Part shown: piece after piece, positions 1 to 64,000 of the stretch
Numbering within the stretch: position 1 is the stretch's first letter
How the letters are laid out: each line of letters begins with the position of its first letter
Origin: Candidatus Omnitrophota bacterium
GTDB taxonomy: Bacteria; Omnitrophota; Gorgyraeia; Zapsychrales; Fredricksoniimonadaceae
NCBI GenBank assembly: GCA_903860135.1
Contig: CAIOPG010000006.1
Location: 21,117 to 85,116 of the forward strand
DNA length: 64,000 bases
Direction of reading: 5' to 3'
Notes under the pieces: generated by a model
What the model saw: only the letters and a program-made list of their open reading frames with translations
The model's database searches: none
Told to the model about the DNA's origin: nothing
Made by a program: the position numbers and the translations under genes

Positions 1-188
1 AGTCCGGAGAATTGGCCGGATCTCTTAAAGATGTGGCCGACACCTACGAACAGGAAATTTCCGAAACAACCCGCTCGGCAACAACCTTGCTTGAACCTCT
101 GCTTATTCTTGTCGTCGGGCTTGTGGTTGGGTTTATTGTCTTGGCCATGCTGTTGCCGATCTTTAGGATGGAGATGTTCGTTTCCTGA
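1..188 (+). CDS. gspF: C-terminal fragment of a T2SS/T4P platform protein (GspF/PilC family). The start lies upstream of the window; frame 3 reads ...LAGSLKDVADTYEQEISETTRSATTLLEPLLILVVGLVVGFIVLAMLLPIF...
   Basis: Translating frame 3 by hand gives the characteristic GspF/PilC C-terminal TM helix and tail. The ORF is open at the window start, with a stop at 186-188. The provided ORF track shows a different, spurious frame here. Confidence 0.55.
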   Translation, partial: SGELAGSLKDVADTYEQEISETTRSATTLLEPLLILVVGLVVGFIVLAMLLPIFRMEMFVS

Positions 189-284
189 TTTTTTCTTTTT
201 ACACAGCCATATTTTTAAGTTATGGTATTTTATTCCAGATGATCGGTCATAACCGTTCACGGATAACCATTAGGGAGGGTTGAT

Positions 285-710
285 ATGATTGACAGTACAA
301 ATATGTCCCGGCACCGGGGGTTTACACTCATCGAGATCATGCTGGTGGTCATTATTATCGGGGCACTGGCCGCGATGATCGTTCCACGCCTGGCCGGGCG
401 GTCGGAACAGGCTAAAGCTTCGGTTGCCAAGGCGGACCTGATGAATATTTCAACGGCCCTTAAGCTGTATGAATTGGATAACGGTTCTTTCCCGTCGACA
501 TCCCAAGGGCTGTCTGCCTTGCGCGAGAAATCTTCTGCCGCGCCGGCGCCAAGGAACTGGAATGGTCCTTATCTTGAGAAGGATCCGCTGGATCCGTGGG
601 GCAATGCTTATGTTTATGCTTCGCCGGGAACGCATCGTCCGGACTATGACCTTTCCTCCAAGGGCAAGGATGCCGCCGCTGCAGACGATGATATTGTTAA
701 CTGGCAGTAG
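285..710 (+). CDS. gspG: Major pseudopilin GspG (prepilin-type N-terminal cleavage/methylation domain)
   Basis: N-terminus MSRHRGFTLIEIMLVVIIIGALAAM matches the classic G|FTLIE prepilin motif. The sequence shows GspG-like length and a C-terminal region. A GGGAGG RBS sits 6 nt upstream. Confidence 0.85.
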   Translation: MIDSTNMSRHRGFTLIEIMLVVIIIGALAAMIVPRLAGRSEQAKASVAKADLMNISTALKLYELDNGSFPSTSQGLSALREKSSAAPAPRNWNGPYLEKDPLDPWGNAYVYASPGTHRPDYDLSSKGKDAAAADDDIVNWQ

Positions 711-1131
711 CTTCTTTCGCCGTCGGTGTGGCATCACCTTCATCGAGGTGATGTTGACCGTTGTGATCCTTTCCGGCGGCTTGGTCGCGCTTTACCGTTC
801 CTTTTTTTCCGCCGTGGATTATCTTGATCGTTTGTCCCTACGGCTTACCGCGATCAACTTGCTAGCAGACCGTGTGGCCATTGTCGAGAAGGACTTTCGT
901 TCTGCCAAAGATTTCGACATAGGTGTGCTCGATGAGGACGTGGTGATCAACAATCATCCGGTCAAGTTTCATTACACCGTTGGCCTCAAGCCTGTGGGGA
1001 CGCTGCTATCGGTCTTTGAACTCGAGATGGGGCTCGGGTGGCAGGATCATGGGCGTAGCACGACGCTTTCCCGCACTGTTTATGTTTCGGGGGTTACGTC
1101 GCTTGTGCCGGAACCCGGGAAGGGGACTTGA
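694..1131 (+). CDS. Minor pseudopilin (GspH/I-like) with a prepilin N-terminal motif; the TTG start is inferred
   Basis: Motif GITFIEVMLTVVILSGGLVAL. The only in-frame start codon near the motif is TTG at 694, which overlaps the gspG end. The exact start is uncertain. Confidence 0.5.
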   Translation: MLTGSSFFRRRCGITFIEVMLTVVILSGGLVALYRSFFSAVDYLDRLSLRLTAINLLADRVAIVEKDFRSAKDFDIGVLDEDVVINNHPVKFHYTVGLKPVGTLLSVFELEMGLGWQDHGRSTTLSRTVYVSGVTSLVPEPGKGT

Positions 1132-1718
1132 TGCGCCGGGGCGGGTTTACGTTCATTGAGGTTATGCTGGTTTCGGCACTGTTCGCGATCCTTTCTGTTT
1201 CGATCTTCAAGTGCCTGCTCGATGGCATCAGACTTTCTGCACGGGCGAAGCAAATGATGTCCGGCGAGGATTCCGTACTTTTGTTCGACCGCCTGTCCTC
1301 TGATCTTCGCAACACATTCTTTTTTTCAAATATAGATTTTTCCGGTGATGAATTAAGCGTGGCATTTCCCTGCGTTATCTGGACACCGGCTGACCGCGTG
1401 AGCCTGCGCGCCGGGGAAGGCGTTGTTGACCAGATTGGCCGGGTTTCTTATGTTTATGATCCTTTCAAGGAAACGCTGGTGCGTCGTCAGGCCAATTATT
1501 CCCAGGCGCTGGCCGGCACCTGGGGACTCGATGAAGTGATGGTCGCCGGCGTTAAATCATTCCGGTTGCGATATTATTTCAAAGCCTCGCCGGAGCCTTC
1601 CACCCATGTCGCGGCGGCAGACGGTATCCCGTCAGGTGTTGAGCTTGAGTTGTCTGTGGTGGCCACGGACGGGACAAAGGTATTCAAACGTTATGTGGCT
1701 GTTCCGGCGGGGGTATAG
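1131..1718 (+). CDS. Minor pseudopilin (GspJ-like)
   Basis: N-terminus MRRGGFTFIEVMLVSALFAILSV. ATG 1131 overlaps the stop of the upstream gene (TGATG). Confidence 0.6.
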   Translation: MRRGGFTFIEVMLVSALFAILSVSIFKCLLDGIRLSARAKQMMSGEDSVLLFDRLSSDLRNTFFFSNIDFSGDELSVAFPCVIWTPADRVSLRAGEGVVDQIGRVSYVYDPFKETLVRRQANYSQALAGTWGLDEVMVAGVKSFRLRYYFKASPEPSTHVAAADGIPSGVELELSVVATDGTKVFKRYVAVPAGV

Positions 1719-2741
1719 ATGACGGCGATGCGGCGGCAAGGGTTTATCCTGATAACAGCACTATGGACACTGGCATTTTTGGCTGTGCTTGCTGTTACAC
1801 TTTTGGCCGGTGTGCGCCAGCGGATATTCCTTTTTCAGAGGATCGAGGATCGGCTGCGTGTCCAGTCTGCCGCCGAGGCCGGAGCCAAGAAAGCGCAGGC
1901 GGTTATCCTTGATGCCATGGAAGATGCCGCGGGAACATTCTCGGCGCAAGTAAAACAGCGTCTGGGCAATAATCCGGCGGAATTTTCCGCCATCGTTGTC
2001 GACGGTGTTTCTGTCGAGGTGGTGCATGAAACACCTGATGCGTTGACGGCGAGCCTTGTGGCGGTGTGGGGAGTGGCGGACGAGCAGTCCAGGTTCAACA
2101 TCAACACCGTTGCGCGCGATGTGCTGGCACGCCTGGCCGCAGAGGTCCTTGCCTGCAACGAGGCTGAAGCCCGCGCGGTTGCTGACGCGGTTGTGGACTG
2201 GCGTGATTACGGACGACATGAAACCGAAGGTTTTTTTAGCGGTGATTATTACAAGAGCCTTGAGTTTCCCTATCCGGTAAAAGAAAAACCGTTTGAGCGT
2301 GTCGATGAGCTTCTCCTTGTGAAAGGGTTTGACCGTAAGATATTTGACCGCCTAGCGCCTTTTGTGACTGTCTATGGTGACGGTCGCGTCAACATCAATA
2401 CCGCGTCGCGACCAGTGCTTATCGCGCTCGGCTTCGATGCCATGCTGGTTGACAAAATCCTCCGTGTCCGTCGAGGCGTAGACAATGTCGAGGCTACGGC
2501 GGACGATCATGTTTTTACCTTCGCCTTTGATATCGCGGCTGAAACGGCCAAGGCCGTGGCGCTGGAGCCGCGCGAGGTCAACCAGATCAATGAGCTGAAT
2601 GCCCGGAATCTGCTGGCCACCGAGTCCGGTATTTATTCTTTTTTAAGCCGGGTGCCTGCGCCTGACGGCGGATACAAGAGGTCTATCAGCTGTGTTTTTA
2701 GTGTATTTGAAAGCAAGGTATTGTACTGGTATGAAAAATAA
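1719..2741 (+). CDS. gspK: T2SS minor pseudopilin GspK-like
   Basis: Motif GFILITALWTLAFLAVLAVTL. Size of 340 aa is typical of GspK. The start immediately follows the upstream stop (TAGATG). Confidence 0.6.
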   Translation: MTAMRRQGFILITALWTLAFLAVLAVTLLAGVRQRIFLFQRIEDRLRVQSAAEAGAKKAQAVILDAMEDAAGTFSAQVKQRLGNNPAEFSAIVVDGVSVEVVHETPDALTASLVAVWGVADEQSRFNINTVARDVLARLAAEVLACNEAEARAVADAVVDWRDYGRHETEGFFSGDYYKSLEFPYPVKEKPFERVDELLLVKGFDRKIFDRLAPFVTVYGDGRVNINTASRPVLIALGFDAMLVDKILRVRRGVDNVEATADDHVFTFAFDIAAETAKAVALEPREVNQINELNARNLLATESGIYSFLSRVPAPDGGYKRSISCVFSVFESKVLYWYEK

Positions 2742-2796
2742 TCAATTTTATGTTGATGCCCTTTAAAGACATAGTCTATAATGTTCGCAACAAAGA

Positions 2797-4293
2797 TTGG
2801 ATACTATGACGCATAAATATAAAAAGTACATTACGATCTCGATCAACCCGGCCAGTGTCAAAGTGGCGCAGATCACATCCGGCGGTTTTGTGGAGAAGCT
2901 CTCCCGGCGCAGCATTTCAGGCGGGGCGGTGGATGCCGTATTACGCGATGCGTTGACAGGGTTTCAGACACGGCAGGCTGGGATCGTATGTGTGATCCCC
3001 GGTGATGTGGCCACTACAAAATTCCTGGATGTTCCTGCCGTTGACAATGACGAGATAGATGCCATCCTTGCTTTGCAGGCGTCGCGCCATACGCCATTTA
3101 GTAAGGACGAGATTTTGACCGGTTACGTCAAGATCCGTTCCCCGCGTGCGAATTTTACCAGCGTTCTTCTGGTGGTGGTTAAACGTCAGATCGTCAAGGA
3201 AAAGATCGCTGTTATGCGTATGGCGGGGCTGGAAGTTGCCGCTGTCACATTTGTGCCCGAAGGGGTAGCCCGTCTTTACGCGCAAGCACTTAATTTTCGC
3301 AAAAATGGTTCTGCTTTTATTGTTGATGTGGATGTGCAGAACACGCATTTTGTTATTTTGGCCGAAGGGACGGCTGTTATGGCGCGCAGTATCCCTGTCG
3401 GGATCGAACAGCTCAAGGCTGATCCGGCCACTGTCGCGAGGATCGCGGCCGAGGCAAAGGCATCAGTTGATGCCTTTGTCCAGGAGGGTGGGGTTCGTCC
3501 GGCCAGGCTTATCCTGACATCCGATCATCCTGCCTTGACAGCCCTGAGCGATCCACTGGCAGAAGCCCTTTTGCTGAAAGCAGAATATTTGCCTTATCAG
3601 AATTTAGCCAAGGGCTTCCCTGGCATGAAACAGCAGATCAACAGGGATTATATTGATGATACCGCCCTTGACGTTCTTGCGGCGGGGGTAACAATACAAA
3701 AGTGCGCAGCTGAACTTTTGCCGCAGGATCTGAAGGATCAGCGGATGGTCGCTGAAAAAGGCGGCGAAACCATGAAAGCAGGTATTCTTGTCCTGATGGC
3801 GTTCCTTTTCATCGGCGCGGGGCTTTTGAGCCGTGTTTATTTCAAGGATCTTTTCTTCAGGCAGAATCTTGTTGAGAAATATGCAGGCCAGAAAAAAGAG
3901 GTTGATCTCCTGGAAAAGATGATCGTCAAGACGGATATTTTACATACGTATATTCAGGATCGTCAAATCCCGCTCGAGGCGATCACCGAGCTTTACAGGA
4001 TCATCCCTGAGGAAATTTATCTTTCGGGTGTCAGCATTGATGAAAAAGGTGAGGTTGCTATCCAGGGCATTTCTGAATCGATGTCACGCGTTTTCTCTCT
4101 GGTTACGGCACTTGAAGAATCGCCACTTTTTGAAAATGTCAAGACCCGGTCGACCACGGCCAGGAAAGATCGCGGTAAGGATGTCGCGGTATTTGAAATT
4201 GCGTTCAAGCTTTCGACAGCCACAAAGGATGCAGGAGTAAAAGACGATACAATCACACGGCAGGGAAACCAAGGAGCGGGCCTTGATAAGTAA
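2797..4293 (+). CDS. PilM-like actin-fold ATPase domain fused to a PilN/GspL-like transmembrane and periplasmic domain (T2SS/T4P inner-membrane assembly protein)
   Basis: N-terminal about 330 aa are PilM-like. A TM segment (MKAGILVLMAFLFIGAGLL) follows, then a PilN-like C-terminal domain. Position is inside the pseudopilin operon. Confidence 0.55.
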   Translation: MDTMTHKYKKYITISINPASVKVAQITSGGFVEKLSRRSISGGAVDAVLRDALTGFQTRQAGIVCVIPGDVATTKFLDVPAVDNDEIDAILALQASRHTPFSKDEILTGYVKIRSPRANFTSVLLVVVKRQIVKEKIAVMRMAGLEVAAVTFVPEGVARLYAQALNFRKNGSAFIVDVDVQNTHFVILAEGTAVMARSIPVGIEQLKADPATVARIAAEAKASVDAFVQEGGVRPARLILTSDHPALTALSDPLAEALLLKAEYLPYQNLAKGFPGMKQQINRDYIDDTALDVLAAGVTIQKCAAELLPQDLKDQRMVAEKGGETMKAGILVLMAFLFIGAGLLSRVYFKDLFFRQNLVEKYAGQKKEVDLLEKMIVKTDILHTYIQDRQIPLEAITELYRIIPEEIYLSGVSIDEKGEVAIQGISESMSRVFSLVTALEESPLFENVKTRSTTARKDRGKDVAVFEIAFKLSTATKDAGVKDDTITRQGNQGAGLDK

Positions 4294-4909
4294 ATTTATT
4301 TCCGGGCTTTCTTCAAATGAACGCAAGATACTTACGGTCGCGTCCTTGTTTGTTCTTTTTGCTCTTTTCGACAGGCTTCTGGTGGGGCCTTCGTTGGGCC
4401 GGATGAAAGAACTCGACGAAAGCATCGCCAAAGAAGAAGATACTGTCCGCAGGAATCTTCGTTTTCTGGGTTACAAGGAGCGCATTGTCGGGCAAGCGGC
4501 CGCTTTCCGTGATTTCTATACGCAAGAGGTGCGCAGTGAAGATGAGGTTATTGCGGATTTCCTGAAAAAGATGGAAGGCATGGGATCGCAGGCGCAGGTT
4601 ACCTTGTCGAAGATATCGCCTGCCGGTCAGGAAGCGCAGAAGGATTATATCAAATATTTTGTGACCATGGATTGTACGGGCAAGCTTGAGAATCTCATGA
4701 CTCTTGTCTATACGATCAACAATGCGCAGGAATTGATCAAAGTTGAGAAAGTCAGTTTTTCCGGCAATTCGCGCGGAGCTGATACCGTCCAGGCTAACCT
4801 GACGGTTTCCAAAATGATCATCGGCGTAGATCCTTCCGTCGAAGCCAAAGCCCTTGTGCATGAAAAAGAGGTTGTCAAGGCCGAGGTCAACGCGGACATG
4901 GCAAAATGA
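4283..4909 (+). CDS. GspM/PilO-like bitopic inner-membrane assembly protein
   Basis: N-terminal TM helix and about 180 aa periplasmic domain. Overlaps the upstream gene by 11 nt. Called by context; direct similarity is weak. Confidence 0.4.
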   Translation: MISKFISGLSSNERKILTVASLFVLFALFDRLLVGPSLGRMKELDESIAKEEDTVRRNLRFLGYKERIVGQAAAFRDFYTQEVRSEDEVIADFLKKMEGMGSQAQVTLSKISPAGQEAQKDYIKYFVTMDCTGKLENLMTLVYTINNAQELIKVEKVSFSGNSRGADTVQANLTVSKMIIGVDPSVEAKALVHEKEVVKAEVNADMAK

Positions 4910-5700
4910 TCCCCTTCTGGCACCGGGCTTTTGCCTTGTGCGTCCTTTTTTTATGGGTATCCTCTGTTTGTGTTTCTGCCCTTCCATTAAGCCGGGAACA
5001 GTTATTTCAGCTGGCCACCATCGCGGCGGGAGAACATCAATTCGAACGTGCCATTGAACTTTTTCAGAAGGTCATTGAGAAAGAGCCTGCGTTCGCGCCA
5101 GCTTATAACGGGATCGGGCTTGTTCATCAATCAGACGAGAATGGTTCGATGGCTGAAGCGCTCCGCTATTTCAGGCTCGCTGTTGACATAGATCCGCAAT
5201 ACATTGAAGGTTGGAATAATCTGGGGCGTACATATTATACCCAAGGGAGTTTTGTAGAAGCGGAGCAGGCTTTTTTGTCCTCACTGCGCCTGAAACCCGG
5301 GCAAACAGATATTGAATTTTCCCTGGGCTGGGATTATCTTCTGGGGCAGTCCCGTCCAGATGAGGCCATTGATTATTTTGATAAAGTGATCGCGCATCAG
5401 GATAATCCCATGATCTATTACGGGATGGGGCTGGCGAATCTCCTTAAAGGCGATCGGTTAAAAGTGATCGAGGCTGTGACGCAATTACGCCGCCACCAGC
5501 GGGAAGAACAGGCTGTCCGCCTTGAAACCATGCTCAGGGAAAATGTCCTGATCAATTCCAAACCGGGGTTGCCATTGGTGACGGGTACGAAAGAGGATGA
5601 GTCATTGTTTGATCGTCAGCTTAAAGAGCTTGAGGCTAAAGGGTATAATGGCCAGGGTAAGGAAGGTATCAAGGTTCGTCTGAAAGGACCTTTATTGTGA
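4906..5700 (+). CDS. Secreted TPR-repeat protein
   Basis: Signal peptide then TPR-like repeats (AYNGIGLVH..., GWNNLGRTYYTQGSFVEA...). ATGA overlap with the upstream gene. Confidence 0.55.
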   Translation: MIPFWHRAFALCVLFLWVSSVCVSALPLSREQLFQLATIAAGEHQFERAIELFQKVIEKEPAFAPAYNGIGLVHQSDENGSMAEALRYFRLAVDIDPQYIEGWNNLGRTYYTQGSFVEAEQAFLSSLRLKPGQTDIEFSLGWDYLLGQSRPDEAIDYFDKVIAHQDNPMIYYGMGLANLLKGDRLKVIEAVTQLRRHQREEQAVRLETMLRENVLINSKPGLPLVTGTKEDESLFDRQLKELEAKGYNGQGKEGIKVRLKGPLL

Positions 5701-6836
5701 AGAAGAACTTTATCGTCTGTGTTGCGCTGGGGACGCGTCCTGAGGCTATCAAGCTTGCGCCTGTGATCATGGCCTTGCGTGCCACCTCGGGGGTCACGGT
5801 GCGCGTGCTTGTCACGGGACAGCACCGTGTCATGATGGACGAGGCGCTGGCGGTGTTTGGCATCACCCCTGATCATGATCTGAATATTATGCGTAAAGGC
5901 CAGGCCCTGTTTGATGTCACCGCACGTATCCTTCAGGGGGTGCCGCGCGTCCTGGCGCAGGAACCGGTTGACCTGATGGTCGTTCAGGGGGACACGGCGA
6001 CCACCTTTGCCTGTGCCCTGGCGGCGTATTATCACCGTATCCCGGTGGCGCATGTTGAGGCGGGGTTACGGACGGGAGATAAATACAGGCCTTTTCCTGA
6101 AGAAGTAAATCGGCGTTTGACCGGTGTCCTAGCAGACCTTCATTTTCCGCCAACGCCGCAAGCAGAGCAGGCACTCTTGCGCGAAGGGGTTGCCCGTCAG
6201 CGGGTGATCATGACCGGCAATACGGTGGTCGATGCGCTTCGCCAGGCGGCCGTGGCCAAACAAGGTTTTACGCATCCGCTATTGAAGACACTCGATGCGT
6301 CTGGCCGCAAGCTGGTGCTGGTGACCTTGCATCGGCGGGAGAGTTTCGGTGATGGGTTGCGCCAGGTCCTGCTGGCCTTGCGGGATATCAGCGTACTGCC
6401 CGGCGTGGATGTGGTGTATCCGGTGCATTTGAATCCGCAGGTGCGCGCGCAGGTCAAGGAAACGCTGGCCGGCGGGAAGGTGCATCTCCTGGAACCTTTG
6501 ACGTATGATCAATTTATTCTTTTGATGAAGAAAGCGCGCGTGATCGTGACGGATTCAGGCGGTATTCAGGAAGAGGCTTGCGCGTTAAGAAAGCCGGTGC
6601 TTATCACCCGTGAGACAACGGAACGCCCGGAGGCTGTCGCGTCGGGGTTTGCGGAACTGCTTGGGTTTGACCGCCCCCGCATTACGGCTGCCGCTGAGCG
6701 ACTCCTGACAGATGAAAAATATTACCGTGAACGCACGCGCCATGTGAATCCTTTCGGTGACGGAAAAGCGTCTGTACGTATCGCCAAGGCGTGTTTGAGT
6801 TACCTTAAAGAAAATCAATCCCGAGGTAAAATATGA
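5697..6836 (+). CDS. wecB: UDP-N-acetylglucosamine 2-epimerase (non-hydrolysing)
   Basis: Motifs VALGTRPEAIKLAPV, VTGQHR, HVEAGLRT, DSGGIQEE. GTG start overlaps the TPR gene stop (GTGA). Confidence 0.9.
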   Translation: MKKNFIVCVALGTRPEAIKLAPVIMALRATSGVTVRVLVTGQHRVMMDEALAVFGITPDHDLNIMRKGQALFDVTARILQGVPRVLAQEPVDLMVVQGDTATTFACALAAYYHRIPVAHVEAGLRTGDKYRPFPEEVNRRLTGVLADLHFPPTPQAEQALLREGVARQRVIMTGNTVVDALRQAAVAKQGFTHPLLKTLDASGRKLVLVTLHRRESFGDGLRQVLLALRDISVLPGVDVVYPVHLNPQVRAQVKETLAGGKVHLLEPLTYDQFILLMKKARVIVTDSGGIQEEACALRKPVLITRETTERPEAVASGFAELLGFDRPRITAAAERLLTDEKYYRERTRHVNPFGDGKASVRIAKACLSYLKENQSRGKI

Positions 6837-7528
6837 TATCCATTGTCGTTCCTGCGTATAACGAAGAAGAGGTTATTGTGCGTTTCCTGGAAGCATGTGT
6901 CCGGGACATCCGGCGCGACCTGCCTTTTGAGATCGTGGTCGTCAATGACGGCAGCCGTGATAATACGCGTGAACTGGTGCGCGGGTTTACGGCCAAGTAC
7001 GCGTTCATCCGTCTCGTGGACCACGAGGTCAACCGTGGCCTGGGGAAGGCACTGGAAACCGGCATCGCGGCGGCGCGCGGGGATGTTATTGTCACCATGG
7101 ATTCAGACCTGACCCATCCGCCGGCCATGATCCGTGAATTGGCAGCCGGCCTCAAGGATGCGGATATCTGCATCGCATCACGTTATGTGAAAGGCGGCGG
7201 CATGAAGGATGTCCCTGCCTGGCGCGTGTGGGTCAGCCGTTTGGCGAACTATCTGTTCGATCTGATCTTCTGGACGAACATCAAGGATCTTTCTTCCGGT
7301 TTCAAGGCATACCGCGCCCAACATCTGAAGAAGGCGCCGATCATGTCCAACGGATTCGAGTGCCAGATGGAGATCATGCTTTATTTTATCAAGAACAAAC
7401 TGCGTTCGCGTGAAATCCCGCTCATGCTCAAGAACCGTGAATTTGGCACGTCCAAGTTCCAGTTTGTCAAGATGGGGATGAAGTATGTGCGCAGCCTCAA
7501 GCGTTTCCTCGTCTACCGCTGGTCATGA
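6833..7528 (+). CDS. GT2 polyprenyl-phosphate sugar synthase (DPM1/ArnC/GtrB-like)
   Basis: Motifs ISIVVPAYNEEE, VVNDGSRDNT, DSDLTHPP. ATGA overlap with wecB. Confidence 0.85.
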   Translation: MISIVVPAYNEEEVIVRFLEACVRDIRRDLPFEIVVVNDGSRDNTRELVRGFTAKYAFIRLVDHEVNRGLGKALETGIAAARGDVIVTMDSDLTHPPAMIRELAAGLKDADICIASRYVKGGGMKDVPAWRVWVSRLANYLFDLIFWTNIKDLSSGFKAYRAQHLKKAPIMSNGFECQMEIMLYFIKNKLRSREIPLMLKNREFGTSKFQFVKMGMKYVRSLKRFLVYRWS

Positions 7529-7529
7529 T

Positions 7530-9182
7530 ATGAACCGGCCTGTTTTTTCATGGTTGACGGTGAGATCTTTTCAGATCGGGCTTATTGCCCTCGGGTTGGT
7601 GTTGCGCTGCATTCATTACGTCGAGAACCGCTCGTTCTGGCAGGATGAGCTATGCCTGGCGCTGAGCATTGTCAACCGTTCGTTCACGGAAATATTCCAT
7701 AACACCCTTCTTTTTCCTGATTTTGCCCAAGCACCGCTGTTGTTTCAATTCATGGTAAAGATCTTTGCCGGTGTGTTCGGCAACAATGAAATGGCACTCC
7801 GGTTTTTTCCGTTTGTGACCGGGGTCGCCGCGCTTTTCCTTGCCCGGCGTTTTTTTAATCGCCTGCTGGCACCCATCCCTGCCACCCTGGCGCTAGGCCT
7901 TTTCGCCCTGGCCGAACCGCTTGTTTATTTTTCAGCAGAACTCAAACCGTACGGCGTTGATGTTTTTGCGGCGTTGTTGGTGTATGAAATGTTTTTTGCC
8001 TTGAAGGAACGCTGGACATTGCGGCATTTGGCTGTTTTTATGGCGGGTGGAGCCTTGGTGATCTGGCTGTCGAATGCCATGCTCTTTATTCTTGCCGGAG
8101 CAGGGCTTGTGTTCGGCCTTGATCATCTGAAGCGGCAGGAATGGTCTAAAGTGCGTCAGCTGGCGATGGCTTATGGTCTATGGCTGGTTAGTTTTTTAAT
8201 CTTGTACAAGGTTTCGTTGAGCGGGATGCTCAATCATGACCTGGTGAGGAACTGGCGTCTGGCAGGCGGGTTTTCGCCCGAACCTGCGTTCTCGTTGGGC
8301 TGGCTGGTGTGGATCGCCAAGGCTTTTCTGGATATGTTCCGTTCACCCTTAGGGCTCGGCTGGACGGGGTTGATGGCGGTCTTCTTCTTCTGCGGTTGCT
8401 GGTTTATTTATCGCCGGGACAGGTTGCTTCTGTGGCTATTAATGGCACCGCTCTTGCTGGTGTTGTCGGCTGGTGCTTTCGACAAGTACCCCTTCTTTGA
8501 ACGACTAGTTCTTTTCCTTGTGCCCGCCGTGCTTGTCATCCTAGCTGAGGGTGTCTGTGGCGTTGCTTTTTCCAGGGTCTGGCAGGGGCGGGCCTGGGGG
8601 TCATGGATCGTTATAGCCGCTGTCCTGTGGTATCCTGTGTCGGCGGCGGCCTGGCAGGCGGTGCATCCGCGCGGGCATGAAGATAACCGTGCGGCCATGC
8701 AGTACCTGACAGATCATTACCGCCCAGGTGACATGGTGGCGATAAGCCCTCAAGCCCAGTATCCATTCTGGTATTACAGCCAGCGCATGGGGCTCACCAG
8801 CCGTTTGCCGATGCATCCGGCGGGGGCATCGGGAGAGCGCGTGACACCCGTGATCCAGCTGTTTCCTGATATTGTGCCTGAATCTGGGCAGGAGATGCTC
8901 GCGTTGCGCCAGACCCTCAGTGTGTATGATGCCGCCGGTTATTATCGTTCTTTCCGGCTGGCTGGGCGCTCGAGTGCCCCTTTGTTTGTCCCCGCGGCAT
9001 CGCCCGCGATCCTCAAAGGCATGGGCCGGGTATGGGTCTTCTTGTCGCATCACAATAATGCCCGTTACCCGTTATTTGTGGATCAGGTGTTTTCACGTGC
9101 CGGAGAGCGGCTGGATTACTTCGAACGGCCTGGTGTTTGTGTTGGCCTTTATGACGTTCCTTTGGCCGATAAGAAAAAGTAA
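7530..9182 (+). CDS. Polytopic GT-C glycosyltransferase of the ArnT/PMT (COG1807-like) family with a C-terminal periplasmic domain
   Basis: More than 10 predicted TM helices. A QDE motif lies in the first loop after TM1. Sits 1 nt after the GT2 stop. ATG at the MNRP codon was chosen over the upstream in-frame ATG at 7485, which overlaps the GT2 gene. Confidence 0.6.
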   Translation: MNRPVFSWLTVRSFQIGLIALGLVLRCIHYVENRSFWQDELCLALSIVNRSFTEIFHNTLLFPDFAQAPLLFQFMVKIFAGVFGNNEMALRFFPFVTGVAALFLARRFFNRLLAPIPATLALGLFALAEPLVYFSAELKPYGVDVFAALLVYEMFFALKERWTLRHLAVFMAGGALVIWLSNAMLFILAGAGLVFGLDHLKRQEWSKVRQLAMAYGLWLVSFLILYKVSLSGMLNHDLVRNWRLAGGFSPEPAFSLGWLVWIAKAFLDMFRSPLGLGWTGLMAVFFFCGCWFIYRRDRLLLWLLMAPLLLVLSAGAFDKYPFFERLVLFLVPAVLVILAEGVCGVAFSRVWQGRAWGSWIVIAAVLWYPVSAAAWQAVHPRGHEDNRAAMQYLTDHYRPGDMVAISPQAQYPFWYYSQRMGLTSRLPMHPAGASGERVTPVIQLFPDIVPESGQEMLALRQTLSVYDAAGYYRSFRLAGRSSAPLFVPAASPAILKGMGRVWVFLSHHNNARYPLFVDQVFSRAGERLDYFERPGVCVGLYDVPLADKKK

Positions 9183-9261
9183 AACGCAACGCCTTTGCCT
9201 TGTTTTTGAGAAAGCACGTTGTGTTTGGTATAGCGAATTAAAAATTGTTCCCCCGTGTGCC

Positions 9262-9290
9262 TTGAAAACCCCATTAGTATATGGTATCTT
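9262..9290 (+). promoter_or_regulatory. Putative sigma70 promoter with an extended -10: TTGAAA, 17-nt spacer, TGgTATCTT
   Basis: -35 TTGAAA at 9262-9267. TGnTATCTT at 9282-9290. Contains the recurrent TATATGnTAT(C/A)TT motif. Confidence 0.35.
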
Positions 9291-9307
9291 TTCCTTTGTG
9301 AAGAAAG

Positions 9308-9414
9308 TCTAAGGGCAAACTACTTGAAAAAGTAGGGCGCAAAGCCGTGAGCCTGAACCCGTCGTGTTGCGGGAAGGTTGTCTGGTTGCCGATGTGAGTA
9401 CGTTAACTCACGGC
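9308..9414 (+). promoter_or_regulatory. c-di-GMP-I (GEMM) riboswitch aptamer candidate
   Basis: AAGGGCAAACuacuuGAAAAAaguagGGCGCAAAGCCgugaGCCUGAACC...GUUGCCGAUG closely parallels the Vibrio Vc2 aptamer GGGCAAACcauucGAAAgagugGGACGCAAAGCCuccgGCCUAAACC...GUUACCGAUGG. A GNRA-type hairpin is present. The outer stem gccgugag/cucacggc closes the element. Confidence 0.6.
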
Positions 9415-9446
9415 AAAACCCTTCGATCTTTTCGAAGGGTTTTTTC
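9415..9446 (+). terminator. Intrinsic terminator serving as the riboswitch expression platform
   Basis: Stem cccttcga/tcgaaggg (9419-9426 and 9432-9439), 5-nt loop, then a run of six T. Lies 54 nt upstream of the 9500 start codon. Confidence 0.7.
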
Positions 9447-9499
9447 ATTTCAGGGGGTTTCCCTGAGGTGGCGCCCTGCATGCATAGGAGGTCTGGCAT

Positions 9500-11140
9500 A
9501 TGGGGCGTTATTTATCGATAACCTTTGCGGCTACAGTCGCAATTATTTCTTTATTTCCTTTACATAATGTTGCGGCGAGGGAAGATATTCCTATGATGAT
9601 GCCGCAGGAACAACCCATGATGCCATTCCCTTATCAAATGCCCGTTAATCCTGGTGTGCCTGTGCCGGCAACGGGGTCTGTTGTGCCGTTGCCCGTGCCT
9701 GTGTTGCCCAAGGGGGATGCCCTGGTTGCCTGGATGGCGTCTAATGTCAGTTCCAAGACAGGCATGTTTTTCAGTTTTCAGGTCTTACCTGAAGAAAAAG
9801 CCGAGATCTACGGTGCCATGGGCGAGGCTTCTTCTGTGCCCGGGATCGTTGAACGCACCATTGTCGAAGAAGGGCTGGATATTTACGATGGCGCTGTCGG
9901 GCAGATCGCGTTGACCGTTGCCGGCGGGGAGGATAAATTAGCAGTGGCCAGGCATCAACTGGATGTGTACTGGTCAGGAAAATTGGAGAGCCTGATCAGT
10001 ATCCGGGCAGGGTATCCTAATTATAATTTTGTTTATGATCCCAAAGATCCGGAGGTCGTGACGTCGTTGCTGACAGACGAGGGCCGGCGCGGATTTATTT
10101 TTCGTATCATCAATGCCAATGGCAACTACCTGGTGCGGGATCCCTTGGACGGCAAGGAACGGATGGCGGGTTTCCCGGAAGCACCGGATCTACACTGGGA
10201 AGACTGGAAGCCGGTTGCCGGAGAGAATGCCTGGATCGTGATCGCGGCCATGCAGTTGTATCACAAAGAGTATTATAAAGCGGATGTGGATCAATACGTT
10301 GCGCCTGAAGGACCTGTCGAACTGCGCCTTGCCGAAGAATTGGCGCGTGCGGCCATGGTCCTGCAATCGGAGACCGGCGGCATAAGGATGGCACCGATAG
10401 GGACGTACCGTGAGAATGAATTTTATTCAACGTCCACCCAGGGCCAGTGGTGGTACAACCAGATTTCGACAGAGAATAATCTTTCCTGGTACAGCGCGTT
10501 CCGGATGCTGTACCGTGTGACCAGCAAAGAGATCTATCTCCAGGCGATGCAGAAGATGGCAGGTTTCTTCAAGCAGGTTTATGATCCGGTAACGCAGACT
10601 TTTTATCAGGGGATGACCTATAAAGCAGGTGTCTGGCAGGTGAACAGCTCGAATTTTGCGGTGGATGTGCAGACCTGGGGTATTTTATCGCTCGGCGCGG
10701 CTACCATTGAAGACTGGTTCGGAGAGGGCGTTGCCTATTCATTCTGGGCGAAGGCGCGGGAATATTCGGGCACCTGTAATGATCAAGGCTTATTGATGGG
10801 CGTGGGGTATACCAAAGAAAAAGGCCGTGTTTCTGTGGAGTGGAGCGCAGGGGCGATCATGGCGGCGCGTGAACTGGCGGTATTCTATCGTAATTCCCAT
10901 CGTGAACTGGCGCAGGCCGCGGGGCACGATGCGGAGCAGATGCGTGTCGGCATGGAATTACTGCGCCGCGACCTCCCGGGAGGCCAGTCTGCTTATGCCT
11001 ATTCATCCAAACGCGGCTGGATCCCTTTTGGCTGGAATTCGCATGACCCGCGTGTCGTCAGCCTGGCGTCGACCGGTTGGATGTTCTTTGTTGACAAGAA
11101 ATTTAATCCTTTTTGGCTCGATGGCAAAGGCCAGGACTGA
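9500..11140 (+). CDS. Secreted hypothetical protein with a Pro/Met-rich linker; possibly an (alpha/alpha)-barrel polysaccharide-active enzyme (weak)
   Basis: Signal peptide MGRYLSITFAATVAIISLFPLHNVAA. AGGAGG RBS. Trp/Tyr-rich motifs (WWYNQISTENNLSWY, AWIVIAAMQLY). No confident family assignment. Confidence 0.7.
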   Translation: MGRYLSITFAATVAIISLFPLHNVAAREDIPMMMPQEQPMMPFPYQMPVNPGVPVPATGSVVPLPVPVLPKGDALVAWMASNVSSKTGMFFSFQVLPEEKAEIYGAMGEASSVPGIVERTIVEEGLDIYDGAVGQIALTVAGGEDKLAVARHQLDVYWSGKLESLISIRAGYPNYNFVYDPKDPEVVTSLLTDEGRRGFIFRIINANGNYLVRDPLDGKERMAGFPEAPDLHWEDWKPVAGENAWIVIAAMQLYHKEYYKADVDQYVAPEGPVELRLAEELARAAMVLQSETGGIRMAPIGTYRENEFYSTSTQGQWWYNQISTENNLSWYSAFRMLYRVTSKEIYLQAMQKMAGFFKQVYDPVTQTFYQGMTYKAGVWQVNSSNFAVDVQTWGILSLGAATIEDWFGEGVAYSFWAKAREYSGTCNDQGLLMGVGYTKEKGRVSVEWSAGAIMAARELAVFYRNSHRELAQAAGHDAEQMRVGMELLRRDLPGGQSAYAYSSKRGWIPFGWNSHDPRVVSLASTGWMFFVDKKFNPFWLDGKGQD

Positions 11141-11186
11141 TCGCCCTGCCTTCCTGATAGAATCCCCCCAAAAATCTGTCTGTCAT

Positions 11187-11216
11187 TTGGTACATTTGAT
11201 ATTTATATGTTATCTT
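11187..11216 (+). promoter_or_regulatory. Putative extended -10 promoter (TGtTATCTT) for paralog A
   Basis: TATATGTTATCTT at 11204-11216. Weak -35 TTGGTA. Same motif as at 9282, 46170 and 54716. Confidence 0.3.
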
Positions 11217-11258
11217 TATTTCTAGATGGATGGAGTCTATTCAAGCAAGGGATAAAGA

Positions 11259-13466
11259 TTGAATATAAGAGTGATAGCGCACAGATGCTTGATGCTTTTT
11301 TTGATGCTGACTTTAGCGGCGTCAGATGTGCGTGTCTATGCGCAGGGAGTTCCCCCACCCGGCACCCGCCTGGCCTTGAGCCCTGTTTTCGCGCCGCCGC
11401 TACTCAAGGGCATCAAGGTGTTCCGCAACGATCCTTTTCGTTTTGATTTCATTTTGGATAAGGGGGATGTCCATCAACCGCTGCCCAGCGAACTTGAAAT
11501 AAAGCGCCTGATCAAATACTTCCTCGCTTCTTTGACGGTGCCCGAGAAAGATTTGTGGGTCAATTTAAGCCCTTATGAAAAAGACCGCATTGTGCCCGAA
11601 GCCTTTGGCCAGACCGAAATGGGGCGTGACTTACTGGCTCAAGACTACATTCTCAAACAGATAACAGCGTCAGTGATTTATCCTGATGAAAAAGTCGGCA
11701 AGGAATTTTGGTCTAAAGTCTATGCCGAAGCTCAGAAACGCTACGGCACCACCGACATCCCCGTCGACACTTTCAACAAAGTCTGGATCACCCCCGCTAA
11801 AGCCACCGTCTACGAACACCAAGACGCCGCCTATGTTGTCGAATCCAGGTTAAAGGTCATGTTGGAGTCCGATTATAAAGCCGCTATAGAAAATAAGGAA
11901 TTCGCACGTAGGGGCGGGTCCGTGACCCGCCCTATTTTATTAAATACGCCCCCAGCGTCACCCGCCCCCGCCGCAGCGTGGGGCGGGCATGGGAGGGGGG
12001 ATGACATCGCCAAACAAGTCCTCCGCGACGTCATCATCCCTATCCTCAACAAAGAAGTCAACGAAGGCCAAAACTTCGCCACCCTGCGCCAGGTCTACAA
12101 TTCCCTTATCCTTGCCACTTGGTATAAGCGTAAAGTCAAAACCAGCATCATGGGCAAGGCGTACGTCGATCAGAAGAAAGTTTCTGGCATTGACATCGCC
12201 GACAAGAACGAAAAAGAAAAGATCTGGTCTCAATATGTTGAAGCTTTCAAGAGGGGTGCTTTTAATCTGATCAAGGAAGAGAAAGACACGACGACTCAAG
12301 AAATGATCCCGCGGCAGTATTTTTCCGGTGGGGCGGATATGTCGATGGAGGTTTTTGAGGTAACAGATGCGGCCATGCCAGCAGAGGTAAATATTGATAA
12401 TTGCAGTATCGTAAATGTTGATGGGGGTATGCTGTTAGTGAATTCCGGTCTATCTAATCGCAAATGGGTAACAACTGATTTATTTGAACACAATCCACGG
12501 AAGTTTATGTATTCTGTAAAAATGTCTGGCCTTGCCAGGCTATTAAAACCACCAGCACAAGGCGATCCAATTTCGTATTCACTTGCTTTGATCAGTGATA
12601 GTTATTTGAAAACATTTAATCGAGGTGGTGGTGGCAATGTTGGATTAGTCTTTGATTTTGCGGATGAGGATGTTCTGGCAATTTTGGCATCGATGAACGA
12701 TATCGCGGCCTTTGATAAGACAGAGGAGACGCAACGTGAATTCATTAAAAAACAATTAAAACGTGATCCTAGTAATGTTATGTATCAAACTATTGTTGAC
12801 AATAGTCCTCCTAGGCAGCTTGCTATTGTGCCTGAAGAATTGATTAGGGCTTCAATCAAGGCAGGAAATAAGAATAATGAAGTAATTGTTAAGAATAATT
12901 TAACTCTGCAACCTAAAGCAATTATCTTGATTGTAAGGTGTCAGGGAGGATCACGTTTGTTTCGGGAAGATGTCGATGCCTTAAAGGTTAATCCAATGTT
13001 AAGTGAGGTCTATTCTGCAATGACAGCTGGGAAATTACCAGTTGTTATTGTCGGTGAAAATGGTTCCCCATTGAAGACTGCTAGGAGAATCTTTAAGCAT
13101 ATGTTTAGGGATCTTCAGGAAACAAGACCGTTCTTTTTTGAAAAGAAGTCTGGCCCATCGCCGGCAAAGTCCGGGTTTATAGGATGGATCGGTGTGTTCG
13201 TGAAGCAAAATCCTTCTGCTATTACACGTATAGATCGTGGCCAGAAGAATAGTGACAATGCCGAGAAGCTTGGCGGTATCGACCTTGATCCGGCCAAGAT
13301 CGACTTAAGTACAAAGAATTCCGGCGGCGAAATTGCGTTCAACCTCGACCCCGCGATGCTCGCCCGTATGCAGCATGCTTCTGGGATTTCGCCTGTTATT
13401 GTCAGTGTGCACCCGATGGAAAGCCTTTCGGCATTTCTGGGGATTGTGAAGCCGGGAGGGCGGTAG
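11259..13466 (+). CDS. Secreted protein of an uncharacterised paralogous family (paralog A, 735 aa)
   Basis: Signal peptide ending VYAQ. A roughly 300-aa N-terminal domain is highly similar to the 54826 gene (LIKYFLASLT, EEDLWVNLSPYE, GTTDIPVDTFNKVWIT, LKVMLESDY, EVNEGQNFA, PR.YFSGG). The last about 40 aa also match (DPAMLARMQ / DPIMVAEFQ). The central and C-terminal portions are AT-rich. TTG start; GTG at 11271 or ATG at 11292 are alternatives. Confidence 0.8.
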   Translation: MNIRVIAHRCLMLFLMLTLAASDVRVYAQGVPPPGTRLALSPVFAPPLLKGIKVFRNDPFRFDFILDKGDVHQPLPSELEIKRLIKYFLASLTVPEKDLWVNLSPYEKDRIVPEAFGQTEMGRDLLAQDYILKQITASVIYPDEKVGKEFWSKVYAEAQKRYGTTDIPVDTFNKVWITPAKATVYEHQDAAYVVESRLKVMLESDYKAAIENKEFARRGGSVTRPILLNTPPASPAPAAAWGGHGRGDDIAKQVLRDVIIPILNKEVNEGQNFATLRQVYNSLILATWYKRKVKTSIMGKAYVDQKKVSGIDIADKNEKEKIWSQYVEAFKRGAFNLIKEEKDTTTQEMIPRQYFSGGADMSMEVFEVTDAAMPAEVNIDNCSIVNVDGGMLLVNSGLSNRKWVTTDLFEHNPRKFMYSVKMSGLARLLKPPAQGDPISYSLALISDSYLKTFNRGGGGNVGLVFDFADEDVLAILASMNDIAAFDKTEETQREFIKKQLKRDPSNVMYQTIVDNSPPRQLAIVPEELIRASIKAGNKNNEVIVKNNLTLQPKAIILIVRCQGGSRLFREDVDALKVNPMLSEVYSAMTAGKLPVVIVGENGSPLKTARRIFKHMFRDLQETRPFFFEKKSGPSPAKSGFIGWIGVFVKQNPSAITRIDRGQKNSDNAEKLGGIDLDPAKIDLSTKNSGGEIAFNLDPAMLARMQHASGISPVIVSVHPMESLSAFLGIVKPGGR

Positions 13467-13533
13467 GCTTATTTATCCGTGTTAAACGGCAAGGGTTCAA
13501 ACGACGATAAATATGACAATTATAAGAAATCGG

Positions 13534-13561
13534 TAGACAATTTGTTCCACATTTGTATAAT
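13534..13561 (+). promoter_or_regulatory. Putative sigma70 promoter for tRNA-Lys (TAGACA, 16-nt spacer, TATAAT)
   Basis: TAGACA 13534-13539. TATAAT 13556-13561. About 30 nt upstream of the mature tRNA 5' end. Confidence 0.4.
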
Positions 13562-13591
13562 ATCGTCTCGCAGTTTTATGCCGCTCCTTGC

Positions 13592-13664
13592 GGGCCTCTA
13601 GCTCATCTGGTAGAGCAAGTGACTCTTAATCACTTGGTACCGAGTTCGACTCTCGGGAGGCCCA
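13592..13664 (+). tRNA. tRNA-Lys (anticodon CTT)
   Basis: Cloverleaf folded by hand: acceptor GGGCCTC/GAGGCCC, D-stem GCTC/GAGC, anticodon stem AGTGA/TCACT with loop CTCTTAA, T-stem CCGAG/CTCGG with TTCGACT loop, discriminator A. Length 73 nt; CCA is not encoded. Confidence 0.85.
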
Positions 13665-13672
13665 CTATTTAG

Positions 13673-13708
13673 AAAAGCCGTATCCCTTTTGGGATATGGC
13701 TTTTCTAT
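13673..13708 (+). terminator. Intrinsic terminator downstream of tRNA-Lys
   Basis: 14-bp stem aaaagccgtatccc / gggatatggctttt with a tttt loop. Confidence 0.6.
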
Positions 13709-13762
13709 TTCTTGAGAGCCGACCGAGAGGAGAAGGAGCCCCGCAGGGCGACTGGAGGGCAC

Positions 13763-13781
13763 CGACTCTCGGGAGGCCCAC
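13763..13781 (+). repeat. Direct repeat of the tRNA-Lys 3' end (19 nt identical, here followed by CCA)
   Basis: cgactctcgggaggcccac at 13763-13781 equals 13647-13665 of the intact tRNA. Confidence 0.8.
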
Positions 13782-13985
13782 CATATTAACGACGAAGAAG
13801 CTTCTCTTTAACTGGGGGAGCTTTTTTGTGATCTTCCCACGAAAAAGTGGACACAACGAAGGGGTGGTGACAGTATGAGAACTAGCTCAAAAAACGGAGG
13901 TGTTCAGTGGCAGGAGAATCGAACAAGAAAAAGCAGTTTGACCGTGAATTTAAAATGTCTGCGGTCAAGACCTGATAGCTCATCT

Positions 13986-14010
13986 GTTGGAGCAAGTGAC
14001 GATTTGTCGA
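13986..14010 (+). repeat. Degenerate copy of the tRNA-Lys D-arm and anticodon stem (23/25 nt)
   Basis: tagctcatctgttggagcaagtgac versus tRNA tagctcatctggtagagcaagtgac at 13599-13623. Confidence 0.75.
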
Positions 14011-14096
14011 GTACAAGGATTATTTGCAGGATATTAGTGAGGCCTCTTTTACAATCTCTTCTTGAGATTGTTGAGCAATAAAAATCATTTCCCCCC

Positions 14097-14125
14097 TTGC
14101 ATTTTCCATAAATAGAGAGTATATT
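14097..14125 (+). promoter_or_regulatory. Putative sigma70 promoter (TTGCAT, 17-nt spacer, TATATT)
   Basis: TTGCAT 14097-14102. TATATT 14120-14125. Confidence 0.45.
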
Positions 14126-14132
14126 TAAAACA

Positions 14133-14319
14133 TAGACAAGGTCTCACTGAGTTGTAAGACCTAACACGGCCGAACAGGCCGTGACATTTATCGGGCAAGG
14201 TTGTCCGTAAATATAAAGTATAGAAGCTTTAGATATAGTCCTGCAAAGGGCTGGCCCAAAAGGGCGGAAGACAAAGACGTCTTCAATTCATCATCAATGA
14301 ATTGAAGACGTCTTTTTTT
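14133..14319 (+). ncRNA. Candidate small structured RNA or leader of about 190 nt (promoter to strong terminator), function unknown
   Basis: Bounded by the 14097 promoter and the 14274 terminator. Internal perfect hairpins ggtctcactgagttgtaagacc and cacggccgaacaggccgtg. No convincing ORF. Confidence 0.35.
14274..14319 (+). terminator. Strong intrinsic terminator
   Basis: 18-bp perfect stem aagacgtcttcaattcat / atgaattgaagacgtctt, loop catca, then a T run. Confidence 0.75.
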
Positions 14320-14500
14320 GTTTCAATGTTGAAAATCGGCAGAAGGTTTCAAATCAGATAAATGGAGGATCTATGGGGAAAGTAAATTGTTTGGGAAGGG
14401 ATTCGCCTTCTGGAGGGAGGTCGTAGCATTGTTGGGCGTGTGTTGTTTTAATAGGGAAGGTAGAAAACAAATCAAAGGTCAATAACAAAGGAGTAATCAC

Positions 14501-15727
14501 ATGAATTCTGGCGATACAGCATGGGTCCTTATTTCAACGGCCCTTGTCATGCTCATGACACCGGGGTTGGCGTTTTTTTATGGGGGGATGGTTCGACGGA
14601 AGAATGTCCTTAGTGTTTTGATGCAGTGTTTCTTTATCCTGTGCCTGGTGAGTGTGCTGTGGGTTGTTTACGGGTACAGCCTGGCCTTCGCACCCGGGAC
14701 AGGTTTCTGGGGCGGGTTGTCGTGGTCGATGTTGAACGGTGTCGGGCTGGATCCGTATGCTGATTATTCGGCGACCATTCCGCATCAGGCTTTCATGATC
14801 TTCCAGGCCATGTTCGCGGTGATCACGCCGGCGCTGATCATCGGAGCGTTCGCCGAGAGGATGAAGTTTTCTTCGTTTGTCGTGTTCATTGTCCTGTGGC
14901 TTACATTCGTATATGCACCGATCTGCCACTGGGTGTGGGGTATCGGTGGTTTTCTTCGTAATATGGGAGCGCTGGATTTTGCCGGTGGAACGGTGGTGCA
15001 TATCAATGCCGGTATTGCGGCGCTGGTGACCGCGCTCATGATCGGTCCGCGCAAGAATGCGGAGAAGCATATTCCTTCGCCGCATAACCTTCCGTTTGTG
15101 GCACTGGGAACGGCGTTGCTGTGGTTCGGTTGGTTCGGGTTCAATGCCGGTTCCGCGCTGGCGGCCAATGGTTTGGCGGCCAATGCGTTTGTCGTGACCA
15201 ATGTGGCGGCGGCAGCGGCAGGCTTGAGTTGGGCGATGATCGAGTGGTTCCGTAACGGCAAGCCGACGCTTTTCGGTGTGGCTTCCGGTGCTGTGGCAGG
15301 CTTGGTGGCGATCACGCCGGCGGCGGGTTACGTCAATGTGTCAGGGGCGCTCATTATCGGGCTTCTGGTGAGTGTGTTTTGTTATCTGGCTGCGGCGGTT
15401 ATTAAACCAAAAATGGGTTATGACGATGCGCTCGATGCTTTTGGCGTGCATTGTGTCGGCGGTATCTGGGGTGCTTTGGCCACGGGCCTCTTTGCCACGA
15501 AGCTGGTGAACGCGGCGGGCAATGACGGGTTTTTCTATGGCAATCCGGCGCAGTTCATGATCCAGGTGAAAGCGGTTGCGGTTACACTGATCTATTCCAC
15601 GATCGTAACGTTTATCCTGTTTAAGGTCGTAGATCTTGTTATGGGCATGAGGGTGACAACCAAGGAAGAGGATGTGGGCCTTGACTTGACCCAGCATCAT
15701 GAAAGAGCTTACACGGTATTGGAATAA
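14501..15727 (+). CDS. amtB: Ammonium transporter
   Basis: Motifs AWVLISTALVMLMTPGLAFFYGGMVRRKN and the canonical Amt TM core. AAAGGAG RBS. Confidence 0.95.
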   Translation: MNSGDTAWVLISTALVMLMTPGLAFFYGGMVRRKNVLSVLMQCFFILCLVSVLWVVYGYSLAFAPGTGFWGGLSWSMLNGVGLDPYADYSATIPHQAFMIFQAMFAVITPALIIGAFAERMKFSSFVVFIVLWLTFVYAPICHWVWGIGGFLRNMGALDFAGGTVVHINAGIAALVTALMIGPRKNAEKHIPSPHNLPFVALGTALLWFGWFGFNAGSALAANGLAANAFVVTNVAAAAAGLSWAMIEWFRNGKPTLFGVASGAVAGLVAITPAAGYVNVSGALIIGLLVSVFCYLAAAVIKPKMGYDDALDAFGVHCVGGIWGALATGLFATKLVNAAGNDGFFYGNPAQFMIQVKAVAVTLIYSTIVTFILFKVVDLVMGMRVTTKEEDVGLDLTQHHERAYTVLE

Positions 15728-15755
15728 TTAATTAATGAAAATGGAGGATAATACG

Positions 15756-16097
15756 ATGAAGATGATCATTGCGATCATTCAACCAGGGAAACTGGACGAT
15801 GTCCGTGACGAGTTATACAAGGCTGACATTAACCTGATGACAGTCACTGAAGTGCTGGGACATGGGCGTCAGAAGGGCGTCACCGAGATTTACCGCGGTG
15901 CCAGGGAGATGGGAAATTTCCTGCGCAAGGTGCGTCTGGAGATCGCGGTCAATGACACCTATGTCGAGGCTGCCGTAAAGGCGATCGTCAAGGGTGCCAA
16001 GACCGGTGAAACGGGTGACGGCAAGATATTCATTCTGCCGCTGGAGCAGTCTATCCGTATCCGCACCGAAGAACGTGGGAGTATCTCGATCGGCTAA
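15756..16097 (+). CDS. glnK: Nitrogen regulatory protein P-II
   Basis: MKMIIAIIQPGKLDDV..., the T-loop region RGAREMG, and position immediately after amtB. The start is chosen at the MKMII codon. Confidence 0.9.
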   Translation: MKMIIAIIQPGKLDDVRDELYKADINLMTVTEVLGHGRQKGVTEIYRGAREMGNFLRKVRLEIAVNDTYVEAAVKAIVKGAKTGETGDGKIFILPLEQSIRIRTEERGSISIG

Positions 16098-16147
16098 TGA
16101 AGCGGGATGCCAGAATAATGTCGGCATCACACTAGATGATCAATGGC

Positions 16148-16180
16148 GGGGAGGGGGCCTAAAAACCCCTCCCCTGTTAT
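16148..16180 (+). terminator. Intrinsic terminator after glnK
   Basis: Stem ggggagggg / cccctcccc followed by a T-rich stretch. Confidence 0.6.
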
Positions 16181-16272
16181 TAATGTAATGTTTAAGAAAT
16201 AAGTAACAATCTCCTTGAGTCTGGATTTGAAAGAAATATAATTTTAATATATTTCTTTATAAAGGAGAAGAT

Positions 16273-17319
16273 GTGAAGTCATTTATATTCATATCGTTGT
16301 TGTTGTTTGGTTTTTGGGTTACGGATGTATTTGCGCTGGACATGGATCTGGTGTCTCAAGGACTTGATGCGTATGCTAGGGAAAATAATCTCCCTGAAAG
16401 CGATGCGGCAGTGGCGACGACAGGCGTCGATGTGTCCGGCAGTGAACAGGCACCTGACATGGTTGTGATCCCGTATGTGCCGCAGGCTCCGGCGTTAAAG
16501 GTCGTGCGCAAGCAACATGAATTTGAGGTGGGTATTGAGCGGTATCAATACAAGTATCATGAGTACGCCGAGATCGGTTCAAAGTTCATGCATATGAGAG
16601 GCGCCTATAGCGGCATTTTTATGGCGTATGCCTTCCGCCCGGTCGACATTGATTCCATGGTCGAGCAGATCATCAATCTTTATCGTGTGGAATTGAGGTA
16701 TGCCACCGGTCGTGTTAATTATACAGGCGCTCAGCAGGATTCTTTGGGCAATGTTACCGGGTTTACTTATAATGGTGTTAATGATTTTGTATTTGAAGGG
16801 CGCGGGATCCTCGGTAATGAGTACGCACTGCCTCAGGCATGGACAGTGACACCTTATACGGGACTGGGCTATCGTTTGTTGAATGATAGTATGCAAGAAG
16901 CCGGCCCGGGGGGGTATGAACGGGAATCCAGCTACTGGTACTTGCCGTTGGGGGCGACACTGGCCAAAGATTTGCCGCGCGGCTGGAGATGTGAATACAA
17001 TGCCGAGTATGATTATTTTATTTCCGGGAAGCAGGTTTCACATCTTGAGGATATAGACTCGGCCCTTGATCCATTGGGGAATAAACAGAACAAGGGGTTT
17101 GGCTGGCGCACATCCTTGAAGGTGGTTAAAAGCTTTCCTCGCGTGAAATGGAGCCTTGAACCCTACTATCGTTTTTGGCACATTCAAAAGTCGTGTGTCG
17201 AGCCATGGACATCGCAAGGACAGCCTATTTCGGGGTCGGTTCCTGACACCATCATCGTTGGTTGGGAACCAGACAATATCACCCAGGAACTGGGTTTGCG
17301 CCTGGGGGCTCAGTTTTAG
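16273..17319 (+). CDS. Putative outer-membrane beta-barrel protein (signal peptide, C-terminal ...LGAQF)
   Basis: Signal peptide MKSFIFISLLLFGFWVTDVFA. Alternating amphipathic segments. Terminal Phe typical of OMP barrels. Function unknown. Confidence 0.5.
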   Translation: MKSFIFISLLLFGFWVTDVFALDMDLVSQGLDAYARENNLPESDAAVATTGVDVSGSEQAPDMVVIPYVPQAPALKVVRKQHEFEVGIERYQYKYHEYAEIGSKFMHMRGAYSGIFMAYAFRPVDIDSMVEQIINLYRVELRYATGRVNYTGAQQDSLGNVTGFTYNGVNDFVFEGRGILGNEYALPQAWTVTPYTGLGYRLLNDSMQEAGPGGYERESSYWYLPLGATLAKDLPRGWRCEYNAEYDYFISGKQVSHLEDIDSALDPLGNKQNKGFGWRTSLKVVKSFPRVKWSLEPYYRFWHIQKSCVEPWTSQGQPISGSVPDTIIVGWEPDNITQELGLRLGAQF

Positions 17320-17383
17320 CCACCGCGGTTTGACAATGGTTTCGTTTGTGGTATAGTAAACCAAATTTTTACACTAAAATAAA

Positions 17384-18133
17384 ATGACTTCTACACCCGA
17401 ATTTCCTCATATCATTGGACTGGCCGCCGAGCTTAATAAAGATAATGCTCTGGGACACTTTCTTCATTTTTGGGAAAGCACCATCTATGCGGTCATCGTG
17501 ATCGCCTTACTGGGTGTCGTAGCGTATGTTGCCACACGCCGGTGTGAGGTCCGTTCGCCTGGGCGCTTGCAGAGTGCGGCGGAGTTCTTTGTTATCTTTG
17601 TCGATGATTTTGTTCAAAGTGTCTTGGGTGCGCGCGGCCGCAAGTTCACGGCTTTTGTCGGCACGCTTTTCATTTATATCCTGGCCATGAACTACATCGG
17701 CCTGATACCTTTTTTCAAGTCTCCCAATGCCGAATGGTCAACGACCATGGGGCTTTCCCTTATCGTGTTCTTTTATGTACAATATACGGCGGTCAAGGAA
17801 CTGGGTTTCGGGGGCTATTTTGATCACTTGATGGGCCAGCCGCGCGGGATGATGGCTTTTACCCTTATCATGCCGGTGTTCATGCTTTCGGTCCATATCG
17901 TGAGTGAATTGATCCGTCCGATTAGCCTTTCCCTGCGCTTACGCAGTAATATTTACGGCGACGATATGATCCTGGCGTTGTTTGCGAGCTGGGGGCTTAA
18001 GGACGGGTTTTTATGGCTTTTTCCGAATTTTTTCCTGGTTGTGCTCACATCAACGATCCAGGCGGCGGTGTTCAGTATTTTGACGCTGGTATATTTTTCA
18101 CTTATCATGAAACATGAAGAAGCGCATCACTAA
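17384..18133 (+). CDS. atpB: ATP synthase F0 subunit a
   Basis: Conserved R in SLSLRLRSNIYGD, polytopic membrane protein, first gene of the atp cluster. Confidence 0.85.
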   Translation: MTSTPEFPHIIGLAAELNKDNALGHFLHFWESTIYAVIVIALLGVVAYVATRRCEVRSPGRLQSAAEFFVIFVDDFVQSVLGARGRKFTAFVGTLFIYILAMNYIGLIPFFKSPNAEWSTTMGLSLIVFFYVQYTAVKELGFGGYFDHLMGQPRGMMAFTLIMPVFMLSVHIVSELIRPISLSLRLRSNIYGDDMILALFASWGLKDGFLWLFPNFFLVVLTSTIQAAVFSILTLVYFSLIMKHEEAHH

Positions 18134-18156
18134 TTAATTACCAACAGGAGGGAATA

Positions 18157-18390
18157 ATGGATTTTCACGCGGCATTAGCTATTGGTTTACCGATCGGACT
18201 TGGCCTGGCGGCTCTCGGCGTCGGTACTGGTTTGGGTAACGCAGTTTCCAGCGCGCTTGAGGCTTTCGGACGTCAGCCTGAGGCGATGGGCAAGATCATG
18301 ACGCTTATGCTCCTGGGTTGCGCCATTATTGAAACGATTATTTTCTACGTGCTGGGTTTTATCGTATTCCCGCTTATCGGAAAGATCTAA
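18157..18390 (+). CDS. atpE: ATP synthase F0 subunit c
   Basis: 77 aa, two TM helices, GRQPE loop motif and a conserved Glu in helix 2. Confidence 0.9.
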   Translation: MDFHAALAIGLPIGLGLAALGVGTGLGNAVSSALEAFGRQPEAMGKIMTLMLLGCAIIETIIFYVLGFIVFPLIGKI

Positions 18391-18432
18391 TTTTTTCTCC
18401 GGACATTTACCGGAGCTGAGGATGGGGTAGTT

Positions 18433-18936
18433 ATGGAACTTTTTAAATTGCTGAATTTTCAACTGATCACCGCCCAGATGGTTTGTTTCTTTCTGGTGTT
18501 GTTCGTGTTGAAAAAGTTTCTCTGGAAACCCGTGTTTGATATCCTTGAGGCGCGCCGCAAGAAGGTTGACGACGAGATCGCGGCGGTGGATGCGTTGAAA
18601 GCCGAAGCGGTTAAGTTCCGCACGGAAATGGAAAAAGCACTGGCGGCCATTGAAGAAACAGCGCAGAAGCGGCTGAAAGAAGTTGAAAATCTTGGCGAGG
18701 TAAAATCCCGCGAGATCAGGGAAAAAGCGCGCATCGAGGCTGACCGCATCATCGAGGATGCCAAAGGTGAATTGCATTTTGAACTCCTGCGCGCCCGTGA
18801 AGCGCTCCGGGGCGATGTGGTGGATATGGTGATGAAGGTGACCGAGCAGATGATCCAGGAAAAACTGACGTTTGCCGAGGATCGTAAAATTGTCGAGTCG
18901 CTGTTGGCTGATTTAGAGAAAGTGCATGAAAAATAA
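18433..18936 (+). CDS. atpF: ATP synthase F0 subunit b
   Basis: Single N-terminal TM helix then a long charged coiled-coil. Operon position. Confidence 0.8.
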   Translation: MELFKLLNFQLITAQMVCFFLVLFVLKKFLWKPVFDILEARRKKVDDEIAAVDALKAEAVKFRTEMEKALAAIEETAQKRLKEVENLGEVKSREIREKARIEADRIIEDAKGELHFELLRAREALRGDVVDMVMKVTEQMIQEKLTFAEDRKIVESLLADLEKVHEK

Positions 18937-19474
18937 ACTGGCCGCCAAGCGCTACGCCGAAGCGTACATCGAATTTGCCCAAACGAAGATCGGCCTCGCG
19001 CGGTGCGTTGATGACATGAAGTCGTTGCGCACGGTCATGCGTGAAACACCTGACTTCCTGCATTTCCTGCGGGCACCTGAAATACCGGTTCATGAAAAAG
19101 GCGCGCTCATTGACCGTGTTCTTGGGCAGGTGCTGGCAGAGGAGACGCGCACGTTCATCAGGTATCTTCTGGTCAAAGGGCGTATTGATCTTCTCGATGG
19201 CGTAACGGATTATGTGCGGGTGGTTTATGCGCACGGCGAGGTGGTGGATGTCTTGTTGCGCACGACATTCCCGCTCGAGCTGGATGTCGTCGAGCGCCTC
19301 AAGGCGCGGGTCGAAGTGATTGCCCGGAAAAAGGCAAATCTTTATTTGGAACTGGACCCAGACCTTTTGGGCGGTGTTCAGATCGTGATAGGCAATACCA
19401 TCATTGATGGATCGGTACGCAACAGGCTGTTGCAACTTAAAAAACAAATGCTTCAAGCGAAGGTGGTTCCATGA
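18926..19474 (+). CDS. atpH: ATP synthase F1 delta subunit
   Basis: 182 aa OSCP/delta-like protein between atpF and atpA. Confidence 0.8.
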
Positions 19475-20994
19475 GTACCCTGAGGCCCGAAGAAATTTCT
19501 TCTATTCTTAAGAACGAGCTCGAAAATTTCAAGACGCATATCAAGACCGAATCTATTGGTACGGTCATCCAGGTCGGTGACGCAATCGCCCGTGTGTATG
19601 GCCTTGACGATGTTATGGCCGGCGAGATCATTGAGTTTCCCGGCAATGTGTTCGGGATGGCGGTCAACCTTGAAGAAGACAGTGTCGGTGTCATCATTTT
19701 CGGCAAGGATAATCCTGACCGGAATATTAAAGAGGGTGATACGGTCAAGCGTACCGGCAAGATCGTCCAGGTTCCTGTTGGCGAGGCACTCAAAGGGCGT
19801 GTGGTCAATGCCCTGGGGATGCCCATCGATGGGCGAGGGTCCATCATCTCGGAGCGTTTCCGGGCCATGGAATTTGCGGCACCTGACGTTGTGTCGCGCC
19901 AGCCGATCGATACGCCCCTGCAGACGGGGATCAAGGCTGTGGATGCGATGATCCCGATAGGCCGCGGACAGCGCGAGCTCATCATCGGTGACCGTCAGAC
20001 AGGCAAGACAGCGGTGGCCATGGATACGATCATCAACCAGAAGGGCAAGGATGTTTATTGCATCTATGTCGCTATCGGTCAGAAGATTTCCAGTATTGTG
20101 GCGGTGGTTGAGACCTTGAAGAAGAACGGTGCCATGGACTATACGACGGTTGTCAGCGCCTCGTCGCGCACATCGGCGTCATCGCAGTACCTGGCCCCTT
20201 ATTCTGGTTGTGCCATGGGTGAGGAATTTATGTATAAGGGCAAGGATGTCCTTATTGTGTACGATGACCTTTCCAAGCATGCGCAGGCGTATCGTCAGCT
20301 TTCGCTTTTATTGCGCCGTCCGCCGGGCCGTGAGGCGTATCCGGGAGACATTTTCTACCTGCATTCACGCCTGCTGGAACGTGCCGCCAAACTGTCTGAC
20401 AAGTTGGGCGGAGGTTCATTGACGGCATTGCCTATCATTGAAACCCAGGGCGGTGATATCACCAGTTATATTCCGACGAATGTCATTTCGATCACCGATG
20501 GCCAGATATACCTGGAATCGGATCTCTTTTTCTCGGGCGTGCGTCCGGCCATCAATGTCGGTCTTTCCGTATCACGCGTCGGTGGCAAGGCTCAGGCCAA
20601 AGCCATGCGCAAGGTCGCGGGTAAACTCCGCCTTGACTTGGCGCAGTACCGTGAACTGGTCACGTTCCTGCAGTTTGGTTCCGAACTTGATAAAGCCACC
20701 CAGGATCAGCTGACCCGCGGTGAGCGCGTTGTCGAGGTTTTGAAGCAGGGGCAGTACCAGACATTGGCGCTCGGCCAACAGGTCATTTTGATCTCGGCTA
20801 CGGTCAACGGTTACCTGGACGATCTTCCCGCGTCGAGCATCAAGCGTTTTGAGGTGGCGTTCTTGCAGTTTATGGGCCAGCGTTATCCCCAGGTTGCCAG
20901 GGTTATTGAAGAAACGGGCGATCTGGCTGGCGATAACGCCGATGTCCTGAAAGCCGCGATCATCGAATTCAAGAAAGAGTTTCTTAAGAAATAA
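19471..20994 (+). CDS. atpA: ATP synthase F1 alpha subunit
   Basis: Walker [12 protein letters not shown] and the alpha-subunit signature regions. Confidence 0.95.
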
Positions 20995-21848
20995 TGTCAC
21001 AGCAATTAAGGCAGTTAAAGTCCCGTATCCGTTCCATCGAGGGCACCTGGAAGGTGACCCGCGCGATGGAGATGGTGTCCATGGCCAAGTTCAAGGGGCT
21101 CGAAGCGCCGTTGACAGCGGCACGGTTTTATTTCACCAAGATCGAGAATATCCTCAACAATTTGCTTGCGGCAGATTCTGAGGCAACGCATCCTTATTTT
21201 CGTGCGCGCGATAAAGGGGCTGTTGCCCTTGTGGTGATCACGTCGGATACCGGGCTTTGCGGCGGTTATACGGACAAGGTATTGCGGCAGGCGGATGCGT
21301 TCATTGCGGCGCATCAAGGGCGTGATGTCCGGCTTTATGTTTATGGCCGCAAGGGGCAGTCGTATTTCCGCCGGACAGGGCGTGAGGTTTACCGTTATTT
21401 TCCCGCCGCGCACGGGCGCCTTTCCCAGGTTTTTCATCGGGCCATTGTTGAGGCGGTACTTGACGCTTATGACAAGAAAGAATTGGCTGAAGTCCATGTC
21501 TGTCATACGGTCTTTAAGTCGATGATGAAGCATGTACCTGAAGTGGTGCGTTTCTTGCACATTGATCCCAAGCCTAAAGAGGCGAGCGGGGATTTTATCA
21601 TTGAAAGCGGCATCAGAGGGATACTCGCTGACCTTCTGCCGATGTTCCTTGCCAGCCGCATGCGGCTGTTGATGCTTGAATCGTTCACCAGTGAACAGGC
21701 GGCGCGCATGGTGGCGATGAAATCGGCCAAGGACAATGCCAAGGAATTAATGGGCGACCTTATATTACTTCGAAATAAAATCAGGCAGGCGACGATCACG
21801 AAAGAGGTCATCGAGATCATTTCTTCTGCCGAAGCATTGAAAGGATAG
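20994..21848 (+). CDS. atpG: ATP synthase F1 gamma subunit
   Basis: N-terminus [29 protein letters not shown] and C-terminus typical of gamma. Confidence 0.9.
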   Translation: MSQQLRQLKSRIRSIEGTWKVTRAMEMVSMAKFKGLEAPLTAARFYFTKIENILNNLLAADSEATHPYFRARDKGAVALVVITSDTGLCGGYTDKVLRQADAFIAAHQGRDVRLYVYGRKGQSYFRRTGREVYRYFPAAHGRLSQVFHRAIVEAVLDAYDKKELAEVHVCHTVFKSMMKHVPEVVRFLHIDPKPKEASGDFIIESGIRGILADLLPMFLASRMRLLMLESFTSEQAARMVAMKSAKDNAKELMGDLILLRNKIRQATITKEVIEIISSAEALKG

Positions 21849-23258
<1,410 letters not shown>

Positions 23259-23264
23259 GACTCT

Positions 23265-23555
23265 ATGATCACGCCACAGGTACCATTGCATCTGTCTGTT
23301 TTAACACCGGCGAAAGTCCTTTTTGACGCGCCGGTGGATTATCTCTTTGTCCCCGGCGGGGCAGGGGATTTTGGCGTTCTCCGGGATCACGCGTCCATGA
23401 TCGCTTCGCTGAAACCCGGGGCTTTTGAGATCCGTCCGTTGTCCGGAGGGGTGCTGAATTTTAAAACAGGACAGCCTGCGCTTTTTGAGGTCGTCAATAA
23501 CAAGGCCTCTATTCTTCTCGATGCGGGGGACACGGCTTCTTTCCCCAAGATATAA
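23265..23555 (+). CDS. atpC: ATP synthase F1 epsilon subunit (short form)
   Basis: 96 aa beta-sandwich N-domain-like protein at the end of the atp operon. Confidence 0.75.
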   Translation: MITPQVPLHLSVLTPAKVLFDAPVDYLFVPGGAGDFGVLRDHASMIASLKPGAFEIRPLSGGVLNFKTGQPALFEVVNNKASILLDAGDTASFPKI

Positions 23556-23585
23556 GATTGATCTTCGGGAGGCAAAAGCCCAGCC

Positions 23586-24983
23586 ATGAGCTTTTGCGGT
23601 TTTCCTATGGTATCTGTCCGTCAATATATCACCCAGCATTTTTTTCGTTCCCCCACGCGTGTGGCCATTACGCTTTTTACGTTACTGGTCTTTGCCGGAA
23701 CTTTGTTGTTAAGGCTTCCGCTGGCAACAACCTCAGGTCAAATTTCCTTCATTGATGCGCTGTTCACCACTGTGTCGGCTGTCAGTGTTACCGGGCTCGG
23801 GGTGGTGGATACAGGGACGTATTTCACGGCTTTCGGTCAGGTTGTGATCATGCTTCTGGTTCAGTTGGGCGGGGTCGGGATCATGACGTTTTCAACCTTG
23901 TTCATCCTCATGGCAGGGCGCAAGCCGGGCATTGTTGCCGGCCAGACGATCCAGGATACCTATACGCAAACGGGCGATCGGTCACCGTTGGATATCCTCA
24001 AGGCGGTGTTGGTCTTGACTTTTGCGATCGAAGCGGTGGGGGTGGCGATCCTTGCTTGCTGTTTCTTGAGGGAAATGGCGTGGCCGCAGGCCTTGTACAC
24101 GGGGCTCTTCCACAGCATTTGTGCTTTTTGCAATGCCGGGTTCTCCCTTTTCCCCGACAACCTGATGCGGTACCGGGCGGACTGGTGGGTGTCGCTGACG
24201 GTGGCGGTCCTGATCATCCTTGGCGGGACGGGGTTCCTGGTCATGACAGATATTCACCGGGCAGCCAAGTTCCGGGGGAAGGCCTGGCGGCGGCTCAGCC
24301 TGCAGACCAAGCTGGTCCTTTCGATCACCGGGATACTGCTTGTGAGCAGTACCCTTATCATCATGTGGATGGAACGCGGGCACACGCTCCACAACTTGCC
24401 GCTCAATCAAAAGATCCTGGCGTCTTTCTTTGAAGCTGTAACGGCACGCACGGCGGGATTTAACACCATCGACCACGCGGCGATGGCCAATGAGACGCTG
24501 TTCTTTGTTATTATCCTTATGTTCATCGGGGCGGCACCTGGAAGTTGTGCGGGCGGTGTCAAGATCACAAGCGTGAGCATCCTTGTCCTTTTGGGTATCG
24601 CGCATTTTAAAGGCGAAGACCGACCGCAGATATTCTACCGTTCCATCAACAAGTCTTTCGTCGATAAAGCCATCAGCACGGTCTTTCTCAGCATGATCGC
24701 GGTATTTGCCGTAACGATGTGCGTCGAGATGGCGGAGGAATTCAATGCGTTTCTTCCGCGCGGGCATGACAAGTTCCTGGACATTCTTTTTGAAGTTGTC
24801 AGCGCGTTTGGGACTGTTGGTTTATCGACCGGGTTCACCTCGAAATTTACCAGCTTGGGGAAATTTTTTCTGGTGATCATGATGGTCGTCGGCAAGCTTG
24901 GGATGATGACCCTGATCTTTGCGATGAGCCAGCGCCGGATAAAGAAATATTTTTATGCGGAAGAGAATGTGATGATCAGCTGA
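23586..24983 (+). CDS. trkH: TrkH/KtrB-family potassium uptake membrane protein
   Basis: Repeated pore-loop motifs (SAVSVTGL, CNAGFS, RTAGFNT, GTVGLSTG). 10 or more TM segments. Confidence 0.85.
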   Translation: MSFCGFPMVSVRQYITQHFFRSPTRVAITLFTLLVFAGTLLLRLPLATTSGQISFIDALFTTVSAVSVTGLGVVDTGTYFTAFGQVVIMLLVQLGGVGIMTFSTLFILMAGRKPGIVAGQTIQDTYTQTGDRSPLDILKAVLVLTFAIEAVGVAILACCFLREMAWPQALYTGLFHSICAFCNAGFSLFPDNLMRYRADWWVSLTVAVLIILGGTGFLVMTDIHRAAKFRGKAWRRLSLQTKLVLSITGILLVSSTLIIMWMERGHTLHNLPLNQKILASFFEAVTARTAGFNTIDHAAMANETLFFVIILMFIGAAPGSCAGGVKITSVSILVLLGIAHFKGEDRPQIFYRSINKSFVDKAISTVFLSMIAVFAVTMCVEMAEEFNAFLPRGHDKFLDILFEVVSAFGTVGLSTGFTSKFTSLGKFFLVIMMVVGKLGMMTLIFAMSQRRIKKYFYAEENVMIS

Positions 24984-25017
24984 TGCCTGACGGGCACAGG
25001 AGAAAACGGGAGCTTTT

Positions 25018-25674
25018 ATGAAACAGATCGTTGTTATTGGTGTCGGGAACTTCGGGCATTACCTGGCCAAGGAGCTGTATACCAAAGGGTATGAGGTGAT
25101 CGTGATCGATAAAAGCCAGGCGCGCGTCCAGGATATCCATTCTTATGTTACCCAGGCGGTGGTGGCGGACTCGACGGATATGGAAACCTTGCGTACGCTG
25201 GGTGTGGATCGGGCCGATCTGGTGATCATTGGCATCGGGTCGAACTTGAGTGAGTCGATCCTTACCGCGCTGAACGTAAAAGATCTTGGGGTGAAAAAGA
25301 TCTTCGCCAAGGCCCAGAGTGAAAATCACGGGCGCATCCTGGAGAAGCTTGGCGTCAACGAGGTGTTCTTTCCTGAAAAAGACCTGGCCGTGTCGGTGGC
25401 GCGCCAGATCCATAATCCGAACATGATCGATCATATCCCGTTCGTCGACGGTTACACCATTGTCGAAATGGCCCCGCCGCGGAGCTTCATCGGCAAGCGG
25501 TTGAAAGAGGCCAATATCATCAATAAATTCGGCGTCCAGGTCATGGCGATCAAGGATGTCCTGACCGACCAGCTGAGTGTTATCCCGACGGGCGAGTATA
25601 TGATGAAAGACAGCGATATCCTTATCCTCATGGGGCAAAAGGACAGCATTGACCGCATCAAGGATGCGGAGTAA
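25018..25674 (+). CDS. trkA: TrkA/KtrA potassium uptake regulatory protein (RCK_N plus RCK_C)
   Basis: Rossmann motif IVVIGVGNFGHYLA and a C-terminal RCK_C region. Confidence 0.85.
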   Translation: MKQIVVIGVGNFGHYLAKELYTKGYEVIVIDKSQARVQDIHSYVTQAVVADSTDMETLRTLGVDRADLVIIGIGSNLSESILTALNVKDLGVKKIFAKAQSENHGRILEKLGVNEVFFPEKDLAVSVARQIHNPNMIDHIPFVDGYTIVEMAPPRSFIGKRLKEANIINKFGVQVMAIKDVLTDQLSVIPTGEYMMKDSDILILMGQKDSIDRIKDAE

Positions 25675-25947
25675 AGATTTGTTTGCGACCGTGTAAATGT
25701 TTAGGGCGTCGAGAGGATGTCTTTAGTTGACACCCTCCCCCGCGAGCGAAGTAATGATGAAAAAGGGTGCTCGTTCAAAATATTTTGTTCATGAAATAGG
25801 GTGTCCTTGTTTTTCCAATTAACTTTAGCATTCCGTTGATTTTTCGGGCTTCAAGGTTCGCCGGCACGATCGCTTGACAGGACCACGTATTAAAGTTATC
25901 CTAAATATAGAATATTATGAGAAACATGATAAACAGGAGATTTATAC

Positions 25948-26523
25948 GTGAGCAATGAAAGGCCTTTAACTACGGGTGAAATTGCTGATCTTTGCCATGT
26001 CCATTTGAGGACGGCATTGCAGTGGATACATGACGGTAAGCTGAAGGCGTACCGCACGCCGGGCAATCACAGCCGCGTCAAGGTTGAAGATTTTATCGGT
26101 TTTCTGAAACAGTATAATATGCCGATCCCTGAAACCCTTTCCGGACGGGGGAATTCGCGCAAAGTGTTGATCGTGGATGATGATGAGAACATGGTCAGTT
26201 CGATGCGCCGTTTGTTCAAGAAGGAACCTCATTTTGAAATTGAAGCGGCGTTTGACGGCTTTGAGGCCGGGATCAAACTGCTTTTGTTCAAGCCGGACCT
26301 TGTGATCCTTGACATGAAAATGCCGGGGATGAATGGTTATGAGGTGGCGCAGAAGATCAAGCATTCGGCCAATTGTGAGCACACCAAGATCATAGGGGTT
26401 AGTGCTTATTTTGAAGATATTGACAAGGAGCGTCTGCGCGAGGTAGGGGTGGAATGTTGTTTTGACAAGCCATTTAATCCCGGTGAACTGATTGAAAAAG
26501 CGAAAGAGATGCTCGCCGCTTGA
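25948..26523 (+). CDS. Response regulator with an N-terminal excisionase/MerR-type HTH and a C-terminal receiver domain
   Basis: N-terminus LTTGEIADLCHVHLRTALQWIHDGKLKAYRTPGNHSRV (HTH_17-like). Receiver motifs LIVDDDENM, phospho-acceptor D in LVILDMKMPGMNG, and a conserved K in GVSAYF. Confidence 0.7.
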   Translation: MSNERPLTTGEIADLCHVHLRTALQWIHDGKLKAYRTPGNHSRVKVEDFIGFLKQYNMPIPETLSGRGNSRKVLIVDDDENMVSSMRRLFKKEPHFEIEAAFDGFEAGIKLLLFKPDLVILDMKMPGMNGYEVAQKIKHSANCEHTKIIGVSAYFEDIDKERLREVGVECCFDKPFNPGELIEKAKEMLAA

Positions 26524-27452
26524 TCCCCGCTGCATTCCTCGAACGTTTGTCGCTGATCGTCCCTCCGGAAGATTTGTCTGGTGTCGTTCATACTTTCTCC
26601 GTCAAGGAAGCTTTTATTCTTCGGGTCAATCCTTTAAAGGGCGAGGCAGAGGCAACGCTCGGGCGCCTGGCGGAAGAAGGTGTGAGCCTGGCCGCTGTGC
26701 CGTGGTGCGGCGACGCCTGGATTGTCGGTGCTGAAACCGTTGAGGCCATGTCCCGGCATCCGTTATTTGATGAAGGGAAGATTTATCGCCAGAGTTTGTC
26801 GAGCTTGATCCCGGCTGTCCTTCTGGGCGCTTTGCCGGGAGAGCGTGTGCTCGATGCGTGCGCCGCGCCGGGCAGTAAGGCAACGCAGATCGCGGCGATG
26901 ATGCGTCCTGAGGGGGAGGTCGTCGCGGTGGAGGCGGTCAAGGCACGATTTTTTCGCCTGCGTTCTGTTTGTGCGCTTTTGGGTGCCGCTACGGTGGCCT
27001 GCAAATTGTGCGATGTCCGTCGCCTGCGTTTACCGGACAATATGTTCTTTGACCGTGTCCTTGTCGATGCACCGTGCAGTTCCGAAGGGCGTTTCCGGGC
27101 CGATGATCCCGAAAGCTATGCATATTGGAGCCCGCGCAAGATCAAGGAAATGAGCTACAAGCAAAAAGGCATCCTCATGAGTGCCGCGCGTTTGCTCAAG
27201 CCGGGAGGCTGTCTGGTCTATGCCACATGCACGTTCGCGCCAGAGGAGAATGAGGAAGTGGTGGACTGGTTCCTGAACAAAAGTGAAGGGGCTTTTGCGC
27301 TCGAGGAGGCCGGGCTACCGGGAGTGCCACGCCTGCCGGCCGTGACGCGCTGGGGACGCGATGCCTTTTCGCCTGATATGGCGATGTGCTTACGGGTTAA
27401 ACCGGACCATCTTTATACAGGTTTCTTCGTCGCGAAATTGAGGAAGTTATGA
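26520..27452 (+). CDS. RsmB/RsmF (NOL1/NOP2/Sun) family RNA m5C methyltransferase
   Basis: Motifs DACAAPGSKATQIA and VDAPCSSEG (catalytic Cys pair). TTG start overlaps the upstream stop. Confidence 0.8.
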   Translation: MIPAAFLERLSLIVPPEDLSGVVHTFSVKEAFILRVNPLKGEAEATLGRLAEEGVSLAAVPWCGDAWIVGAETVEAMSRHPLFDEGKIYRQSLSSLIPAVLLGALPGERVLDACAAPGSKATQIAAMMRPEGEVVAVEAVKARFFRLRSVCALLGAATVACKLCDVRRLRLPDNMFFDRVLVDAPCSSEGRFRADDPESYAYWSPRKIKEMSYKQKGILMSAARLLKPGGCLVYATCTFAPEENEEVVDWFLNKSEGAFALEEAGLPGVPRLPAVTRWGRDAFSPDMAMCLRVKPDHLYTGFFVAKLRKL

Positions 27453-28375
27453 AAGACCTTCATCGTGTGGCTGGGCATTTCGGGTTTAGCGATATCCGGT
27501 TCCGCCCTGACATTGCTGTCGCCGGAAGCCCGGAACGCACAGAATTCCGCATGGTCGTCGAAGTTCCCGATGGCCAGCTGATCATCCTTGAGCAGATTAA
27601 CCCCTACCGGACAGAACATAGAAGGTCGATGGCCCGGGTCCTGGCGACCCTGTCGGCGCGCGGGTTGCCGTTGGTTGTGCCTTTCATCAAAGATGTTGCG
27701 GGTGAGACCCTCGGGGTTGTAGGAGGAGAATGCTGGCAGGCGGTGCCGTATGTTAAGGGGGTTCAGCTTGACCGTCCGGCGTATGCGTTGGAAGGCTGGC
27801 GCGGGGCAGCGTCAGCGCAGTTTTTGGTGGACATCAAGAAGGTCGCGGATACCGAAGCGGTTCTTCAGGCGGGGTTTGTGTTTGACCTGCCGGGTTATAT
27901 CGACGGGCTATGGGCGGTGATCCGTCGCCGCAGGCCGGAAGTTGCGCAGGCTTTTATTCCGATGATGCGTCATGTAGAAGAGCATCTGTACCCGTGCTAC
28001 CGGGCTTTGCCCGCGAGCTTTGGCCATGGGGATTACCATGCGCTCAACATTATCTGGGGCGATACGGTGATCAATGCTGTCATTGATTGGGAATTTTGTG
28101 GCATGAAGCCGGAATTGTACGATGCCGCCAATATGCTGTCTTGCCTGGGGATCGAGGATCCTTCAGCACTCGATGGCTCGTATGCGGATAATTTTATCGG
28201 GGTATTAAAAGCTTCCGGTTTGTTTGCGGCGAAAAGTTTCACGTCGTTGCCGGACATTATGATCGGGATGCGTTTTGCGTGGGTCTCCGAATGGCTCCGC
28301 AAGGATGATGACGAAATGCTCCAGATGGAACTCGATTATTTTGATATCCTCAAAGCCAGGTGCGGGGCTTTATAA
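27449..28375 (+). CDS. Phosphotransferase (APH/choline-kinase-like) family protein
   Basis: Motifs FGHGDYHALNIIW (HGD catalytic loop) and IDWEFCG. Substrate unknown. Confidence 0.5.
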   Translation: MKDLHRVAGHFGFSDIRFRPDIAVAGSPERTEFRMVVEVPDGQLIILEQINPYRTEHRRSMARVLATLSARGLPLVVPFIKDVAGETLGVVGGECWQAVPYVKGVQLDRPAYALEGWRGAASAQFLVDIKKVADTEAVLQAGFVFDLPGYIDGLWAVIRRRRPEVAQAFIPMMRHVEEHLYPCYRALPASFGHGDYHALNIIWGDTVINAVIDWEFCGMKPELYDAANMLSCLGIEDPSALDGSYADNFIGVLKASGLFAAKSFTSLPDIMIGMRFAWVSEWLRKDDDEMLQMELDYFDILKARCGAL

Positions 28376-28386
28376 AGAACTTGTGA

Positions 28387-30054
<1,668 letters not shown>

Positions 30055-30347
30055 ATCGGAAGAGAGGGACCTAGATAAAGATAGGCCGGGGAAAGCGGGT
30101 GTTACGCGCTTCGGAATGCCCGTGATTGATCGCTCCCTACCCATCTGATCCCCAGAATCCTGCTGTTCAGAAATGGATCCGGCAGTATTAGTAAGATCCG
30201 CGCGTTTCAATATAATTATAATTATTTGCAAAATTGAAAAGCATCAGGTATTATTCATACAGTGCAAATGGCTGTATGATCGTTGGCGTTGGACATTCCT
30301 TATTTTTCCTTAAACATCAAAAAATTCTTTCCTGAACCAGATCCGGC

Positions 30348-30836
30348 ATGATTTCTTACAACGACCACACATTGGATCAATATCTCGCTGAACTTTCACG
30401 GCGACAGCCTGTCCCTGGCGGTGGTTCGGCGGCGGCGGTGTCAGGGGCCCTGGGGGCGGCGCTCATCGCGATGTCGGCCCGTTATGCGCTGGGGAAGGGA
30501 AAAAGTGAAGCTGTTGAGCAGAAGATCAATGAAATTGTTGTCGCGGCGGATGCGGCGCGCCTGTCATTCTTGGCACTGGCAGGCCGTGATGCCGAGGCTT
30601 ATCAGGCTGTTTTGCAGACCCGCAAGGCGGCAAACAAGGCCGCTCACGCGCTGGCTTTGGCTGAAGCCGGCCGTGTCCCTGTCGATATCATGACCTTGTG
30701 CCAATCATGCCTTCAGCTGGCGCCATATCTTTATCAGGAAGGGAATCCTTTCTTGCTCAGCGATGTCAAGGCGGCCGAGGCTTTCCTGAAGGCTGGCGTC
30801 GCGGCGGCCCGCATCATGCAGGAGGTTAACGCATGA
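30348..30836 (+). CDS. Formiminotransferase-cyclodeaminase C-terminal-like (FchA-like methenyl-THF cyclohydrolase) protein
   Basis: PGGGSAAAVSGALGAALIAM motif typical of the FTCD_C family. Directly upstream of and coupled to folD. Confidence 0.6.
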   Translation: MISYNDHTLDQYLAELSRRQPVPGGGSAAAVSGALGAALIAMSARYALGKGKSEAVEQKINEIVVAADAARLSFLALAGRDAEAYQAVLQTRKAANKAAHALALAEAGRVPVDIMTLCQSCLQLAPYLYQEGNPFLLSDVKAAEAFLKAGVAAARIMQEVNA

Positions 30837-31699
30837 GTGCTGTTTTGTTGGACGGCAAAGTGTTGGCGCTGCAAGCCTTGGCCGGATTAAAGGCGGAAGT
30901 TGAGCGTCTCAAGGGGCTTACCGGTGTTATACCGCGTTTTGTCAATATTGTTATCGGGCACGATGCCGGTGCCGCTTCTTACGGCAAGTCGCAAAAACGC
31001 GCAGCCGAGGCGATCGGGGTTGATTATCAGTTTACGTTCCTGCCCGCGCAGGTGAGTCAGGAAGAGCTCCTCGAGCAGATCAATTTTCTCAATCATGATA
31101 TGGCGGTGCACGGGGTGATGCTTCACAAGCCGGTACCGGCGGGGATATTGTTTGACGCGGCGGTCAACGCGATCAGCCCGGACAAGGATCTTGAAGGCAT
31201 GGGGGTTGTTAACAGGGGCCGGTTGTTCATGGGGCAGACCAAGGTCATACCGTGCACACCGGCGGCAGCCATGGCGCTTTTGGCCGCGAGTGGCGTTGAC
31301 CTTGCCGGCAGGAATGCCGTGATCGTCGGGCGCAGTGAGATCGTCGGCAAGCCGATGGCCATGCTTTTACTGGAAAAGAACGCAACCGTAACGGTGTGCC
31401 ACAGCGGCACCAGCCGTGCCGGGCATTTGGAAGATCATGTCAGGGCGGCCGAGATCTTGGTGGTGGCCATGGGCAAGCCAGGATTCATCCGCGGAGAATG
31501 GGTGCGTGAGGGGGCTGTTGTTATCGATGTCGGCATCAACGCGGTCGACGGCAAGATCACGGGCGACGTGGGGTTTGAGGCGGCTGTTCAGCGGGCAGCG
31601 TTTATAACACCTGTTCCCGGCGGGGTCGGCCCGGTCACGGCGGTCATGCTCATGCGCAACGGGATAGAATTATTCAAACAGCATCTTGGTCAGGCATGA
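30833..31699 (+). CDS. folD: Bifunctional methylenetetrahydrofolate dehydrogenase/cyclohydrolase
   Basis: Conserved FolD regions (VGRSEIVGKPMAMLL, TPVPGGVGPVT). Confidence 0.95.
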   Translation: MSAVLLDGKVLALQALAGLKAEVERLKGLTGVIPRFVNIVIGHDAGAASYGKSQKRAAEAIGVDYQFTFLPAQVSQEELLEQINFLNHDMAVHGVMLHKPVPAGILFDAAVNAISPDKDLEGMGVVNRGRLFMGQTKVIPCTPAAAMALLAASGVDLAGRNAVIVGRSEIVGKPMAMLLLEKNATVTVCHSGTSRAGHLEDHVRAAEILVVAMGKPGFIRGEWVREGAVVIDVGINAVDGKITGDVGFEAAVQRAAFITPVPGGVGPVTAVMLMRNGIELFKQHLGQA

Positions 31700-32751
31700 A
31701 AAATATTGTTATCATCGGCCATGCGCCGGCAGCTCATGCGGCTATTTTGGCCATACTCGCGCGTGATCCGTCGACGGCCATTACCCTGATCAGCTGTGAC
31801 GGGAATCTTCCGTATGACCGTATGCTTTTGCCCGGGTTGATCGATCGTTCTGTCGCGGAAAAGAATATTTATTGCGCGCCGGTGGATTTTTATCAATCCG
31901 CCCGCATTCAGCTTGTGCTGGATAAGGAACTTTCACGCATTAATTTTGATCGCAAACGCGTCTTTACGGTCGAGGCTCCTGTGCCCGGTCGAGGCCCCGG
32001 CGCAAGGCTTCAGGTTGATTACGACGGTTTGATCATCATGGATGCTCCAGAAATAAGGCTTCCGGCCCTCAAAGGGGTACGCCGTCAGGGAGTGTTCCAC
32101 CTGGCGCGCCTCGAATCGGTTAGAAGTTTGATCCGTTATCTGGCGCTTACGGAAACGGTGGTGATCGAATTTTCAGGTTTTGCCGGTGTGCGGGCAGCGC
32201 TGGCACTCAGGTCTGCCGGCAAGGAAGTCATTGTGGCGGTGCGGCAAGACAGTCTCCTGCCGGATATTCTCGACGAAGGCCGTGCCGGCATGCTGGTGCG
32301 GGGTCTTGGCGCGCGCGGGGTGCGCCTTCTGCCGTCAGGCGGCGGGATCTCGGATATCATTGGTGAAGCCGAGGTGAAAGCGGTGCGGTTTGCTTCGGGT
32401 AAGGTCGTGGCGTGCGATATGGTTGTCCTTGAAGATGTGTCGGCTGACCTGCGTTTTCTTGATGATGCGGCGGTGGGAGTATCCGGGCGCATGGTTGTTG
32501 ATGATGCCTTTCGGACTTCTTTTGCGGATGTGTTTGCCATCGATGCTGTCTGTCAGGCAGATCAATTGAAATTGATGGGTGGATATGGCGTGGATACCAT
32601 GGCCGGCTGTGCTCAGGCCGTGACCGCCGTAGCAGGATTGTGCGATGAAGCAACGGGTTTGCCTGGATCGGGTTTTGGCCAGCGCGATATGCTCGATGCT
32701 TTTTTTCACCCGCAGGAATTGAACTTTCTTTGCCAGGAGGTTGTTCTCTGA
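31696..32751 (+). CDS. FAD-dependent pyridine nucleotide-disulfide oxidoreductase family protein
   Basis: N-terminal dinucleotide-binding IVIIGHAPAAHAA and a second Rossmann region VVIEFSGFAGVRAA. Confidence 0.6.
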   Translation: MKNIVIIGHAPAAHAAILAILARDPSTAITLISCDGNLPYDRMLLPGLIDRSVAEKNIYCAPVDFYQSARIQLVLDKELSRINFDRKRVFTVEAPVPGRGPGARLQVDYDGLIIMDAPEIRLPALKGVRRQGVFHLARLESVRSLIRYLALTETVVIEFSGFAGVRAALALRSAGKEVIVAVRQDSLLPDILDEGRAGMLVRGLGARGVRLLPSGGGISDIIGEAEVKAVRFASGKVVACDMVVLEDVSADLRFLDDAAVGVSGRMVVDDAFRTSFADVFAIDAVCQADQLKLMGGYGVDTMAGCAQAVTAVAGLCDEATGLPGSGFGQRDMLDAFFHPQELNFLCQEVVL

Positions 32752-33692
32752 TGGCCAGGACATTGTTTTTTTTATTTTTATTCTTTCCTTCCTTGTGTTT
32801 TGCGATTGAATCTCCAGGCCCATTGGAAATGCAAGATGCCTTGGCTTATCGTGCCCGTGGCGACGAACTCCAAGGGCAGGAGTCCTGGGGGCGGGCTCTC
32901 TTCTATTACGAACAAGCCGAGGCTTCGTTCCTTGCTGACGCTTCTTTTTTTAACGACAAGGGCGTGCTCTTGGAACATCTCGGGAGGATCAAAGAAGCGG
33001 AAGAATGTTATTTAAAGGCGATTGAATTGGATTTCAAATGTTTGCCGGCGTACAGCAACCTCGGTTATATGTATAAAAATCAGAAAAAGTATGATTTGTC
33101 TGCGCAATATTTCAGCAACCGCGTGCAGTATGGGAATCCAAGAGATCCCTGGATACTTGTGGCTCAGCAGGAACTTGAGAAACTTGGGTATCATTTACCG
33201 GCATTACATCAACAGCGAATGCAGAAAGAATGTGGCATCCTTGAAAATGAGCTTGTATTTCAGAAAGCTTTGCCAAAGATAGACGAAAGTCGTAAAGCAT
33301 ACGTCAGTGCTGAGATCGAATATCAGCTTGGTGTAAATTTCTTCAATGTCAGGGATTATGTTGCGGCGACGGAAGCTTTTCAGGCTTGTTTAAAATCTAA
33401 TCCACGCCACAAATCTTCACAGCATTATTTGGCACGCATTAAAGATCTTGAAGCTAGGTATCCTTCTTTAATGAAACCTGTTTTGCCGGAGATTAAGAAT
33501 ACAGACAATGCTACTGATAGGGCTATGGATAAAGCTGTTATTATTGCCACGGGTGAGTACAAGAAAGGTCTGGCGCAGATGCGGTTGGGGCGTTACACGG
33601 ACGCGGCCAAGGCTTTTGAGCTGGCGTTAGCCTTTACTCCAGATAATATTTATATCCAAGCGGCGCTTGCCCAAGCCCGTAAGGGGCGTTGA
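32730..33692 (+). CDS. Secreted TPR-repeat protein
   Basis: Signal peptide then multiple TPR-like repeats. Confidence 0.55.
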   Translation: MPGGCSLMARTLFFLFLFFPSLCFAIESPGPLEMQDALAYRARGDELQGQESWGRALFYYEQAEASFLADASFFNDKGVLLEHLGRIKEAEECYLKAIELDFKCLPAYSNLGYMYKNQKKYDLSAQYFSNRVQYGNPRDPWILVAQQELEKLGYHLPALHQQRMQKECGILENELVFQKALPKIDESRKAYVSAEIEYQLGVNFFNVRDYVAATEAFQACLKSNPRHKSSQHYLARIKDLEARYPSLMKPVLPEIKNTDNATDRAMDKAVIIATGEYKKGLAQMRLGRYTDAAKAFELALAFTPDNIYIQAALAQARKGR

Positions 33693-33693
33693 G

Positions 33694-36264
33694 GTGGCAG
33701 ACCGCATCCTTCTCATTGATGGTCATGCGCTTGCTTACCGTGCTTTTTACGCGGTTCAGGATTTACGCAATAGCCGTGGCCTACCGACCAATGCGGTGTT
33801 TGGTTTTATTAATATTTTTCGCAAGATACTAAAAACATACGCGCCTGATCATGTGGCGGGCTGCTTCGATACAGGCAAGGCCACATTCCGGCGTGAAAAG
33901 TTCGCCGCTTACAAGATCCAGCGCTCGGCCATGCCTGAAGACCTCGTCGGACAGATTCCGCTGATCAAGGCTGTGCTGCGCGCCTACGGGGTGCCTGTCT
34001 TTGAGAAAGAGGGCTATGAAGCCGATGACCTGATCGCGACATTGGTGGCGCGGTTCGGCTGGGGGCATGAGATCATCATCGCTTCGGACGACAAAGATAT
34101 GCAGCAGCTTGTTTCCGACGGCGTGCGTGTTTATAACAGCCGCCGTGATGCCCTGCTTGGCCCTGCCGATACCCTCGCGCGCTTTGGCGTTGGTCCTGCT
34201 GGGGTGGTCGATTATCTGGCGCTGGCGGGTGACGCGAGTGATAACATTCCCGGCGTTGCGGGTGTCGGGGATGTGACGGCGCAGAAGCTTTTGAAAGAAT
34301 TCGGATCGCTCGATGGCATCTTGGCGCGCTCGGCGGAGATCAAGGGTAAGCTCAGGGAGAAGATCGAGCAGGGTAAGGCTTCAGCTCTTCTCAGCCGAGA
34401 GCTGGCGACGCTCGATGCGCAGGTTCCGCTCGATTGCACGCTCGATGATATTAAATTTGGCAGGATGGATCGCAGTGCTTTGTCCAAGCTTTTTATGGAG
34501 TTTGAATTCCGGCGGCTTGCCGAAGAGTTTGCGTCTGTGCAGGAGCTGTCCCTTCCGGCTTTGATGCCAGCTGCAACTATCAATGACGGTGGCCATGACG
34601 CGGTGCAGTGTGCGGGCGTCGCCCTCTTGACAGGTTTCATTGCTCTCCTGCCTGTGACCGGAGAGGATGGGGCTGGCCGCAAGGTGTTTGAAACTGTTGT
34701 GGCGGCTTCCGGCGGTGTTGTGTTCACATTTAAGGCGGATGAATTGGCGGCCCTGGCGGATGTGTGGATGTCGCCAGATGTGGTCAAGTGTGTTTATGAT
34801 GCCAAGCCTTTATTGAAAGCACTGGCTCTGACCGGGTTTGACCTGAAAGGGGAGGTTTTTGATGTCATGCTGGCTGGATACCTGCTCAAGTCCGGCTTAT
34901 CGGCGTTCACCCTTCCGGCCTTGGCGCAGGCGTACCTGAACAGTTCTTTGCCCGAAGGGACTGATGCCTTAGGGCATCAAGCGGCGGCCCTCGAAAAACT
35001 TTATGCGCCGCTGAAGGCAGAGCTTGATGACAAGAAATTAGCGGAGCTCTTTTGGAATATTGAAATGCCATTGTGCGCGGTGCTTGCTGTCATGGAAGGC
35101 CGGGGGATATGCCTGGATACCGCTATTCTCGCGGACCTTTCGCGTGAATGCCAGCGCCGCATTGAGGATATGACCGGGGCACTGTACGCACTTGCCGGAG
35201 GGGCGTTTAATCTTAATTCGCCCAAACAACTGGGTGTGATCCTGTTTGAAAAACTGGCGTTGCCCGTTATCAAGAAAACCAAGACAGGGCCGTCGACTGA
35301 CGAAGAAGTGTTGTCGCGCCTGGCGCCCTTGCATGAACTCCCGAAGCTTATATTGGAATATCGCCAGCTGGCGAAATTACGTTCGACTTATCTTGATGCT
35401 TTGCCCCGGCTTGTTGATCCTGACGGCCGCGTGCGTTGTGCGTTCAATCAGGCGGGGACAGAAACAGGCCGCCTGAGCGCGGATCATCCGAATCTTCAGA
35501 ATATTCCGGTGCGCACCGATATTGGCCGCGCGATCCGTAAGGCTTTCTTGCCGTCTTCAGGCGGGAATGTCCTGGTGTCGGCGGATTATTCCCAGATCGA
35601 GTTGAGATTTCTGGCGCATCTTGCGGCTGATCCGCGGCTGAGCGAGGCTTTTGTCAACGGTGAGGATATCCATACATTTACAGCGGCTCTGATCTTTGAT
35701 GTCCCGCAAGCCATGGTTACGGATGTAATGCGTTACCGCGCCAAACGGATCAACTTCGGGATCATCTACGGGATGAGCGCTTTTGGCCTGGCCAAAGACC
35801 TTGGTGTCCCGCAACGTGAAGCCCAGGATTTCATAGACCGGTATTTTTTACGTTACCCGGCGATACAGGCTTTTATGGCGCGGTGTGAGGCCGAAGCAGT
35901 GGAACGGGGTTTCGCCATGACCATGTTCGGCCGGCGCCGTTATATCCCCGAGATCAACAGCCGTAACACGGCTGTGCGCCAGTTCGCCGGGCGACAGGCG
36001 GTCAATACGCCGGTGCAGGGGGCTGCTGCCGACCTGATGAAGGCGGCGATGGTCGCGGTGCACCGGATGCTTGAGGCGCAGTCTTTTTCGGCGGATATGG
36101 TGCTTACCGTGCATGACGAACTGGTATTTGATGTGCCCGAAGCCGACGCACTGCGACTTGGGCAGGCAGTCAAGCGTGTCATGGAAACAACATTAACGTT
36201 AGCAGTCCCCGTCGAGGTGACTGTCAAGGTTGGTCCCAACTGGGCGGAGATGAAAAAAATATGA
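33694..36264 (+). CDS. polA: DNA polymerase I
   Basis: 5'-3' exonuclease N-terminus ILLIDGHALAYRAFYA. Polymerase motifs RRxAKxINFGxIYG and VHDELVFDV. GTG 33694 is preferred because it directly follows the upstream stop; ATG 33667 is an alternative. Confidence 0.95.
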   Translation: MADRILLIDGHALAYRAFYAVQDLRNSRGLPTNAVFGFINIFRKILKTYAPDHVAGCFDTGKATFRREKFAAYKIQRSAMPEDLVGQIPLIKAVLRAYGVPVFEKEGYEADDLIATLVARFGWGHEIIIASDDKDMQQLVSDGVRVYNSRRDALLGPADTLARFGVGPAGVVDYLALAGDASDNIPGVAGVGDVTAQKLLKEFGSLDGILARSAEIKGKLREKIEQGKASALLSRELATLDAQVPLDCTLDDIKFGRMDRSALSKLFMEFEFRRLAEEFASVQELSLPALMPAATINDGGHDAVQCAGVALLTGFIALLPVTGEDGAGRKVFETVVAASGGVVFTFKADELAALADVWMSPDVVKCVYDAKPLLKALALTGFDLKGEVFDVMLAGYLLKSGLSAFTLPALAQAYLNSSLPEGTDALGHQAAALEKLYAPLKAELDDKKLAELFWNIEMPLCAVLAVMEGRGICLDTAILADLSRECQRRIEDMTGALYALAGGAFNLNSPKQLGVILFEKLALPVIKKTKTGPSTDEEVLSRLAPLHELPKLILEYRQLAKLRSTYLDALPRLVDPDGRVRCAFNQAGTETGRLSADHPNLQNIPVRTDIGRAIRKAFLPSSGGNVLVSADYSQIELRFLAHLAADPRLSEAFVNGEDIHTFTAALIFDVPQAMVTDVMRYRAKRINFGIIYGMSAFGLAKDLGVPQREAQDFIDRYFLRYPAIQAFMARCEAEAVERGFAMTMFGRRRYIPEINSRNTAVRQFAGRQAVNTPVQGAAADLMKAAMVAVHRMLEAQSFSADMVLTVHDELVFDVPEADALRLGQAVKRVMETTLTLAVPVEVTVKVGPNWAEMKKI

Positions 36265-37661
36265 GGATCGTCTTTGTAGCTTCCGAAGTTTTCCCGTTCG
36301 CCAAGACCGGCGGGCTGGCAGATGTCTGCGGCACCTTGCCGCTGGAACTCGAGCGGCTTGGTCATGACGTGATCATCATTATGCCGTATTACCGTTGTGT
36401 CGGCCGACAGCCGGCATTCAGTGATGATGCCATGATGGGTGTCGTCGGGAAAGACCTTAAGGTGTATTTCCTGCGTCATCTGGAATTCTTCGACAGGCCG
36501 CAGCTTTACGGCGAAGCCGGCGGTGATTACCCTGATAATATGGATCGTTTTGCGTTCCTGTGCCATGCAACGCTCCGTTTGCTCAAGGCATTGGGCAAGC
36601 CTGTGGATATCATTCATTGCCATGATTGGCAGACGGGCTTGATCCCCGTTCTTCTTAAAGAAAACTACGCTGATGACCCGTTCTTTGCGCGGACACGTTC
36701 AGTGCTGACGATTCATAATCTTGCTTATCAGGGTGTTTTTCCGAAAGAGGAAATGCCCCGTCTCGGCCTGGACGCGCGCTTGTTCAACCCCGGTGCGCTT
36801 GAGTTTTATGAAAAAATTAATTTCCTCAAAGCCGGCATTGTTTTTGCCGATCATATCACAACGGTAAGCCCGCAGTACGCGGCCGAGATTCAGACCAAGG
36901 AATCAGGTTGTGGGCTTGAAGGGGTGATTTGCCAGAACAAAGATCGACTGGCGGGCCTGTTGAACGGCCTGGATTACAGGCAGTGGGATCCGGCGACGGA
37001 CAAGCTTTTGGATCCGACGTATGCGGCCAGCAGCGTTCAGGGCAAGGCTGTGCACAAAGGGAAATTGCAAAAGGCCTTGAATCTTCCGGTGGCTAAGGCC
37101 ATCCCGGTCTTTGGTTTTGTGGGCAGGCTTTGTTATCAGAAGGGCTTCGACCTTCTGGAGATTGCTTTTGACGATCTGATGAAAAGGAACGTGCAGGTTG
37201 TTTTTATGGGGGTGGGCGAAGAAAAGTACCAGAAGCTTCTTGTCAGACTGGCAAAAAAATATCCCGGGCAATGTGGGGTGGTGATCCGTTATGATGAAAG
37301 TTTCGCGCACATGATCTATGCCGGGGCGGATATTTTCCTGATGCCGTCGATCTACGAACCTTGCGGATTGACGCAGATGATCAGTCTGCGCTATGGCACG
37401 ATCCCGCTGGTGAGTGAGGTGGGGGGGCTGGCGGATACGGTTACGGATTTCACCCTGAATGCGCTCAAGGGGAACGGTTTTGTCATGCCGGACTACACCC
37501 CCGAGGGGTTGTTGGCGGCTGTAGATCGGGCCTGTGCTGTTTTTGCCCGCAAGGATGATTGGGGCGTTTTGATCGCCAGGGCCATGGCATGCCGCTGGAC
37601 ATGGGAATCATCAGCGGTCCATTATGTGGCGTGTTATGAAAAATGCTTAAGATCGGCCTGA
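36261..37661 (+). CDS. glgA: Glycogen synthase
   Basis: N-terminus MRIVFVASEVFPFAKTGGLADV and a GT5 C-terminal domain. Confidence 0.9.
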   Translation: MRIVFVASEVFPFAKTGGLADVCGTLPLELERLGHDVIIIMPYYRCVGRQPAFSDDAMMGVVGKDLKVYFLRHLEFFDRPQLYGEAGGDYPDNMDRFAFLCHATLRLLKALGKPVDIIHCHDWQTGLIPVLLKENYADDPFFARTRSVLTIHNLAYQGVFPKEEMPRLGLDARLFNPGALEFYEKINFLKAGIVFADHITTVSPQYAAEIQTKESGCGLEGVICQNKDRLAGLLNGLDYRQWDPATDKLLDPTYAASSVQGKAVHKGKLQKALNLPVAKAIPVFGFVGRLCYQKGFDLLEIAFDDLMKRNVQVVFMGVGEEKYQKLLVRLAKKYPGQCGVVIRYDESFAHMIYAGADIFLMPSIYEPCGLTQMISLRYGTIPLVSEVGGLADTVTDFTLNALKGNGFVMPDYTPEGLLAAVDRACAVFARKDDWGVLIARAMACRWTWESSAVHYVACYEKCLRSA

Positions 37662-38296
37662 CCGGTAGTTTCGGGGCGGGTAAGTCTTTCGTCGCGGCCA
37701 TGTTCGCGGCGCGGGGCGCTCAGGTCATCCAGGCGGATGATGTGGTTCATGCTCTATACGAAAGAAATAAACATTGCCGGGATGCCATAGCCAAGGCTTT
37801 TGGCACCGGGATCGTCGGGCCGTCGGGGGTTGACCGTGCCGGCTTGGGCAGGATTGTTTTTAAGGATAAGGATGCGCTGGCACGGCTTGAAGCCATTGTG
37901 CATCCGTATGTGCGCCGTGATATCCTGGCGGCGATAAAGAAAGCGGGGAGGCGCATGGTTGTTGTTGATGCGGCTATTTTATGCGAGGCCGGTTGGCACA
38001 CCATGGTTGATACGGTGATTGTCGTCAAAGCTCGGCGAGATATCCAGATCAAACGTGCCATGGCGCGTACAGGACTTTCTAAAGCTGATGTCCTCGGGCG
38101 CATCCGTCGGCAAATGCCGTTGAGGGAAAAAATGAAATATGCGGCTTATATTATAAATAACAGCGGGTCTCCCGCTCAGACAGAACAACAAGTGGAACGG
38201 ATCATTCGGTCCCTTCACGCCGGCCCGTTAACCGGGCGCAGGATCTTGCCAACAACACCCACCAACAGGAGTAAGCAGTATGACCAAAGAATCTAA
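37643..38296 (+). CDS. coaE: Dephospho-CoA kinase
   Basis: Motif [13 protein letters not shown] (P-loop). Size about 200 aa. Confidence 0.85.
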
Positions 38297-39626
38297 AAGT
38301 GAACGCAACCAGGTCCCGCAGGAAGAAACCGTTGTTGCGGCGACGCCTCAACCCGCGGCAGATGTTCCGGCCAAGAGCCTGAACATCGAGGAATTGAAGG
38401 AAATGAAGATGCCGGAGCTTTCCCAGGTCGGGCGGAATTTGAACGTCGAAGGCGTTAGTGCGCTCAAGAAACAGGACCTGATCTTTAAGATCCTGCAGGC
38501 CCAGGCCGAGAAAGACGGGCTCATGTTCGGTTCCGGAGTCCTGGAGATACTGCCTGAAGGGTTCGGGTTCCTGCGCAGTTCCGGTTACAATTACTTGCCA
38601 TGCCCTGATGATATCTATATTTCTCCGTCGCAGATCAGGCGCTTTGACCTTAAAACGGGCGATACCGTCAGCGGTCAGATCCGGCCGCCGAAAGAAGGCG
38701 AGAAGTATTTTGCCCTGCTGAAGGTCGAGGCGGTCAATTTCGAGCACCCGGACAAGTGCAAGGACAAGATCCTTTTTGATAATCTGACACCGCTTTATCC
38801 CAACGAGCGGCTGAAGCTTGAAAATACTCCCGGCGATATTTCCATGCGCATCATGGACCTATTGACGCCCATCGGCAAGGGCCAGCGGGCCCTTATCGTT
38901 GCGCCGCCGTACAGTGGCAAAACGGTCCTGTTGCAGAAGATCGCCAATGCGATCACGATCAGCCATCCGGAAGTTGTCATGATCGTGCTTCTGATCGACG
39001 AGCGTCCGGAAGAGGTTACGGATATGCAGCGCAACGTTAAGGCCGAGGTTGTTTCTTCGACCTTCGATGAACCGGCAGAACGTCATGTCCAGGTGGCGGA
39101 AATTGTCCTTGAGAAAGCCAAACGCCTCATCGAGCACAAGCGAGATGTGGTTATCCTGCTGGATTCGATCACGCGCCTGGCCCGCGCCTACAACACGGTC
39201 GTCCCGCATTCCGGCAAGATCCTTTCCGGCGGTGTGGATTCCAGTGCCCTGCACAAGCCCAAGCGTTTCTTCGGGGCCGCGCGTAATATCGAGGAGGGCG
39301 GTTCTCTCACCATTATCGCCACGGCGCTTGTGGATACCGGCAGTCGCATGGATGAAGTTATTTTTGAAGAATTCAAGGGGACGGGCAACATGGAACTTCA
39401 GCTTGACCGAAGCCTGTTCCAGCGCCGTATTTATCCGGCCATCGACATTAAACGTTCCAACACCCGTCATGAAGAGCTTTTGGTCACCAAGGAACAGCTT
39501 CAGCGGATGTGGCTTCTGCGCAAGGTTTTTACGGATCTAAATTCAGCCGAAGCCATGGAGATCCTCATTCAAAAGATGTCACAGTCAAAGAACAACGAGG
39601 AATTCTTGCAAAATATGAACAGATAA
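38280..39626 (+). CDS. rho: Transcription termination factor Rho
   Basis: N-terminal RNA-binding region then a RecA-like core with Walker A (PPYSGKT) and Q/R loops. Charged N-terminal extension. Confidence 0.95.
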
Positions 39627-39703
39627 TGTATACTTCTCCATTCTTTGGGAAAATGCCCGGCCAGGCGGCCGGGATGTGATGTTATATGTAAAAGGAAGGT
39701 GTT

Positions 39704-39907
39704 ATGAAAGACGGTATCCATCCTGATTATCAGGAAACAACGATCGCCTGTGCCTGCGGCCATGTGATGAACACCCGCACGACCAAGAAGAATATCCGCG
39801 TCGAGATCTGTTCGAGCTGCCATCCGTTCTTCACCGGATCCAAGAAGGTGATGGATACGGCTGGCCGTATCGAGCGTTTCCAGAAGCGGTATGCTAAAGG
39901 AAAGTAA
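39704..39907 (+). CDS. rpmE: 50S ribosomal protein L31
   Basis: [20 protein letters not shown]...[10 protein letters not shown] zinc-ribbon motif. Confidence 0.9.
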
Positions 39908-40964
39908 TCTGAAGAGAATGGCGGACGCCAGGTCCCGTCATGCCGAACTGGAACAAATCTTTGCTTCAGCCGGCGCTATTGCTGACCAGGATGCGTATCA
40001 GAAGCTCGCCAAGGAATTCGCGGACCTTAAACCCGTCATCGAACTTCAGCAGGAATATGCCAGGAATATGACGCAGATCGCGGAAGCGCGCCGTATGCTC
40101 GCGGACGAGCTGGATCGTGATCTGCGTGATATGGCCCGGCAGGAGCTTGCCGAATTGGGCACAGCCGCCGAAGCGATCGAATCCCGCATCAATGATTTCT
40201 TTGATCCGTTAAAGAATGAAAAAGACCTGGATGTGATCCTTGAGATCCGTGCCGGTACAGGCGGTCAGGAAGCGAGCCTTTTTGCCGCCGATCTTTACCG
40301 TATGTATTGCAAATATGTCGCGCTCAAATCCTGGAAGATTGACCCCATTGCCGTGAGTGAAGGGGAAAAAGGTTACAAGGAAGTCATTTTCAGCGTCAGC
40401 GGGAAAGGCGCTTCCCGACGCCTCAAGTGGGAGAGCGGTACGCACCGTGTCCAGCGCGTCCCTGCCACCGAAGCGTCCGGGCGTATCCATACATCTGCCG
40501 CGACCGTAGCTGTTCTTTTTGAGCCTGAAGAGGTGGATCTGGCCATTGACCCCAAAGACTTAAAGATCGATGTTTTTCGGGCATCAGGCCCCGGCGGGCA
40601 AAGTGTCAATACCGCTGATTCGGCCATTCGCATCACGCATCTGCCGACGGGGCTTGTGGTGGTGTGCCAGGATGAACGGTCTCAGCTGAAAAACAAGATC
40701 AAAGCGATGCGCGTCTTGCGTGCCCGTATGCAGGAGCATATCCAGCAGGAACGTGCCCGTAAAGAAGCTTCCGCCCGCAAGGCCCAGGTAGGGACCGGCG
40801 ACCGCAGTGAAAAGATCCGCACTTATAATTTTCCTGATCATCGCGTGACCGACCACCGCATCGGGTTTACCACCCATCAGCTTCCGGCGGTTATGGAAGG
40901 TGACCTAGATGAGATCTTTGACGCTTTGCTCAGGGCCGAACAGGACGCCAGAGACCAAGCGTAA
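39891..40964 (+). CDS. prfA: Peptide chain release factor 1
   Basis: GGQ motif ([10 protein letters not shown]), PAT tripeptide region, RF1-like N-terminus. The start may instead be ATG 39918. Confidence 0.95.
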
Positions 40965-41755
40965 TGACCGTCGACGAGCTTTTTCTCACCGCGATCCTTG
41001 ATTGTACCCGCAGTGACCTGTATCTTCATCCACGCGTGTTAACGGACGCAGAGCAGTTTCAGCTGGATGAAAGGCGGGCTCGCCACAAGGCTGGTGAGCC
41101 GGTGCAGTATTTGAACGGGTTCACTGAATTTTACGGGTATCGTTTTGAGGTTGGTCCGGGGGTGCTGATCCCGCGTCCTGAGACGGAAATCCTGGCTGAG
41201 CTGGTTATCCGTTCCGTCAAGGCGGATAGGCGGCGGGATATCCGCATCCTTGATATAGGGACCGGTTCAGGCTGTTTGGCCATTAGCTTGGCCAGGGAGT
41301 TGCCGGAGTGCCGCGTGGTTGCCATTGATGTTTCCGAGACCGCGCTCGTTTATGCCCGGCGGAATTCGGTTCTTAACGGCACTTTGGATCGTGTGGCCTG
41401 TGTTCAGCGGGATATGTTCTGGTTTCTCGATGAGACTGCTGAGCGTTTTGATGTTGTTGTTTCAAATCCGCCGTATATCCCGGGCAGTGCCTTGGGAACG
41501 TTGCCGGCGGATGTTCGCCATGAGCCCGAGCTGGCGCTCGATGGCGGGCCGGACGGATTACATTTCTACAGGTTTCTTGTGCCGGCTTCGTGGAAGGTTC
41601 TTGTGCCGGGTGGGTTGCTGGCCGTTGAGTTTGGCGACGGGCAGGCAAAAGAGTTGGAAAATCTCTTTGCCGTCACCGGGCCTTGGGATAAAATAAAAAT
41701 TCATCAGGATAATGCCGGGAAAGCCCGTATCATGACGGCCCGGAAAGTGATATAA
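40964..41755 (+). CDS. prmC: Release factor glutamine N5-methyltransferase (HemK)
   Basis: VVSNPPY motif and SAM-binding DIGTGSGCLAI. Directly downstream of prfA. Confidence 0.85.
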   Translation: MTVDELFLTAILDCTRSDLYLHPRVLTDAEQFQLDERRARHKAGEPVQYLNGFTEFYGYRFEVGPGVLIPRPETEILAELVIRSVKADRRRDIRILDIGTGSGCLAISLARELPECRVVAIDVSETALVYARRNSVLNGTLDRVACVQRDMFWFLDETAERFDVVVSNPPYIPGSALGTLPADVRHEPELALDGGPDGLHFYRFLVPASWKVLVPGGLLAVEFGDGQAKELENLFAVTGPWDKIKIHQDNAGKARIMTARKVI

Positions 41756-41778
41756 CCCGTTAACCATGAACAGGCCTT

Positions 41779-43041
41779 ATGGACAAGATTATCATTGAAG
41801 GGGGCAAGCCCCTTAAAGGGGAAGTCAGTATCAGCGGATCTAAGAATGCGACCCTGCCGATTCTGGCAGCGACGCTGTTGACCGATGAAACATGTATTTT
41901 GCGCAATGTTCCCAAACTGCTGGATACGACCACCATGATCAAACTGCTCAAGTCATTGGGCAAGGATATAGAATGGGACAAGGACAAGTTGATCATCATG
42001 TCCGCCGGGCGACCGAATCCGGTAGCGGATTACAAACTCGTTTCGACCATGAGAGGTTCCATTTGCGTGCTGGGCCCGCTGTTGACAAAGCTGGGTGAGG
42101 CGCGGGTGTCGTTGCCGGGGGGTTGTGTTATCGGGGTGCGTCCGGTGGATTTGCATATCAAGGGAGTTGAAGCGCTCGGTGCCAAAGTGGATATCGAGGC
42201 CGGTTATATCCTTGCCAGGGCCAAACGCCTCAAGGGCACGCGCGTGTATCTTGGCGGCGCTTCGGGCCCGTCGGTGCTGGGCACAGCCAACATCATGATG
42301 GCCGCGACGCTGGCCGAAGGCGAGACGATCATTGAATGTGCCGCCTGTGAACCTGAAGTGGAAGATCTCGCCAATTTCCTGAACGAAATGGGCGCGCGGA
42401 TCAAGGGGCAGGGCAGTCCGCGCATCATTATCCAGGGCGTCAGAAAATTGCATGGCGCCGACTATAAAATATCACCGGACCGTATTGAGGCCGGCACGTT
42501 TGTGTTATTGGCGGCGATGGCGCGCAGTCACTTTGTTATCCGGGATATCGAGTATCATCAGTTGATGGCTCTGGAAGATGTGTTGCAAAAAGTAGGGGTT
42601 CACGTCGAGGCCGGCAAGAACATGGTTTCCGTTAAAGCCGCGAAGGTCATCAAGCCTGTCAGTATCACGACGTATCCTTTTCCGGGTTTCCCTACGGATT
42701 TGCAGGCGCAGTACATGGCCTTGATGACCCTGGCCGACGGCGTGAGCGTTATCCGTGATACGGTTTTTCCTGACCGTTTTATGCACATTGCCGAGCTCAA
42801 TCGCATGGGGGCGCAGATCCGCCGCGAGGGCGGCAGTGCGATCATCGAGGGCGGGCATGAGCTCAGCGGGGCACCGGTCATTGCTTCCGACCTGCGCGCT
42901 TCGGCGGCGCTGGTCATGGCCGGCCTAGTGGCTAAGGGGAAAACGGAGATCCGCCGCGTGTACCACCTTGACCGCGGGTATGAGAACATTGACAAGAAAC
43001 TGGTTGCGCTCGGTGCCAGCATCAAGCGTGAAAAAGAATAG
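41779..43041 (+). CDS. murA: UDP-N-acetylglucosamine 1-carboxyvinyltransferase
   Basis: N-terminus KIIIEGGKPLKGEVSISGSKNATLPILAATLL and full-length EPT fold. Confidence 0.95.
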   Translation: MDKIIIEGGKPLKGEVSISGSKNATLPILAATLLTDETCILRNVPKLLDTTTMIKLLKSLGKDIEWDKDKLIIMSAGRPNPVADYKLVSTMRGSICVLGPLLTKLGEARVSLPGGCVIGVRPVDLHIKGVEALGAKVDIEAGYILARAKRLKGTRVYLGGASGPSVLGTANIMMAATLAEGETIIECAACEPEVEDLANFLNEMGARIKGQGSPRIIIQGVRKLHGADYKISPDRIEAGTFVLLAAMARSHFVIRDIEYHQLMALEDVLQKVGVHVEAGKNMVSVKAAKVIKPVSITTYPFPGFPTDLQAQYMALMTLADGVSVIRDTVFPDRFMHIAELNRMGAQIRREGGSAIIEGGHELSGAPVIASDLRASAALVMAGLVAKGKTEIRRVYHLDRGYENIDKKLVALGASIKREKE

Positions 43042-43086
43042 TTCAACGGTAGGGCCGGGTCTTTGAACCCGCCGGTGTGAGTCCCC

Positions 43087-43653
43087 ATGATCCTCATGAT
43101 CGACAACTACGATTCGTTCACGTACAACATCGTCCAGTATTTTGGCGAGTTGAAGGCGACAGTAAAAGTTTACCGCAATGACGCGATCACCGTCGAGGAG
43201 GTCATTCGTCTGGCGCCGGAACGTATTGTCGTATCACCCGGGCCCAGCAGCCCCGAGCATGCAGGTGTTTCCGTTGATGTTATCAGGTCGTTGGCAGGGA
43301 AATTGCCCATCCTGGGGGTTTGCCTTGGCCATCAGGCTATTGGTTATGCGTTTGGCGGCAAGATCATCAGGGCCGGCAAGCTGATGCACGGGAAGACCTC
43401 GCAGATCCGTCACGACGGTAAAGATTTGTTCAGAGGGCTTTCCAATCCGTTTGCCGCTACACGTTACCACTCGCTGGTCATAGAAGAGACAACGATCCCG
43501 GATTGTCTCGAGATCACAGCGCGTGCCGAAGATGATCATGAGATCATGGGGGTGCGCCACAAAACGCTTCCGATCTGGGGGGTGCAGTTTCATCCCGAGT
43601 CGATCCTGACCCTTGAAGGTAAAAAACTGCTCGCGAATTTCCTTGGGCTTTGA
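43087..43653 (+). CDS. trpG: Anthranilate synthase / aminodeoxychorismate synthase glutamine amidotransferase component
   Basis: Class I GATase catalytic triad: Cys in GVCLGHQ, His and Glu in GVQFHPES. Trp-gene context favours trpG over pabA. Confidence 0.8.
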
Positions 43654-43662
43654 GGGCTTGCC

Positions 43663-44676
43663 ATGCAAGACATCCTTGAAAAACTCCAGCATAAGAAAGA
43701 CCTGACGGACGTCGAGATGCGCGCGGCGATGACCGCGATCATGACCGGTTGCGTTCTTGATGCTGACATCCGCGAATTTCTTCTTGGCCTTAATGCCAAA
43801 GGGTTTACGGTCGAGGAGATCACGTCGGCGGCGGTGGTCATGCGGGAATGTGTGGTTGCCGTCGACACAGGTGCTGTGCGCGTGTTTGACATTGTCGGCA
43901 CAGGCGGTGATGCGCGCCATTCGTTCAACATTTCAACCACGGCGGCATTTGTGATTGCTGCTGGCGGGGTTAAGGTCGCCAAGCATGGCAATCGTTCAGT
44001 CTCAAGCCTTTGCGGCAGTGCGGATGTCCTTGAAGCGCTGGGCATCAACCTGGCCATGCCGCATGAGCGCCTGGCGGCATGCCTTGAAGCGGTCGGCATT
44101 GTCTTTCTTTTCGCCCAGCGGCATCATCCGGCGATGAAGCATGTCGCCCCTGTGCGTAAAGCCCTGGGGGTTAAAACCATTTTTAATATTCTTGGCCCCT
44201 TGACCAATCCGGCGTTTGCGGCCTGTCAGATGATGGGTGTTTACAGTTATCCGCTGGTTGAGCAGATGGCGCATGTCTTGAGGAATCTGGGTGCCGCGCG
44301 CGCAGTGGTGGTTCATAGCACTGACGGTCTCGACGAGATCTCGACGGCTGCGGAAACGTTCGTGAGTGAAGTGACCGACGGGACTGTGCGTTCCTACCGG
44401 ATCGTGCCTGAAACTTACGGGTTTACGCGCGCCGCAGAGGCTGATTTTAAGGGCGGCGACAAAGCTGTGAATGCGGCCATCCTGCGTGCTATACTGGCAG
44501 GGGAGCAAGGTCCTCGGAGGGATATTGTGCTGATGAATGCGGCTTTCGGCCTTTATGCGGCAGGGGTAGTTGACTCGCCGGCCGACGGACTGGAAAGGGC
44601 TAGAACCGTTATCGATAGCGGCGATGCTCTGCGCAAACTGGAACAACTGAAAGAGTTCACTAACTGTGGCTGCTGA
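43663..44676 (+). CDS. trpD: Anthranilate phosphoribosyltransferase
   Basis: Motifs DIVGTGGD and KHGNRSVSS. Confidence 0.9.
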   Translation: MQDILEKLQHKKDLTDVEMRAAMTAIMTGCVLDADIREFLLGLNAKGFTVEEITSAAVVMRECVVAVDTGAVRVFDIVGTGGDARHSFNISTTAAFVIAAGGVKVAKHGNRSVSSLCGSADVLEALGINLAMPHERLAACLEAVGIVFLFAQRHHPAMKHVAPVRKALGVKTIFNILGPLTNPAFAACQMMGVYSYPLVEQMAHVLRNLGAARAVVVHSTDGLDEISTAAETFVSEVTDGTVRSYRIVPETYGFTRAAEADFKGGDKAVNAAILRAILAGEQGPRRDIVLMNAAFGLYAAGVVDSPADGLERARTVIDSGDALRKLEQLKEFTNCGC

Positions 44677-45451
44677 TTTCCTGAAAACGATCCTCGACAA
44701 GAAACGCGCGCACAATGAGCGCAAGCGGCCGTTTTTTGACAATATCCGCAAGCATTTAGATGCGTCCAGCTACACACGGTATGGTTTGTTCCGCCAGGCT
44801 ATTGCCCGTCCGGGGGCGGTCAACTTGATCGCTGAGATCAAGAAGGCCTCTCCTTCCAAAGGCGTGATCCGTCAGGATTTTAATCCCGGCGTCCTGGCCG
44901 GTGCGTATGAAGCGGCCGGTGCCGCTGCGATCTCGGTCCTGACTGAAGAAGATTATTTCATGGGAAAGTCGGCGTACCTGAAATTGGTGAGCGAAAAGTT
45001 CAATACCCCGACGCTGATGAAAGATTTTATCATTGATGAGGGTCAGATCTACGAGGCGCGGTATTGTGGTGCAAGCGCGGCTCTGCTGATCATGGCGGCA
45101 CTTTCTGACGAAGAAGTCCGTCGTTTCTTGACCCTGGGGGAACGGTTGGATGTGGACTGCCTCGTGGAGGTTCATCATGAAGAGGAGCTTGCCCGGGCCC
45201 TTGATTGCGGGGCCGGGATCATTGGCATCAATAACCGTGATCTGCGCACGTTCACGGTGGACATTGCCGTCAGCGAACGCATGGTCGCGCGCATTCCGGC
45301 GGGTAAGGTTATTGTCTCTGAGAGCGGTATCAGCACTCACGCGCAGGTTGTCCGGCTGCAACAGGCCGGGGTGCATGCGGTGTTGATTGGAGAAACATTC
45401 TTGCGTGAGCGGGATATTGGAAAAAAGATCAAAGAAGTCATGTTCGGTTAA
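44666..45451 (+). CDS. trpC: Indole-3-glycerol phosphate synthase
   Basis: Motifs IAEIKKASPSKG and IGINNRDLRTF. Confidence 0.9.
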   Translation: MAADFLKTILDKKRAHNERKRPFFDNIRKHLDASSYTRYGLFRQAIARPGAVNLIAEIKKASPSKGVIRQDFNPGVLAGAYEAAGAAAISVLTEEDYFMGKSAYLKLVSEKFNTPTLMKDFIIDEGQIYEARYCGASAALLIMAALSDEEVRRFLTLGERLDVDCLVEVHHEEELARALDCGAGIIGINNRDLRTFTVDIAVSERMVARIPAGKVIVSESGISTHAQVVRLQQAGVHAVLIGETFLRERDIGKKIKEVMFG

Positions 45452-45496
45452 TGTTCCCCGTCCCCGTTGCGGGAAGGGTTAGAAAAGGGTGATCCA

Positions 45497-46120
45497 ATGG
45501 TCAGAATCAAGATTTGTGGTATTACGGATAAAGATGATGCTTTCAAGGCCGTCAAGTTCGGGGCCGATGCGCTGGGGTTTGTTTTTACAAAGAAAAGCCC
45601 GCGCTATGTGTCGCCGTCGCGCGCGCGCAATATCATTTCGATCCTCCCGCCGTTCATCACGATGGTGGGGGTGTTTGTGAACGAGCGTCAGGGTGCTGTC
45701 AATGACATCATTTCTTTTGCCGGACTGAATGCGGTTCAGCTGCATGGCGACGAGGATCCCCAGTATGTTAGCCGCCTGAAACGCGGCAACTGCCAGGTCA
45801 TCAAGGCCTTCAGGGTGGGGGCTGGTTTTGATTTCAGCAGCATCAATAAATATGATGTCAACGGCATCCTGTTTGATGCTTACCAGGACGATGCTTTTGG
45901 TGGTACAGGGAAAACGTTCAACTGGGAACTGCTCCGCCAGGCCGATATCAAAAAGCCGTATATTCTTTCGGGCGGATTGAACCAGGAAAATATCCTTGAG
46001 GCGGTGACGCTGTTGAAGCCGTATGCCGTGGATGTTTCCACCGGCGTAGAGGCCGAACCGGGAAAGAAAGATCATCGCAAGATGATGTCGTTCATCCAGA
46101 ATGCCAGGATAACCGTGTGA
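45497..46120 (+). CDS. trpF: Phosphoribosylanthranilate isomerase
   Basis: MVRIKICGIT N-terminus and a TIM-barrel PRAI. Confidence 0.85.
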   Translation: MVRIKICGITDKDDAFKAVKFGADALGFVFTKKSPRYVSPSRARNIISILPPFITMVGVFVNERQGAVNDIISFAGLNAVQLHGDEDPQYVSRLKRGNCQVIKAFRVGAGFDFSSINKYDVNGILFDAYQDDAFGGTGKTFNWELLRQADIKKPYILSGGLNQENILEAVTLLKPYAVDVSTGVEAEPGKKDHRKMMSFIQNARITV

Positions 46121-46149
46121 GATGAAAATCATCGTTTTTCGTCAGCCCT

Positions 46150-46178
46150 TGTTTTGTAAAAGTCCCGTATGTTATATT
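46150..46178 (+). promoter_or_regulatory. Putative extended -10 promoter (TTGTTT, 17-nt spacer, TGtTATATT)
   Basis: GTATGTTATATTTC at 46168-46180, the same motif as at the other three sites. Ends at the 5' end of the structured element. Confidence 0.3.
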
Positions 46179-46179
46179 T

Positions 46180-46351
46180 CTTATAGCCGATAAAGGTAAA
46201 CCCGGGGAAACCCGGGGACACAAAGCGACAGACCTAATGTGCGCCATCGGGTAGTTGGGTGAAGGTGTTGATGGGGTTTTGTGGTTGGCGTAAGATGGTG
46301 GCTGCGTTGCCGAAGCGCGAGGGGAGATTCCCCAGCTTTTATCGGCTATAG
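46180..46351 (+). promoter_or_regulatory. Second c-di-GMP-I (GEMM)-like structured RNA candidate, with no obvious downstream gene
   Basis: GGUAAACccgggGAAAcccgggGACACAAAGCgacagaCCUAAu...CGGGUAGuUgGG...GUUGAUGG parallels the Vc2 motif blocks. A 15-bp outer stem pairs cttatagccgataaa with tttatcggctataag. The insertion is larger than in the canonical aptamer. Confidence 0.45.
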
Positions 46352-46363
46352 TTGATCTTGAAA

Positions 46364-46394
46364 TAAAAAAGGGAGCCGTTTGGCTCCCTTTTTT
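46364..46394. terminator. Bidirectional intrinsic terminator (A-run, GC stem, T-run)
   Basis: aaaaaaGGGAGCCgtttGGCTCCCtttttt. Ends the + strand structured-RNA unit and the convergent - strand ompA/LysM gene. Confidence 0.75.
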
Positions 46395-46412
46395 GTGGTC
46401 AGGAATAATATT

Positions 46413-47423
46413 TTATTCGATCGGGATAATGATAACCGTGCCCTTTTTCAGCTTGTTGGGATTCTTGATGCGGTTCTGGTTGATCTCATAAAGATATTTC
46501 CAGCGGTTGCCGTTGCCCATCTCATTCTTGGCGATCTTCCAGAGGGAATCATTGGGCTGAATCGTGTATTCACGTGTTGAAACATTCGGAGCGGACTCCA
46601 GGTTTTCTTTCTGCTCCATCGTGAATTTGTTTGGATCCTGGTTTTCAACAACAGCATCGGCCGGGATCTGGTCGGCGGGGACATTGAATTCCTCGACTTC
46701 GGCGATCATGAACTGGGCGTTTCTGTCTTTCTGCATGCCGGCCAGATCTTTTACCGGGGCCACAGCATCGAGCTTGCCGCGGGAAACGATCTTGATGCGT
46801 TCTTCGGCGATGCCACTGCGCAACATATAACCCTTGACGGCATCACTGCGTTTCTTGCCCAGCTTGAGGTTGTATTCATCTGAACCGCGCGCATCGCAAT
46901 TGCCTGTAATAAGGATGGATGCTTCGGGATTTTTCTCGAGCGTCTTTACCGCTTTGCTCAGGATAGGGATGTGGTCATCGCGCAATTCCGCTTTGTTGTA
47001 ATCAAAGTAAATTTTGACATTCCGGATGATCTTTTTAATGAGCAGCGATGCTTTGGGAGCAGCTGCCTGGGGTTCCACCGGTTTGACTTCCTCATTGTTC
47101 TGTCCATCATTGGCTTGGTAGTCATAGATCACTTTAAGTACATAAACGTAGCCACGGTTGCCCCAGTCTTTCTTGACTGAACCAGCCTGTTTGGGCCACC
47201 ACCAGAAACCGCCGCGGGCATCCTTCACCGGAGCCGGTAAGGCATCGGTGGGCCACCAGCTGAAGCGTTGCTGAAGGACCTTTAAATCACCGTCGCGCTT
47301 TGCCTCGCGCGCCGCCTTGGTAACAAACTGCGCATGGGCGGTGGTTGGCAGTGTCAGTACGGCTGCAAAAACCGTCAGGCATACCAATAAAACATTGCGG
47401 GAAAAACTGGAACTTTTGTTCAT
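46413..47423 (-). CDS. OmpA-family protein with a C-terminal LysM domain
   Basis: Signal peptide MNKSSSFSRNVLLVCLTVFAAVLTLPTTAHA. OmpA_C motif NCDARGSDEYNLKLGKKRSDAVKGYM. LysM (YTIQPNDSLWKIA...GTVIIIP). The start is chosen at the MNKSSS codon. Confidence 0.8.
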   Translation of the reverse strand: MNKSSSFSRNVLLVCLTVFAAVLTLPTTAHAQFVTKAAREAKRDGDLKVLQQRFSWWPTDALPAPVKDARGGFWWWPKQAGSVKKDWGNRGYVYVLKVIYDYQANDGQNNEEVKPVEPQAAAPKASLLIKKIIRNVKIYFDYNKAELRDDHIPILSKAVKTLEKNPEASILITGNCDARGSDEYNLKLGKKRSDAVKGYMLRSGIAEERIKIVSRGKLDAVAPVKDLAGMQKDRNAQFMIAEVEEFNVPADQIPADAVVENQDPNKFTMEQKENLESAPNVSTREYTIQPNDSLWKIAKNEMGNGNRWKYLYEINQNRIKNPNKLKKGTVIIIPIE

Positions 47424-47524
47424 AAGAACCCCTTTGATGATATTTAAAATATAAGATAGGTTTGATAATATCATATTTTCAAGAAAGCGGAATAAAAGTT
47501 TTGGTTTTGTGGTATAAGAGGAGT

Positions 47525-48061
47525 ATGGATTTTCAACAAGCATGGGAAGAAACCCTGAAAAATACACAGATCGTGCGCCGGCGTGTTTCCTCTTTACATA
47601 CGTTCGACGATACCCGTGTGCCGTATATGTTTTTATCCCCTTCTTTAATCAACGACGGGGATACGGTTGTGCGTAAAGGGGAAGTGGTGGTGCAGAAGCC
47701 GTCGTTGATCCTTCCTCCCAATATGCCCCGTTTTGACGGTTTTGATTTCGGGCAGGAAGCGGATGCGGATCAGGGGGCGGTCGTCAGTTTTCTCATGATG
47801 CGCGGCATATCTTTCCCTTCGATGAAATACAACAATACAACGCATTCCCTTGATGTTTTTGAGGGTGGGATTGACCGTGCGGTGTCATTCTTTGCCAATC
47901 AACTTGAGCGTGAGGAAAATGTGTCCTGCGGCCTTGTCACGGGTCATGAAGAAACCTGGCCTTTTTCCATCCTTATTTTTATTTGTGCCCAGGTCGCGCG
48001 CAATAGTGAATTTGACCTTAATCGCCTGATGGACGATTATCGCCGCCATCATCCAGACTAA
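47525..48061 (+). CDS. Hypothetical cytoplasmic protein
   Basis: ORF with an AGAGGAG RBS. No recognisable motifs. Confidence 0.4.
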   Translation: MDFQQAWEETLKNTQIVRRRVSSLHTFDDTRVPYMFLSPSLINDGDTVVRKGEVVVQKPSLILPPNMPRFDGFDFGQEADADQGAVVSFLMMRGISFPSMKYNNTTHSLDVFEGGIDRAVSFFANQLEREENVSCGLVTGHEETWPFSILIFICAQVARNSEFDLNRLMDDYRRHHPD

Positions 48062-48077
48062 TTATATAGGGAGATCC

Positions 48078-50654
48078 ATGCAACGCATTCTTCAGGTGAT
48101 AATCGCTGGATGTATTCTTTTTCTGGCTTCAATAGCCGGAGCCGATGTCCAGAGTTTCACGCTCGATAACGGACTGACGGTGCTTGTTACCGAAATGCCA
48201 TCATCCCCGGTGGCGGCTGTCTATGTTTGGGTTAAGACGGGAGCCGCCAATGAAGGGCAGTTCATCGGCAGTGGGATCACGCATTTTGTGGAACACATGG
48301 TTTTCAAAGGCACAGCCCGGCGTGCGGCAGGAGTTATTCCTGAAGAGGCGCGCGCCATGGGCGGGTATATCAATGCGTCAACGGGTTATGATCATACGTC
48401 GTATATCCTGAGTGTGCCTCCAGAGAAACTGTCCGGTGCCTTTGACCTTCTTTCGGATATGGTGATGAAGCCTGCGTTCGATCCTATTGAATTGGAGCGC
48501 GAGCGTGAGGTCATTATCAAGGAAATGCGGATGCTCCGTGACAAGCCTGACCGTCGGCTCAATGAGCTGGTTTACAGCACGGTTTATCATGTTCATCCGT
48601 ATCAATTTTCGATCATCGGCAGGGAAGATGTCTTTCTTACGCTTCAATGCGCGGATCTTCAGGAATATCATCGCCAGCTTTATGTCCCCAACAACATGAT
48701 CATCGCTGTTGCCGGAGGTGTCCGGGCAGAGGAGGTCGTTGCGCTTGTTAAAAACTTCTTTGATGGTTATCCGGCGCGGTCGTTTCCGTTGAGGAATTTG
48801 CCGCAGGAGCCTGAACAGATCAGCCAAAGAACTGTTGCGGAGGCGTATCCCACAGAGTTGACGCGCGTTATGATGGCTTATCAGGGCGTCCCTTTGCTTG
48901 ACCGCGATCTTTATGCGCTTGATGTGCTGGCCATGGCGATGGGCGAGGGAGAAAGCTCCCGTCTTTATCAGGAGCTTTACAAGCAACGCCGGCTGGTCGA
49001 ATCTATATCGGCAGGCAATTACACACCGCAGGATCGCGGGTTCTTTGAGATTTCATTGATGGTCAAAGGGCAGGATCCGGCGGTGGCTGTATCTGCCGTC
49101 GAGTCTATGGTCGCGCGCGTGAAAAAACAGGGGCTTTTTCCCGATGAGCTCAACAAGGTCAAGCGGCAGGTGGTGGCGGATAATATTTATGAACGCCAGA
49201 CCGCCGAAGGGATGGCCTGGAAGTCAGCGGCGGATCTTGCGTTCACGGGAGACAAGGATTTCTCGGCGCACTACATCCAGGGGATTCGCGCGGTTACGAC
49301 GGAAGATATCAGGCGCGTGGCCGTTCGTTATTTGATACCGTCGCACCTGAATGTTGTGACCCTGAAACCTGATGTTAAAGAAGGTTCATTAAAGGTGGCT
49401 GAGGTACCGACGGCGACTGATATAGATAAGATCGTTTTGCCTAATGGGCTTGTCCTTCTTCTCAAGGAAGATCACACCCTGCCGCTGGTTTCTGTCAATG
49501 CCGTCTTTAATGGCGGGATGCGCCTAGAGACCCTCGAGAAGAATGGTTTAACGTCCTTGTTGGGTGCGGTATGGGATAAGGGGCTTCCGGGGGCGTCTGC
49601 CATGACGATCGCCAACGCCATCGAGTCGCGTGGGGCTTCTTTATCAAGCTATGCCGGGCGCAACAGCATCGGCCTTGGCATGACGTTCCTGCGCGAAGAC
49701 ATGCCATTGATGATGGGGTATTTCGAGAAGTTTATCACGGGTCCTTCTTTCCCGCCCGATGAGATCGCCAAGGCCAGGGAAGAGTTGCGGACGGCGCTGA
49801 TCGAGCGTAAGGACAATATCATGCAGATATCATCGCGCGCCCTTATAGAGGATCTTTATCAAACACATCCTTTTCGCTTAGACGGCCTTGGTTCGGCGGA
49901 AAGCCTTGGGCGCGTTGCACGGACCGATATCCTTGATGTTTTTCATCGATGCGTACGACCGGACAATGGTGTTATCGCCGTATTTGGGGATATTGACAAG
50001 GCGGCGGTCCGTCGGGATATTGAACGCCGTTTGGGCATGTTAAAGCCTGGCAAACTTGAATTACCTCTATTTACAGAGGCCCCAGGGATTGCCTTGCGGG
50101 TTCGGGATATTTCTTCGCCAAAGAACCAGGCCGCGGTGCTTTTTGGATTTCGTGGACCATGGATCGCCTCGCCAGATCGTTATGCCACCGAGGTGATGGT
50201 AAACATTCTCGGTTCTTCGCTGGGAGGCCGGATATTTAAACGGGTGCGCGATGAGCTTGGGAAGGCTTACGCGGTCAGCGGCGGGATCACCTCCGGGGTT
50301 GATGCCGGGATGATTAGTTTTTTTGCCTTGACCAGCAATGAAGGGATCCCTTTGGTAAGGGCGATCATGGAAGAAGAGTTTGCGCGTATCCGACGTGAAT
50401 CTGTGTCGGCACAGGAGCTCGCCGCGGCCAAGATCTACCTGCAAAGTGCCATGGCCAGAAGTCAGCAGGCAATCGGGGCACAGTCTGCGACGCGGGCGGG
50501 GGATGAGCTTGCAGGGCTTGGCTATGCCAATGCCGCTCACTATGCCGAGCGCATTGCCGCCGTGACGGCCAACGACGTGGTTCAGGCGGCCATGGTCTAT
50601 CTGGATATTTCCAGCGCGGCGTTAACCGTCGTCCATGCCGCTGATAAAAAGTAA
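48078..50654 (+). CDS. Secreted tandem M16-family zinc peptidase (pitrilysin-like)
   Basis: Signal peptide. Inverted zinc motif HFVEHMVFKGT (HxxEH) in the first unit. Second M16-like unit in the C-terminal half. Confidence 0.85.
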   Translation: MQRILQVIIAGCILFLASIAGADVQSFTLDNGLTVLVTEMPSSPVAAVYVWVKTGAANEGQFIGSGITHFVEHMVFKGTARRAAGVIPEEARAMGGYINASTGYDHTSYILSVPPEKLSGAFDLLSDMVMKPAFDPIELEREREVIIKEMRMLRDKPDRRLNELVYSTVYHVHPYQFSIIGREDVFLTLQCADLQEYHRQLYVPNNMIIAVAGGVRAEEVVALVKNFFDGYPARSFPLRNLPQEPEQISQRTVAEAYPTELTRVMMAYQGVPLLDRDLYALDVLAMAMGEGESSRLYQELYKQRRLVESISAGNYTPQDRGFFEISLMVKGQDPAVAVSAVESMVARVKKQGLFPDELNKVKRQVVADNIYERQTAEGMAWKSAADLAFTGDKDFSAHYIQGIRAVTTEDIRRVAVRYLIPSHLNVVTLKPDVKEGSLKVAEVPTATDIDKIVLPNGLVLLLKEDHTLPLVSVNAVFNGGMRLETLEKNGLTSLLGAVWDKGLPGASAMTIANAIESRGASLSSYAGRNSIGLGMTFLREDMPLMMGYFEKFITGPSFPPDEIAKAREELRTALIERKDNIMQISSRALIEDLYQTHPFRLDGLGSAESLGRVARTDILDVFHRCVRPDNGVIAVFGDIDKAAVRRDIERRLGMLKPGKLELPLFTEAPGIALRVRDISSPKNQAAVLFGFRGPWIASPDRYATEVMVNILGSSLGGRIFKRVRDELGKAYAVSGGITSGVDAGMISFFALTSNEGIPLVRAIMEEEFARIRRESVSAQELAAAKIYLQSAMARSQQAIGAQSATRAGDELAGLGYANAAHYAERIAAVTANDVVQAAMVYLDISSAALTVVHAADKK

Positions 50655-50705
50655 CGGAAAAAATTTTAAAATAATATTTGATAATACTAGATCGAGGGCA
50701 ATCCA

Positions 50706-52067
50706 ATGAACAGAAACATACAGCTCGAACTTGAAGATAAGTTGCTCGACAAGATTAAAGGTCGCCTTCATGTCATCCAGCTTGACCATGAGCGTGCGGA
50801 GATAGCTTTTGCTGCTCTGGAGAGTGTGCTGATCAATGATAAATCCCGCCGGTTCTCCAATGAGTTTGCCGACACAGAGGCCAAGCATATTTTTGTCCGT
50901 GAGTTTCTTTCTTACGGTATTATTGAAAAACTTTTGTGTGACACCGATGTTGAGGATATTATCATCAACTCCCTTCAGCCTATTTATATCCATCATGCCC
51001 AGAACGGGTTTATTGAAGCCGGCATAAAGTTTTTGAATATACGCGAGCTTAATCTTTTCATCAAGAAACTCATTATTTTTGCTAATCGTGATTCCATGAA
51101 GAGGGTGATCGATCTGGAGCTCGCTAATCTCGGCGGCCGGGCAAACATCATCACATCACCGTTTGGTGCCCAGATCACCATCACCAAGGCCAAGGTGGAT
51201 CCCATCAGCGTGATCGATCTCATCACACGCGGCACCCTGACTTACGAGGTGGCGGCTCAGTTATGGCTTTATGTGGATGGTTTGTCCATACGGCCGGCCA
51301 ATATTCTTCTGGCTGGCGGTCCCGGAACGGGGAAAACAACGTTGCTCAATGCCCTGTTCAGTTTCATTCCCGACAAGGATCACGTTGTTATCATTGAAGA
51401 CACCCTTGAACTCAATACCCTGCTGATGGACACGGTTTCCCGCCTCGAGAGTGATGATGAGCTGTCGCTGGCAGACCTGGTAAAAAACAGCCTGCGCATG
51501 CGTCCGGAACGTATTATTGTCGGCGAAGTCAGGGGCATTGAAGCCCGCGATATGATCACGGCCATGAATGTGGGAAAGTTTTGCATGTGCACCATACACG
51601 CCCTCACGGCGCGCGAGGCTATCATCCGTCTGCAGAGTGACCCGATGAATATCCCTGAAGCATTGATAAACCTGATCGATGTTTTTGTGGTGCTCAAGCG
51701 GTTTCATGTGGGGGGCAAGGTGTTCCGTGTGATCGACGAGGTGAGTGAAACCGGAGGGATGGAGCAGAAGAAGATACTGCTGTCGCCGATCTATAAATAC
51801 AATTACGAGCAGAACCGTATAACACAGATGTCGCCGAGCACGATCTATCGCGATAAGCTTTCCCGTGAAGCCGGCCTTAAGCCACGCGACATTATCAACG
51901 AAACGATCGTCCGCGCGCATGTACTTGAACGGCTGCACAGCCGTGGTGTATTTACGATTAAGGATGTGACCACTTTCTGCCGTGCTTATCGTCAAAATCC
52001 CGCCGATGCCATGGACCGTATCGGCCTCAATCGCCAGGCTCTTCTAAAAGAAGTCGAAAGGTTGTAG
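50706..52067 (+). CDS. Type II/IV secretion-system ATPase of the FlaI/CpaF/VirB11 family
   Basis: Walker A LLAGGPGTGKTT. Asp/Glu box VVIIEDTLEL. His box region. N-terminal domain. No adjacent TadB/C or pilin genes. Confidence 0.75.
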   Translation: MNRNIQLELEDKLLDKIKGRLHVIQLDHERAEIAFAALESVLINDKSRRFSNEFADTEAKHIFVREFLSYGIIEKLLCDTDVEDIIINSLQPIYIHHAQNGFIEAGIKFLNIRELNLFIKKLIIFANRDSMKRVIDLELANLGGRANIITSPFGAQITITKAKVDPISVIDLITRGTLTYEVAAQLWLYVDGLSIRPANILLAGGPGTGKTTLLNALFSFIPDKDHVVIIEDTLELNTLLMDTVSRLESDDELSLADLVKNSLRMRPERIIVGEVRGIEARDMITAMNVGKFCMCTIHALTAREAIIRLQSDPMNIPEALINLIDVFVVLKRFHVGGKVFRVIDEVSETGGMEQKKILLSPIYKYNYEQNRITQMSPSTIYRDKLSREAGLKPRDIINETIVRAHVLERLHSRGVFTIKDVTTFCRAYRQNPADAMDRIGLNRQALLKEVERL

Positions 52068-52095
52068 GCATTCCCATTCATTCTGGGGGCTTGTT

Positions 52096-53178
52096 ATGGC
52101 CAAATTATTAAGAAAATCCAACGCCAGGTCCAGATCGTCTGAGTCCTTGCATTATCAGGGCCAGCCAAGGCTGGGAGACGCAAAGATCACGGTTTTTGAT
52201 TATGATGCGGACAACTGTATTGAAAAAGTTGTTACGGACGTGGAAGCGTGTTTTCCTTTTCGGAATAAACCGACGGTAACATGGGTCAATGTGGACGGTT
52301 TGCATCAGACGGATATTCTTGAAAGACTGAGCCAAGGTTATTTGCTGCACCACCTTGTGCTTGAGGATATCCTGAACATTAATCAGCGCCCAAAGGCGGA
52401 AGATTTCGGGGAGTACATTTTCTTCGCCGCCAAGATGATGGAATATAACGAAGAAAGCGGCGAGATCACCGAAGAACAGGTGAGTATCATCCTGGGTGAT
52501 AATTTTGTTATCACGTTTCAGGAAGAGAAAGTGGGCGATGTCTTTGGTGATATTCGTCAGCGGTTGCGTGCCGGCAAGGGGCGGATCCGAAAAATGAAAG
52601 CGGATTATCTGGCGTACGCCATGCTCGACGCGATCGTGGACAATTACTTTGTGATCCTTGAAAAACTGGGCGAGAGGATTGAGTCTATCGAAGAACTCCT
52701 GGTTGATAAACCGGATCGGCAGACATTGCAGGCGATCAATCGTGTTAAACGCTCCCTGATTTTTCTGAGAAAATCTGTATGGCCGTTGCGCGAGGTTGCC
52801 CGCACCGTGACGCAGACCGAGTCGCCGCTTATTCGTCAGGAATCGCTGGCTTATTTTCGGGATATTCATGATCATATTATCCAAGCCGTGGACACCATCG
52901 AGGCTTTTCGTGATACGGTGTCGGGCATGTTGGACATTTACTTGTCGAGCCTGAGCCATCGGCTCAACGAGGTGATGAAGGTCTTGACGATCATTGCCAC
53001 GATCTTTATGCCGCTGACCTTTATTGCCGGGATATACGGAATGAATTTTAATACGCATGCTTCGGCCTGGAATATGCCTGAATTGAACTGGCCGTTGGGG
53101 TATCCTTTGGCCCTTGTTCTTATGCTGAGCATTGTTACGGGGATGGTTGTGTACTTTAAGAAAAAAAATTGGTTTTGA
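52096..53178 (+). CDS. corA: Magnesium/cobalt transporter CorA
   Basis: GMN motif (IAGIYGMNFN), two C-terminal TM helices, soluble N-domain. Confidence 0.9.
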   Translation: MAKLLRKSNARSRSSESLHYQGQPRLGDAKITVFDYDADNCIEKVVTDVEACFPFRNKPTVTWVNVDGLHQTDILERLSQGYLLHHLVLEDILNINQRPKAEDFGEYIFFAAKMMEYNEESGEITEEQVSIILGDNFVITFQEEKVGDVFGDIRQRLRAGKGRIRKMKADYLAYAMLDAIVDNYFVILEKLGERIESIEELLVDKPDRQTLQAINRVKRSLIFLRKSVWPLREVARTVTQTESPLIRQESLAYFRDIHDHIIQAVDTIEAFRDTVSGMLDIYLSSLSHRLNEVMKVLTIIATIFMPLTFIAGIYGMNFNTHASAWNMPELNWPLGYPLALVLMLSIVTGMVVYFKKKNWF

Positions 53179-53189
53179 CAGGAGGGATC

Positions 53190-54014
53190 ATGCTGAATTT
53201 CAAGGTTGATACGTCCACGTGCATCAATTGCGGCCTTTGCGCCAGCGATTGTCCGGCGAAGATCATTATGATGGGGGACAACGGTCCTGCGATCGCGACT
53301 GCGGATGAAGGGCGTTGTTACAGATGCCAACATTGCCTGGCGATTTGTCCGAAAGGGGCTGTTTCTATCCTGGGGGTTCTGCCATCAGCTTGCGCCCCTC
53401 TCGAAGGGAATCTGCCGTCAGCGGACCAGGTCGAAATCCTGATCAGGGGGCGTCGTACGGTACGCCGTTATCAGGATGAGAATCTTGATCCGGCTTTGAT
53501 CGCGCGGCTGCTGAATGTCGCCTGGCAGGGTGCTAGTGCCCGAAATGAGCGCAAGGTATTGCTGACGGTCATCGATGACCGCAAGGTCATGGAGGCTTTT
53601 CGCGCGGAGACGCTGGGCGCACTGGCACGCATGATCCGTGACAACAAGCTCCCGCCCGGACGCGAACGTTTCATTGATATTGTGGCGGCATGGGAAAACA
53701 AAAAGATCGATATTATATTTCGTGGTGCTCCACACCTCGTTGTGGCTTCTGCGCCTAAAACCTGCGCGACGCCCGAGGCAGATTGCCTGATCGCCTTGAC
53801 GACCTTCGAGCTCTTTGCCAGCAGCCTTGGTGTGGGTACGGTATGGTCGGGTATGTTGCAATGGGTTATGCTCGAGATATGGCCTGCCTTGAGGGGAAAA
53901 CTTGGGATACCGGAAGATCATGTGATAGGTTTTTCGATGGTCTTCGGGAAGCCGGCGGTAAAATACACCCGTACGGTGCGGCATGAGCCGGCCTGGATCG
54001 CGAGGGTTCATTGA
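53190..54014 (+). CDS. Ferredoxin-domain nitroreductase family protein
   Basis: Two Cys motifs CINCGLCASDCP and CYRCQHCLAICP, then a nitroreductase-like domain (RRTVRRY). Confidence 0.7.
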   Translation: MLNFKVDTSTCINCGLCASDCPAKIIMMGDNGPAIATADEGRCYRCQHCLAICPKGAVSILGVLPSACAPLEGNLPSADQVEILIRGRRTVRRYQDENLDPALIARLLNVAWQGASARNERKVLLTVIDDRKVMEAFRAETLGALARMIRDNKLPPGRERFIDIVAAWENKKIDIIFRGAPHLVVASAPKTCATPEADCLIALTTFELFASSLGVGTVWSGMLQWVMLEIWPALRGKLGIPEDHVIGFSMVFGKPAVKYTRTVRHEPAWIARVH

Positions 54015-54673
54015 CAGGGATGGTGCCTGGACAAATGACCCGGGGGCGCACACTAGATCACGCCGCGGCTGTTTATGATATTTTAAGCCCGCTCATGCTG
54101 TTGGGGCAGGAACAAATGATGGCGCGACCGTGCCTGAAATATCTGGAAGATCCGGTCATTCATGACGTGCTTGACCTGGGTTGCGGGACAGGCACGCTGA
54201 CGCTTGAGATCGCCAGGCTATTGACAGCCCGTTGCGGCCAGGTGGTGGGCATTGATGCCGCCCCGCGCATGATCGAGGTTGCCAGGAAGAAAGCCGGGAT
54301 TATCCGTAATGTCCGTTTTGACGTTGTGGCCGCCGAAGCACTGCCTTACCCGGATCAAAGTTTCGACCATGTCCTTTCCACTTTCTTTTTTCATCATATA
54401 GATATGGAACTTAAATTGCGCGCCATCGACGAAGCGTTCCGTGTGCTCAGGCCGGGCGGCTCGCTCATCATTGTTGATGTTGATGCCCCGACCAATCTTT
54501 TCGGGCGAGTTTGTGCCTGGGCAGGGTATTATCTCTTCAAGCAGGAAGAAATACGCGAGAATATTGAAGGCAAACTATGCCTGGCGGCCGAACGTTCAAG
54601 GTTCGGCGCTTTCAAGCGCCTGGCGCATTATCAAGGGTATGTATCGGTATTGCAATTGACCAAGGGTTTTTGA
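54011..54673 (+). CDS. Class I SAM-dependent methyltransferase
   Basis: Motif I VLDLGCGTGTLT and post-motif LRPGGSLIIVD. Confidence 0.8.
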   Translation: MTGMVPGQMTRGRTLDHAAAVYDILSPLMLLGQEQMMARPCLKYLEDPVIHDVLDLGCGTGTLTLEIARLLTARCGQVVGIDAAPRMIEVARKKAGIIRNVRFDVVAAEALPYPDQSFDHVLSTFFFHHIDMELKLRAIDEAFRVLRPGGSLIIVDVDAPTNLFGRVCAWAGYYLFKQEEIRENIEGKLCLAAERSRFGAFKRLAHYQGYVSVLQLTKGF

Positions 54674-54695
54674 CACCCCCGCCCTTTTGTGTGTC

Positions 54696-54724
54696 TTTCC
54701 TTTTTTTCATGTATATGTTATATT
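54696..54724 (+). promoter_or_regulatory. Putative extended -10 promoter (TGtTATATT) for paralog B
   Basis: GTATATGTTATATT at 54711-54724, the same motif as upstream of paralog A and both riboswitch-like units. The -35 is weak. Confidence 0.3.
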
Positions 54725-54825
54725 GTTTTCGTCATTATTTTCTCAAATTAGATTAGTTGTCATTCGCCCAAAAAAATTTGGCTGAAAGAAATTTTCTTTC
54801 AAGTTATTTAATAAAAGGGGAAGAT

Positions 54826-56436
54826 ATGGTACAAAAAACGCTAACCTTTCGCTGGATCTCAATCTGGGTTTTGGTGAGTTTTCTGGCCACCGCCGTGATC
54901 CCGCCCAAAGTGTACGCGCAGGCACTGAACCTGCCGGCGCCCGGGGCTATGGTGGGGTTGACCCCGGCGTATGTGCCGATCCTGATGAAGGGCGTGCGGG
55001 TGCATCCCGAGAATCCGCTTCTTTTTGATTTTATTGTGGACAGCGGGAAATCAAATTTTAAAGCAGAAAGCCCGGCGTTCAAGGCGGAGTCACAGAAGCT
55101 CATCAAGTATTTCTTGGCGTCGTTGACCATCAAGGAAGAAGATCTTTGGGTTAATTTAAGCCCGTATGAAAACAACCGCATCATCCCGCAGGTACTGGGC
55201 AAGACCGAGATGGGCCGCGATATGCTGGCGCAGGATTATATCCTCAAGCAATTGACCGCTTCGCTTATATATCCCGAGAAGGACCTGGGCAAGGCGTTCT
55301 GGAACCGGATCTACACCAAAGCCAAGGAACAGTTTGGCACAACCGATATCCCGGTCGATACCTTTAACAAAGTCTGGATTACCTCCGACAAGGCAAAAGT
55401 CTTTGAACGCAACAATGTCGCTTATATCGTCGGCGCGCACCTGAAAGTCATGCTCGAATCCGATTATCAAGCTGCGCAGGCTGTTGGCGTGCGTACAGGT
55501 GATCCTGTTATCACACCCGCCCCCGCCGCAGTGTGGAGAGGGCAAGGGAGGGGGGCGTCAGAAGAACTTGCCAAACAGGTCATCCGCGACGTCGTCATCC
55601 CCGAGATCGAAAAAGAAGTCAACGAAGGCCAGAATTTTGCAATGCTGCGCCAGATGTTCTATTCGATGATCCTCGCCTCTTGGTACAAGCTCGCTTTGAA
55701 AGATGCCCTGTTGAATCAGGTGTACAGTAATAAAGATAAAACCAGCGGGGTTCTCTCCGATGACCCGGCGGTAGCCACCAAGATCTACGAACAGTACCTG
55801 CAGGCGTATAAGAAAGGCGTGTTCGATTACATCAAAGAAGATATGGACGCTGTCACCCATGACCCTCTGCCCAGAAAGTATTTCTCGGGGGGGGTCGTTG
55901 ATTTGGCTAGCAAGGTGGAAGTTGAACGTCAGTCGGGTCGTTTGAATCTGACGGAAAATACCCAGCTCATATCTTCAGTATTCCTTTTGATGGTAAAGTT
56001 TTCGTCGGTGTTGGGAGGGCGTCTTTCATTGGCCAAACATTTGTCTTTGGTTGCGCTGATGACGGGTCTGTTCGCATGTCAGCCTGCTGTCCAGCCTCCG
56101 GCTGATCTTTTCTATGATTTAAGTAATTCCGACTTGATTACTTACCCTATTCAACTTGCGCCTGCCGATGCTACAAGGGTCTTTGTTCCCTTCAAGGTGG
56201 ATCATTCTGCGGATGTCGGTGGTATCGCGCTCAATGGGAAGCTGATGGACTTGGATGTGGCCAAAGACGGGAAGGGCGTTGAGATGAAATTCGATCCGAT
56301 CATGGTGGCGGAGTTTCAGCGGGGAAATTTTACGGGGGTTGAGGGGGTTATCCTCAATATTGTTCCGATGGTCAGCCCCTTATCGTTGTTGGGTCTGGAT
56401 AAAGCTTCGGTGGAGTTGGTGTCGGCCAAAGGGTGA
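54826..56436 (+). CDS. Secreted protein of the same uncharacterised paralogous family (paralog B, 559 aa)
   Basis: Signal peptide ending VYAQA. N-terminal about 300 aa are highly similar to the 11259 gene, with nucleotide identity around 70-80% in conserved blocks. The C-terminal tail is also similar. The gene is 31 nt upstream of tpsA. Confidence 0.8.
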   Translation: MVQKTLTFRWISIWVLVSFLATAVIPPKVYAQALNLPAPGAMVGLTPAYVPILMKGVRVHPENPLLFDFIVDSGKSNFKAESPAFKAESQKLIKYFLASLTIKEEDLWVNLSPYENNRIIPQVLGKTEMGRDMLAQDYILKQLTASLIYPEKDLGKAFWNRIYTKAKEQFGTTDIPVDTFNKVWITSDKAKVFERNNVAYIVGAHLKVMLESDYQAAQAVGVRTGDPVITPAPAAVWRGQGRGASEELAKQVIRDVVIPEIEKEVNEGQNFAMLRQMFYSMILASWYKLALKDALLNQVYSNKDKTSGVLSDDPAVATKIYEQYLQAYKKGVFDYIKEDMDAVTHDPLPRKYFSGGVVDLASKVEVERQSGRLNLTENTQLISSVFLLMVKFSSVLGGRLSLAKHLSLVALMTGLFACQPAVQPPADLFYDLSNSDLITYPIQLAPADATRVFVPFKVDHSADVGGIALNGKLMDLDVAKDGKGVEMKFDPIMVAEFQRGNFTGVEGVILNIVPMVSPLSLLGLDKASVELVSAKG

Positions 56437-56467
56437 AACTGGCTTCGATTGCGTTAAGGTTATATAA

Positions 56468-59400
56468 ATGCTGAGACATATCATCAAAAGCTTATTGGGC
56501 ATATGGTGTTTGATCCTGGGGTTGACTTGTTGTGCATTGGCAGAACCGCCACAGGTTAAGGTTGTTGACGGTGACGGCACTCTTTCCCAGACGCAGGCTC
56601 CTGCGGCATCGACAACGGATTTTACGGTGTCAGGTCATATTGTAGGTGAAACCAGCCGGGCCGACATTCTTCCTGATGAGACGTGGAATGTACGCTTTTC
56701 AAATCCAAACGACAGCTTTCTTCTTCGTGTCCTTGACCCTTCGGGTACACGCATTCTTGGGAACTTGAATATTTATTACGGGAGCTTTGTCCTGTTGAAC
56801 ACCCATGGGATCGATATAGGCGCGTTGGCGAGGGTGAATGTCAATCATGCTGTTTTTGTTGCCTCGACGATCGACATTCAAAATCGTGATTTCATAGCGG
56901 GGAAGTATGCTTTTGATGCTGCGCACGGAGCCGCCAACAGAACTGTAGTTAACCACGGTTTGATCAGGACAATGGGTTCCAGTTCGGTCGTTTTGTTGGG
57001 TCAGGCCGTTGAGAATGCAGGGGTGATTGAGGCGCCACTCAGCAAGGTTGCGCTAGCCGCTGGTGATGCCGTGACATTGAGCCTCGATGCCAATGGGTTG
57101 ATCGGTGTGGAGGTCGCGGATCCGGTGAAAAGCAAGGTCCTTGACGGGGATGGCCGTGAGGTCGCCGCGCAGGTTGCCAATACGGGGACGATCACCGCCG
57201 ATGGCGGGACTGTGTTGATTAGCGCCAGGTCCTTGAATGATGTTTTCAACCGCAGCGTGAACCTTGAGGGGCGTATTCAGGCTAATCAGGCCCTGCAAGG
57301 TGCTGACGGCACCATCAGGATCGTGGCTTCGGATAAAATTGTTAATACGGGCGTGCTGGCAACGCGCAACGGCAAGCTTTATCTTACCAGTGACGGCGCG
57401 ATAGAAACGTCGGGGCATCTGGCGGCCGGGACGCTGGTGGAGCAAGGGGCGTCATGGCGCATGGGCGGTGAGGTGCAGGTCGGGACGGCCAGCATGGACA
57501 ATGCCGACGGCGCCGCGGTTTTGAGTACGGGCAGTTATACCGGGACGTTTGAGGATTCCGGCGATATCATTGTTGACAACGACGCCCGTATCACGCTGAC
57601 CGGTGCGACCGTGTTTGGGGCGGACACGGATCCCGGGACGCAGGCCCATGATGGCAACGGCATTTTCACCATGAACACCGGGTCTTCGATCATCGGCGGG
57701 GGGCATGCCTTGACGCTGTATTCCGCCGACAGGGATTCCGCCGGGGGAGCGGCGTCGTCGGTCCTTCGCGATATCAGCGGGGTCAACGGGTTGAACCTTT
57801 ATCGTTCTTCGGCGGCAACGGCCAGTCCTGCCTATACGCTGCGTGGAACCCTGGACGCAGGGGCGTACAATCTGGACATCGACGGGGATATTGTCTTGGA
57901 TCCAGGAGGCGCGTTGACCAATGCGGCTGATATTTTTATCACGGGTAACTGGACTAATAACGGTGGCACGTTCACGCCAGGGGCGAGCAGGGTGAATTTT
58001 ATCAGCACCATAGCGGATCAGCTGATCAACGGGACTGCCGTGGCACAGGTGTTTTATGACATCAGGGTGGCCAAGGGCAGTAAGACGTTAAGCGTGGGGG
58101 GCAGTACAACGGCATTGTCCTTGCACGACTTGGCCTTGGACAGTGGCATTTTCGCGACGGGGACGGCAACGACGGTCAATGTGGCGGGCAATGTGGTCTT
58201 TAATTCATTGGCAGTGACCGGATTTAATGGATTAACGCTCGATGCCGACACGTTCACGGCCAACGATGTGGTCAATATGATCGGCAACACGGCGCGCACC
58301 TATTACCCGGTTACGGATGCCGTGCTTGATGCGATGATCGCCGGCAGTCAGGTCAAGACCTTGATCATCGGCGTGCCGTATGACCAGGATGCATATGGCT
58401 GGCTGGCCAATTACTGGGGCGGCAGTGTCCCCGTCGGGACGAACCGCGTGAATATGGTTGATCGTAATTATGTTGCGTACATCGCGCATGTGAAGGACAG
58501 GATCGCCTCGGCGGGTTCAAGCCTGAAGCTTATCGTCGAGTTTGGTAATGAGTATAACCTCCATCCGGAGTGGTTTGGCGGTGATAGCCGGAACTGGTTC
58601 TCGGCGTTGACGGCGGCGGTCAGTGCTGTTCACGCGGCCTTCGGCAACAGTGTCAGGGTTTCAACAGCCACAGGTGATATTCCAGCAGATTTTGTGACGA
58701 CCATCCGGACTGGTGTTGACCTCGTTGGCGTGAACACTTATCGTGGGTTGGGCAACACCAGTTCGCTGGTAGCTGATTGGAATACGGCATGCTCTCTGAC
58801 GGGGATGGCGACACCTCTTTATGTCTCTGAATCGGGGTTCCCCTCGTGGGTCTGGGATGGTGGAGAGGCACAGCAGGACATCAATGTTCTTTCGTTGCGT
58901 GATGAGTTCCTGAAGAACAATCTTGGCATAACGTTCATGAGTTTTGAAGATAACATGAGGAAGGGCGGCTCGTTGTTTACCCAGGATTCACGTGAAGATT
59001 ATTGGGGATGGTTGCGCGCCAACGGGACGCATAAGGCGGTGTATGACACCATGTCGGCCGCTTGGGCATTGCCGGAGTTTCAGGCCGGGGCGGCGCATAT
59101 TAATGTTGCCGGTGACTGGGTCAATAACGGTGGCACATTTACCGCGGGCACAAGCACGGTGACGTTCGATGCGTCCAATGCCGGACACATCGTTAAATCC
59201 GGGACGTCGGCGTTTGCGGATGTTGTTTTTGACGATGGGGGCAAAGGCGGAGCTTGGACAGTAGCGACGGATCCCATGCAGGTCAACGGGAATTTGTCGC
59301 TGACCAGTGGCCATGTGACCCTTGGCATGAAGCTTATGGTTGGGGGCAATCTTGACATTGTCAACGCCACACTCGATGCGGTGGGTAAGACCATTGAACT

Positions 59401-59965
59401 TGCGGGGGACTGGCGCAATGCTGGACTTTTTATCCACGGGAATAATACTGTGACGCTCACCGGAGATGACCAGACGGTAGCAGGGGACAATACTTTCTAT
59501 AATTTGACCAAGACAAGTGCTAAAGGATCGGCACTGACTTTTGAGGCTGGATCTGTGCAGGCGATCGCGGGGGCACTGACATTAACAGGGTGTTCGGATG
59601 TTTACATGCGCTTGCGTTCGGACGTTCCCGGGAAGCAGTGGAAGATGCGTGCGGCTTCGGTTGATATGCAATGGCTTGACTTGAAGGACTCCTGGAATAC
59701 TGGAGACGATATCACGCCTTTGAATTTTCTGGATAGTGGCAATAATACAGGTTATGCCTTTGATCCTGATTATCCTGCTTTATCGACGGGTATTTTCCGT
59801 TTGGATGTCCTAGATATTCATGGGTTGACGTTTAATCTGGCTGTTGCACATGAGGCTCGTCTTGCGGCGCAGTTTCTGGGGTCATCCTTGATAGAAATGG
59901 ATGTGCCGTTTCCGGGAACTCCGCCCGTTATGTTTGGTTTATCCCATAAGTTCATGGTTGAATAA
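56468..59965 (+). CDS. Two-partner secretion exoprotein (TpsA/filamentous-haemagglutinin-like) with an internal GH-A-clan-like glycoside hydrolase segment
   Basis: Signal peptide. TPS-domain-like N-terminus (SNPNDSFLLRVLDPSGTRILGNLNIYYGSFVLLNTHGIDIGALARVNVNHAVFVASTIDIQNRDF). Gly/Thr/Asn-rich beta-helix-like repeats. An internal segment has VEFGNEYN (acid/base-like) and LYVSESGFPSW (nucleophile-like). Confidence 0.7.
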   Translation: MLRHIIKSLLGIWCLILGLTCCALAEPPQVKVVDGDGTLSQTQAPAASTTDFTVSGHIVGETSRADILPDETWNVRFSNPNDSFLLRVLDPSGTRILGNLNIYYGSFVLLNTHGIDIGALARVNVNHAVFVASTIDIQNRDFIAGKYAFDAAHGAANRTVVNHGLIRTMGSSSVVLLGQAVENAGVIEAPLSKVALAAGDAVTLSLDANGLIGVEVADPVKSKVLDGDGREVAAQVANTGTITADGGTVLISARSLNDVFNRSVNLEGRIQANQALQGADGTIRIVASDKIVNTGVLATRNGKLYLTSDGAIETSGHLAAGTLVEQGASWRMGGEVQVGTASMDNADGAAVLSTGSYTGTFEDSGDIIVDNDARITLTGATVFGADTDPGTQAHDGNGIFTMNTGSSIIGGGHALTLYSADRDSAGGAASSVLRDISGVNGLNLYRSSAATASPAYTLRGTLDAGAYNLDIDGDIVLDPGGALTNAADIFITGNWTNNGGTFTPGASRVNFISTIADQLINGTAVAQVFYDIRVAKGSKTLSVGGSTTALSLHDLALDSGIFATGTATTVNVAGNVVFNSLAVTGFNGLTLDADTFTANDVVNMIGNTARTYYPVTDAVLDAMIAGSQVKTLIIGVPYDQDAYGWLANYWGGSVPVGTNRVNMVDRNYVAYIAHVKDRIASAGSSLKLIVEFGNEYNLHPEWFGGDSRNWFSALTAAVSAVHAAFGNSVRVSTATGDIPADFVTTIRTGVDLVGVNTYRGLGNTSSLVADWNTACSLTGMATPLYVSESGFPSWVWDGGEAQQDINVLSLRDEFLKNNLGITFMSFEDNMRKGGSLFTQDSREDYWGWLRANGTHKAVYDTMSAAWALPEFQAGAAHINVAGDWVNNGGTFTAGTSTVTFDASNAGHIVKSGTSAFADVVFDDGGKGGAWTVATDPMQVNGNLSLTSGHVTLGMKLMVGGNLDIVNATLDAVGKTIELAGDWRNAGLFIHGNNTVTLTGDDQTVAGDNTFYNLTKTSAKGSALTFEAGSVQAIAGALTLTGCSDVYMRLRSDVPGKQWKMRAASVDMQWLDLKDSWNTGDDITPLNFLDSGNNTGYAFDPDYPALSTGIFRLDVLDIHGLTFNLAVAHEARLAAQFLGSSLIEMDVPFPGTPPVMFGLSHKFMVE

Positions 59966-59985
59966 AGGGTGAGGTTCTTGTACGT

Positions 59986-61746
59986 ATGCGCAAAGGAATG
60001 TGGGTAATAGTTGTCATCGGATTTTGGGTGTTTTTGGTCAATGCCAGCGGAGAACTATTTGCCGCTGTCCCTGACATTGAACAGGCGAGTCAGTCTTCCG
60101 TTATAGGGAAACGTGTCCCTCAGGGGATTGAAAAGGCCATGGATGATGTCCAAGCTACGTTTAAATCCAGGATGATCAAAGAGGCACTGGATGCCGTAGA
60201 ATCTGCGTTGCAAGGTGCTTCGCCTAAGGCTCTGCCGCTTGTTCCGGATAACAACGGGGTTTCTTTTTTTGTCAGGAAGGTGCAGGTGAAAGATTCGCAG
60301 TTGTTGACAGAGACTTCCCTGGCGCCTTTGCTTGAGCCTTTTGAGGGCCACCAGCAGACGATTCGGGCGATGCAGGGTCTTGCAGATATGATCACGGCTG
60401 AGTACCGCAAGCGCGGATACCTGAGCAGCCAGGCCTATATTGCGCCTCAAGAAATAGCGGATGGCGTCTTTACGGTTTCTGTGCTCGAGGGGCGTATCGG
60501 TCGGGTCATTTTCGAAGGGAACAAGCATTATTCCACAGAGGTGCTCAGTCGTTACTGCGTTATCCATGAAGGGGATTTCTTCCGTTACCAGAAATTGCAG
60601 GAATCCGTCTTTAAGCTCAATGCGCACCCTGACAGGGTTGTTCGGGCGATCATCCGTCGAGGCAGTGCCCTCGGGCAGACGGATATTATCTTTAAGGTTG
60701 ATGAAAACAAATTGTTGGCGTCAAACCTTTTGATGGATAACCGCGGCTCGAAGCCTGTCGGTCAGCATCGTGGTGGGCTAGGCTTGCGCCGTGACAATCT
60801 GTTTGGGCAGGATGATACCCTGCGCATGGGCACCATGATCGGGAAGGCGTTCAGCTCGGGATTTGTGGAGCATGCCTTGCCCATTCAAGCGTTGGGTTCC
60901 GTCTGGAAAACAGGGGTTAGTATGGCCAAGTCCGCACCCCGGAAGCAATACAAGCCTTATCGGGTCAGCAGTACTTCCATGGATTACTGGGGCAGGCTCG
61001 AGACTAGGTTTATTACCACAGAAAGCCTTGCCCTAGATTGGCGCACAGGGATGGATATTAAAGAGAGCCGCACCATGGTGCTCTCTGGGACAGACAGCCG
61101 TGAACGGCTTAGGGTTATCCGCTTCGGGCCTACGCTGACCCTGCGCGATGACGGTGGCATGACGGTGATCGATGATCAGTTCTCGCTCGGACTTAATGCG
61201 ATGGGGGCGGTGCTGAGTAGCGGGTCTTCGCAGCGGGCAGGAGTAACACCGGCTTTCTTTGCTTCGGACTTCAGCCTTGAGCGCCTACAGCGGATGCCGC
61301 TGAAGACGCGGTTATCTTTAAAGGGAAGATCGCATTTGTCGGGTGATAAACAGCCGGCGTCAGAACAAATGCTCTTGGGCGGGGCGGACACGGTGCGCGG
61401 GTATCCTGAAGGAGACTATTTTGCTGATCAGGGTGTGTTGATGAATGCGGAATATTTGGTGCCGTTTTTTTTCATTCCTGATGCATGGAAGATGCCAGGC
61501 ACAAAGAACCGTATGCGTGATGCGCTTGATTTTGCGTTTTTTTATGATCATGGCCTCGGTTGGGTGAAGTCTCCGGTCAACGGCCAGAAAGCGTCGACGA
61601 GCTTGCGCGGAACGGGTGTTGGCGTGCGCGTACGTATGGCGGCTGATGTTTACTTTACCATGGATCTTGCCTACGCTATTGGTGCCAAGCCTGATCTGAG
61701 CGACAATCATTTCAGGATCCACTCCGCCATACAAGCTAATTTCTAG
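59986..61746 (+). CDS. TpsB (ShlB/FhaC family) outer-membrane transporter
   Basis: Signal peptide. POTRA-like region then a 16-strand barrel-like C-terminal domain ending ...IQANF. Immediately downstream of the TpsA. Confidence 0.8.
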   Translation: MRKGMWVIVVIGFWVFLVNASGELFAAVPDIEQASQSSVIGKRVPQGIEKAMDDVQATFKSRMIKEALDAVESALQGASPKALPLVPDNNGVSFFVRKVQVKDSQLLTETSLAPLLEPFEGHQQTIRAMQGLADMITAEYRKRGYLSSQAYIAPQEIADGVFTVSVLEGRIGRVIFEGNKHYSTEVLSRYCVIHEGDFFRYQKLQESVFKLNAHPDRVVRAIIRRGSALGQTDIIFKVDENKLLASNLLMDNRGSKPVGQHRGGLGLRRDNLFGQDDTLRMGTMIGKAFSSGFVEHALPIQALGSVWKTGVSMAKSAPRKQYKPYRVSSTSMDYWGRLETRFITTESLALDWRTGMDIKESRTMVLSGTDSRERLRVIRFGPTLTLRDDGGMTVIDDQFSLGLNAMGAVLSSGSSQRAGVTPAFFASDFSLERLQRMPLKTRLSLKGRSHLSGDKQPASEQMLLGGADTVRGYPEGDYFADQGVLMNAEYLVPFFFIPDAWKMPGTKNRMRDALDFAFFYDHGLGWVKSPVNGQKASTSLRGTGVGVRVRMAADVYFTMDLAYAIGAKPDLSDNHFRIHSAIQANF

Positions 61747-61810
61747 CTTTTTTATTCCAAATTCAGGATCACGGCAGACAGGGAAGAGCCTAGGAACGTA
61801 AGAACGATTC

Positions 61811-62260
61811 TTACGTTGTCGGAGCTTGTTTCTTTAATCTGTACGAATGGGTGTAATGTTCTTTGAAAGAGGGGTACATAAAAAGAAGCCATATACCTAG
61901 GTAAAGGTAGCCTCTGAGCGGTGTGTCGTGGAAGGCGGAACGAACATTCAGAAATTCATAATTATGACCGACGATGAAGGTGATGGCACGCATGACGAAT
62001 AACCATTGATAAAAGCGGATCCAGCGGGGCGGTTGTGAAAAAGCGCGTTCAAAGAGAGGCACAAGGCACAGGCAGGTTACGATAACATCGAGCATAGCCA
62101 AGGCGTACCAGATCATGGACACGGGATTGAGACGCCAGAGCACATTATAGTAAATAAAAGCCGAACCATCGGGCACTCCGATGGACAGCACGGAAAGTAT
62201 TGCGAATACCGCAAAGACGATCAGATAAAGCTTTAATCCGAGATTGATTGGCAAACGCAT
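61811..62260 (-). CDS. Hypothetical integral membrane protein (4 predicted TM helices)
   Basis: Hydrophobic segments. One of only two minus-strand genes in the window. No motif recognised. Confidence 0.4.
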   Translation of the reverse strand: MRLPINLGLKLYLIVFAVFAILSVLSIGVPDGSAFIYYNVLWRLNPVSMIWYALAMLDVIVTCLCLVPLFERAFSQPPRWIRFYQWLFVMRAITFIVGHNYEFLNVRSAFHDTPLRGYLYLGIWLLFMYPSFKEHYTHSYRLKKQAPTT

Positions 62261-62354
62261 GACTTTATTGTAAAATAACTTTGCTGTTTAGGGAAAATAT
62301 ATTTGAATTATTGGCATCATCACGCAAAGGGAAGATAAAACAAGGAGGAGCAAG

Positions 62355-62909
62355 ATGCTGGTACTTTTGGTCATTCTAGGGTTGGTGGTGCTCGCGATTA
62401 TAACGGTGAGCGGAGTGTACAATGCGCTTGTTCAGTTGCGTGTGAGCGTGCAGAATGCATGGTCGCAGATCGATGTCCAGCTCAAACGGCGGCATGACCT
62501 GATCCCGAATCTTGTGGAAACGGCCAAGGGGTATATGGCGCACGAGCGCGCTACGCTGGAGAATGTTATCAAGGCCCGTCAGATGGCGGTCGATGCCGGA
62601 TCATTGAAAGACAAGGTCGCGGCGGAAAATATGCTCACCTCAACTTTAAGAAGCTTGATGGCTGTTTCTGAAAATTATCCGAACCTCAAGGCGGATCAGA
62701 CCATGTTGCGCCTGCACGAAGAATTGACCGCGACCGAGAACAAGATCGGGTTTGCGCGCCAGTATTACAACGACGAGGTGAATCGGTTAAATATCGCGGT
62801 ACAGGCTTTCCCTTCTAATATGATTGCCTCCCAGTTCGGGTTTAAGTCGGGCGAATTCTTTCAGGTGGAAGTTCCCGAAGAACGTCAGGCACCTCAGGTG
62901 AAGTTCTAG
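62355..62909 (+). CDS. lemA: LemA family protein
   Basis: N-terminal TM helix then VSGVYNALVQLRVSVQNAWSQIDVQLKRRHDLIPNLVETAKGYMAHE, a typical LemA sequence. Confidence 0.85.
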   Translation: MLVLLVILGLVVLAIITVSGVYNALVQLRVSVQNAWSQIDVQLKRRHDLIPNLVETAKGYMAHERATLENVIKARQMAVDAGSLKDKVAAENMLTSTLRSLMAVSENYPNLKADQTMLRLHEELTATENKIGFARQYYNDEVNRLNIAVQAFPSNMIASQFGFKSGEFFQVEVPEERQAPQVKF

Positions 62910-62928
62910 CTGATTAAGGACAGCGCCG

Positions 62929-64000
62929 ATGCCGTACGCATTCACCCAGATCGAGCAGAAAAAGACAGGAACGATCCAGTGGTCACTGGCGTTTCTTCTT
63001 TTGTTTTATTTCTTTTCGGCGCTATTGATCGGCTACGCGGTCAAGGTCTGGTTTTATTTTTCGGCCCTCGATACCACGTATGGCGCTTTGCCGGGGTGGC
63101 CGCCGCTCGATGGGCAAACGGTTATCCTGACACTCGCCGGAGCACTGATCGCCGGCACGATCCACTGGAAGTTCTCCCAGCACGACCTTATCAACAAGAT
63201 CCTTCAGATGATGGGCGGGAGGCTGCCCGATGATCAGCGTCAGGAAGAGCGGATATTCAGGAACGTGGTCGAGGAAGTCATGGTGGCCACTGGCGGGAAA
63301 TACCGGATTGAGCCGTATATCCTGCCGACAGCCGCGATGAATGCGTTCGCCTTGCAGGATTTCGCTGGCCGTTCTGTGATCGGCATAACCGAAGGCCTTT
63401 TGATGCGGCTTAACCGTGCCCAGCTCGAAGCGGTTGTCGGGCATGAGGCGGGGCATGTGGCCTCGGGGGACTGCTTGCAAACGACGACAACGAGCTGTCT
63501 CTTTAAGACTTTTGATAATATCTGTGATATGACACAGCGGCTGTTGACGGTGTCCGGTCAGGCGTCGTATATCGGATCGGTGTATCATGACCGGGATTCC
63601 CGGCGTTCCAATGACGGGCGCATGATGCTGTTCTTTTTAATGCTTTTTGTGCTGGCGTCGATCCTGCGCTTCATCGGATTTCTGGGTTCTATGTTCATTT
63701 CCCGTCAGCGGGAATATCGCGCGGATGCCATGGCGGCCAGGTTGACCCGTAATCCGCTGGCGCTGGCTGAAGCTCTGCACATTATCAACAATCGCTGGAA
63801 AGGCAGTGGGATGCCAGGCGAGAACATGGAAGCCATCTTTATTGCCAGTCCCCGCCGTAGTGCGCTCGAACAAACAACCAGCGTCATGGCTGAACTTTTC
63901 ACCACACATCCTCCGGCTGAGAAGCGCATCGCTATCCTTCTGGACATGGCGCACGCGAGCCGTCAGGATCTGGATGCGGCCTTGCTGAAAGCTGTTACCA
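62929..64000 (+). CDS. M48-family (HtpX-like) zinc metalloprotease, 3'-truncated by the window end
   Basis: Hand translation of frame 1 from ATG 62929 gives two N-terminal TM helices and HEAGH in AVVGHEAGHVA, and runs open to the window end. The ORF track omits it and lists an implausible ORF in another frame. Confidence 0.75.
   Translation, partial: MPYAFTQIEQKKTGTIQWSLAFLLLFYFFSALLIGYAVKVWFYFSALDTTYGALPGWPPLDGQTVILTLAGALIAGTIHWKFSQHDLINKILQMMGGRLPDDQRQEERIFRNVVEEVMVATGGKYRIEPYILPTAAMNAFALQDFAGRSVIGITEGLLMRLNRAQLEAVVGHEAGHVASGDCLQTTTTSCLFKTFDNICDMTQRLLTVSGQASYIGSVYHDRDSRRSNDGRMMLFFLMLFVLASILRFIGFLGSMFISRQREYRADAMAARLTRNPLALAEALHIINNRWKGSGMPGENMEAIFIASPRRSALEQTTSVMAELFTTHPPAEKRIAILLDMAHASRQDLDAALLKAVT

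Follow-up and report, generated by a model that had tools for sequence, protein, structure and literature searches.

The window, by which we mean the whole 64-kb stretch of DNA analysed, contains a single tRNA gene according to both ARAGORN and Rfam. This is an intact tRNA-Lys(CTT) on the forward strand, placed at 13592-13664 by Rfam (RF00005, 64.9 bits) and at 13592-13665 by ARAGORN, as an earlier note on this DNA had recognised. The gene ends in ...GGCCCA-CTA, hence CCA is not encoded. A sigma-70-like promoter (TAGACA, 16 nt, TATAAT; 13534-13561, +) is predicted approximately 30 nt upstream by a consensus scan (11/12 matches) and may serve the gene. The tRNA lies in an intergenic region of 1034 nt (13467-14500), and the genes on either side are ordinary chromosomal genes. 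The upstream neighbour encodes a 735-aa hypothetical protein of a family greatly expanded in Candidatus Omnitrophota, with the nearest full-length relatives (55-57% identical) located in other contexts, while amt, glnB/K and the ATP synthase operon follow downstream. Beyond the tRNA, no Rfam family was detected in this region or in the related loci.

Two further tRNA-derived pieces are found downstream, so that three pieces of the same orientation (+) lie within 410 nt. The first, separated from the gene by 98 nt, is a copy of the tRNA-Lys 3' end (13763-13784, +) that covers tRNA positions 56-73 followed by CCA and T. Its exact part is the 19-mer CGACTCTCGGGAGGCCCAC, corresponding to positions 56-73 plus one base, which occurs exactly twice in the 64 kb (13647-13665 and 13763-13781). 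The chance expectation is ~0.02 with up to three mismatches allowed, and two copies were seen in 0/100 shuffles. Both the 19-nt copy and its CCA, missing from the intact gene, had been reported before and are borne out; the repeat in fact extends to 21/22 (CCCAC[T/C]AT), with A-CTA in the gene and A-CCA in the copy representing a single C/T substitution, and the match runs 2 nt beyond CCA.

The second piece, located after a gap of 195 nt, is a tRNA-Lys 5'-half fragment (TAGCTCATCTGTTGGAGCAAGTGAC; 13976-14000, +) that matches positions 8-32 of the resident tRNA at 23/25 nucleotides. It takes in the D arm, the anticodon stem's 5' strand and one nucleotide, the first, of the anticodon loop, and is unique in the window with 0 copies expected by chance. 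The earlier note had described it at 13986-14010; the copy is real, and its true position lies 10 nt to the left. No degenerate tRNA 3' part could be detected after 14000, where the local score equals the shuffle mean. Neither fragment forms a complete cloverleaf as judged by ARAGORN and Rfam, and the CCA-ended piece is not to be taken for a tRNA-like gene.

Terminators, region X and an IS3-family left end

The intact gene is followed by terminator A (13670-13707, +), a 17-bp hairpin with a T-rich tail identified by a terminator scan (fold -28.3 kcal/mol, z -8.7), and then by a non-coding remnant of what we call region X (13708-13762, +). Region X is conserved downstream of partial tRNA-Lys copies in two related contigs, L087 and L098. 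L087 shares with the window a nearly identical continuous block (13622-13742, +; blastn 99.2% over 121 nt, E 3e-56; 120/121 by identity count). It opens at tRNA position 31, where the 5' anticodon-stem strand has its last base, and takes in the rest of the tRNA, terminator A and the first part of region X. Terminator A itself is identical, and the sole difference is the CCA/CTA base. The match continues through terminator A and the next 35 nt, after which L087 contains 83 extra nucleotides and then resumes at 90% identity to 13733-13773. The 83 nt missing from the window lie in L087 between two AAGGAGCCCC direct repeats, and the stretch in which L087 and L098 agree best is among them. The window departs from region X at about 13762-13765, inside a common CCGA, and passes into the tRNA 3' fragment; past the shared part, L087 reads ...GGAGGGCGCCGATTGTTGGG... 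versus ...GGAGGGCACCGACTCTCGGGAGGCCC... in the window.

The 3' fragment is followed by terminator B (13792-13829, +), a hairpin with a U-tract (fold -20.9 kcal/mol, z -4.2). Homologous hairpins are located right after tRNA-Lys in two other contigs, L091 (behind an intact gene) and L097 (behind a tRNA 3' end at the contig start). By blastn, 13763-13829 matches L091 at 80% over 75 nt with the tRNA end included, and 13798-13829 matches L097 at 90.6% over 32 nt. Terminator B and the hairpins of L091 and L097 adopt similar folds with differing stem sequences. Given this homology to the tRNA-Lys terminators of relatives, the 3' fragment is what remains of a tRNA-Lys copy, with the terminator of that copy still attached. 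The 19-mer is probably the remainder of a longer repeat, starting at the anticodon loop (~43 nt of tRNA), that a secondary deletion shortened.

Although the earlier note described the surrounding 1 kb as non-coding, and the ORFs of the intergenic region are indeed short and without family matches, the region is not featureless. An IS3-family left inverted repeat (TGATCTTCCCACGAAAAAGTGGACAC; 13829-13854, +) starts where the terminator B U-tract has its final base. It can be aligned with the left end of E. coli IS3, TGATCTTACCCAGCAATAGTGGACAC, at a local score of 30, a value reached by 0/1000 shuffles. The IS3-family left ends used for comparison were taken from plasmid records. A GGAGG ribosome-binding site (13896-13900) precedes an entry of the ORF list that appears to be the truncated start of an IS3-family orfA, amounting to its first 22 codons (MAGESNKKKQFDREFKMSAVKT; 13907-13975, +). 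The scores of its N-terminus against IS3 InsE and IS911 OrfA were reached by 8/2000 and 6/2000 shuffles respectively, and it ranks first of 2190 window peptides against an OrfA N-terminus profile built from eight sequences (E = 0.17). Pfam returned no match for the 22-aa ORF. The left repeat is present as a single copy, with neither a right-end partner nor a second copy in the window, and no coding sequence, hence no orfB, lies beyond 13975 in the region. From these similarities we conclude that 13829-13975 (147 nt) is a truncated IS3-family left end, the element having entered precisely where the terminator B U-tract ends and been truncated later after codon 22.

Two other assignments were rejected. 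Similarity of 13831-13972 to a decayed integrase 3' end was no better than that of shuffles, and the stretch corresponds to the IS3 left end. The motif GACACC-N5-GACACC, seen at five tRNA-Lys-linked loci, is absent beside the window tRNA; the GGACAC located there belongs to the IS3 repeat.

Integrase-linked relatives of the tRNA-Lys locus

Relatives were found by a metagenome scan with the 19-mer itself. Four contigs (L088, L091, L094 and L095) contain an intact tRNA-Lys(CTT) that is ~98-99% identical to that of the window. Over its 73 nt the gene shows no difference in L091 and L095 (the same cmscan alignment), and L088 and L094 match it at ~98% with short flanks included. The terminator and flank differ in each, and region X is absent after all four genes as well as after the tRNA-Lys 3' end that starts L097. 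CCA is gene-encoded in L088, L094 and L095 (3/4 intact genes) and in the partial copy of L087. Gene-encoded CCA is common in the lineage, the resident CTA being one base away. Beyond the terminator, L097 carries a bPH_2 gene together with an integrase fragment and a Gp49-family toxin gene pair; L091 has a PIN-domain gene there. No relative found has a tandem tRNA-Lys pair. In L094 a 5'-half fragment in inverted orientation lies 125 nt past the tRNA-Lys gene on its downstream side, which shows that such pieces recur at this gene.

The most informative relative is L087, a metagenome contig of 1234 nt. It contains, in order, an integrase remnant, a pseudo-5'-half and a 30-nt spacer that includes a small hairpin. 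The tRNA-Lys sequence, present from position 31 through CCA, comes next and leads into terminator A and region X, beyond which lies a Phd/YefM-like antitoxin gene. What is left of the integrase is its C-terminal catalytic region (tyrosine integrase, PF00589, E 1.3e-18), and the gene is probably a pseudogene, as two in-frame stops occur further upstream. Its stop codon TGA runs into the degenerate tRNA 5' half TAGTAAGTCTGATGGAGCAAGTGA. A second contig, L098, was found via integrase homologues; its tRNA-Lys is a variant that differs in the T arm. Its layout is that of L087, with a pseudo-5'-half, a spacer, the tRNA from anticodon loop to CCA, a terminator and region X. The L098 spacer is exactly 30 nt long and 17/30 identical to that of L087, and the two X regions share a perfect 19-mer. 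On both sides of the L098 site there are integrase fragments and genes of toxin-antitoxin families (DUF2283, dnstrm_HI1420-family), with one integrase fragment following region X. Several integrase fragments and toxin-antitoxin modules stand in a row in L098 and in an ERZ1426827 contig.

In both partial copies, identity to the tRNA sets in within the anticodon loop, and not at the extreme 3' end where the earlier note had placed the repeat. The 5' fragment of the window respects the same boundary: similarity to tRNA stops at position 31/32 in the pseudo-5'-halves of the window, L087 and L098, which is also where the tRNA-identical part begins in L087 and L098. This shared boundary fits strand exchange in the anticodon loop. 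The three pseudo-5'-halves have the block AGCAAGTGA in common, and in each (13973-14000 in the window) TGATA directly precedes the D-arm sequence, where the tRNA has CTCTA. The window fragment and L087 moreover both show A21 changed to G, a mutated G19 and the preceding TGA. With 23/25 identities the window fragment is nevertheless nearer to the resident tRNA than to the L087 pseudo-5'-half (only 19/25), and it could thus alternatively be a displaced native 5' half.

Integrases of the L087 type are also located directly upstream of, and co-directional with, intact tRNA genes for Phe (L099), Arg (L100-L102), Ser (L103) and Met (L104-L105). L103, whose 230-aa integrase is a full-length member of the family, additionally carries DUF3854 and an HTH_17 excisionase-like gene. 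This layout suggests elements carrying most of a tRNA; no far-end repeats of the respective tRNAs were found in the flanks examined.

The window itself contains no integrase, excisionase or cargo gene. The L087 integrase detected no integrase by tblastn, and a profile of 120 members of the integrase family yielded none among the six-frame ORFs (best E 0.67), so that the search for an integrase elsewhere proposed in the earlier note came back empty within the 64 kb. The 19-mer search that it also proposed returned the two window copies and the tRNA-Lys-linked metagenome contigs, with 0/80 species-representative genomes containing the sequence. The Amt homologues of these 80 genomes are at best 78% identical, with the closest (75-78%) from genomes labelled Omnitrophota or Planctomycetales, or unclassified, and none of the ten closest or most taxonomically relevant Amt loci contains a tRNA-Lys. 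An exact Amt match occurs only in L001, the same strain from an independent sequencing run, which shows 0 differences from the window in 6 kb and the same arrangement. Viral contig scans with the 19-mer and with the region X 19-mer found nothing. A 23-nt identity in one further, unrelated contig, of high G+C by eye and without a tRNA, was treated as a chance match in a very large database.

Origin of the tRNA fragments

We consider it probable that both tRNA pieces are leftovers of mobile elements that inserted into tRNA-Lys and were later almost wholly deleted. Both flanks of the locus are tied to integrase-bearing elements at tRNA-Lys, through the L087 identity in one case and the homologues of terminator B in the other, and the two fragments lie far beyond chance expectation. 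Hence the integration half of the earlier proposal, an integration or excision scar, is supported by L087, where the tRNA-Lys 3' flank (120/121) stands directly after an integrase remnant and a partial tRNA, albeit on a 1.2-kb contig only. Its suggestion of looking for an element at tRNA-Lys in related DNA likewise succeeded, given the integrase-linked partial copies of L087 and L098. The excision half does not hold. Precise excision restores the site and leaves no scar, so the pieces are better described as remnants of integrated elements eroded by deletions. As the 64-kb window lacks integrase and cargo genes, the remnants are dead, and apart from the tRNA itself and its terminator it is unlikely that 13666-14000 is functional today.

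The order of events given here, including which flank is taken as element-derived, is our reading of the homologies, the junction positions and the absence of an integrase. As the related contigs show, elements with tyrosine integrases of one family sit at tRNA-Lys(CTT) in this Omnitrophota lineage, each apparently bringing the tRNA from anticodon loop to 3' end together with its own terminator. Successive integrations would have occurred at the anticodon loop. An older element may have left terminator B at its tRNA-proximal end and an integrase-proximal pseudo-5'-half at its far end, now 13976-14000. A younger element nearest the intact gene would have supplied the present tRNA 3' part, terminator A and region X (13622-13762). 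Illegitimate deletions at short repeats could then have acted at AAGGAGCCCC within region X and at CCGA at the junction of region X and the T-loop, the latter leading from X into the T-loop of the displaced tRNA copy and keeping only its last 19 nt (13763-13781). The IS3-family insertion right after terminator B would have been cut after codon 22 by a deletion ending at the 5'-half fragment.

Several observations count against this history. It requires at least three separate deletions and, as the L087 integrase looks broken, a tandem junction in L087 too, where integrase, partial tRNA and terminator A meet. The 5' fragment is followed by no detectable tRNA 3' part, and the stretch 13831-13972 is without similarity to integrase 3' ends. 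More generally, the lack of integrase, excisionase and cargo, together with the 98-nt spacing, means that the locus fails the usual definition of an island.

The strongest competitor, which we nonetheless regard as unlikely, assumes the opposite polarity. In this case terminator A and region X are the native flank, L087 and L098 represent right-end junctions of single elements, and 13763-14000 comprises the remains of one element, the block having reached region X by secondary-site integration or rearrangement. L087 and L098 are then explained more simply and without tandem arrays, their order being that of a normal right-end junction, and the broken L087 integrase fits an integrated, decaying element. 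Terminator B homologues are moreover followed by integrase fragments and toxin-antitoxin genes (L097) or by the PIN-domain gene (L091), as expected of element DNA. However, the window order of tRNA, terminator A, region X, 3' fragment, terminator B and 5' half is not derivable by deletions alone from a single occupied site, and the predicted tRNA positions 32-55 and right-hand continuation of X are not detectable after 14000. A native region X is also difficult to align with its absence after the tRNA-Lys of L088, L091, L094, L095 and L097, and with the integrase fragment that follows it in L098.

Decay of an old tandem tRNA-Lys array produced by segmental duplication, without site-specific recombination, would account for three pieces in one orientation so close together, the first two each with its own terminator. 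We hold this to be quite improbable, as the flanks are mutually unrelated and each matches integrase- or toxin-antitoxin-linked DNA elsewhere, and no tandem pair exists among the relatives found. The 5' fragment furthermore ends at the anticodon-loop boundary of the related partial copies and shares its TGA, G21 and mutated G19 with an integrase-adjacent pseudo-5'-half.

A functional RNA, be it a CCA-ended T-arm/acceptor mimic co-transcribed with the tRNA or a regulatory structure for amt-glnB, is more improbable still. The segment 13708-13786 does fold better than shuffles (z -3.5), with CCGAGAG paired to CUCUCGG, and the arrangement is identical in the independent sample L001. Yet L001 is the same strain, the strong terminator A separates the tRNA from the fragment, and there is no Rfam family match. 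The fold of 13960-14050 is no better than that of shuffles (z +1.15), the window X has lost the 83 nt containing the block most conserved between L087 and L098, and the IS stub interrupts the region. Finally, the possibility raised in the earlier note that the CCA-bearing copy goes back to a processed tRNA, here taken as a retro-copy of the mature molecule and suggested by CCA after the discriminator base in the copy and not in the intact gene, is needless and effectively refuted: most related tRNA-Lys genes found, together with the L087 copy, have CCA encoded in DNA, the copy is one C/T change from the resident gene with a match passing CCA, and the terminator downstream is homologous to those of genomic tRNA-Lys genes.

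Returning to the decayed-element reading, it is conceivable, though we advance this only tentatively and find it rather doubtful, that the remnants come from a so far undescribed Omnitrophota family of small integrative elements. Candidate traits, all taken from the related contigs, are a short tyrosine recombinase whose gene directly precedes the attachment site (a tRNA or tRNA-like sequence), the make-up of that site from a pseudo-5'-half, the conserved 30-nt spacer and the tRNA from anticodon loop to CCA, and mostly toxin-antitoxin cargo. A further candidate trait is the conserved non-coding region X downstream, possibly a structured RNA or an integrase-binding arm. If such a family exists, its small elements would accumulate and degrade at tRNA genes throughout the phylum, and the window would be a fossil of them and not of a generic island; the related contigs hint at a coherent family that could merit description from complete Omnitrophota genomes. 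For the locus itself, the gene-free 1-kb stretch upstream of amt-glnB is explained as mobile-element debris, and tRNA-Lys(CTT) is marked as an integration hot spot in an uncultivated phylum with poorly charted mobile elements. This is a common type of genomic fossil and not a new system, with little significance beyond annotation.

Comparison with known integrated elements

Insertion sequences of the IS3 group provide the closest match for the stub between the fragments. The left inverted repeat starts with TG and resembles the E. coli IS3 left end, the ribosome-binding site and orfA start are situated 78 nt from the element end, and the ORF N-terminus displays the OrfA pattern K-K-x-F-x-x-E-F-K. 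The window stub differs from members of the group in that orfB, a right inverted repeat and a recognisable target duplication are all missing.

With respect to the tRNA pieces, genomic islands are documented to show regenerated tRNAs alongside a displaced fragment, attachment sites centred on the anticodon, 5' fragments and arrangement in tandem (PMC4383910). The anticodon loop is the commonest sublocation for tRNA-targeting integrases, accounting for 2083/3919 islands in Islander (PMC4383910), and anticodon-centred attachment sites form class A of Williams 2002 as summarised there (PMC4383910).

Islands with a displaced 5' tRNA fragment account for 159/3919 in Islander (PMC4383910). The window resembles these through its 5'-half fragment, which stops at the anticodon loop, and the integrases of L099, L100, L103 and L104 lie upstream of an intact tRNA, as if the element supplied the 5' half. 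In contrast to such islands, the window has its 5' fragment downstream of the intact tRNA with no regenerated tRNA on the right, and no far-end fragment was found in the related loci examined. Tandems of two or more islands number 125 in Islander (PMC4383910), and the successive tRNA pieces of the window with their different flanks are reminiscent of these. Recognised members keep an integrase and a fragment, whereas the window retains only junction remnants from which an array may be deduced.

The locus works like, and derives from, classical tRNA-integrated islands, a group of genomic islands and prophages inserted into tRNA genes by tyrosine integrases. The window offers an intact target tRNA with displaced fragments in the same orientation, as Islander demands, the related partial copies run from anticodon loop to 3' end, and PF00589 integrases adjoin the tRNA pieces in related contigs, the element apparently bringing a replacement 3' half with its own terminator. 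Unlike such islands, the window has no integrase between tRNA and fragment and no kilobase-sized body with cargo, and its 3' fragment is cut to 19 nt. The locus is a relic of classical tRNA-integrated islands plus an IS3 stub, rather than an island in its own right.

Surroundings of the resident tRNA-Lys gene

The resident tRNA-Lys(CTT) gene reads CTA at window positions 13664-13667, where the intact genes of three related loci (L088, L094 and L095) and the partial copy in L087 encode CCA. The resident tRNA must therefore depend on post-transcriptional CCA addition; the tRNA-Lys of L091 likewise has no encoded CCA.

The stretch between the two downstream tRNA fragments holds an IS3-family insertion sequence truncated to its left end (13829-13975), in which an inverted repeat resembling the E. 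coli IS3 one is followed by a GGAGG site and codons 1-22 of orfA. The insertion point lies exactly 3' of the U-tract of terminator B, which follows the 3' fragment, while the other side of the stub adjoins the 5' tRNA fragment. Further downstream, six or seven hairpins in succession (14136-14322) end in a perfect 19-bp terminator (14273-14315), with amt starting ~180 nt beyond them. The predicted fold of the whole series has an energy of -81 kcal/mol (z -9.5), and a search of Rfam gave no match to it. Possible identities are a small RNA, a leader sequence, or the 3' terminus of a gene that has been deleted.

Upstream of the tRNA, a 735-aa protein (11259-13466) matches no Pfam domain, and roughly half of its length corresponds to a module found in >3000 Omnitrophota proteins, where it is joined to many different enzyme domains. 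The G+C content falls to 0.36-0.40 in the 3' part of the gene (12450-13050).

Region X and a paired repeat beside tRNA-Lys

Region X, the non-coding stretch following a partial tRNA-Lys, is retained 3' of the partial copies in both L087 (minus strand, ~430-575) and L098 (~930-1090), and the T arms of the tRNA-Lys copies differ between these two contigs. Within it, both contigs share an identical 19-mer, GGGGCGGATGGCCGACCCG, adjoining a variable hairpin. Comparisons with Rfam families and with viral contigs gave no match to region X, which may act as an arm bound by the integrase or form a structured RNA.

The paired motif GACACC-N5-GACACC is present at only 5 of the 105 loci compared. All five are linked to tRNA-Lys and carry the motif on the tRNA strand (L091 3298-3314, L094 375-391, L095 1437-1453, L097 90-106 and L098 633-649), placed either soon after the terminator or ~80 nt upstream of a degenerate tRNA 5' half. 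They are candidates for arm-type integrase sites. No copy of the motif lies next to the tRNA of the window.

Integrases and tRNA fragments on other contigs

Genes for tyrosine integrases of the same family as the L087 remnant, encoding 119-230 aa, precede intact tRNA genes by ~20-80 nt in the same orientation: tRNA-Phe (L099 7522-8113), tRNA-Arg (L100 9558-10016, likewise L101 and L102), tRNA-Ser (L103 3795-4597) and tRNA-Met (L104 10001-10740, likewise L105). The 119-aa version is identical in 10 contigs, and nearly all of the 120 best homologues are shorter than 245 aa. Two readings are possible: these short genes are relics that occur widely, or the recombinase is genuinely small.

In L094, a 5'-half copy of tRNA-Lys (332-358, spanning approximately tRNA positions 12-38, 24/27 identical) lies inverted, 125 nt 3' of the intact gene. 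An identical 23-nt stretch of the window (13760-13782) occurs in L096 (1754-1776), an unrelated contig that is G+C-rich by eye and has no tRNA; in a database of 241 million records, this was judged a chance match. In three unrelated, apparently G+C-rich contigs, the same 21-nt 3' end belongs to a tRNA-Met gene: L093 holds a partial copy only (929-969), while L089 (6242-6284 and 12163-12241) and L092 (10472-10512 and 11675-11753) each combine an intact gene with a partial copy beginning in the anticodon loop, separated by 6 kb and 1.2 kb, respectively. The repeats of the latter two contigs look like textbook attachment-site repeats.

Follow-up and report, generated by a model that had tools for sequence, protein, structure and literature searches.

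A conserved leader of amtB-glnK in an Omnitrophota-like lineage is a predicted transcription attenuator, probably controlled by an ANTAR protein

The DNA directly upstream of amtB-glnK in the window, i.e., the whole 64-kb stretch of Omnitrophota-like DNA analyzed here, carries a unit made of a promoter, a series of hairpins, and an intrinsic terminator. Its sequence and arrangement predict that it is a cis-acting transcription attenuator, the 5′ leader of amtB-glnK, and not a free-standing small RNA (sRNA). We consider it probable that this unit is a genuine, conserved attenuator of the operon, most probably one controlled by a protein with an ANTAR domain.

RESULTS

A promoter, serial hairpins, and a strong terminator precede amtB-glnK

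The leader interval lies between a tRNA-Lys gene and two open reading frames (ORFs) assigned to amtB and glnK by their Pfam domains (Table 1). The amtB start codon is an ATG located ~180 nt past the T-run of the leader terminator, as had been stated in the first-pass annotation of this DNA. That annotation also saw no plausible ORF in the interval, and we likewise found no convincing one, since the overlapping ORFs are spurious and span 32 to 37 aa. Its “well-formed sigma70-like promoter” is a more mixed case: the TTGCAT and TATATT elements separated by 17 nt are present and are conserved in five relatives, but “well-formed” was an overstatement, as only 3 of the 6 positions of the −35 element and 8 of the 12 overall match the sigma-70 consensus. 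With this score, the promoter was therefore not listed by a consensus promoter scan. At the equivalent place in the five relatives, a −35 element reading TTGAnA or TTGATT is separated by 17 nt from a −10 element reading TATATT or TATACT, and the distance from the end of the −10 element to the first hairpin (H1) is 12 to 14 nt in these relatives and the window. The consensus scan found no promoter-like site on the + strand between the terminator and amtB (14320-14500), and neither a sigma-54 promoter nor a TnrA/GlnR box was found when the region was inspected by eye.

Table 1. Coordinates of the amtB-glnK leader and its neighbors in the window
Feature	Positions	Strand	Description
tRNA-Lys(CTT) gene	13592-13665		Own terminator at 13670-13707; upstream neighbor of the leader interval
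−35 element	14097-14102	+	TTGCAT; 3 of 6 consensus positions; CTTG invariant across 6 aligned leaders
−10 element	14120-14125	+	TATATT; 17 nt 3′ of the −35 element; TATAnT invariant
H1, 5′-proximal hairpin	14139-14162	+	Hairpin predicted in 6 of 6 sequences, stem sequence different in each
H2	14165-14183	+	CACGGCC-GAACA-GGCCGTG; 7-bp stem, pentaloop; covariation
H3	14192-14207	+	CGGGC-AAGGTT-GTCCG; A1/G4 hexaloop; G4 invariant in 6 sequences
H4	14215-14230	+	AAAGT-ATAGAA-GCTTT; A1/G4 hexaloop; 7 nt past H3
Expanded H4-H5 linker	14231-14267	+	37 nt; insert hairpins at 14236-14253 (GCAA loop) and 14254-14265; −16.0 kcal/mol
H5	14267-14284	+	GAAGAC-AAAGAC-GTCTTC; A1/G4 hexaloop; loop and 3′ arm within terminator 5′ arm
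Intrinsic terminator	14273-14319	+	Perfect 19-bp stem at 14273-14315, 5-nt loop CATCA, T-run of seven T at 14313-14319
Spacer and ribosome-binding site (RBS)	14320-14500	+	GGAG at 14490-14493; no promoter-like site
amtB	14501-15727	+	Pfam Ammonium_transp, E = 4e-133
glnK	15735-16097	+	Pfam P-II, E = 2e-27
amtB-glnK	14501-16097	+	Operon predicted to be regulated by the leader

The surroundings of the leader showed several additional features. Partial copies of tRNA-Lys were found upstream, one of its 3′ end (13763-13784, ~95% of 22 nt) and one of its 5′ part (13976-14000, ~92% of 25 nt), and between them lies a 22-codon ORF (13907-13975, VAGESNKKKQFDREFKMSAVKT). The 22-aa peptide has no Pfam match and resembles the N terminus of an IS3-family OrfA. 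The layout of the region from 13592 to 14010 suggests a scar left by a mobile element that integrated at tRNA-Lys. On the other side of the leader, GlnK has 113 aa in every close relative and 120 aa in the window; between glnK and atpB, the window carries an ORF of 348 aa without a Pfam match (16273-17319), and glnK directly adjoins the atp operon in L082, L168, L170, and L172.

Folding of the + strand from 14128 to 14325 gave −83.4 kcal/mol, compared to −41.9 ± 4.3 kcal/mol for shuffled sequences (z = −9.7), and 0 of 200 shuffles folded as well. Seven hairpins precede or overlap the terminator (H1, H2, H3, H4, two in the insert of the H4-H5 linker, and H5), where the first-pass annotation had counted “two clean hairpins.” The perfect, strong stem that it attributed to the terminator is there, although with 19 bp instead of 18, and the structured unit of about 190 nt ends at this stem. 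A reading of the element on the minus strand was rejected. Owing to the symmetry of the hairpins, that strand has an equally good fold, but the T-run and the A1/G4 loops described below exist on the + strand only.

Three hexaloops and a terminator overlap match the pattern of ANTAR targets

RNA targets of ANTAR proteins contain hexaloop hairpins in which the first loop base is A and the fourth is G (A1/G4); in Enterococcus faecalis eut leaders, these are separated by a linker of 5 to 12 nt, and the second hairpin (P2) overlaps a terminator (PMC3369931). In the window, the A1/G4 pattern is present in the loops of H3 (AAGGTT), H4 (ATAGAA), and H5 (AAAGAC). These three hairpins fall within 198 nt, for which the mean of shuffled sequences is 0.17, and 0 of 2,000 dinucleotide shuffles reached three. 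The earlier structural reading had recorded neither the hexaloops nor the fact that H5 overlaps the terminator.

H5 shares 12 nt (14273-14284) with the 5′ arm of the terminator (14273-14291), and a single GTCTT can pair either with the 5′ arm of H5 (AAGAC) or with the terminator 3′ arm (AAGACGTC), making the two structures mutually exclusive. Since H5 (−6.1 kcal/mol) is weaker than the terminator (approximately −30 kcal/mol), termination is expected by default and read-through would require that H5 be stabilized. We therefore predict that H5 acts as the antiterminator hairpin, corresponding to P2, and H4 is likely the recruitment hairpin (P1). Overlap between H5 and the terminator, i.e., a 3′ hairpin exclusive with the downstream terminator, was found in all six leaders, and the leader stands directly upstream of genes of nitrogen metabolism, amtB-glnK, as is also typical of ANTAR targets. 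The H3-H4 linker of 7 nt is inside the eut range. The H4-H5 linker is inside it in L168, L170, and L172 (9 to 10 nt, unstructured) and outside it in L083 (28 nt, with one hairpin) and the window (37 nt), in which the folded insert may keep H4 and H5 close to each other. H1 and H2 are conserved structures without a role in the ANTAR model.

The leader is conserved upstream of amtB in close relatives

The best named homologues of AmtB came from Candidatus Omnitrophica/Omnitrophota metagenome-assembled genomes (MAGs). Scans of GTDB genomes and JGI metagenomes returned AmtB relatives with at most 78% identity among the matches listed, and among these listed matches no similar leader was found nearby. 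Closer relatives were gathered through exact-protein look-ups of the nearest AmtB homologues. One sequence (L081) was identical to the window, and five relatives were distinct, with AmtB identities of 89% (L082), 89% (L083 to L086), 87% (L168/L169), 84% (L170/L171), and 85% (L172). In all five, the promoter-hairpins-terminator unit immediately precedes amtB in the same orientation, and the genes located upstream of the leader differ between relatives (an SNF transporter, SpoVG, or a poly(A) polymerase cluster). A 77-nt block (14155-14231) is 89.6% identical between the window and L083, and the remaining intergenic DNA does not align. In L172, the T-run ends ~35 nt before the start codon of amtB with the RBS alone in between, an arrangement in which amtB would have to be transcribed by read-through of the terminator and which argues for a cis-acting attenuator rather than a free-standing sRNA.

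Analysis of the six sequences with RNAalifold predicted H1, H2, H3, and the terminator, with compensatory changes in 11 of 38 pairs. These changes are located in H1, in H2, and in the terminator, whose upper stem covaries. The stem of H1 differs in sequence in every one of the six leaders and shows compensatory pairs. The GC-rich H2 is invariant in five sequences, the form in relatives being CACGGCC-GAAAA-GGCCGTG and the pentaloop of the window being GAACA, and L082 carries three compensatory pairs (TTGGGCC...GGCCCAA). For the hexaloop hairpins, G4 is invariant in H3, H4, and H5 of every relative. H3 follows the consensus CGGGC-NNNGNN-GYCCG, in which loop position 4 is always G; H4 reads AAAGT-AAAGAA-GCTTT in four relatives and is absent from L082; and the H5 consensus AAGAC-RnnGRC-GTCTT is kept in all six leaders. 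The H5 loop of L168, L170, and L172 starts with G instead of A and could close to a tetraloop.

A more distant relative, L178, whose AmtB is 82% identical and encoded in an amtB-glnK-glnN-gltB cluster, carries two tandem attenuators without H1 and H2, in which H5 and the terminator remain. The second of these has an H3-H4-H5-like order with different stems, including an H3-like loop AAGGCA. A covariance model spanning H2 to H5 (R1), built from three seed sequences, found no further member beyond the six known leaders in ~1.1 Mb of related loci. Because of the linker inserts, R1 misaligned H5 in the window and L083 and hence was not used for pair counts. The full leader architecture was seen in just six distinct sequences from a narrow clade.

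A1/G4 hexaloops are enriched at terminators upstream of amtB

To place the leader in a wider context, we took the strong terminators of 158 nonredundant amtB loci and compared those lying up to 450 nt upstream of amtB with those located elsewhere in the loci. An A1/G4 hexaloop hairpin overlapped the 5′ arm of the terminator in 21 of 47 cases upstream of amtB and in 14 of 196 elsewhere (odds ratio, 10.5; P = 5e-9). With a laxer definition of the terminator, the counts were 23 of 84 and 26 of 1,125, respectively. When either A or G was accepted as the first loop base, attenuators of this kind were present at 5 of the 8 loci whose fetched flank contains an ANTAR gene and at 17 of the 150 others (P = 0.0014). 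The P2 hairpin itself recurs in the form AGAC-AnnGnn-GTCT upstream of amtB in L001, L095, L151, L153, and L158, which include contigs from human-gut metagenomes and whose AmtB proteins are 54 to 75% identical to that of the window. In L151 (AAGAC-AAAGAC-GTCTT), both the stem and the loop are identical to those of H5 in the window. This recurrence suggests that the P2 sequence of amtB attenuators is widely conserved.

GAF-ANTAR genes lie close to similar leaders in other contigs

To search for ANTAR genes, we built an HMM on four sequences of the ANTAR domain taken from PDB alignments. None was detected in the 64-kb window, either with this model or with a regular expression, and none was detected with the HMM within the 3 to 4 kb available around amtB in the five relatives carrying the exact leader. 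The same HMM found ANTAR genes in the flanks of seven other fetched amtB loci, all seven of which were confirmed by Pfam. One of these loci, the metagenome contig L087, encodes the closest metagenomic relative of AmtB among the matches listed (75% identity) and carries a GAF-ANTAR gene immediately upstream of its amtB leader. The promoter of this leader reads TTGACA-16-TATACT, and a hexaloop hairpin overlaps each of its three terminators; these hairpins include CGGGC-ACAGAT-GTCCG, whose stem is that of H3 in the window, and GGGC-ATTGAA-GTCC. The homologues of the L087 GAF-ANTAR protein are named as Omnitrophica/Omnitrophota proteins, and GAF-ANTAR proteins are common in Omnitrophota.

In Omnitrophica WOR_2 MAGs, a GAF-ANTAR gene adjoins glnN (L173) or lies ~4 kb from amtB (L175), and the corresponding leaders contain AGGGC-ATTGGA-GTCCT and GGAC-AAGGTT-GTCC, respectively, overlapping terminators. 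The loop of the L175 hairpin is identical to the H3 loop of the window, and hairpins of the H3 type, (C)GGGC-AxxGxx-GTCC(G), occur in the L087 and L173 leaders that adjoin GAF-ANTAR genes. Hexaloops that start with G were also found in leaders adjoining REC-ANTAR genes (L026 and L075). Like the window, the L087, L173, and L175 leaders combine a sigma-70-like promoter (TTGACA, 16 to 17 nt, TATAnT) with hexaloop hairpins that overlap terminators. Unlike the window, they consist of one to three tandem single-hexaloop attenuators and do not contain H1, H2, H4, or the AAGAC...GTCTT hairpin, and the covariance model of the window’s leader family did not detect them. Two or three tandem terminators, each with its own hexaloop, are found in L087 (698-925), L175 (9538-9800), and L178 (5520-5745), a layout of multistep attenuation as opposed to the single terminator of the window.

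No known Rfam family matches the leader

The first-pass annotation could not match the interval to the glutamine riboswitch consensus, and the Rfam searches agree with it. No family matched the leader when the whole window was scanned with cmscan at the gathering threshold, and the region from 13650 to 14550 scanned at E ≤ 10 gave spurious hairpin matches only (miRNA and CRISPR), so that no glutamine riboswitch or other known element scored. The L087 leader, used as a control since it adjoins a GAF-ANTAR gene, has no Rfam match either, and the Rfam negative is therefore uninformative about ANTAR targets. Elsewhere in the window, two c-di-GMP riboswitches exceeded the Rfam gathering threshold, c-di-GMP-I at 9304-9393 (65.6 bits) and c-di-GMP-I-GGC at 46186-46315 (61 bits). 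The former precedes two large ORFs without a Pfam domain, 9500-11140 (546 aa) and 11259-13466 (735 aa).

DISCUSSION

The features of the leader fit a mechanism in which an ANTAR protein would decide between termination and read-through; here, which protein acts, what signal it answers to, and in which direction it regulates are inferred. Transcription would start a few bases past the −10 box, near position 14132, and by default would stop at the terminator, so that a leader RNA of ~190 nt but no amtB mRNA would be made. Under nitrogen limitation, an antiterminator protein with an ANTAR domain, which in this phylum would most likely be a GAF-ANTAR protein and would be encoded elsewhere in the genome, would bind the hexaloops of H3 and H4 as they emerge. 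The same protein would then bind and stabilize the weak H5. With H5 holding the GTCTTC needed by the 5′ arm of the terminator, the terminator could not form and RNA polymerase would read through into amtB-glnK.

Parts of this scheme have precedents. In the model proposed for EutV, a recruitment hairpin is followed by an antitermination hairpin, the minimal site being a single hexaloop, and in the EutV-RNA crystal structure, G4 is the only base contacted specifically (PMC8934654). Antitermination by EutV was abolished by lengthening the eutP linker, and longer or shorter linkers were nonfunctional (PMC3369931, PMC8934654). The 37-nt H4-H5 linker of the window and the G that opens the H5 loop of L168, L170, and L172 speak against ANTAR control. 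The dual-hexaloop targets, i.e., E. faecalis eutP, eutG, eutS, and eutA with EutV, Klebsiella oxytoca nasF with NasR, and Pseudomonas aeruginosa ami with AmiR, share with the window the A1/G4 hexaloops, a 5′ recruitment hairpin, a 3′ hairpin overlapping the terminator, a short linker comparable to that between H3 and H4, and a nitrogen-metabolism operon (PMC3369931, PMC8934654). The window differs from them in having three hexaloops instead of two, the additional conserved H1 and H2, and the 37-nt structured insert between H4 and H5, and some of its relatives differ further by the G that replaces A at position 1 of the H5 loop.

ANTAR RNAs have also been predicted upstream of genes for ammonium transporters and P-II proteins, for instance, in Desulfotomaculum acetoxidans and at Clostridium thermocellum Cthe_1499 (Table S2 in PMC3369931). 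These hits share their gene context and predicted mechanism with the window, a likeness of context, as the table gives coordinates only, and they belong to Firmicutes, whereas the window is Omnitrophota-like. In Geobacter sulfurreducens, terminators precede glnK and amtB, and antitermination at nifH depends on the ANTAR regulator GnfR (PMC2995071). The GnfK/GnfR system thus shares with the window premature terminators in the leaders of nitrogen genes, with ANTAR-dependent antitermination under nitrogen limitation in the case of nifH (PMC2995071). GnfR is a phosphorylated response regulator, however, and the promoters involved are of the sigma-54/GnfM type, whereas the promoter in the window is sigma-70-like and the ANTAR proteins of related contigs carry GAF sensor domains.

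Other explanations of the leader were weighed against ANTAR control. An attenuator that answers to a different effector is unlikely on the whole, yet several observations speak for it. The H2-H3-H4 block, which would in this case be the aptamer of a riboswitch (e.g., for glutamine or another nitrogen metabolite) or the site of an unrelated RNA-binding protein, with H5 and the terminator as the expression platform, is the most conserved stretch of the leader (89.6% identity to L083 for H2 to H4), and the stem of H2 covaries. Furthermore, no ANTAR gene was seen near copies of the exact leader, within the 64-kb window or the 3- to 4-kb flanks of the relatives, and ANTAR control leaves H1 and H2 unexplained. 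However, the hairpins follow each other in series, without an enclosing helix or a multistem junction, and whole modules come and go: L082 has no H4 and L178 has neither H1 nor H2, but H5 and the terminator persist. Such gains and losses would be incompatible with a single integrated aptamer, which is therefore disfavored. The conserved loop positions are, moreover, exactly the A1/G4 positions of ANTAR targets, and the Rfam scan gave no riboswitch match, not even at E ≤ 10. We give a rather small probability to an extension of ANTAR control in which the H1-H2 module and the array of three hexaloops form a distinct, clade-specific leader RNA that goes beyond classical dual-hairpin attenuation. 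The terminated ~190-nt RNA might then, in addition, sequester the ANTAR regulator in trans as a sponge RNA and so feed back on the nitrogen regulon in the manner of EutX; alternatively, H2 might bind a second factor or ligand and integrate another signal. EutX/Rli55 is a decoy RNA that titrates an ANTAR protein.

The first-pass annotation had offered two possibilities, an independent sRNA or a leader of the nitrogen-uptake operon. It is the leader that is supported, by the five relatives, the spacing in L172, and the lack of a promoter-like site in 14320-14500, whereas the sRNA gained no specific support. An independent ~190-nt sRNA, acting in trans, for example, as a decoy of an ANTAR protein, with amtB expressed from a separate promoter, appears very improbable to us. 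It would account for a unit that has a promoter of its own and closes with a very strong terminator, for the position of the ANTAR-type loops of H3 and H4 outside the terminator, and for the 180-nt spacer to amtB in the window. It fits poorly with L172, in which the ~35-nt gap, RBS included, leaves no room for a second promoter, with the same absence of a promoter-like site upstream of amtB in the window, and with the position of the unit, which invariably precedes amtB directly and in the same orientation, even though the upstream neighbor varies. Hardly any credence is due to a chance or relic structure without a regulatory role, in which the terminator could merely insulate amtB from upstream transcription. 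The partial tRNA-Lys copies in 13760-14000, the possible transposase remnant nearby, and a promoter that matches the consensus at 8 of 12 positions only would be in keeping with a relic, but the unit is conserved in relatives that have neither the tRNA nor its fragments upstream, its stems carry compensatory changes, and none of the 2,000 shuffles produced three A1/G4 hexaloop hairpins.

An ANTAR-controlled attenuator would provide a model for the switching of ammonium uptake in an uncultivated Omnitrophota-like lineage, relying on protein-mediated antitermination and not on the DNA-binding regulators of model bacteria, and would add a further phylum to those with ANTAR-based control of nitrogen metabolism. 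Leaders of this common class are missed by Rfam models, and genome scans will therefore keep flagging them as “unknown structured RNAs.” The variation described here, with three hexaloops, structured inserts in linkers, G as the first loop base, and attenuators with single loops in tandem, could help to judge how strictly ANTAR binding depends on spacing.

Follow-up and report, generated by a model that had tools for sequence, protein, structure and literature searches.

A canonical c-di-GMP class I aptamer behind trpF in a Candidatus Omnitrophota genome is probably a riboswitch leader stranded by rearrangement

What is the function of a riboswitch-like RNA behind which no gene is found? This question is raised by positions 46150–46394 of a DNA window from Candidatus Omnitrophota (by window we denote the whole stretch of DNA analyzed, 64,000 nucleotides), where a promoter, a GEMM-like RNA and a terminator face the 3′ end of a convergent gene. 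An earlier note on this DNA had suggested that the unit may be a c-di-GMP-responsive small RNA or a switch controlling antisense read-through into its neighbor. Its description of the surroundings is correct: no plus-strand ORF is present past the element in the window, which instead meets a convergent gene on the minus strand (46413–47423) with Pfam matches to OmpA and LysM, hereafter referred to as ompA-LysM. The element thus lacks the same-strand gene under a ligand-dependent platform that a full riboswitch would have.

Scanning the 64-kb window with Rfam at gathering thresholds resulted in three matches, a c-di-GMP-I aptamer at 9304–9393, one tRNA and a plus-strand match to c-di-GMP-I-GGC (RF03167) at 46186–46315. 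The latter reaches 61.0 bits with an E-value of 6.2e-12 in cmscan, lies above the gathering score of 59 for this model and bears out the claim of a GEMM-like RNA. Nothing credible beyond the aptamer was obtained in a permissive Rfam scan of 46100–46420. The score of the window element on the general c-di-GMP-I model RF01051 (gathering score 35) is masked by clan competition (clan CL00126), and orthologs 92–97% identical in the conserved blocks yield 66.5–67.2 bits on RF01051. Altogether, the orthologous copies are called RF01051 or RF03167 without pattern, with RF01051 scores of 64–72.5 bits and RF03167 scores of 50–60 bits, seven of the nine RF03167 calls being below the gathering score.

We thus inspected the nucleotides that we take to contact the ligand, namely G20, A47 and C92 in Vc2 numbering as derived from the Vc2 crystal structures. 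The cmscan alignment places them at G46195, A46222 and C46310, respectively, G20 being the unpaired G before the first P1a pair, A47 following the P1a closing pair and C92 following P1b. All three are invariant across 14 aligned sequences. The RF03167 consensus departs from that of RF01051 exactly at the A47 position (G in RF03167, GACGCGAAGC, versus A in RF01051, GACGCAAAGC), and the window carries an A there (GACACAAAGC). The name GGC presumably stands for positions 20/47/92. Since A47 is present and the orthologs are assigned interchangeably to both models, the label of a GGC variant is not meaningful but an artifact of model competition, and we ruled out the c-di-GMP-I-GGC variant. The 3′,3′-cGAMP riboswitch (GEMM-Ib) is reported to carry A, not G, at position 20 (Kellenberger 2015, Nelson 2015); this class was ruled out as well, because position 20 is G46195 and invariant in the family. 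Judged by its sequence, the window element is a canonical c-di-GMP-I (GEMM-I) aptamer.

The secondary structure of the aptamer (46186–46315, + strand) agrees with this assignment. P1 is formed by 46186–89 with 46311–12 and 46315–16, P1a spans 46201–16 with a GAAA loop at 46207–10 and is closed by G46196-C46221 and U46197-A46220, and P1b pairs 46224–34 with 46297–46308. A tetraloop-receptor-like CCUAA (46233–37) lies opposite AAGAUGG (46292–98), all on the plus strand. Across the 14 sequences, 99.4% of the alignment cells are paired, which exceeds all slid and shuffled controls. A GNRA-tetraloop P1a and a receptor-bearing P1b are therefore both present, and covariation is seen: P1a shows compensatory changes at three pairs and at one closing pair, which occurs as UA in six, UG in four and CG in four sequences. 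The proximal P1b is invariant and uninformative on covariation, partly since the 16-mer used for the metagenome search described below lay within it. Of the sequence blocks proposed earlier, GGUAAAC, CCCGGG-GAAA-CCCGGG (46201–46216), GGGACACAAAGC and GACCUAA stand, whereas CGGGUAG and GUUGAUGG fall inside a GU-rich, degenerate distal loop (46247–46285). The true 3′ blocks are AAGAUGG-UGG-CUGCGUU-GCCGAAG at 46292–46315.

Directly upstream of the element lies trpF (45497–46120, + strand, Pfam PRAI, E-value 1.6e-47, stop codon at 46118–46120), the last gene of an aroA-trpG-trpD-trpC-trpF cluster. We gathered relatives of the element from the contigs of trpF homologs and through a metagenome scan with a 16-mer that is conserved in the aptamer. 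The latter scan mostly gave chance matches, and a filter kept ten of 120 loci, comprising seven new copies (L106, L123, L152, L156, L162, L181 and L199), two contigs already in the set (L118 and L128) and one chance match that was dropped (L212). The resulting set contains 16 loci including the window, or about 13 distinct sequences, with trpF proteins 45–90% identical to that of the window. If the contigs that match the window (L001 and L089) are excluded, the unit is present in 15 other Candidatus Omnitrophota loci with about 12 further distinct sequences. Wherever upstream sequence is available (14 homologous loci), trpF is the gene that immediately precedes the element, even where its amino-acid identity drops to 45%.

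Between trpF and the aptamer, the window contains a putative sigma-70-type promoter (46149–46178, + strand) consisting of a −35 element TTGTTT (46149–54), an 18-nt spacer and an extended −10 element TGtTATATT (46170–78). A simple promoter scan missed it because the −35 hexamer matches at only three of six positions. The extended −10 element, which had been recognized in the earlier note, is confirmed by the comparison of the relatives: all 16 homologous loci retain the footprint TTG-N-TGnTATATT, whereas their spacers are free to vary. In the family, the promoter reads TTG(Y)(Y)N, an unconserved spacer of about 18 nt and TGnTATATT, which ends 6–8 nt before the structured RNA. Based on this spacing, we predict a start site near A46185/G46186, from which transcription would give an RNA of about 210 nt (46185 to approximately 46393).

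The strict linkage to trpF allows for the explanation that the element acts at the 3′ end of the trp operon, where its ligand-dependent fold would determine how stable the upstream mRNA is at its 3′ end, a role also proposed for Vc2; a precedent for a 3′ riboswitch that stabilizes upstream RNA does exist (bioRxiv 10.1101/617340). The order of trpF and element is retained throughout the set of 14 loci while the downstream neighbor varies, and most loci have no terminator between the two. However, a dedicated promoter between trpF and aptamer is conserved, which would be needless for a pure 3′-UTR element, and a weak hairpin with a U-run is located right behind the trpF stop codon of the window (46121–46139). 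Moreover, we know of no link between c-di-GMP and tryptophan synthesis. We therefore consider such a role improbable.

The homologous units share a 5′ arm with the sequence (A/G)AGCCGA(U)AAAGG, a P1b extension of 50–90 nt, the P1 3′ strand UGCCGAAG(C/U)GCGA and a 3′ arm CUUU(U)AUCGGC, which is followed by an AU-rich linker and a GC-rich terminator, T2. In most lineages, T2 consists of a covarying stem with a conserved 9-nt loop (AGCAGUAUC). Past T2, ten loci harbor a gene for a small CxxCxxCC protein (90–95 aa, 45–69% identity), corresponding to 10 of the 13 relatives with enough downstream sequence. Its start is found 5–15 nt past the T run in four loci and about 30 to 350 nt past T2 elsewhere, in four of those cases behind palindromic repeat elements. 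The protein has no match in Pfam, and NCBIfam gives only a non-significant hint to the YcgN cysteine-cluster family. Since the CxxCxxCC gene follows the terminator of the unit in ten loci, the ancestral unit was, as far as gene order tells, an ordinary 5′ leader riboswitch. No CxxCxxCC ORF was found anywhere within the 64-kb window, although a copy relocated to a part of the genome outside these 64 kb is conceivable. The gene-less arrangement is not the design of the element. The earlier note had named an ordinary ORF at this place in syntenic genomes as the observation that would speak against its reading; precisely this is observed in the majority of relatives, and the synteny leads us to read the window element as a classical leader that has lost its genes.

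In the relatives, we found no structure that competes with T2 when partners were sought in the distal P1b domain, in the 3′ arm together with the linker and in the 5′ arm. A 9-bp match in L090 suggested that the distal P1b domain might form an antiterminator with the 5′ arm of T2, but the comparison of cognate and non-cognate duplex energies over 14 lineages gave no signal. Pairing of the 3′ arm or linker with T2, or of the 5′ arm with the T2 loop (UAUCGG), is possible by complementarity in some lineages and not universal. Both candidates were thus rejected.

The CxxCxxCC gene is missing from three related lineages, namely the window, L083/L222 and L086, the trpF proteins of the other two being 87–90% identical to that of the window. 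L083 has kept linker and T2, which are followed by a 99-aa ORF, an M20 peptidase gene and a DUF3108 gene. Since this operon is the one found behind the CxxCxxCC gene in L094, L083 underwent a clean deletion. L086 has a different terminator, behind which an ECF sigma factor and a vWA protein are encoded. Only in the window lineage is there no plus-strand gene within reach.

The conserved 5′ and 3′ arms of the unit pair with each other. In the window, the minimum free energy (MFE) fold contains an outer stem, P0, of 17 pairs including three G-U pairs, in which the 5′ arm UUAUAGCCGAUAAAGGU (46181–46197, + strand) pairs with the 3′ arm GCUUUUAUCGGCUAUAG (46335–46351, + strand). The whole MFE fold (46178–46400) has a z-score of −6.5 and is dominated by P0 and the terminator. 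The outer closing stem of 15 bp claimed before is thereby recovered in slightly different extent, with about 13 bp (46185–97 with 46335–47) inside the predicted transcript. A homologous outer stem of 10–17 bp with duplex energies of −16 to −23 kcal/mol is predicted in 16 of 16 loci, and the RNAalifold consensus picks P0 as well. Pair counts and compensatory changes support the helix. In column 17, A is replaced by G in four sequences, and the partner changes from U to C in the L123/L199/L156 group (in a shifted RNAalifold register) while L086 retains a G-U pair. At the base of the stem, U-A is replaced by G-C, and L218/L220 show a coordinated 1-bp deletion on both strands.

The 5′ arm of P0 contains the P1 5′ strand GCCG (46186–89), the A-rich junction, G20 (G46195) and the lowest bases of P1a (G46196 and U46197). 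GCCG and G20 are taken in by P0 in every locus, the first P1a pairs in several lineages. P0 thus consumes the P1 5′ strand, G20 and the A-rich junction between them, so that it cannot form together with the ligand-binding fold. In nearest-neighbor energies of secondary structure, the P0 fold lies 14–35 kcal/mol below the aptamer (28 kcal/mol in the window), which means that the choice between both must fall during transcription. The unit would thus be a kinetically controlled switch. If ligand is bound before the 3′ arm emerges from the polymerase, the aptamer with P1 would stay closed and leave the 3′ arm single-stranded; in its absence, the 3′ arm would displace the P1 3′ strand and P0 would form. 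Such kinetic switching fits the behavior of Vc2, which releases its ligand very slowly.

A small hairpin of variable sequence (GGGGA-GAU-UCCCC, 46321–46333, + strand) is located between the aptamer and the 3′ arm of P0, and all homologs have a variable hairpin at this position. Together with the U-rich 3′ arm, it was flagged by the terminator scan, and we considered it as a regulated first terminator as in Bc1. This candidate was rejected because its stem is short (4–5 bp) and its U tract, besides being poor, falls in part into alternative stems. Separately, a possible extension of the hairpin (AAGC/GCUU) shows a correlation of C-G versus U-A between two clades, which represents a single event.

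The terminator at the end of the unit (46365–46394, both strands) was missed by the terminator scan, probably because its A and T runs pair with each other as an extension of the stem, so that no T tail remains. It consists of the hairpin GGGAGCC-GUUU-GGCUCCC (46371–88), a 7-bp GC-rich stem (46371–77 with 46382–88) with the loop GUUU, which is flanked by A6 (46365–70) and T6 (46389–94) and ends in a U6 tail. The ompA-LysM stop codon lies 19 nt past the T run. A hairpin GGGAGCC-N4-GGCTCCC with the tail TTTTTTATTTCA also follows ompA-LysM in five MAGs (L003, L004, L005, L006 and L011), none of which has a riboswitch beside the gene. The terminator in the window is hence the own terminator of ompA-LysM. 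A strong bidirectional terminator, noted previously at 46364–46394, does exist, but it is not a part of the unit.

This ownership is mirrored by a rearrangement breakpoint at 46352–46357. When the window is compared to the ompA-LysM flanks of L003–L006 and L011 and to the linkers of the relatives, homology to the unit ends at about 46351–57 and homology to the 3′ flank of ompA-LysM begins (TGAAATAAAAAAGGGAGCC...). The OmpA-LysM protein has hundreds of close homologs, the named ones being from Candidatus Omnitrophota, and both the exact protein and the exact window DNA occur on public contigs. In none of 80 other ompA-LysM loci is trpF found beside the gene, and Rfam scans of the 18 closest of these loci detected no adjoining GEMM element. 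All of the closest loci keep the same upstream neighbors, a 199-aa protein and an M16 peptidase. Since ompA-LysM loci occur without trpF or a GEMM element, the element does not belong to ompA-LysM.

These findings bear on the suggestion that the unit is an antisense-acting riboswitch, in which c-di-GMP would control read-through of the terminator and the resulting antisense RNA would cover ompA-LysM. The geometry is suitable, as the aptamer faces the 3′ end of the convergent gene at a distance of about 100 nt, and in a survey of riboswitches the c-di-GMP class was the most enriched in antisense orientation (152 of 2706; PMC9943018). Yet the terminator is that of ompA-LysM and is conserved where no riboswitch exists, it combines its GC-rich stem with the U6 tail, and the MFE fold shows no competing segment upstream. 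The ancestral platform downstream of P0, i.e. linker and T2, has been deleted. The junction of trpF and ompA-LysM is confined to the window lineage, as judged from the 80 loci for trpF and the 18 closest for GEMM. With a lineage-specific junction and no competitor of the terminator, regulated antisense read-through is unsupported; neither a ligand-dependent terminator nor a conserved arrangement is apparent from the sequences, and we regard this explanation as very improbable.

What remains to be explained is the state of the aptamer itself, in which periphery and core differ. The distal P1b extension of the window (46240–46292, + strand) comprises a 7-bp stem (46240–46 with 46286–92) and the GU-rich 39-nt loop at 46247–85, which appears unstructured. 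The distal domain of the relatives contains the block GGCCCGUUAGCCC..GGCGGUUUGGGCC and a second hairpin and is 60–95% identical among the six relatives compared (78–95% without L086). The window is only 53–60% identical to them in this domain, with about 25 nt deleted on balance and both hairpins lost. RNAalifold gave no structure for the distal domain, for which the alignment is too poor. From these sequence differences, the distal extension of the window is best described as a decayed remnant of a conserved domain. In contrast, the core of the window shows no private change in the 93 columns of conserved blocks examined, and these blocks are 92–97% identical among the window and its sister lineages (94–97% for the comparisons that involve the window), whereas the four-fold degenerate sites of trpD, trpC and trpF are saturated (35–39% identical among the three lineages).

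A perfect core next to a decayed distal domain may indicate ongoing selection on the core, which would argue against a mere remnant. On the other reading, the decay of the periphery came first and the rearrangement followed only recently. A comparison at shorter distance is available for L083 and L222, which differ at 5 of 276 positions of the unit compared to 9.3% of the four-fold degenerate sites (P = 4e-7), which thus change about five times as fast as the unit in this lineage. Since L083 keeps a plus-strand operon 60 nt past the terminator, this constraint is no test of a true orphan.

If the core is indeed selected for a role that needs no downstream gene, the unit would be a free-standing small RNA gated by c-di-GMP. 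Its ligand-bound form may expose the 3′ arm and the linker for pairing or protein binding, or may set the stability of the RNA. Promoter, P0 and terminator are all present, both ends of the RNA would sit in helices, and the core has no private substitution although the distal domain has diverged to the extent described above. Precedents are available in merRNA (PMC3627812) and in Vc2-containing small RNAs (bioRxiv 10.1101/617340). Compared with merRNA, the unit likewise has its own promoter, no downstream ORF and a defined 3′ end, all by prediction from the sequence; however, the gene-less state is not conserved, as 10 of 13 informative relatives carry the gene and most relatives therefore have a gene after the unit. 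L083 and L086 have lost the CxxCxxCC gene yet keep plus-strand genes past the terminator, and neither is proven to be free-standing. The only sequences closer to the window differ from it by 0–1 nt, so that the age of the rearrangement is not datable. At equilibrium, P0 should also close the binding pocket in the mature RNA, which disfavors a c-di-GMP sponge as proposed for merRNA. Taken together, a free-standing small RNA seems unlikely to us.

The reading that we consider probable is that of a canonical class I c-di-GMP riboswitch leader stranded by a rearrangement. The order behind trpF in the relatives is promoter, aptamer with its P1b extended over a long distance, small hairpin, 3′ arm, AU-rich linker, T2 and, in most of them, the CxxCxxCC gene. 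In the window lineage, a rearrangement cut the unit a few bases past the 3′ arm of P0 and joined it to the 3′ end of ompA-LysM, by which linker, T2 and all downstream plus-strand genes were lost while the promoter stayed intact. The sequences establish what the aptamer is, that it is conserved, that P0 exists, that the terminator is borrowed and that the genes are gone, whereas transcription from the promoter and kinetic switching are predictions. Transcripts would now stop at the bidirectional terminator of the neighbor, resulting in an RNA of about 210 nt with no target in cis. The unit is thus most likely without a gene-regulatory output in cis, which would make it a remnant in a good state of preservation or else an RNA that has a function of its own. 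The latter, broader possibility, that the core of promoter, aptamer and P0 stayed under purifying selection after the loss of its target while P1b decayed, and that it serves as a free-standing c-di-GMP-gated RNA or else as a 3′-end module of the trp transcript, appears somewhat doubtful. In the free-standing case, binding of ligand to the nascent RNA would determine whether it folds into a closed rod (P0) or takes an open form that exposes the 3′ arm.

For annotation, this case illustrates that a covariance-model match, a promoter and a terminator do not make a regulatory small RNA. The family as such may be worth a specialist look, since it is linked to trpF across divergent Omnitrophota and carries a long, conserved anti-aptamer helix that pairs G20. 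Further features of note are the conserved P1b extension, the conserved loop of T2 without a visible antiterminator and the uncharacterized CxxCxxCC protein. If the stranded copy were expressed and ligand-responsive, it would represent a natural experiment on an aptamer after gene loss, and if it were a free-standing RNA, it would be a c-di-GMP-gated RNA in a candidate phylum of nanobacteria.

When compared to characterized systems, the element shares with Vc2 of Vibrio cholerae (RF01051) the two-hairpin aptamer with the GAAA tetraloop of P1a and the CCUAA/AUGG receptor-like motif of P1b, the nucleotides G20, A47 and C92 and a short P1 with a bulge. Unlike the Vc2 aptamer, it possesses a P1b extension, which is 50–90 nt long in the family, and a long P0 that pairs the P1 5′ strand and G20, and it has no gene in the window. 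With Bc1 of Bacillus thuringiensis, it has in common a class I aptamer, a long platform and a strong terminator that is not visibly unfolded by ligand (PMC11218506). The second terminator of Bc1 stays folded and masks the response, and the authors of that study discuss riboswitches that do not regulate their downstream genes (PMC11218506). Bc1, however, has two true terminators and a downstream gene, whereas the first hairpin is too weak as a terminator here, P0 would be the switching helix and the terminator in the window is borrowed.

merRNA of Bdellovibrio bacteriovorus also combines a c-di-GMP-I aptamer with a transcript that has no conserved downstream ORF, and it has been suggested to function directly as an RNA (PMC3627812). 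It is 445 nt long, massively expressed and conserved only within Bdellovibrio, whereas the RNA described here is a prediction, its relatives have a downstream gene and P0 should close its pocket once the RNA is mature. In the Vc2-containing small RNAs found upstream of tfoY, the aptamer forms the 3′ end of the RNA (bioRxiv 10.1101/617340), in contrast to the predicted RNA of the window with the aptamer at the 5′ end and an intrinsic terminator at the 3′ end. As in the proposed antisense-acting riboswitches, the element is convergent to a gene within 500 nt (PMC9943018); those cases were defined by this positional criterion only, whereas here the position is the accident of a lineage-specific rearrangement, and a constitutive terminator separates the element from the gene. 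Orphan and antisense-oriented c-di-GMP riboswitches have hence already been described (PMC3627812, PMC9943018). As far as we checked, the trpF linkage, P0, the conserved P1b extension, the T2 loop and the CxxCxxCC gene are new to the literature, and they are variations on the theme of the riboswitch.

In seven relatives (loci L083, L090, L092, L106, L181, L218 and L220), T2, the terminator native to the riboswitch unit, which the window has lost by rearrangement, lies about 30–55 nt past the 3' arm of the outer stem P0. Its stem covaries among these seven loci, with GGGGCCC, GACCCCC, GGCCCCC and GCCCCC as variants, and the 9-nt loop AGCAGUAUC is conserved in all of them despite the changing stem. 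Read with the first bases of the stem, this loop matches the UAUCGG found in the 3' arm of P0. Such conservation of a terminator loop is unusual. A second conserved region lies within the aptamer, where the long distal extension of hairpin P1b in the relatives holds the block GGCCCGUUAGCCCUUUGUGGCGGUUUGGGCC and a second hairpin (e.g. L090 2310–2385), which together retain 78–95% identity at a divergence that saturates synonymous sites. This distal region is decayed in the window and partly diverged in L086, which are the two lineages with a loss of the ancestral T2.

The gene that follows the riboswitch in the relatives encodes a small protein of 90–95 aa with the motif CxxCGACCG..DPCE..SWPGDE.CGYK. 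It is found at L094 3431–3703 and L092 2494–2778, and likewise at L162, L152, L218, L220, L090, L106, L181 and L156. A Pfam search with this protein gave zero matches and a search of NCBIfam returned only YcgN at a non-significant E value of 0.19; it thus looks like a cysteine-cluster protein that is so far uncharacterised and has a link to c-di-GMP.

Directly 3' of the trpF stop codon, the window carries a weak hairpin, GAUGA-AAA-UCAUC, followed by GUUUUU (46121–46139), which may represent a leaky terminator of the trp operon; no counterpart was seen at the equivalent positions in relatives. On the other side of the unit, the convergent ompA-LysM gene is flanked by two divergent plus-strand genes, namely a 199-aa ORF without Pfam match (47462–48061; the called gene on an identical contig comprises 178 aa) and an M16 peptidase (48078–50654). 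The 199-aa protein adjoins ompA-LysM in the closest Omnitrophota loci as well, with 57–82% identity, and the three genes look like a stable neighbourhood. In another Omnitrophota MAG (L014), a canonical c-di-GMP-I riboswitch (7897–7987, 72.2 bits) lies on the strand of the ompA-LysM gene, about 3.4 kb downstream of it, and has no relation to the trpF-linked unit of the window.

The first GEMM element of the window (9304–9447; RF01051, 65.6 bits) is a c-di-GMP-I riboswitch of ordinary type, which includes a terminator-like hairpin with a T run at about 9419–9447 and precedes a 546-aa ORF (9500–11140) by 50 nt.

Locus L216 harbors a palindromic sequence (AGGATTCTTTACCC..CCCCTAAGACTACCTGGGGCTCCTACAGAGCCCCGGAGTCTTAGGGG..) with a repeat unit of about 78 nt, present in 4.9 tandem copies with 99% identity (3500–3881). 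The repeat is also seen directly behind T2 in L181, L220, L123, L199 and L156; in lineages other than L216 the related copies are single and sit between T2 and the gene of the cysteine-cluster protein. The repeat is not present in the window, and in its appearance it resembles a REP/MITE-type element of Omnitrophota.

Follow-up and report, generated by a model that had tools for sequence, protein, structure and literature searches.

Two-partner secretion is known mainly as the export route of adhesins, cytolysins and CDI toxins. In CDI systems, a VENN/pretoxin motif demarcates the C-terminal toxin and the immunity gene lies downstream. The Omnitrophota are ultra-small bacteria that probably depend on a host or prey. 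Within a 64,000-nucleotide stretch of DNA from a Candidatus Omnitrophota bacterium, hereafter the window, three genes lie in a row on the + strand: paralog B, a TpsA exoprotein and a TpsB transporter (Table 1). Their order and strand, the 1165 and 586 residues of TpsA and TpsB, and the spacers of 31 and 20 nt are exactly as an earlier note on this DNA had described them, and each ORF has many homologues, identifying all three as real genes. Taken as a whole, the locus is probably best explained as a two-partner secretion (TPS) module delivering a clan GH-A glycosidase, with paralog B as a separate gene.

Table 1 Features of the locus and of the second family member in the window (RBS, ribosome-binding site; positions are those of the window)
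Feature	Position	Strand	Size	Details
AT-rich intergenic region 5′ of paralog B	54674..54825	+	152 nt	Ends with RBS AAAGGGG
Perfect 9+9 palindrome	54783..54801	.		TGAAAGAAA-T-TTTCTTTCA; read from sequence
Paralog B	54826..56436	+	536 aa	Cargo-less famN/famC member; ORF open from TTG 54757
Paralog B, N-terminal hydrophobic helix	54826..54918	+		aa ~6–31, then ...VYAQA
Paralog B, famN (conserved N-domain of the family)	54913..55965	+	~350 aa	aa ~30–380
Paralog B, variable short middle	55966..56202	+		aa ~381–459; site of cargo domains in other members
Paralog B, famC (conserved C-terminal domain)	56203..56415	+	~65–70 aa	GGIALN...FDP.MVAEF..GNFTGVEGVILNIVP...LLGL
Paralog B–TpsA spacer	56437..56467	+	31 nt	RBS-like TAAGG 8 nt before the TpsA ATG
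TpsA exoprotein	56468..59965	+	1165 aa
TpsA, predicted Sec signal peptide	56468..56542	+		aa 1–25, ...CALA/EPP; hydrophobic segment 1–27
TpsA, TPS secretion domain	56555..57457	+		aa ~30–330; PF05860, EtpA/HMW1 matches
TpsA, repeat region before insert	57458..58234	+		Unit W.NNGGTFTPG.S.V.F at aa 497
TpsA, predicted clan GH-A (β/α)8 glycoside hydrolase domain	58235..59077	+		aa ~590–870, inserted in the TpsA repeat region
TpsA, C-terminal repeat region and ~60-aa tail	59078..59962	+		Unit W.NNGGTFT.G.S.V.F at aa 886
TpsA–TpsB spacer	59966..59985	+	20 nt	RBS-like GGGTGAGG
TpsB transporter	59986..61746	+	586 aa
Paralog A	11259..13466	+	735 aa	Second famN...famC member in the window

TpsA opens with a signal peptide (ALAEPP at residue 23) that is conserved in its orthologues. 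Scanning its N-terminal 344 residues yielded the TPS domain PF05860 at 44.9 bits (cut-off 33.5), which bears out the earlier description of the protein as TpsA-like; the full-length scan returned no Pfam match, and TIGR01901 scored 20.9 bits, under its cut-off of 29.1. Using phmmer against the PDB, we obtained EtpA (8cpk, 6e-16) and HMW1 (2odl, 2e-14), with the alignment to the helices of both proteins extending to residue ~348. The TPS motifs have diverged while keeping their positions: NPND at residue 79 and NTHGI at residue 111 replace the classical NPNL and NPNGI, and NTHGI aligns with the NPNG(V/I) of EtpA and HMW1. The repeats flanking the insert further downstream presumably form a β-helix.

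TpsB comprises a signal peptide (residues 3–28), POTRA_2 (94–169), POTRA (170–211, 7e-8) and a ShlB/Omp85 barrel (230–570). The POTRA_2 (2.5e-16) and ShlB (2.9e-16, spanning residues 230–548) matches both exceed their Pfam gathering scores, as anticipated for a ShlB/FhaC-type transporter, and POTRA is likewise above its cut-off. Its loop-6 (L6) motif, VRGY at residue 470 (61393–61404), is unchanged across four aligned orthologues. Orthologues of TpsB, at 55–72% identity, always come after TpsA, and about 10 clusters of this TpsB were found. TpsA and TpsB lie next to each other in the window and in 8/8 relatives examined. Gaps of 0–43 nt separate them in L001, L002/L006, L003, L086, L087 and the P0280 lineage, and L088 has them in convergent orientation. 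The TpsB of the P0280 lineage is followed by an unannotated 915-aa gene. The TPS, POTRA_2 and ShlB matches, together with the conserved adjacency, identify TpsA/TpsB at the sequence level as a genuine two-partner (type Vb) secretion pair, as the earlier note had proposed. They also point to a two-gene TpsA–TpsB module as the conserved functional unit, outside which paralog B would fall.

We searched for promoters and terminators between the three genes and detected none; the spacers are too short to hold one. A three-gene transcript is compatible with these spacers, with the AT-rich region preceding paralog B and with the 608-nt gap that follows TpsB and contains an antisense gene; co-transcription of paralog B with TpsA and TpsB is plausible in the lineage of the window. 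The AT-rich region is the largest upstream gap in the neighbourhood and a candidate promoter or 5′UTR of the putative three-gene unit. It differs from that of the relative L004 at 9/152 positions, 5 of these in the last 144 nt, and contains a palindrome, kept in L004 apart from one base (54800), that is a candidate operator or 5′UTR hairpin. Scanning the + strand of this region for the sigma-70 consensus gave no match, and no Rfam family matched it. Between paralog B and TpsA, 6 of the 31 spacer positions are mismatched in L004, with the RBS conserved. Same-strand gaps of ≤35 nt separate 33/49 consecutive same-strand gene pairs of the window, functionally unrelated genes included, so the 31-nt gap is the default here. 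Short gaps alone are no sign of a functional operon in such a tightly packed, single-strand genome.

The earlier note placed the start of paralog B at 54696, a position that does not share the frame of the ORF. TTG 54757 is the earliest possible start and ATG 54826 the most likely one; AAAGGGG precedes this ATG, and a hydrophobic, signal-like helix follows it. This helix, the sole hydrophobic segment in a Kyte-Doolittle scan (residues 3–24 in the AF2 model), is predicted to act as a Sec signal peptide or signal anchor. No match to paralog B emerged from Pfam, NCBIfam, the PDB or PADLOC. Paralog B, whose N-terminus is signal-like, was correctly assigned to an unknown family, and it is a true paralog of the ORF at 11259–13466 (paralog A), with 49% identity over ~355 residues. 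Paralog B carries the hallmarks of the family, namely a ~350-aa N-domain (famN) after the hydrophobic helix and a ~65-aa C-terminal domain beginning GGI(D/A)LN (famC); the famC motif, common to paralog A, forms the extreme C-terminus in most full-length members. A dN/dS of 0.22 against the 92% identical L004 orthologue suggests a family member under selection. This ratio is 0.18 in famC (pLDDT 84–91) and 0.70 in the middle, a low-pLDDT region in the AF2 model that includes a lipoprotein-signal-like stretch, MVKF...LFAC (residues 389–418).

The famN/famC family counts more than 2010 matches among those listed and thousands of members, and neither Pfam nor NCBIfam holds a model of it. Its sequences point to a very large, Omnitrophota-only family built from a signal or anchor helix, the N-domain, variable cargo and the C-terminal domain. 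The cargo includes Response_reg, GGDEF, Radical_SAM, HTH and NUDIX domains, as well as the type of glycoside hydrolase domain found in TpsA, and the two ends flank proteins of 2000 to over 6000 residues. This makes famN/famC one of the largest unannotated families of the phylum, framing many long multidomain proteins, and its end domains provide a means to classify long Omnitrophota proteins and, in time, to localise them.

Co-transcription had been taken in the earlier note to suggest a functional link, with paralog B as a co-secreted partner, chaperone, immunity-like protein or part of a surface-anchored complex, and a lack of co-occurrence in related genomes as evidence against it. Such a lack is largely what we found, and synteny does not support the link. 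We surveyed 79 family-centred loci (1.11 Mb) of other Omnitrophota species; a TPS domain or ShlB-type TpsB within 10 kb occurred in none of them, and in the window itself paralog A, 43 kb from paralog B, adjoins no TPS gene. Conversely, a family-type gene lies directly upstream of the orthologous TpsA/TpsB in 2/6 lineages having upstream sequence: that of the window, counted together with the ~92% identical L004, and L086, where the gene directly upstream of TpsA ends in famC. The other four lack an adjacent family gene and show gaps of 222–460 nt upstream of TpsA. The upstream genes of the two positive lineages are not orthologous (536 versus at least 1287 residues, BLASTP E 0.18), and L004, only ~8% diverged from the window, is not independent evidence. 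Since 2/6 exceeds a rough family background of ~1–3% per gene, a loose association of famN/famC genes with the TPS pair is possible.

We therefore consider a functional operon of all three genes unlikely, with paralog B as a dedicated TPS accessory, be it a co-secreted partner, periplasmic chaperone, immunity-like protein or surface anchor of TpsA. The 31-nt gap with neither promoter nor terminator detected, the arrangement retained in L004, the famC-ending gene 5′ of the orthologous TpsA in L086 and a GH domain present in both TpsA and famN...famC proteins, which suggests a shared extracellular compartment, all fit such a role. However, tight same-strand packing is the genome default, a family of more than 2010 among the matches listed faces about 10 clusters of TpsB, and the neighbour survey weighs against it on every count given above: the empty family loci, the four lineages with no such neighbour, the non-orthologous upstream genes and the dependence of L004. 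On these comparisons, a functional link of paralog B with the TPS pair appears weakly supported and a dedicated partner role not plausible, the adjacency being more consistent with a lineage-level arrangement.

The central domain of TpsA sets this exoprotein apart. The W.NNGGTFT repeat unit flanks the insert on either side, and 6/6 close orthologues carry the insert, which the more distant Omnitrophota TpsAs P0127 and P0128 lack. A profile built from the domain alignment (A3) matched the GH158 structure 9oro best (8e-16, 61 bits), followed by the GH2-type 9fz9 (4e-11) and BuGH158 (6pal, 7e-10), with weaker matches to GH17 and GH72. By itself, the domain of the window has no Pfam match; among its homologues, Glyco_hydro_2_C is found in 12/24 and Glyco_hydro_72 in 6/24. 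The AF2 model (pLDDT 91.6, pTM 0.89) displays an alternating β/α pattern, and Foldseek retrieved 131 PDB matches at E ≤0.001, headed by GH39, GH2 and GH158 barrels with a probability of 1.0. The putative acid/base E695 (GNE, codon 58550–58552) and the putative nucleophile E788 (SES, codon 58829–58831) are invariant, as is N694, across the 24 homologues of A3 (26–73% identity). In the model, the predicted strand spanning domain positions 98–105 terminates with N694–E695, and E788 lies within strand 195–200. Judged by profile and predicted fold, the central domain is a clan GH-A TIM barrel with an intact Glu/Glu pair, closest to GH158 and GH2-type enzymes, and it is predicted to have glycosidase activity.

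Alternatively, TpsA could be a plain adhesin or CdiA-like toxin whose central domain is non-catalytic, serving in carbohydrate binding or as a structural element. Most characterised TpsAs are indeed adhesins, cytolysins or CdiA toxins, and the missing Pfam GH match would suit this alternative. Nevertheless, the invariance of both catalytic glutamates and the preceding asparagine over so wide a range of identity, together with a fold and profile matching active GH-A enzymes, makes it decidedly unlikely, as do the A–B gene order, which is not cdiB-cdiA-cdiI, and the lack of a VENN/pretoxin motif in TpsA and of a small immunity ORF after it.

It is very unlikely that Omp85/TpsB-type transporters, or some other export route in common, take famN/famC proteins as substrates, which would place paralog B and TpsA side by side as cargo of one surface-display machinery in a flexible "surface protein" region. 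The signal-like N-terminus of paralog B, the GH-A domain common to TpsA and famN...famC proteins, the adjacency in 2/6 lineages and a T2SS-type ATPase gene 3 kb upstream agree with a common route, as do two published surveys that place long Omnitrophota proteins beside secretion genes and GH2-type enzymes (10.64898/2026.06.07.730766; 10.1101/2023.11.21.568195). But famN lacks a TPS domain, matching neither PF05860 nor any PDB entry, family members far outnumber TPS systems and occur with none nearby, and many cargo types are cytoplasmic (Response_reg, GGDEF, Radical_SAM, HTH), a poor fit to outer-membrane translocation. Equally far-fetched, though conceivable, is that famN...cargo...famC marks an undescribed Omnitrophota-specific export or surface-display system, in which the ends direct cargo ranging from none to multi-thousand-residue enzyme arrays and the 2/6 placement reflects real cooperation with the TPS pair, e.g., docking onto or co-processing with the TpsA glycosidase fibre in an attack on prey or host envelopes.

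Returning to a TPS module that delivers a glycosidase, we propose that TpsA is exported by Sec. By analogy with FhaB/FhaC, TpsB, a member of the Omp85 family, would recognise the N-terminal TPS domain through its POTRA domains and thread TpsA across the outer membrane. Outside the cell, the repeat regions would form a fibre displaying the inserted clan GH-A TIM barrel. The glycosidase, surface-displayed or released, may act most like GH158 endo-β-1,3-glucanases and GH2-type enzymes, and its likely targets would be polysaccharides in the envelopes of prey or hosts or in the matrix. Paralog B, a separate gene probably read from the same promoter as TpsA, would not be a dedicated TPS component. 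Our literature searches, limited in reach, turned up no description of a glycoside hydrolase embedded in a TpsA. A TpsA with an intact clan GH-A glycosidase in its fibre would widen the type Vb cargo repertoire and would offer a candidate for how Omnitrophota attack or remodel foreign polysaccharide.

Among known systems, the locus resembles CdiB/CdiA/CdiI in combining a TPS-domain exoprotein, an Omp85 transporter and a third small-to-medium gene. Unlike B-A-I, the order here is (paralog B)-A-B, and the family of the third gene lies overwhelmingly away from TPS loci. We rejected a CdiBAI locus: TpsA has no VENN/pretoxin motif, and the next gene is TpsB, followed by the antisense gene, with no immunity ORF downstream. 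The domain mix of famN/famC proteins is the same as that of the Omnitrophota giant proteins, as far as described in the parts of the two surveys consulted (West-Roberts et al, 10.1101/2023.11.21.568195; 10.64898/2026.06.07.730766). In famN/famC proteins, as in these giants, a signal-like N-terminus is followed by GH-A and "metabolic" domains (NUDIX, GGDEF, Radical_SAM), whereas paralog B has only 536 residues and no cargo; neither the famN/famC end domains nor any TPS system is described in the same parts of the two sources.

The glycoside hydrolase domain shares with GH158 (BuGH158, 6pal; 9oro) and the GH2-type 9fz9 the (β/α)8 fold, the Asn-Glu acid/base ending β4 and the Glu nucleophile ending β7, at only ~13–17% identity in structural alignments and TM-scores of ~0.6. 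Unlike those enzymes, which are free-standing or lipoproteins, it is embedded in a TpsA fibre and lacks a Pfam GH match. The closest parallels to the locus are type Vb systems such as FhaB/FhaC of Bordetella, HMW1A/HMW1B of Haemophilus and EtpA/EtpB of ETEC. With these it shares the A-then-B gene order, an exoprotein whose N-terminal Sec signal precedes a TPS domain and a repeat-rich passenger, and an adjoining transporter of the Omp85 family that combines two POTRA domains with a ShlB barrel and has VRGY as its loop-6 motif. In contrast to the HMW1 and EtpA systems, no HMW1C/EtpC-type glycosyltransferase gene is present here, and the locus departs from all three in its Omnitrophota host, in NTHGI in place of NPNGI and in the predicted ~280-aa clan GH-A TIM barrel set in the middle of the passenger.

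The ORF coordinates bear out the three-gene layout that the earlier note had placed at 54696–61746: paralog B, a member of an unnamed Omnitrophota protein family, is followed after 31 nt by the exoprotein TpsA and, after a further 20 nt, by TpsB. The layout is exact except for the start of paralog B, since position 54696 is out of frame and the tabulated ATG is the likeliest start. Every named homolog of the three proteins comes from Omnitrophota, and the organism itself is present in sample ERZ1426828. Beyond the antisense ORF downstream of TpsB lie genes for LemA and then an M48 peptidase; in two relatives, L001 and L003, the secretion pair likewise has M48 peptidase genes nearby.

Gene models of the three-gene region and the adjoining antisense ORF (window coordinates)
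Feature	Position	Strand	Description
Paralog B, longest ORF	54757–56436	+	TTG start, 559 aa
Paralog B, likeliest start	ATG at 54826	+	536 aa; AAAGGGG before the start, hydrophobic helix after it
TpsA ORF	56468–59965	+	1165 aa
TpsB ORF	59986–61746	+	586 aa
Antisense ORF	61811–62260	−	149 aa; directly downstream of TpsB; no Pfam match; also in the contig's database record

TpsB carries POTRA_2, POTRA and ShlB domains, each exceeding its Pfam cut-off, and the Omp85 loop-6 motif VRGY at residue 470. Full-length TpsA gave no two-partner secretion (TPS) match in Pfam or NCBIfam; searched alone, residues 1–344 matched PF05860 with 44.9 bits (cut-off 33.5). A phmmer search of the PDB aligned residues 32–348 with the TPS and β-helix regions of EtpA (8cpk, 6e-16) and HMW1 (2odl, 2e-14), and the TPS domain comes after a Sec-type signal (residues 1–25, ALA-EPP). 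The pairing recurs in every relative examined, with TpsB after TpsA in loci L001, L002/L006, L003, L086, L087 and in the P0280 lineage; in the distant L088 the two genes are convergent. Scanning the metagenomes with the TpsB profile yielded one locus, L006, of the same lineage as L002. Taken together, the PF05860 and PDB matches, the TpsB domains and the adjacency of the genes make membership of both proteins in type Vb secretion well supported at the sequence level, as the earlier note had proposed for an exoprotein and its ShlB/FhaC-type transporter, and we infer that TpsB secretes TpsA. We also weighed horizontal transfer of the module and set it aside, as none of the three genes departs from the window range in GC or GC3, leaving no compositional signal.

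The gene anatomy permits co-transcription of paralog B, TpsA and TpsB. Neither spacer is long enough to hold regulatory elements, promoter and terminator scans remained at background level with no match in either, and an Rfam search of 54000–62600 returned nothing. Short gaps are, however, usual in the window: 33 of the 49 consecutive same-strand pairs are separated by ≤35 nt (median 9 nt), unrelated genes directly upstream (CorA, nitroreductase, methyltransferase) included, and the spacing between paralog B and TpsA is therefore uninformative. Against L004, an approximately 92% identical relative, the paralog B–TpsA spacer shows 6/31 mismatches and the 152-nt AT-rich region at 54674–54825, 5′ of paralog B, shows 9/152, just 5 of them in its last 144 nt. 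A perfect 9+9 palindrome (54783–54801, TGAAAGAAA-T-TTTCTTTCA) sits ~25 nt ahead of the start of paralog B and is kept in L004 bar one base, a candidate operator or 5′UTR hairpin. Elsewhere in this tightly packed window, coded almost wholly on the + strand, two stretches are unusually long for lacking a + strand ORF of ≥150 aa: 13467–14500 (1034 nt) and 46121–47461 (1341 nt), the latter partly overlapped by a minus-strand ORF (46413–47567).

Paralog B itself matched nothing in Pfam, NCBIfam, the PDB or PADLOC, and its family has no Pfam or NCBIfam model. A second family member in the window, paralog A, occupies 11259–13466. More than 2010 homologs appear among the matches listed, all from Omnitrophota, and species genomes hold at least 582 family matches. 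Most listed homologs cover just the first ~65% of the query, and the inspected termini of most full-length members end in GGIDLN...FDPAM...F.G..PVI..I.PI...LLGL. This conserved N-terminal part and end motif point to a common layout of a hydrophobic helix, an N-terminal domain (famN, ~350 aa), a variable middle and a C-terminal domain (famC, ~65 aa). Between the two ends, members carry from ~80 aa (paralog B) to >5000 aa, with Response_reg, GGDEF, NUDIX, His_Phos_1, Radical_SAM and HTH among the domains present; Response_reg, GGDEF, NUDIX, Radical_SAM and HTH are cytoplasmic-type cargo. With so short a middle beside cargo-bearing relatives, paralog B is a cargo-less, frame-only member. Relative to the ~92% identical L004 ortholog, dN/dS is 0.14 for famN and 0.18 for famC against 0.70 for the middle, which marks paralog B as functional, with selection maintaining its two ends. 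Residues 389–418 (55990–56079, MVKFSSVLGGRLSLAKHLSLVALMTGLFAC), within the fast-evolving middle, resemble the signal peptide of a lipoprotein, lipobox included, and may be a fusion relic or an internal start. Several MAGs labeled "uncultured Planctomycetales bacterium" (L011, L020, L022, L025 and others) also carry this family, which is otherwise confined to Omnitrophota, at 50–67% identity; that label is probably wrong.

Co-occurrence in related genomes, set beforehand as the test of a functional link between paralog B and the TPS pair, left that link weakly supported. With HMMs built for this analysis (TPS domain, TpsB and the glycoside hydrolase, or GH, domain described below), we searched 79 loci (L007–L085; 1.11 Mb including flanks), each centered on a family member and drawn from a separate GTDB species genome. 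None of the 79 held a TPS system, the sole weak match (32 bits) being to an 821-aa Omp85-like ORF, probably BamA. The same loci hold 23 further family members, often in tandem; arrays of two to three genes are frequent in the family. Upstream information on the orthologous GH-type TPS pair came from six lineages. Paralog B precedes TpsA by 31 nt in the window and L004, and in L086 the place 168 nt upstream is taken by an ORF, at least 1287 aa long, with a divergent famC end (PGGIDM...IIPV; HMM E 0.0016). The other lineages have a divergent 126-aa ORF (L001, gap 222 nt), a YhcG nuclease gene (L002/L006, ~460 nt), a 234-aa and then a 40-aa ORF (L003, 264 nt, with a family member 5.7 kb farther up) or a zinc alcohol dehydrogenase gene (P0280/P0123 lineage, 240 nt). 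An hmmsearch --max scan for family-gene remnants ahead of TpsA in L001, L003, L006, L088 and L089 gave none under E 0.2, and in L005 the full-length paralog B relative (43% identity) has no TPS neighbor. A family gene directly 5′ of TpsA in two of six lineages exceeds chance at a rough family density of 1–3% of genes, with a nominal P of ~0.01 that comes from a small sample, post hoc, and counts L086 on a weak C-terminal match. Although this adjacency favors the functional link, the 0/79 result and the lack of orthology between the two upstream genes (BLASTP E 0.18) weaken it. We thus read paralog B as not being a dedicated partner of the TPS pair, and a role as dedicated accessory of the system is unlikely; a loose neighborhood tendency of surface-protein genes is possible. 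In the P0280 lineage (contigs of ERZ1426704 and ERZ1426828), the orthologous TpsB is followed after 53 nt by a 915-aa gene without a Pfam match, of a length typical of famN/famC members.

TpsA residues ~590–870, in which the motifs GNEYN and SESGFPSW were seen by eye, are kept in six close orthologs and replaced by repeat sequence in more distant Omnitrophota TpsAs. After the isolated region gave no Pfam match, an exhaustive phmmer search yielded 101 representative homologs, many within proteins of 2000–7000 aa, and a 24-sequence profile (A3). A3 matched solved GH158 structures (9oro, 8e-16; BuGH158 6pal, 7e-10), the GH2-type catalytic domain 9fz9 (4e-11) and many GH2 glucuronidases; its matches to GH17 and GH72 were weaker. 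Pfam assigned Glyco_hydro_2_C to 12 and Glyco_hydro_72 to 6 of the 24 homologs. The AlphaFold model, of high confidence (pLDDT 91.6, pTM 0.89), alternates strands and helices, and Foldseek retrieved GH39, GH2 and GH158 TIM barrels with probability 1.0. N694-E695 closes the fourth strand and E788 the seventh; all three residues are invariant, and their placement is that of the clan GH-A catalytic residues. Since the repeat unit W.NNGGTFT.G.S.V.F flanks the domain at residues 497 and 886, the domain is an insertion into the repeat fiber. From sequence and model together, we conclude that TpsA is a predicted glycosidase-displaying exoprotein; the nearest matches make β-1,3-glucan-type substrates our best guess. 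That TpsA is instead a non-catalytic adhesin or a CDI protein is improbable, as the catalytic residues are invariant; the CDI form was rejected, the VENN motif being absent and the gene order unfit.

The GH-A domain of TpsA also occurs as cargo in the famN/famC family, since famN stands at the start of 9 of ~98 GH-domain representatives, and 5 of these 9 also end in famC. In P0184, P0190, P0230, P0238 and P0258 it is internal to famN...famC proteins of 4000–5200 aa. This suggests domain exchange between TpsA and exported proteins of the family. That paralog B and TpsA share an export route or belong to a surface island is very unlikely.

Overall, we consider it probable that TpsA/TpsB form an autonomous type Vb module exporting a fiber with an active GH-A glycosidase, and that paralog B stands apart from it as a frame-only member of its own family, its co-transcription here being a probable outcome of position. 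Surveys of Omnitrophota giant and long proteins describe signal peptides, mixed enzymatic domains and neighboring GH2-type enzymes and secretion genes, with no mention, in the passages searched, of a TPS system or of the famN/famC end domains (10.1101/2023.11.21.568195; 10.64898/2026.06.07.730766). Haemagglutinin, type V secretion and glycoside hydrolases are not mentioned by Seymour et al (PMC10066038), and our literature search found nothing relevant on TPS in Omnitrophota. Nor did it turn up any published TpsA that carries a glycoside hydrolase inside it; the search was limited, and this is therefore a lead rather than proof of novelty. Two points other than the one raised in the earlier note stand out: the famN/famC family is noteworthy as a very large, unannotated group with paralog B as its minimal member, and the GH-A glycosidase predicted within TpsA would represent a new variant of the known type Vb system.
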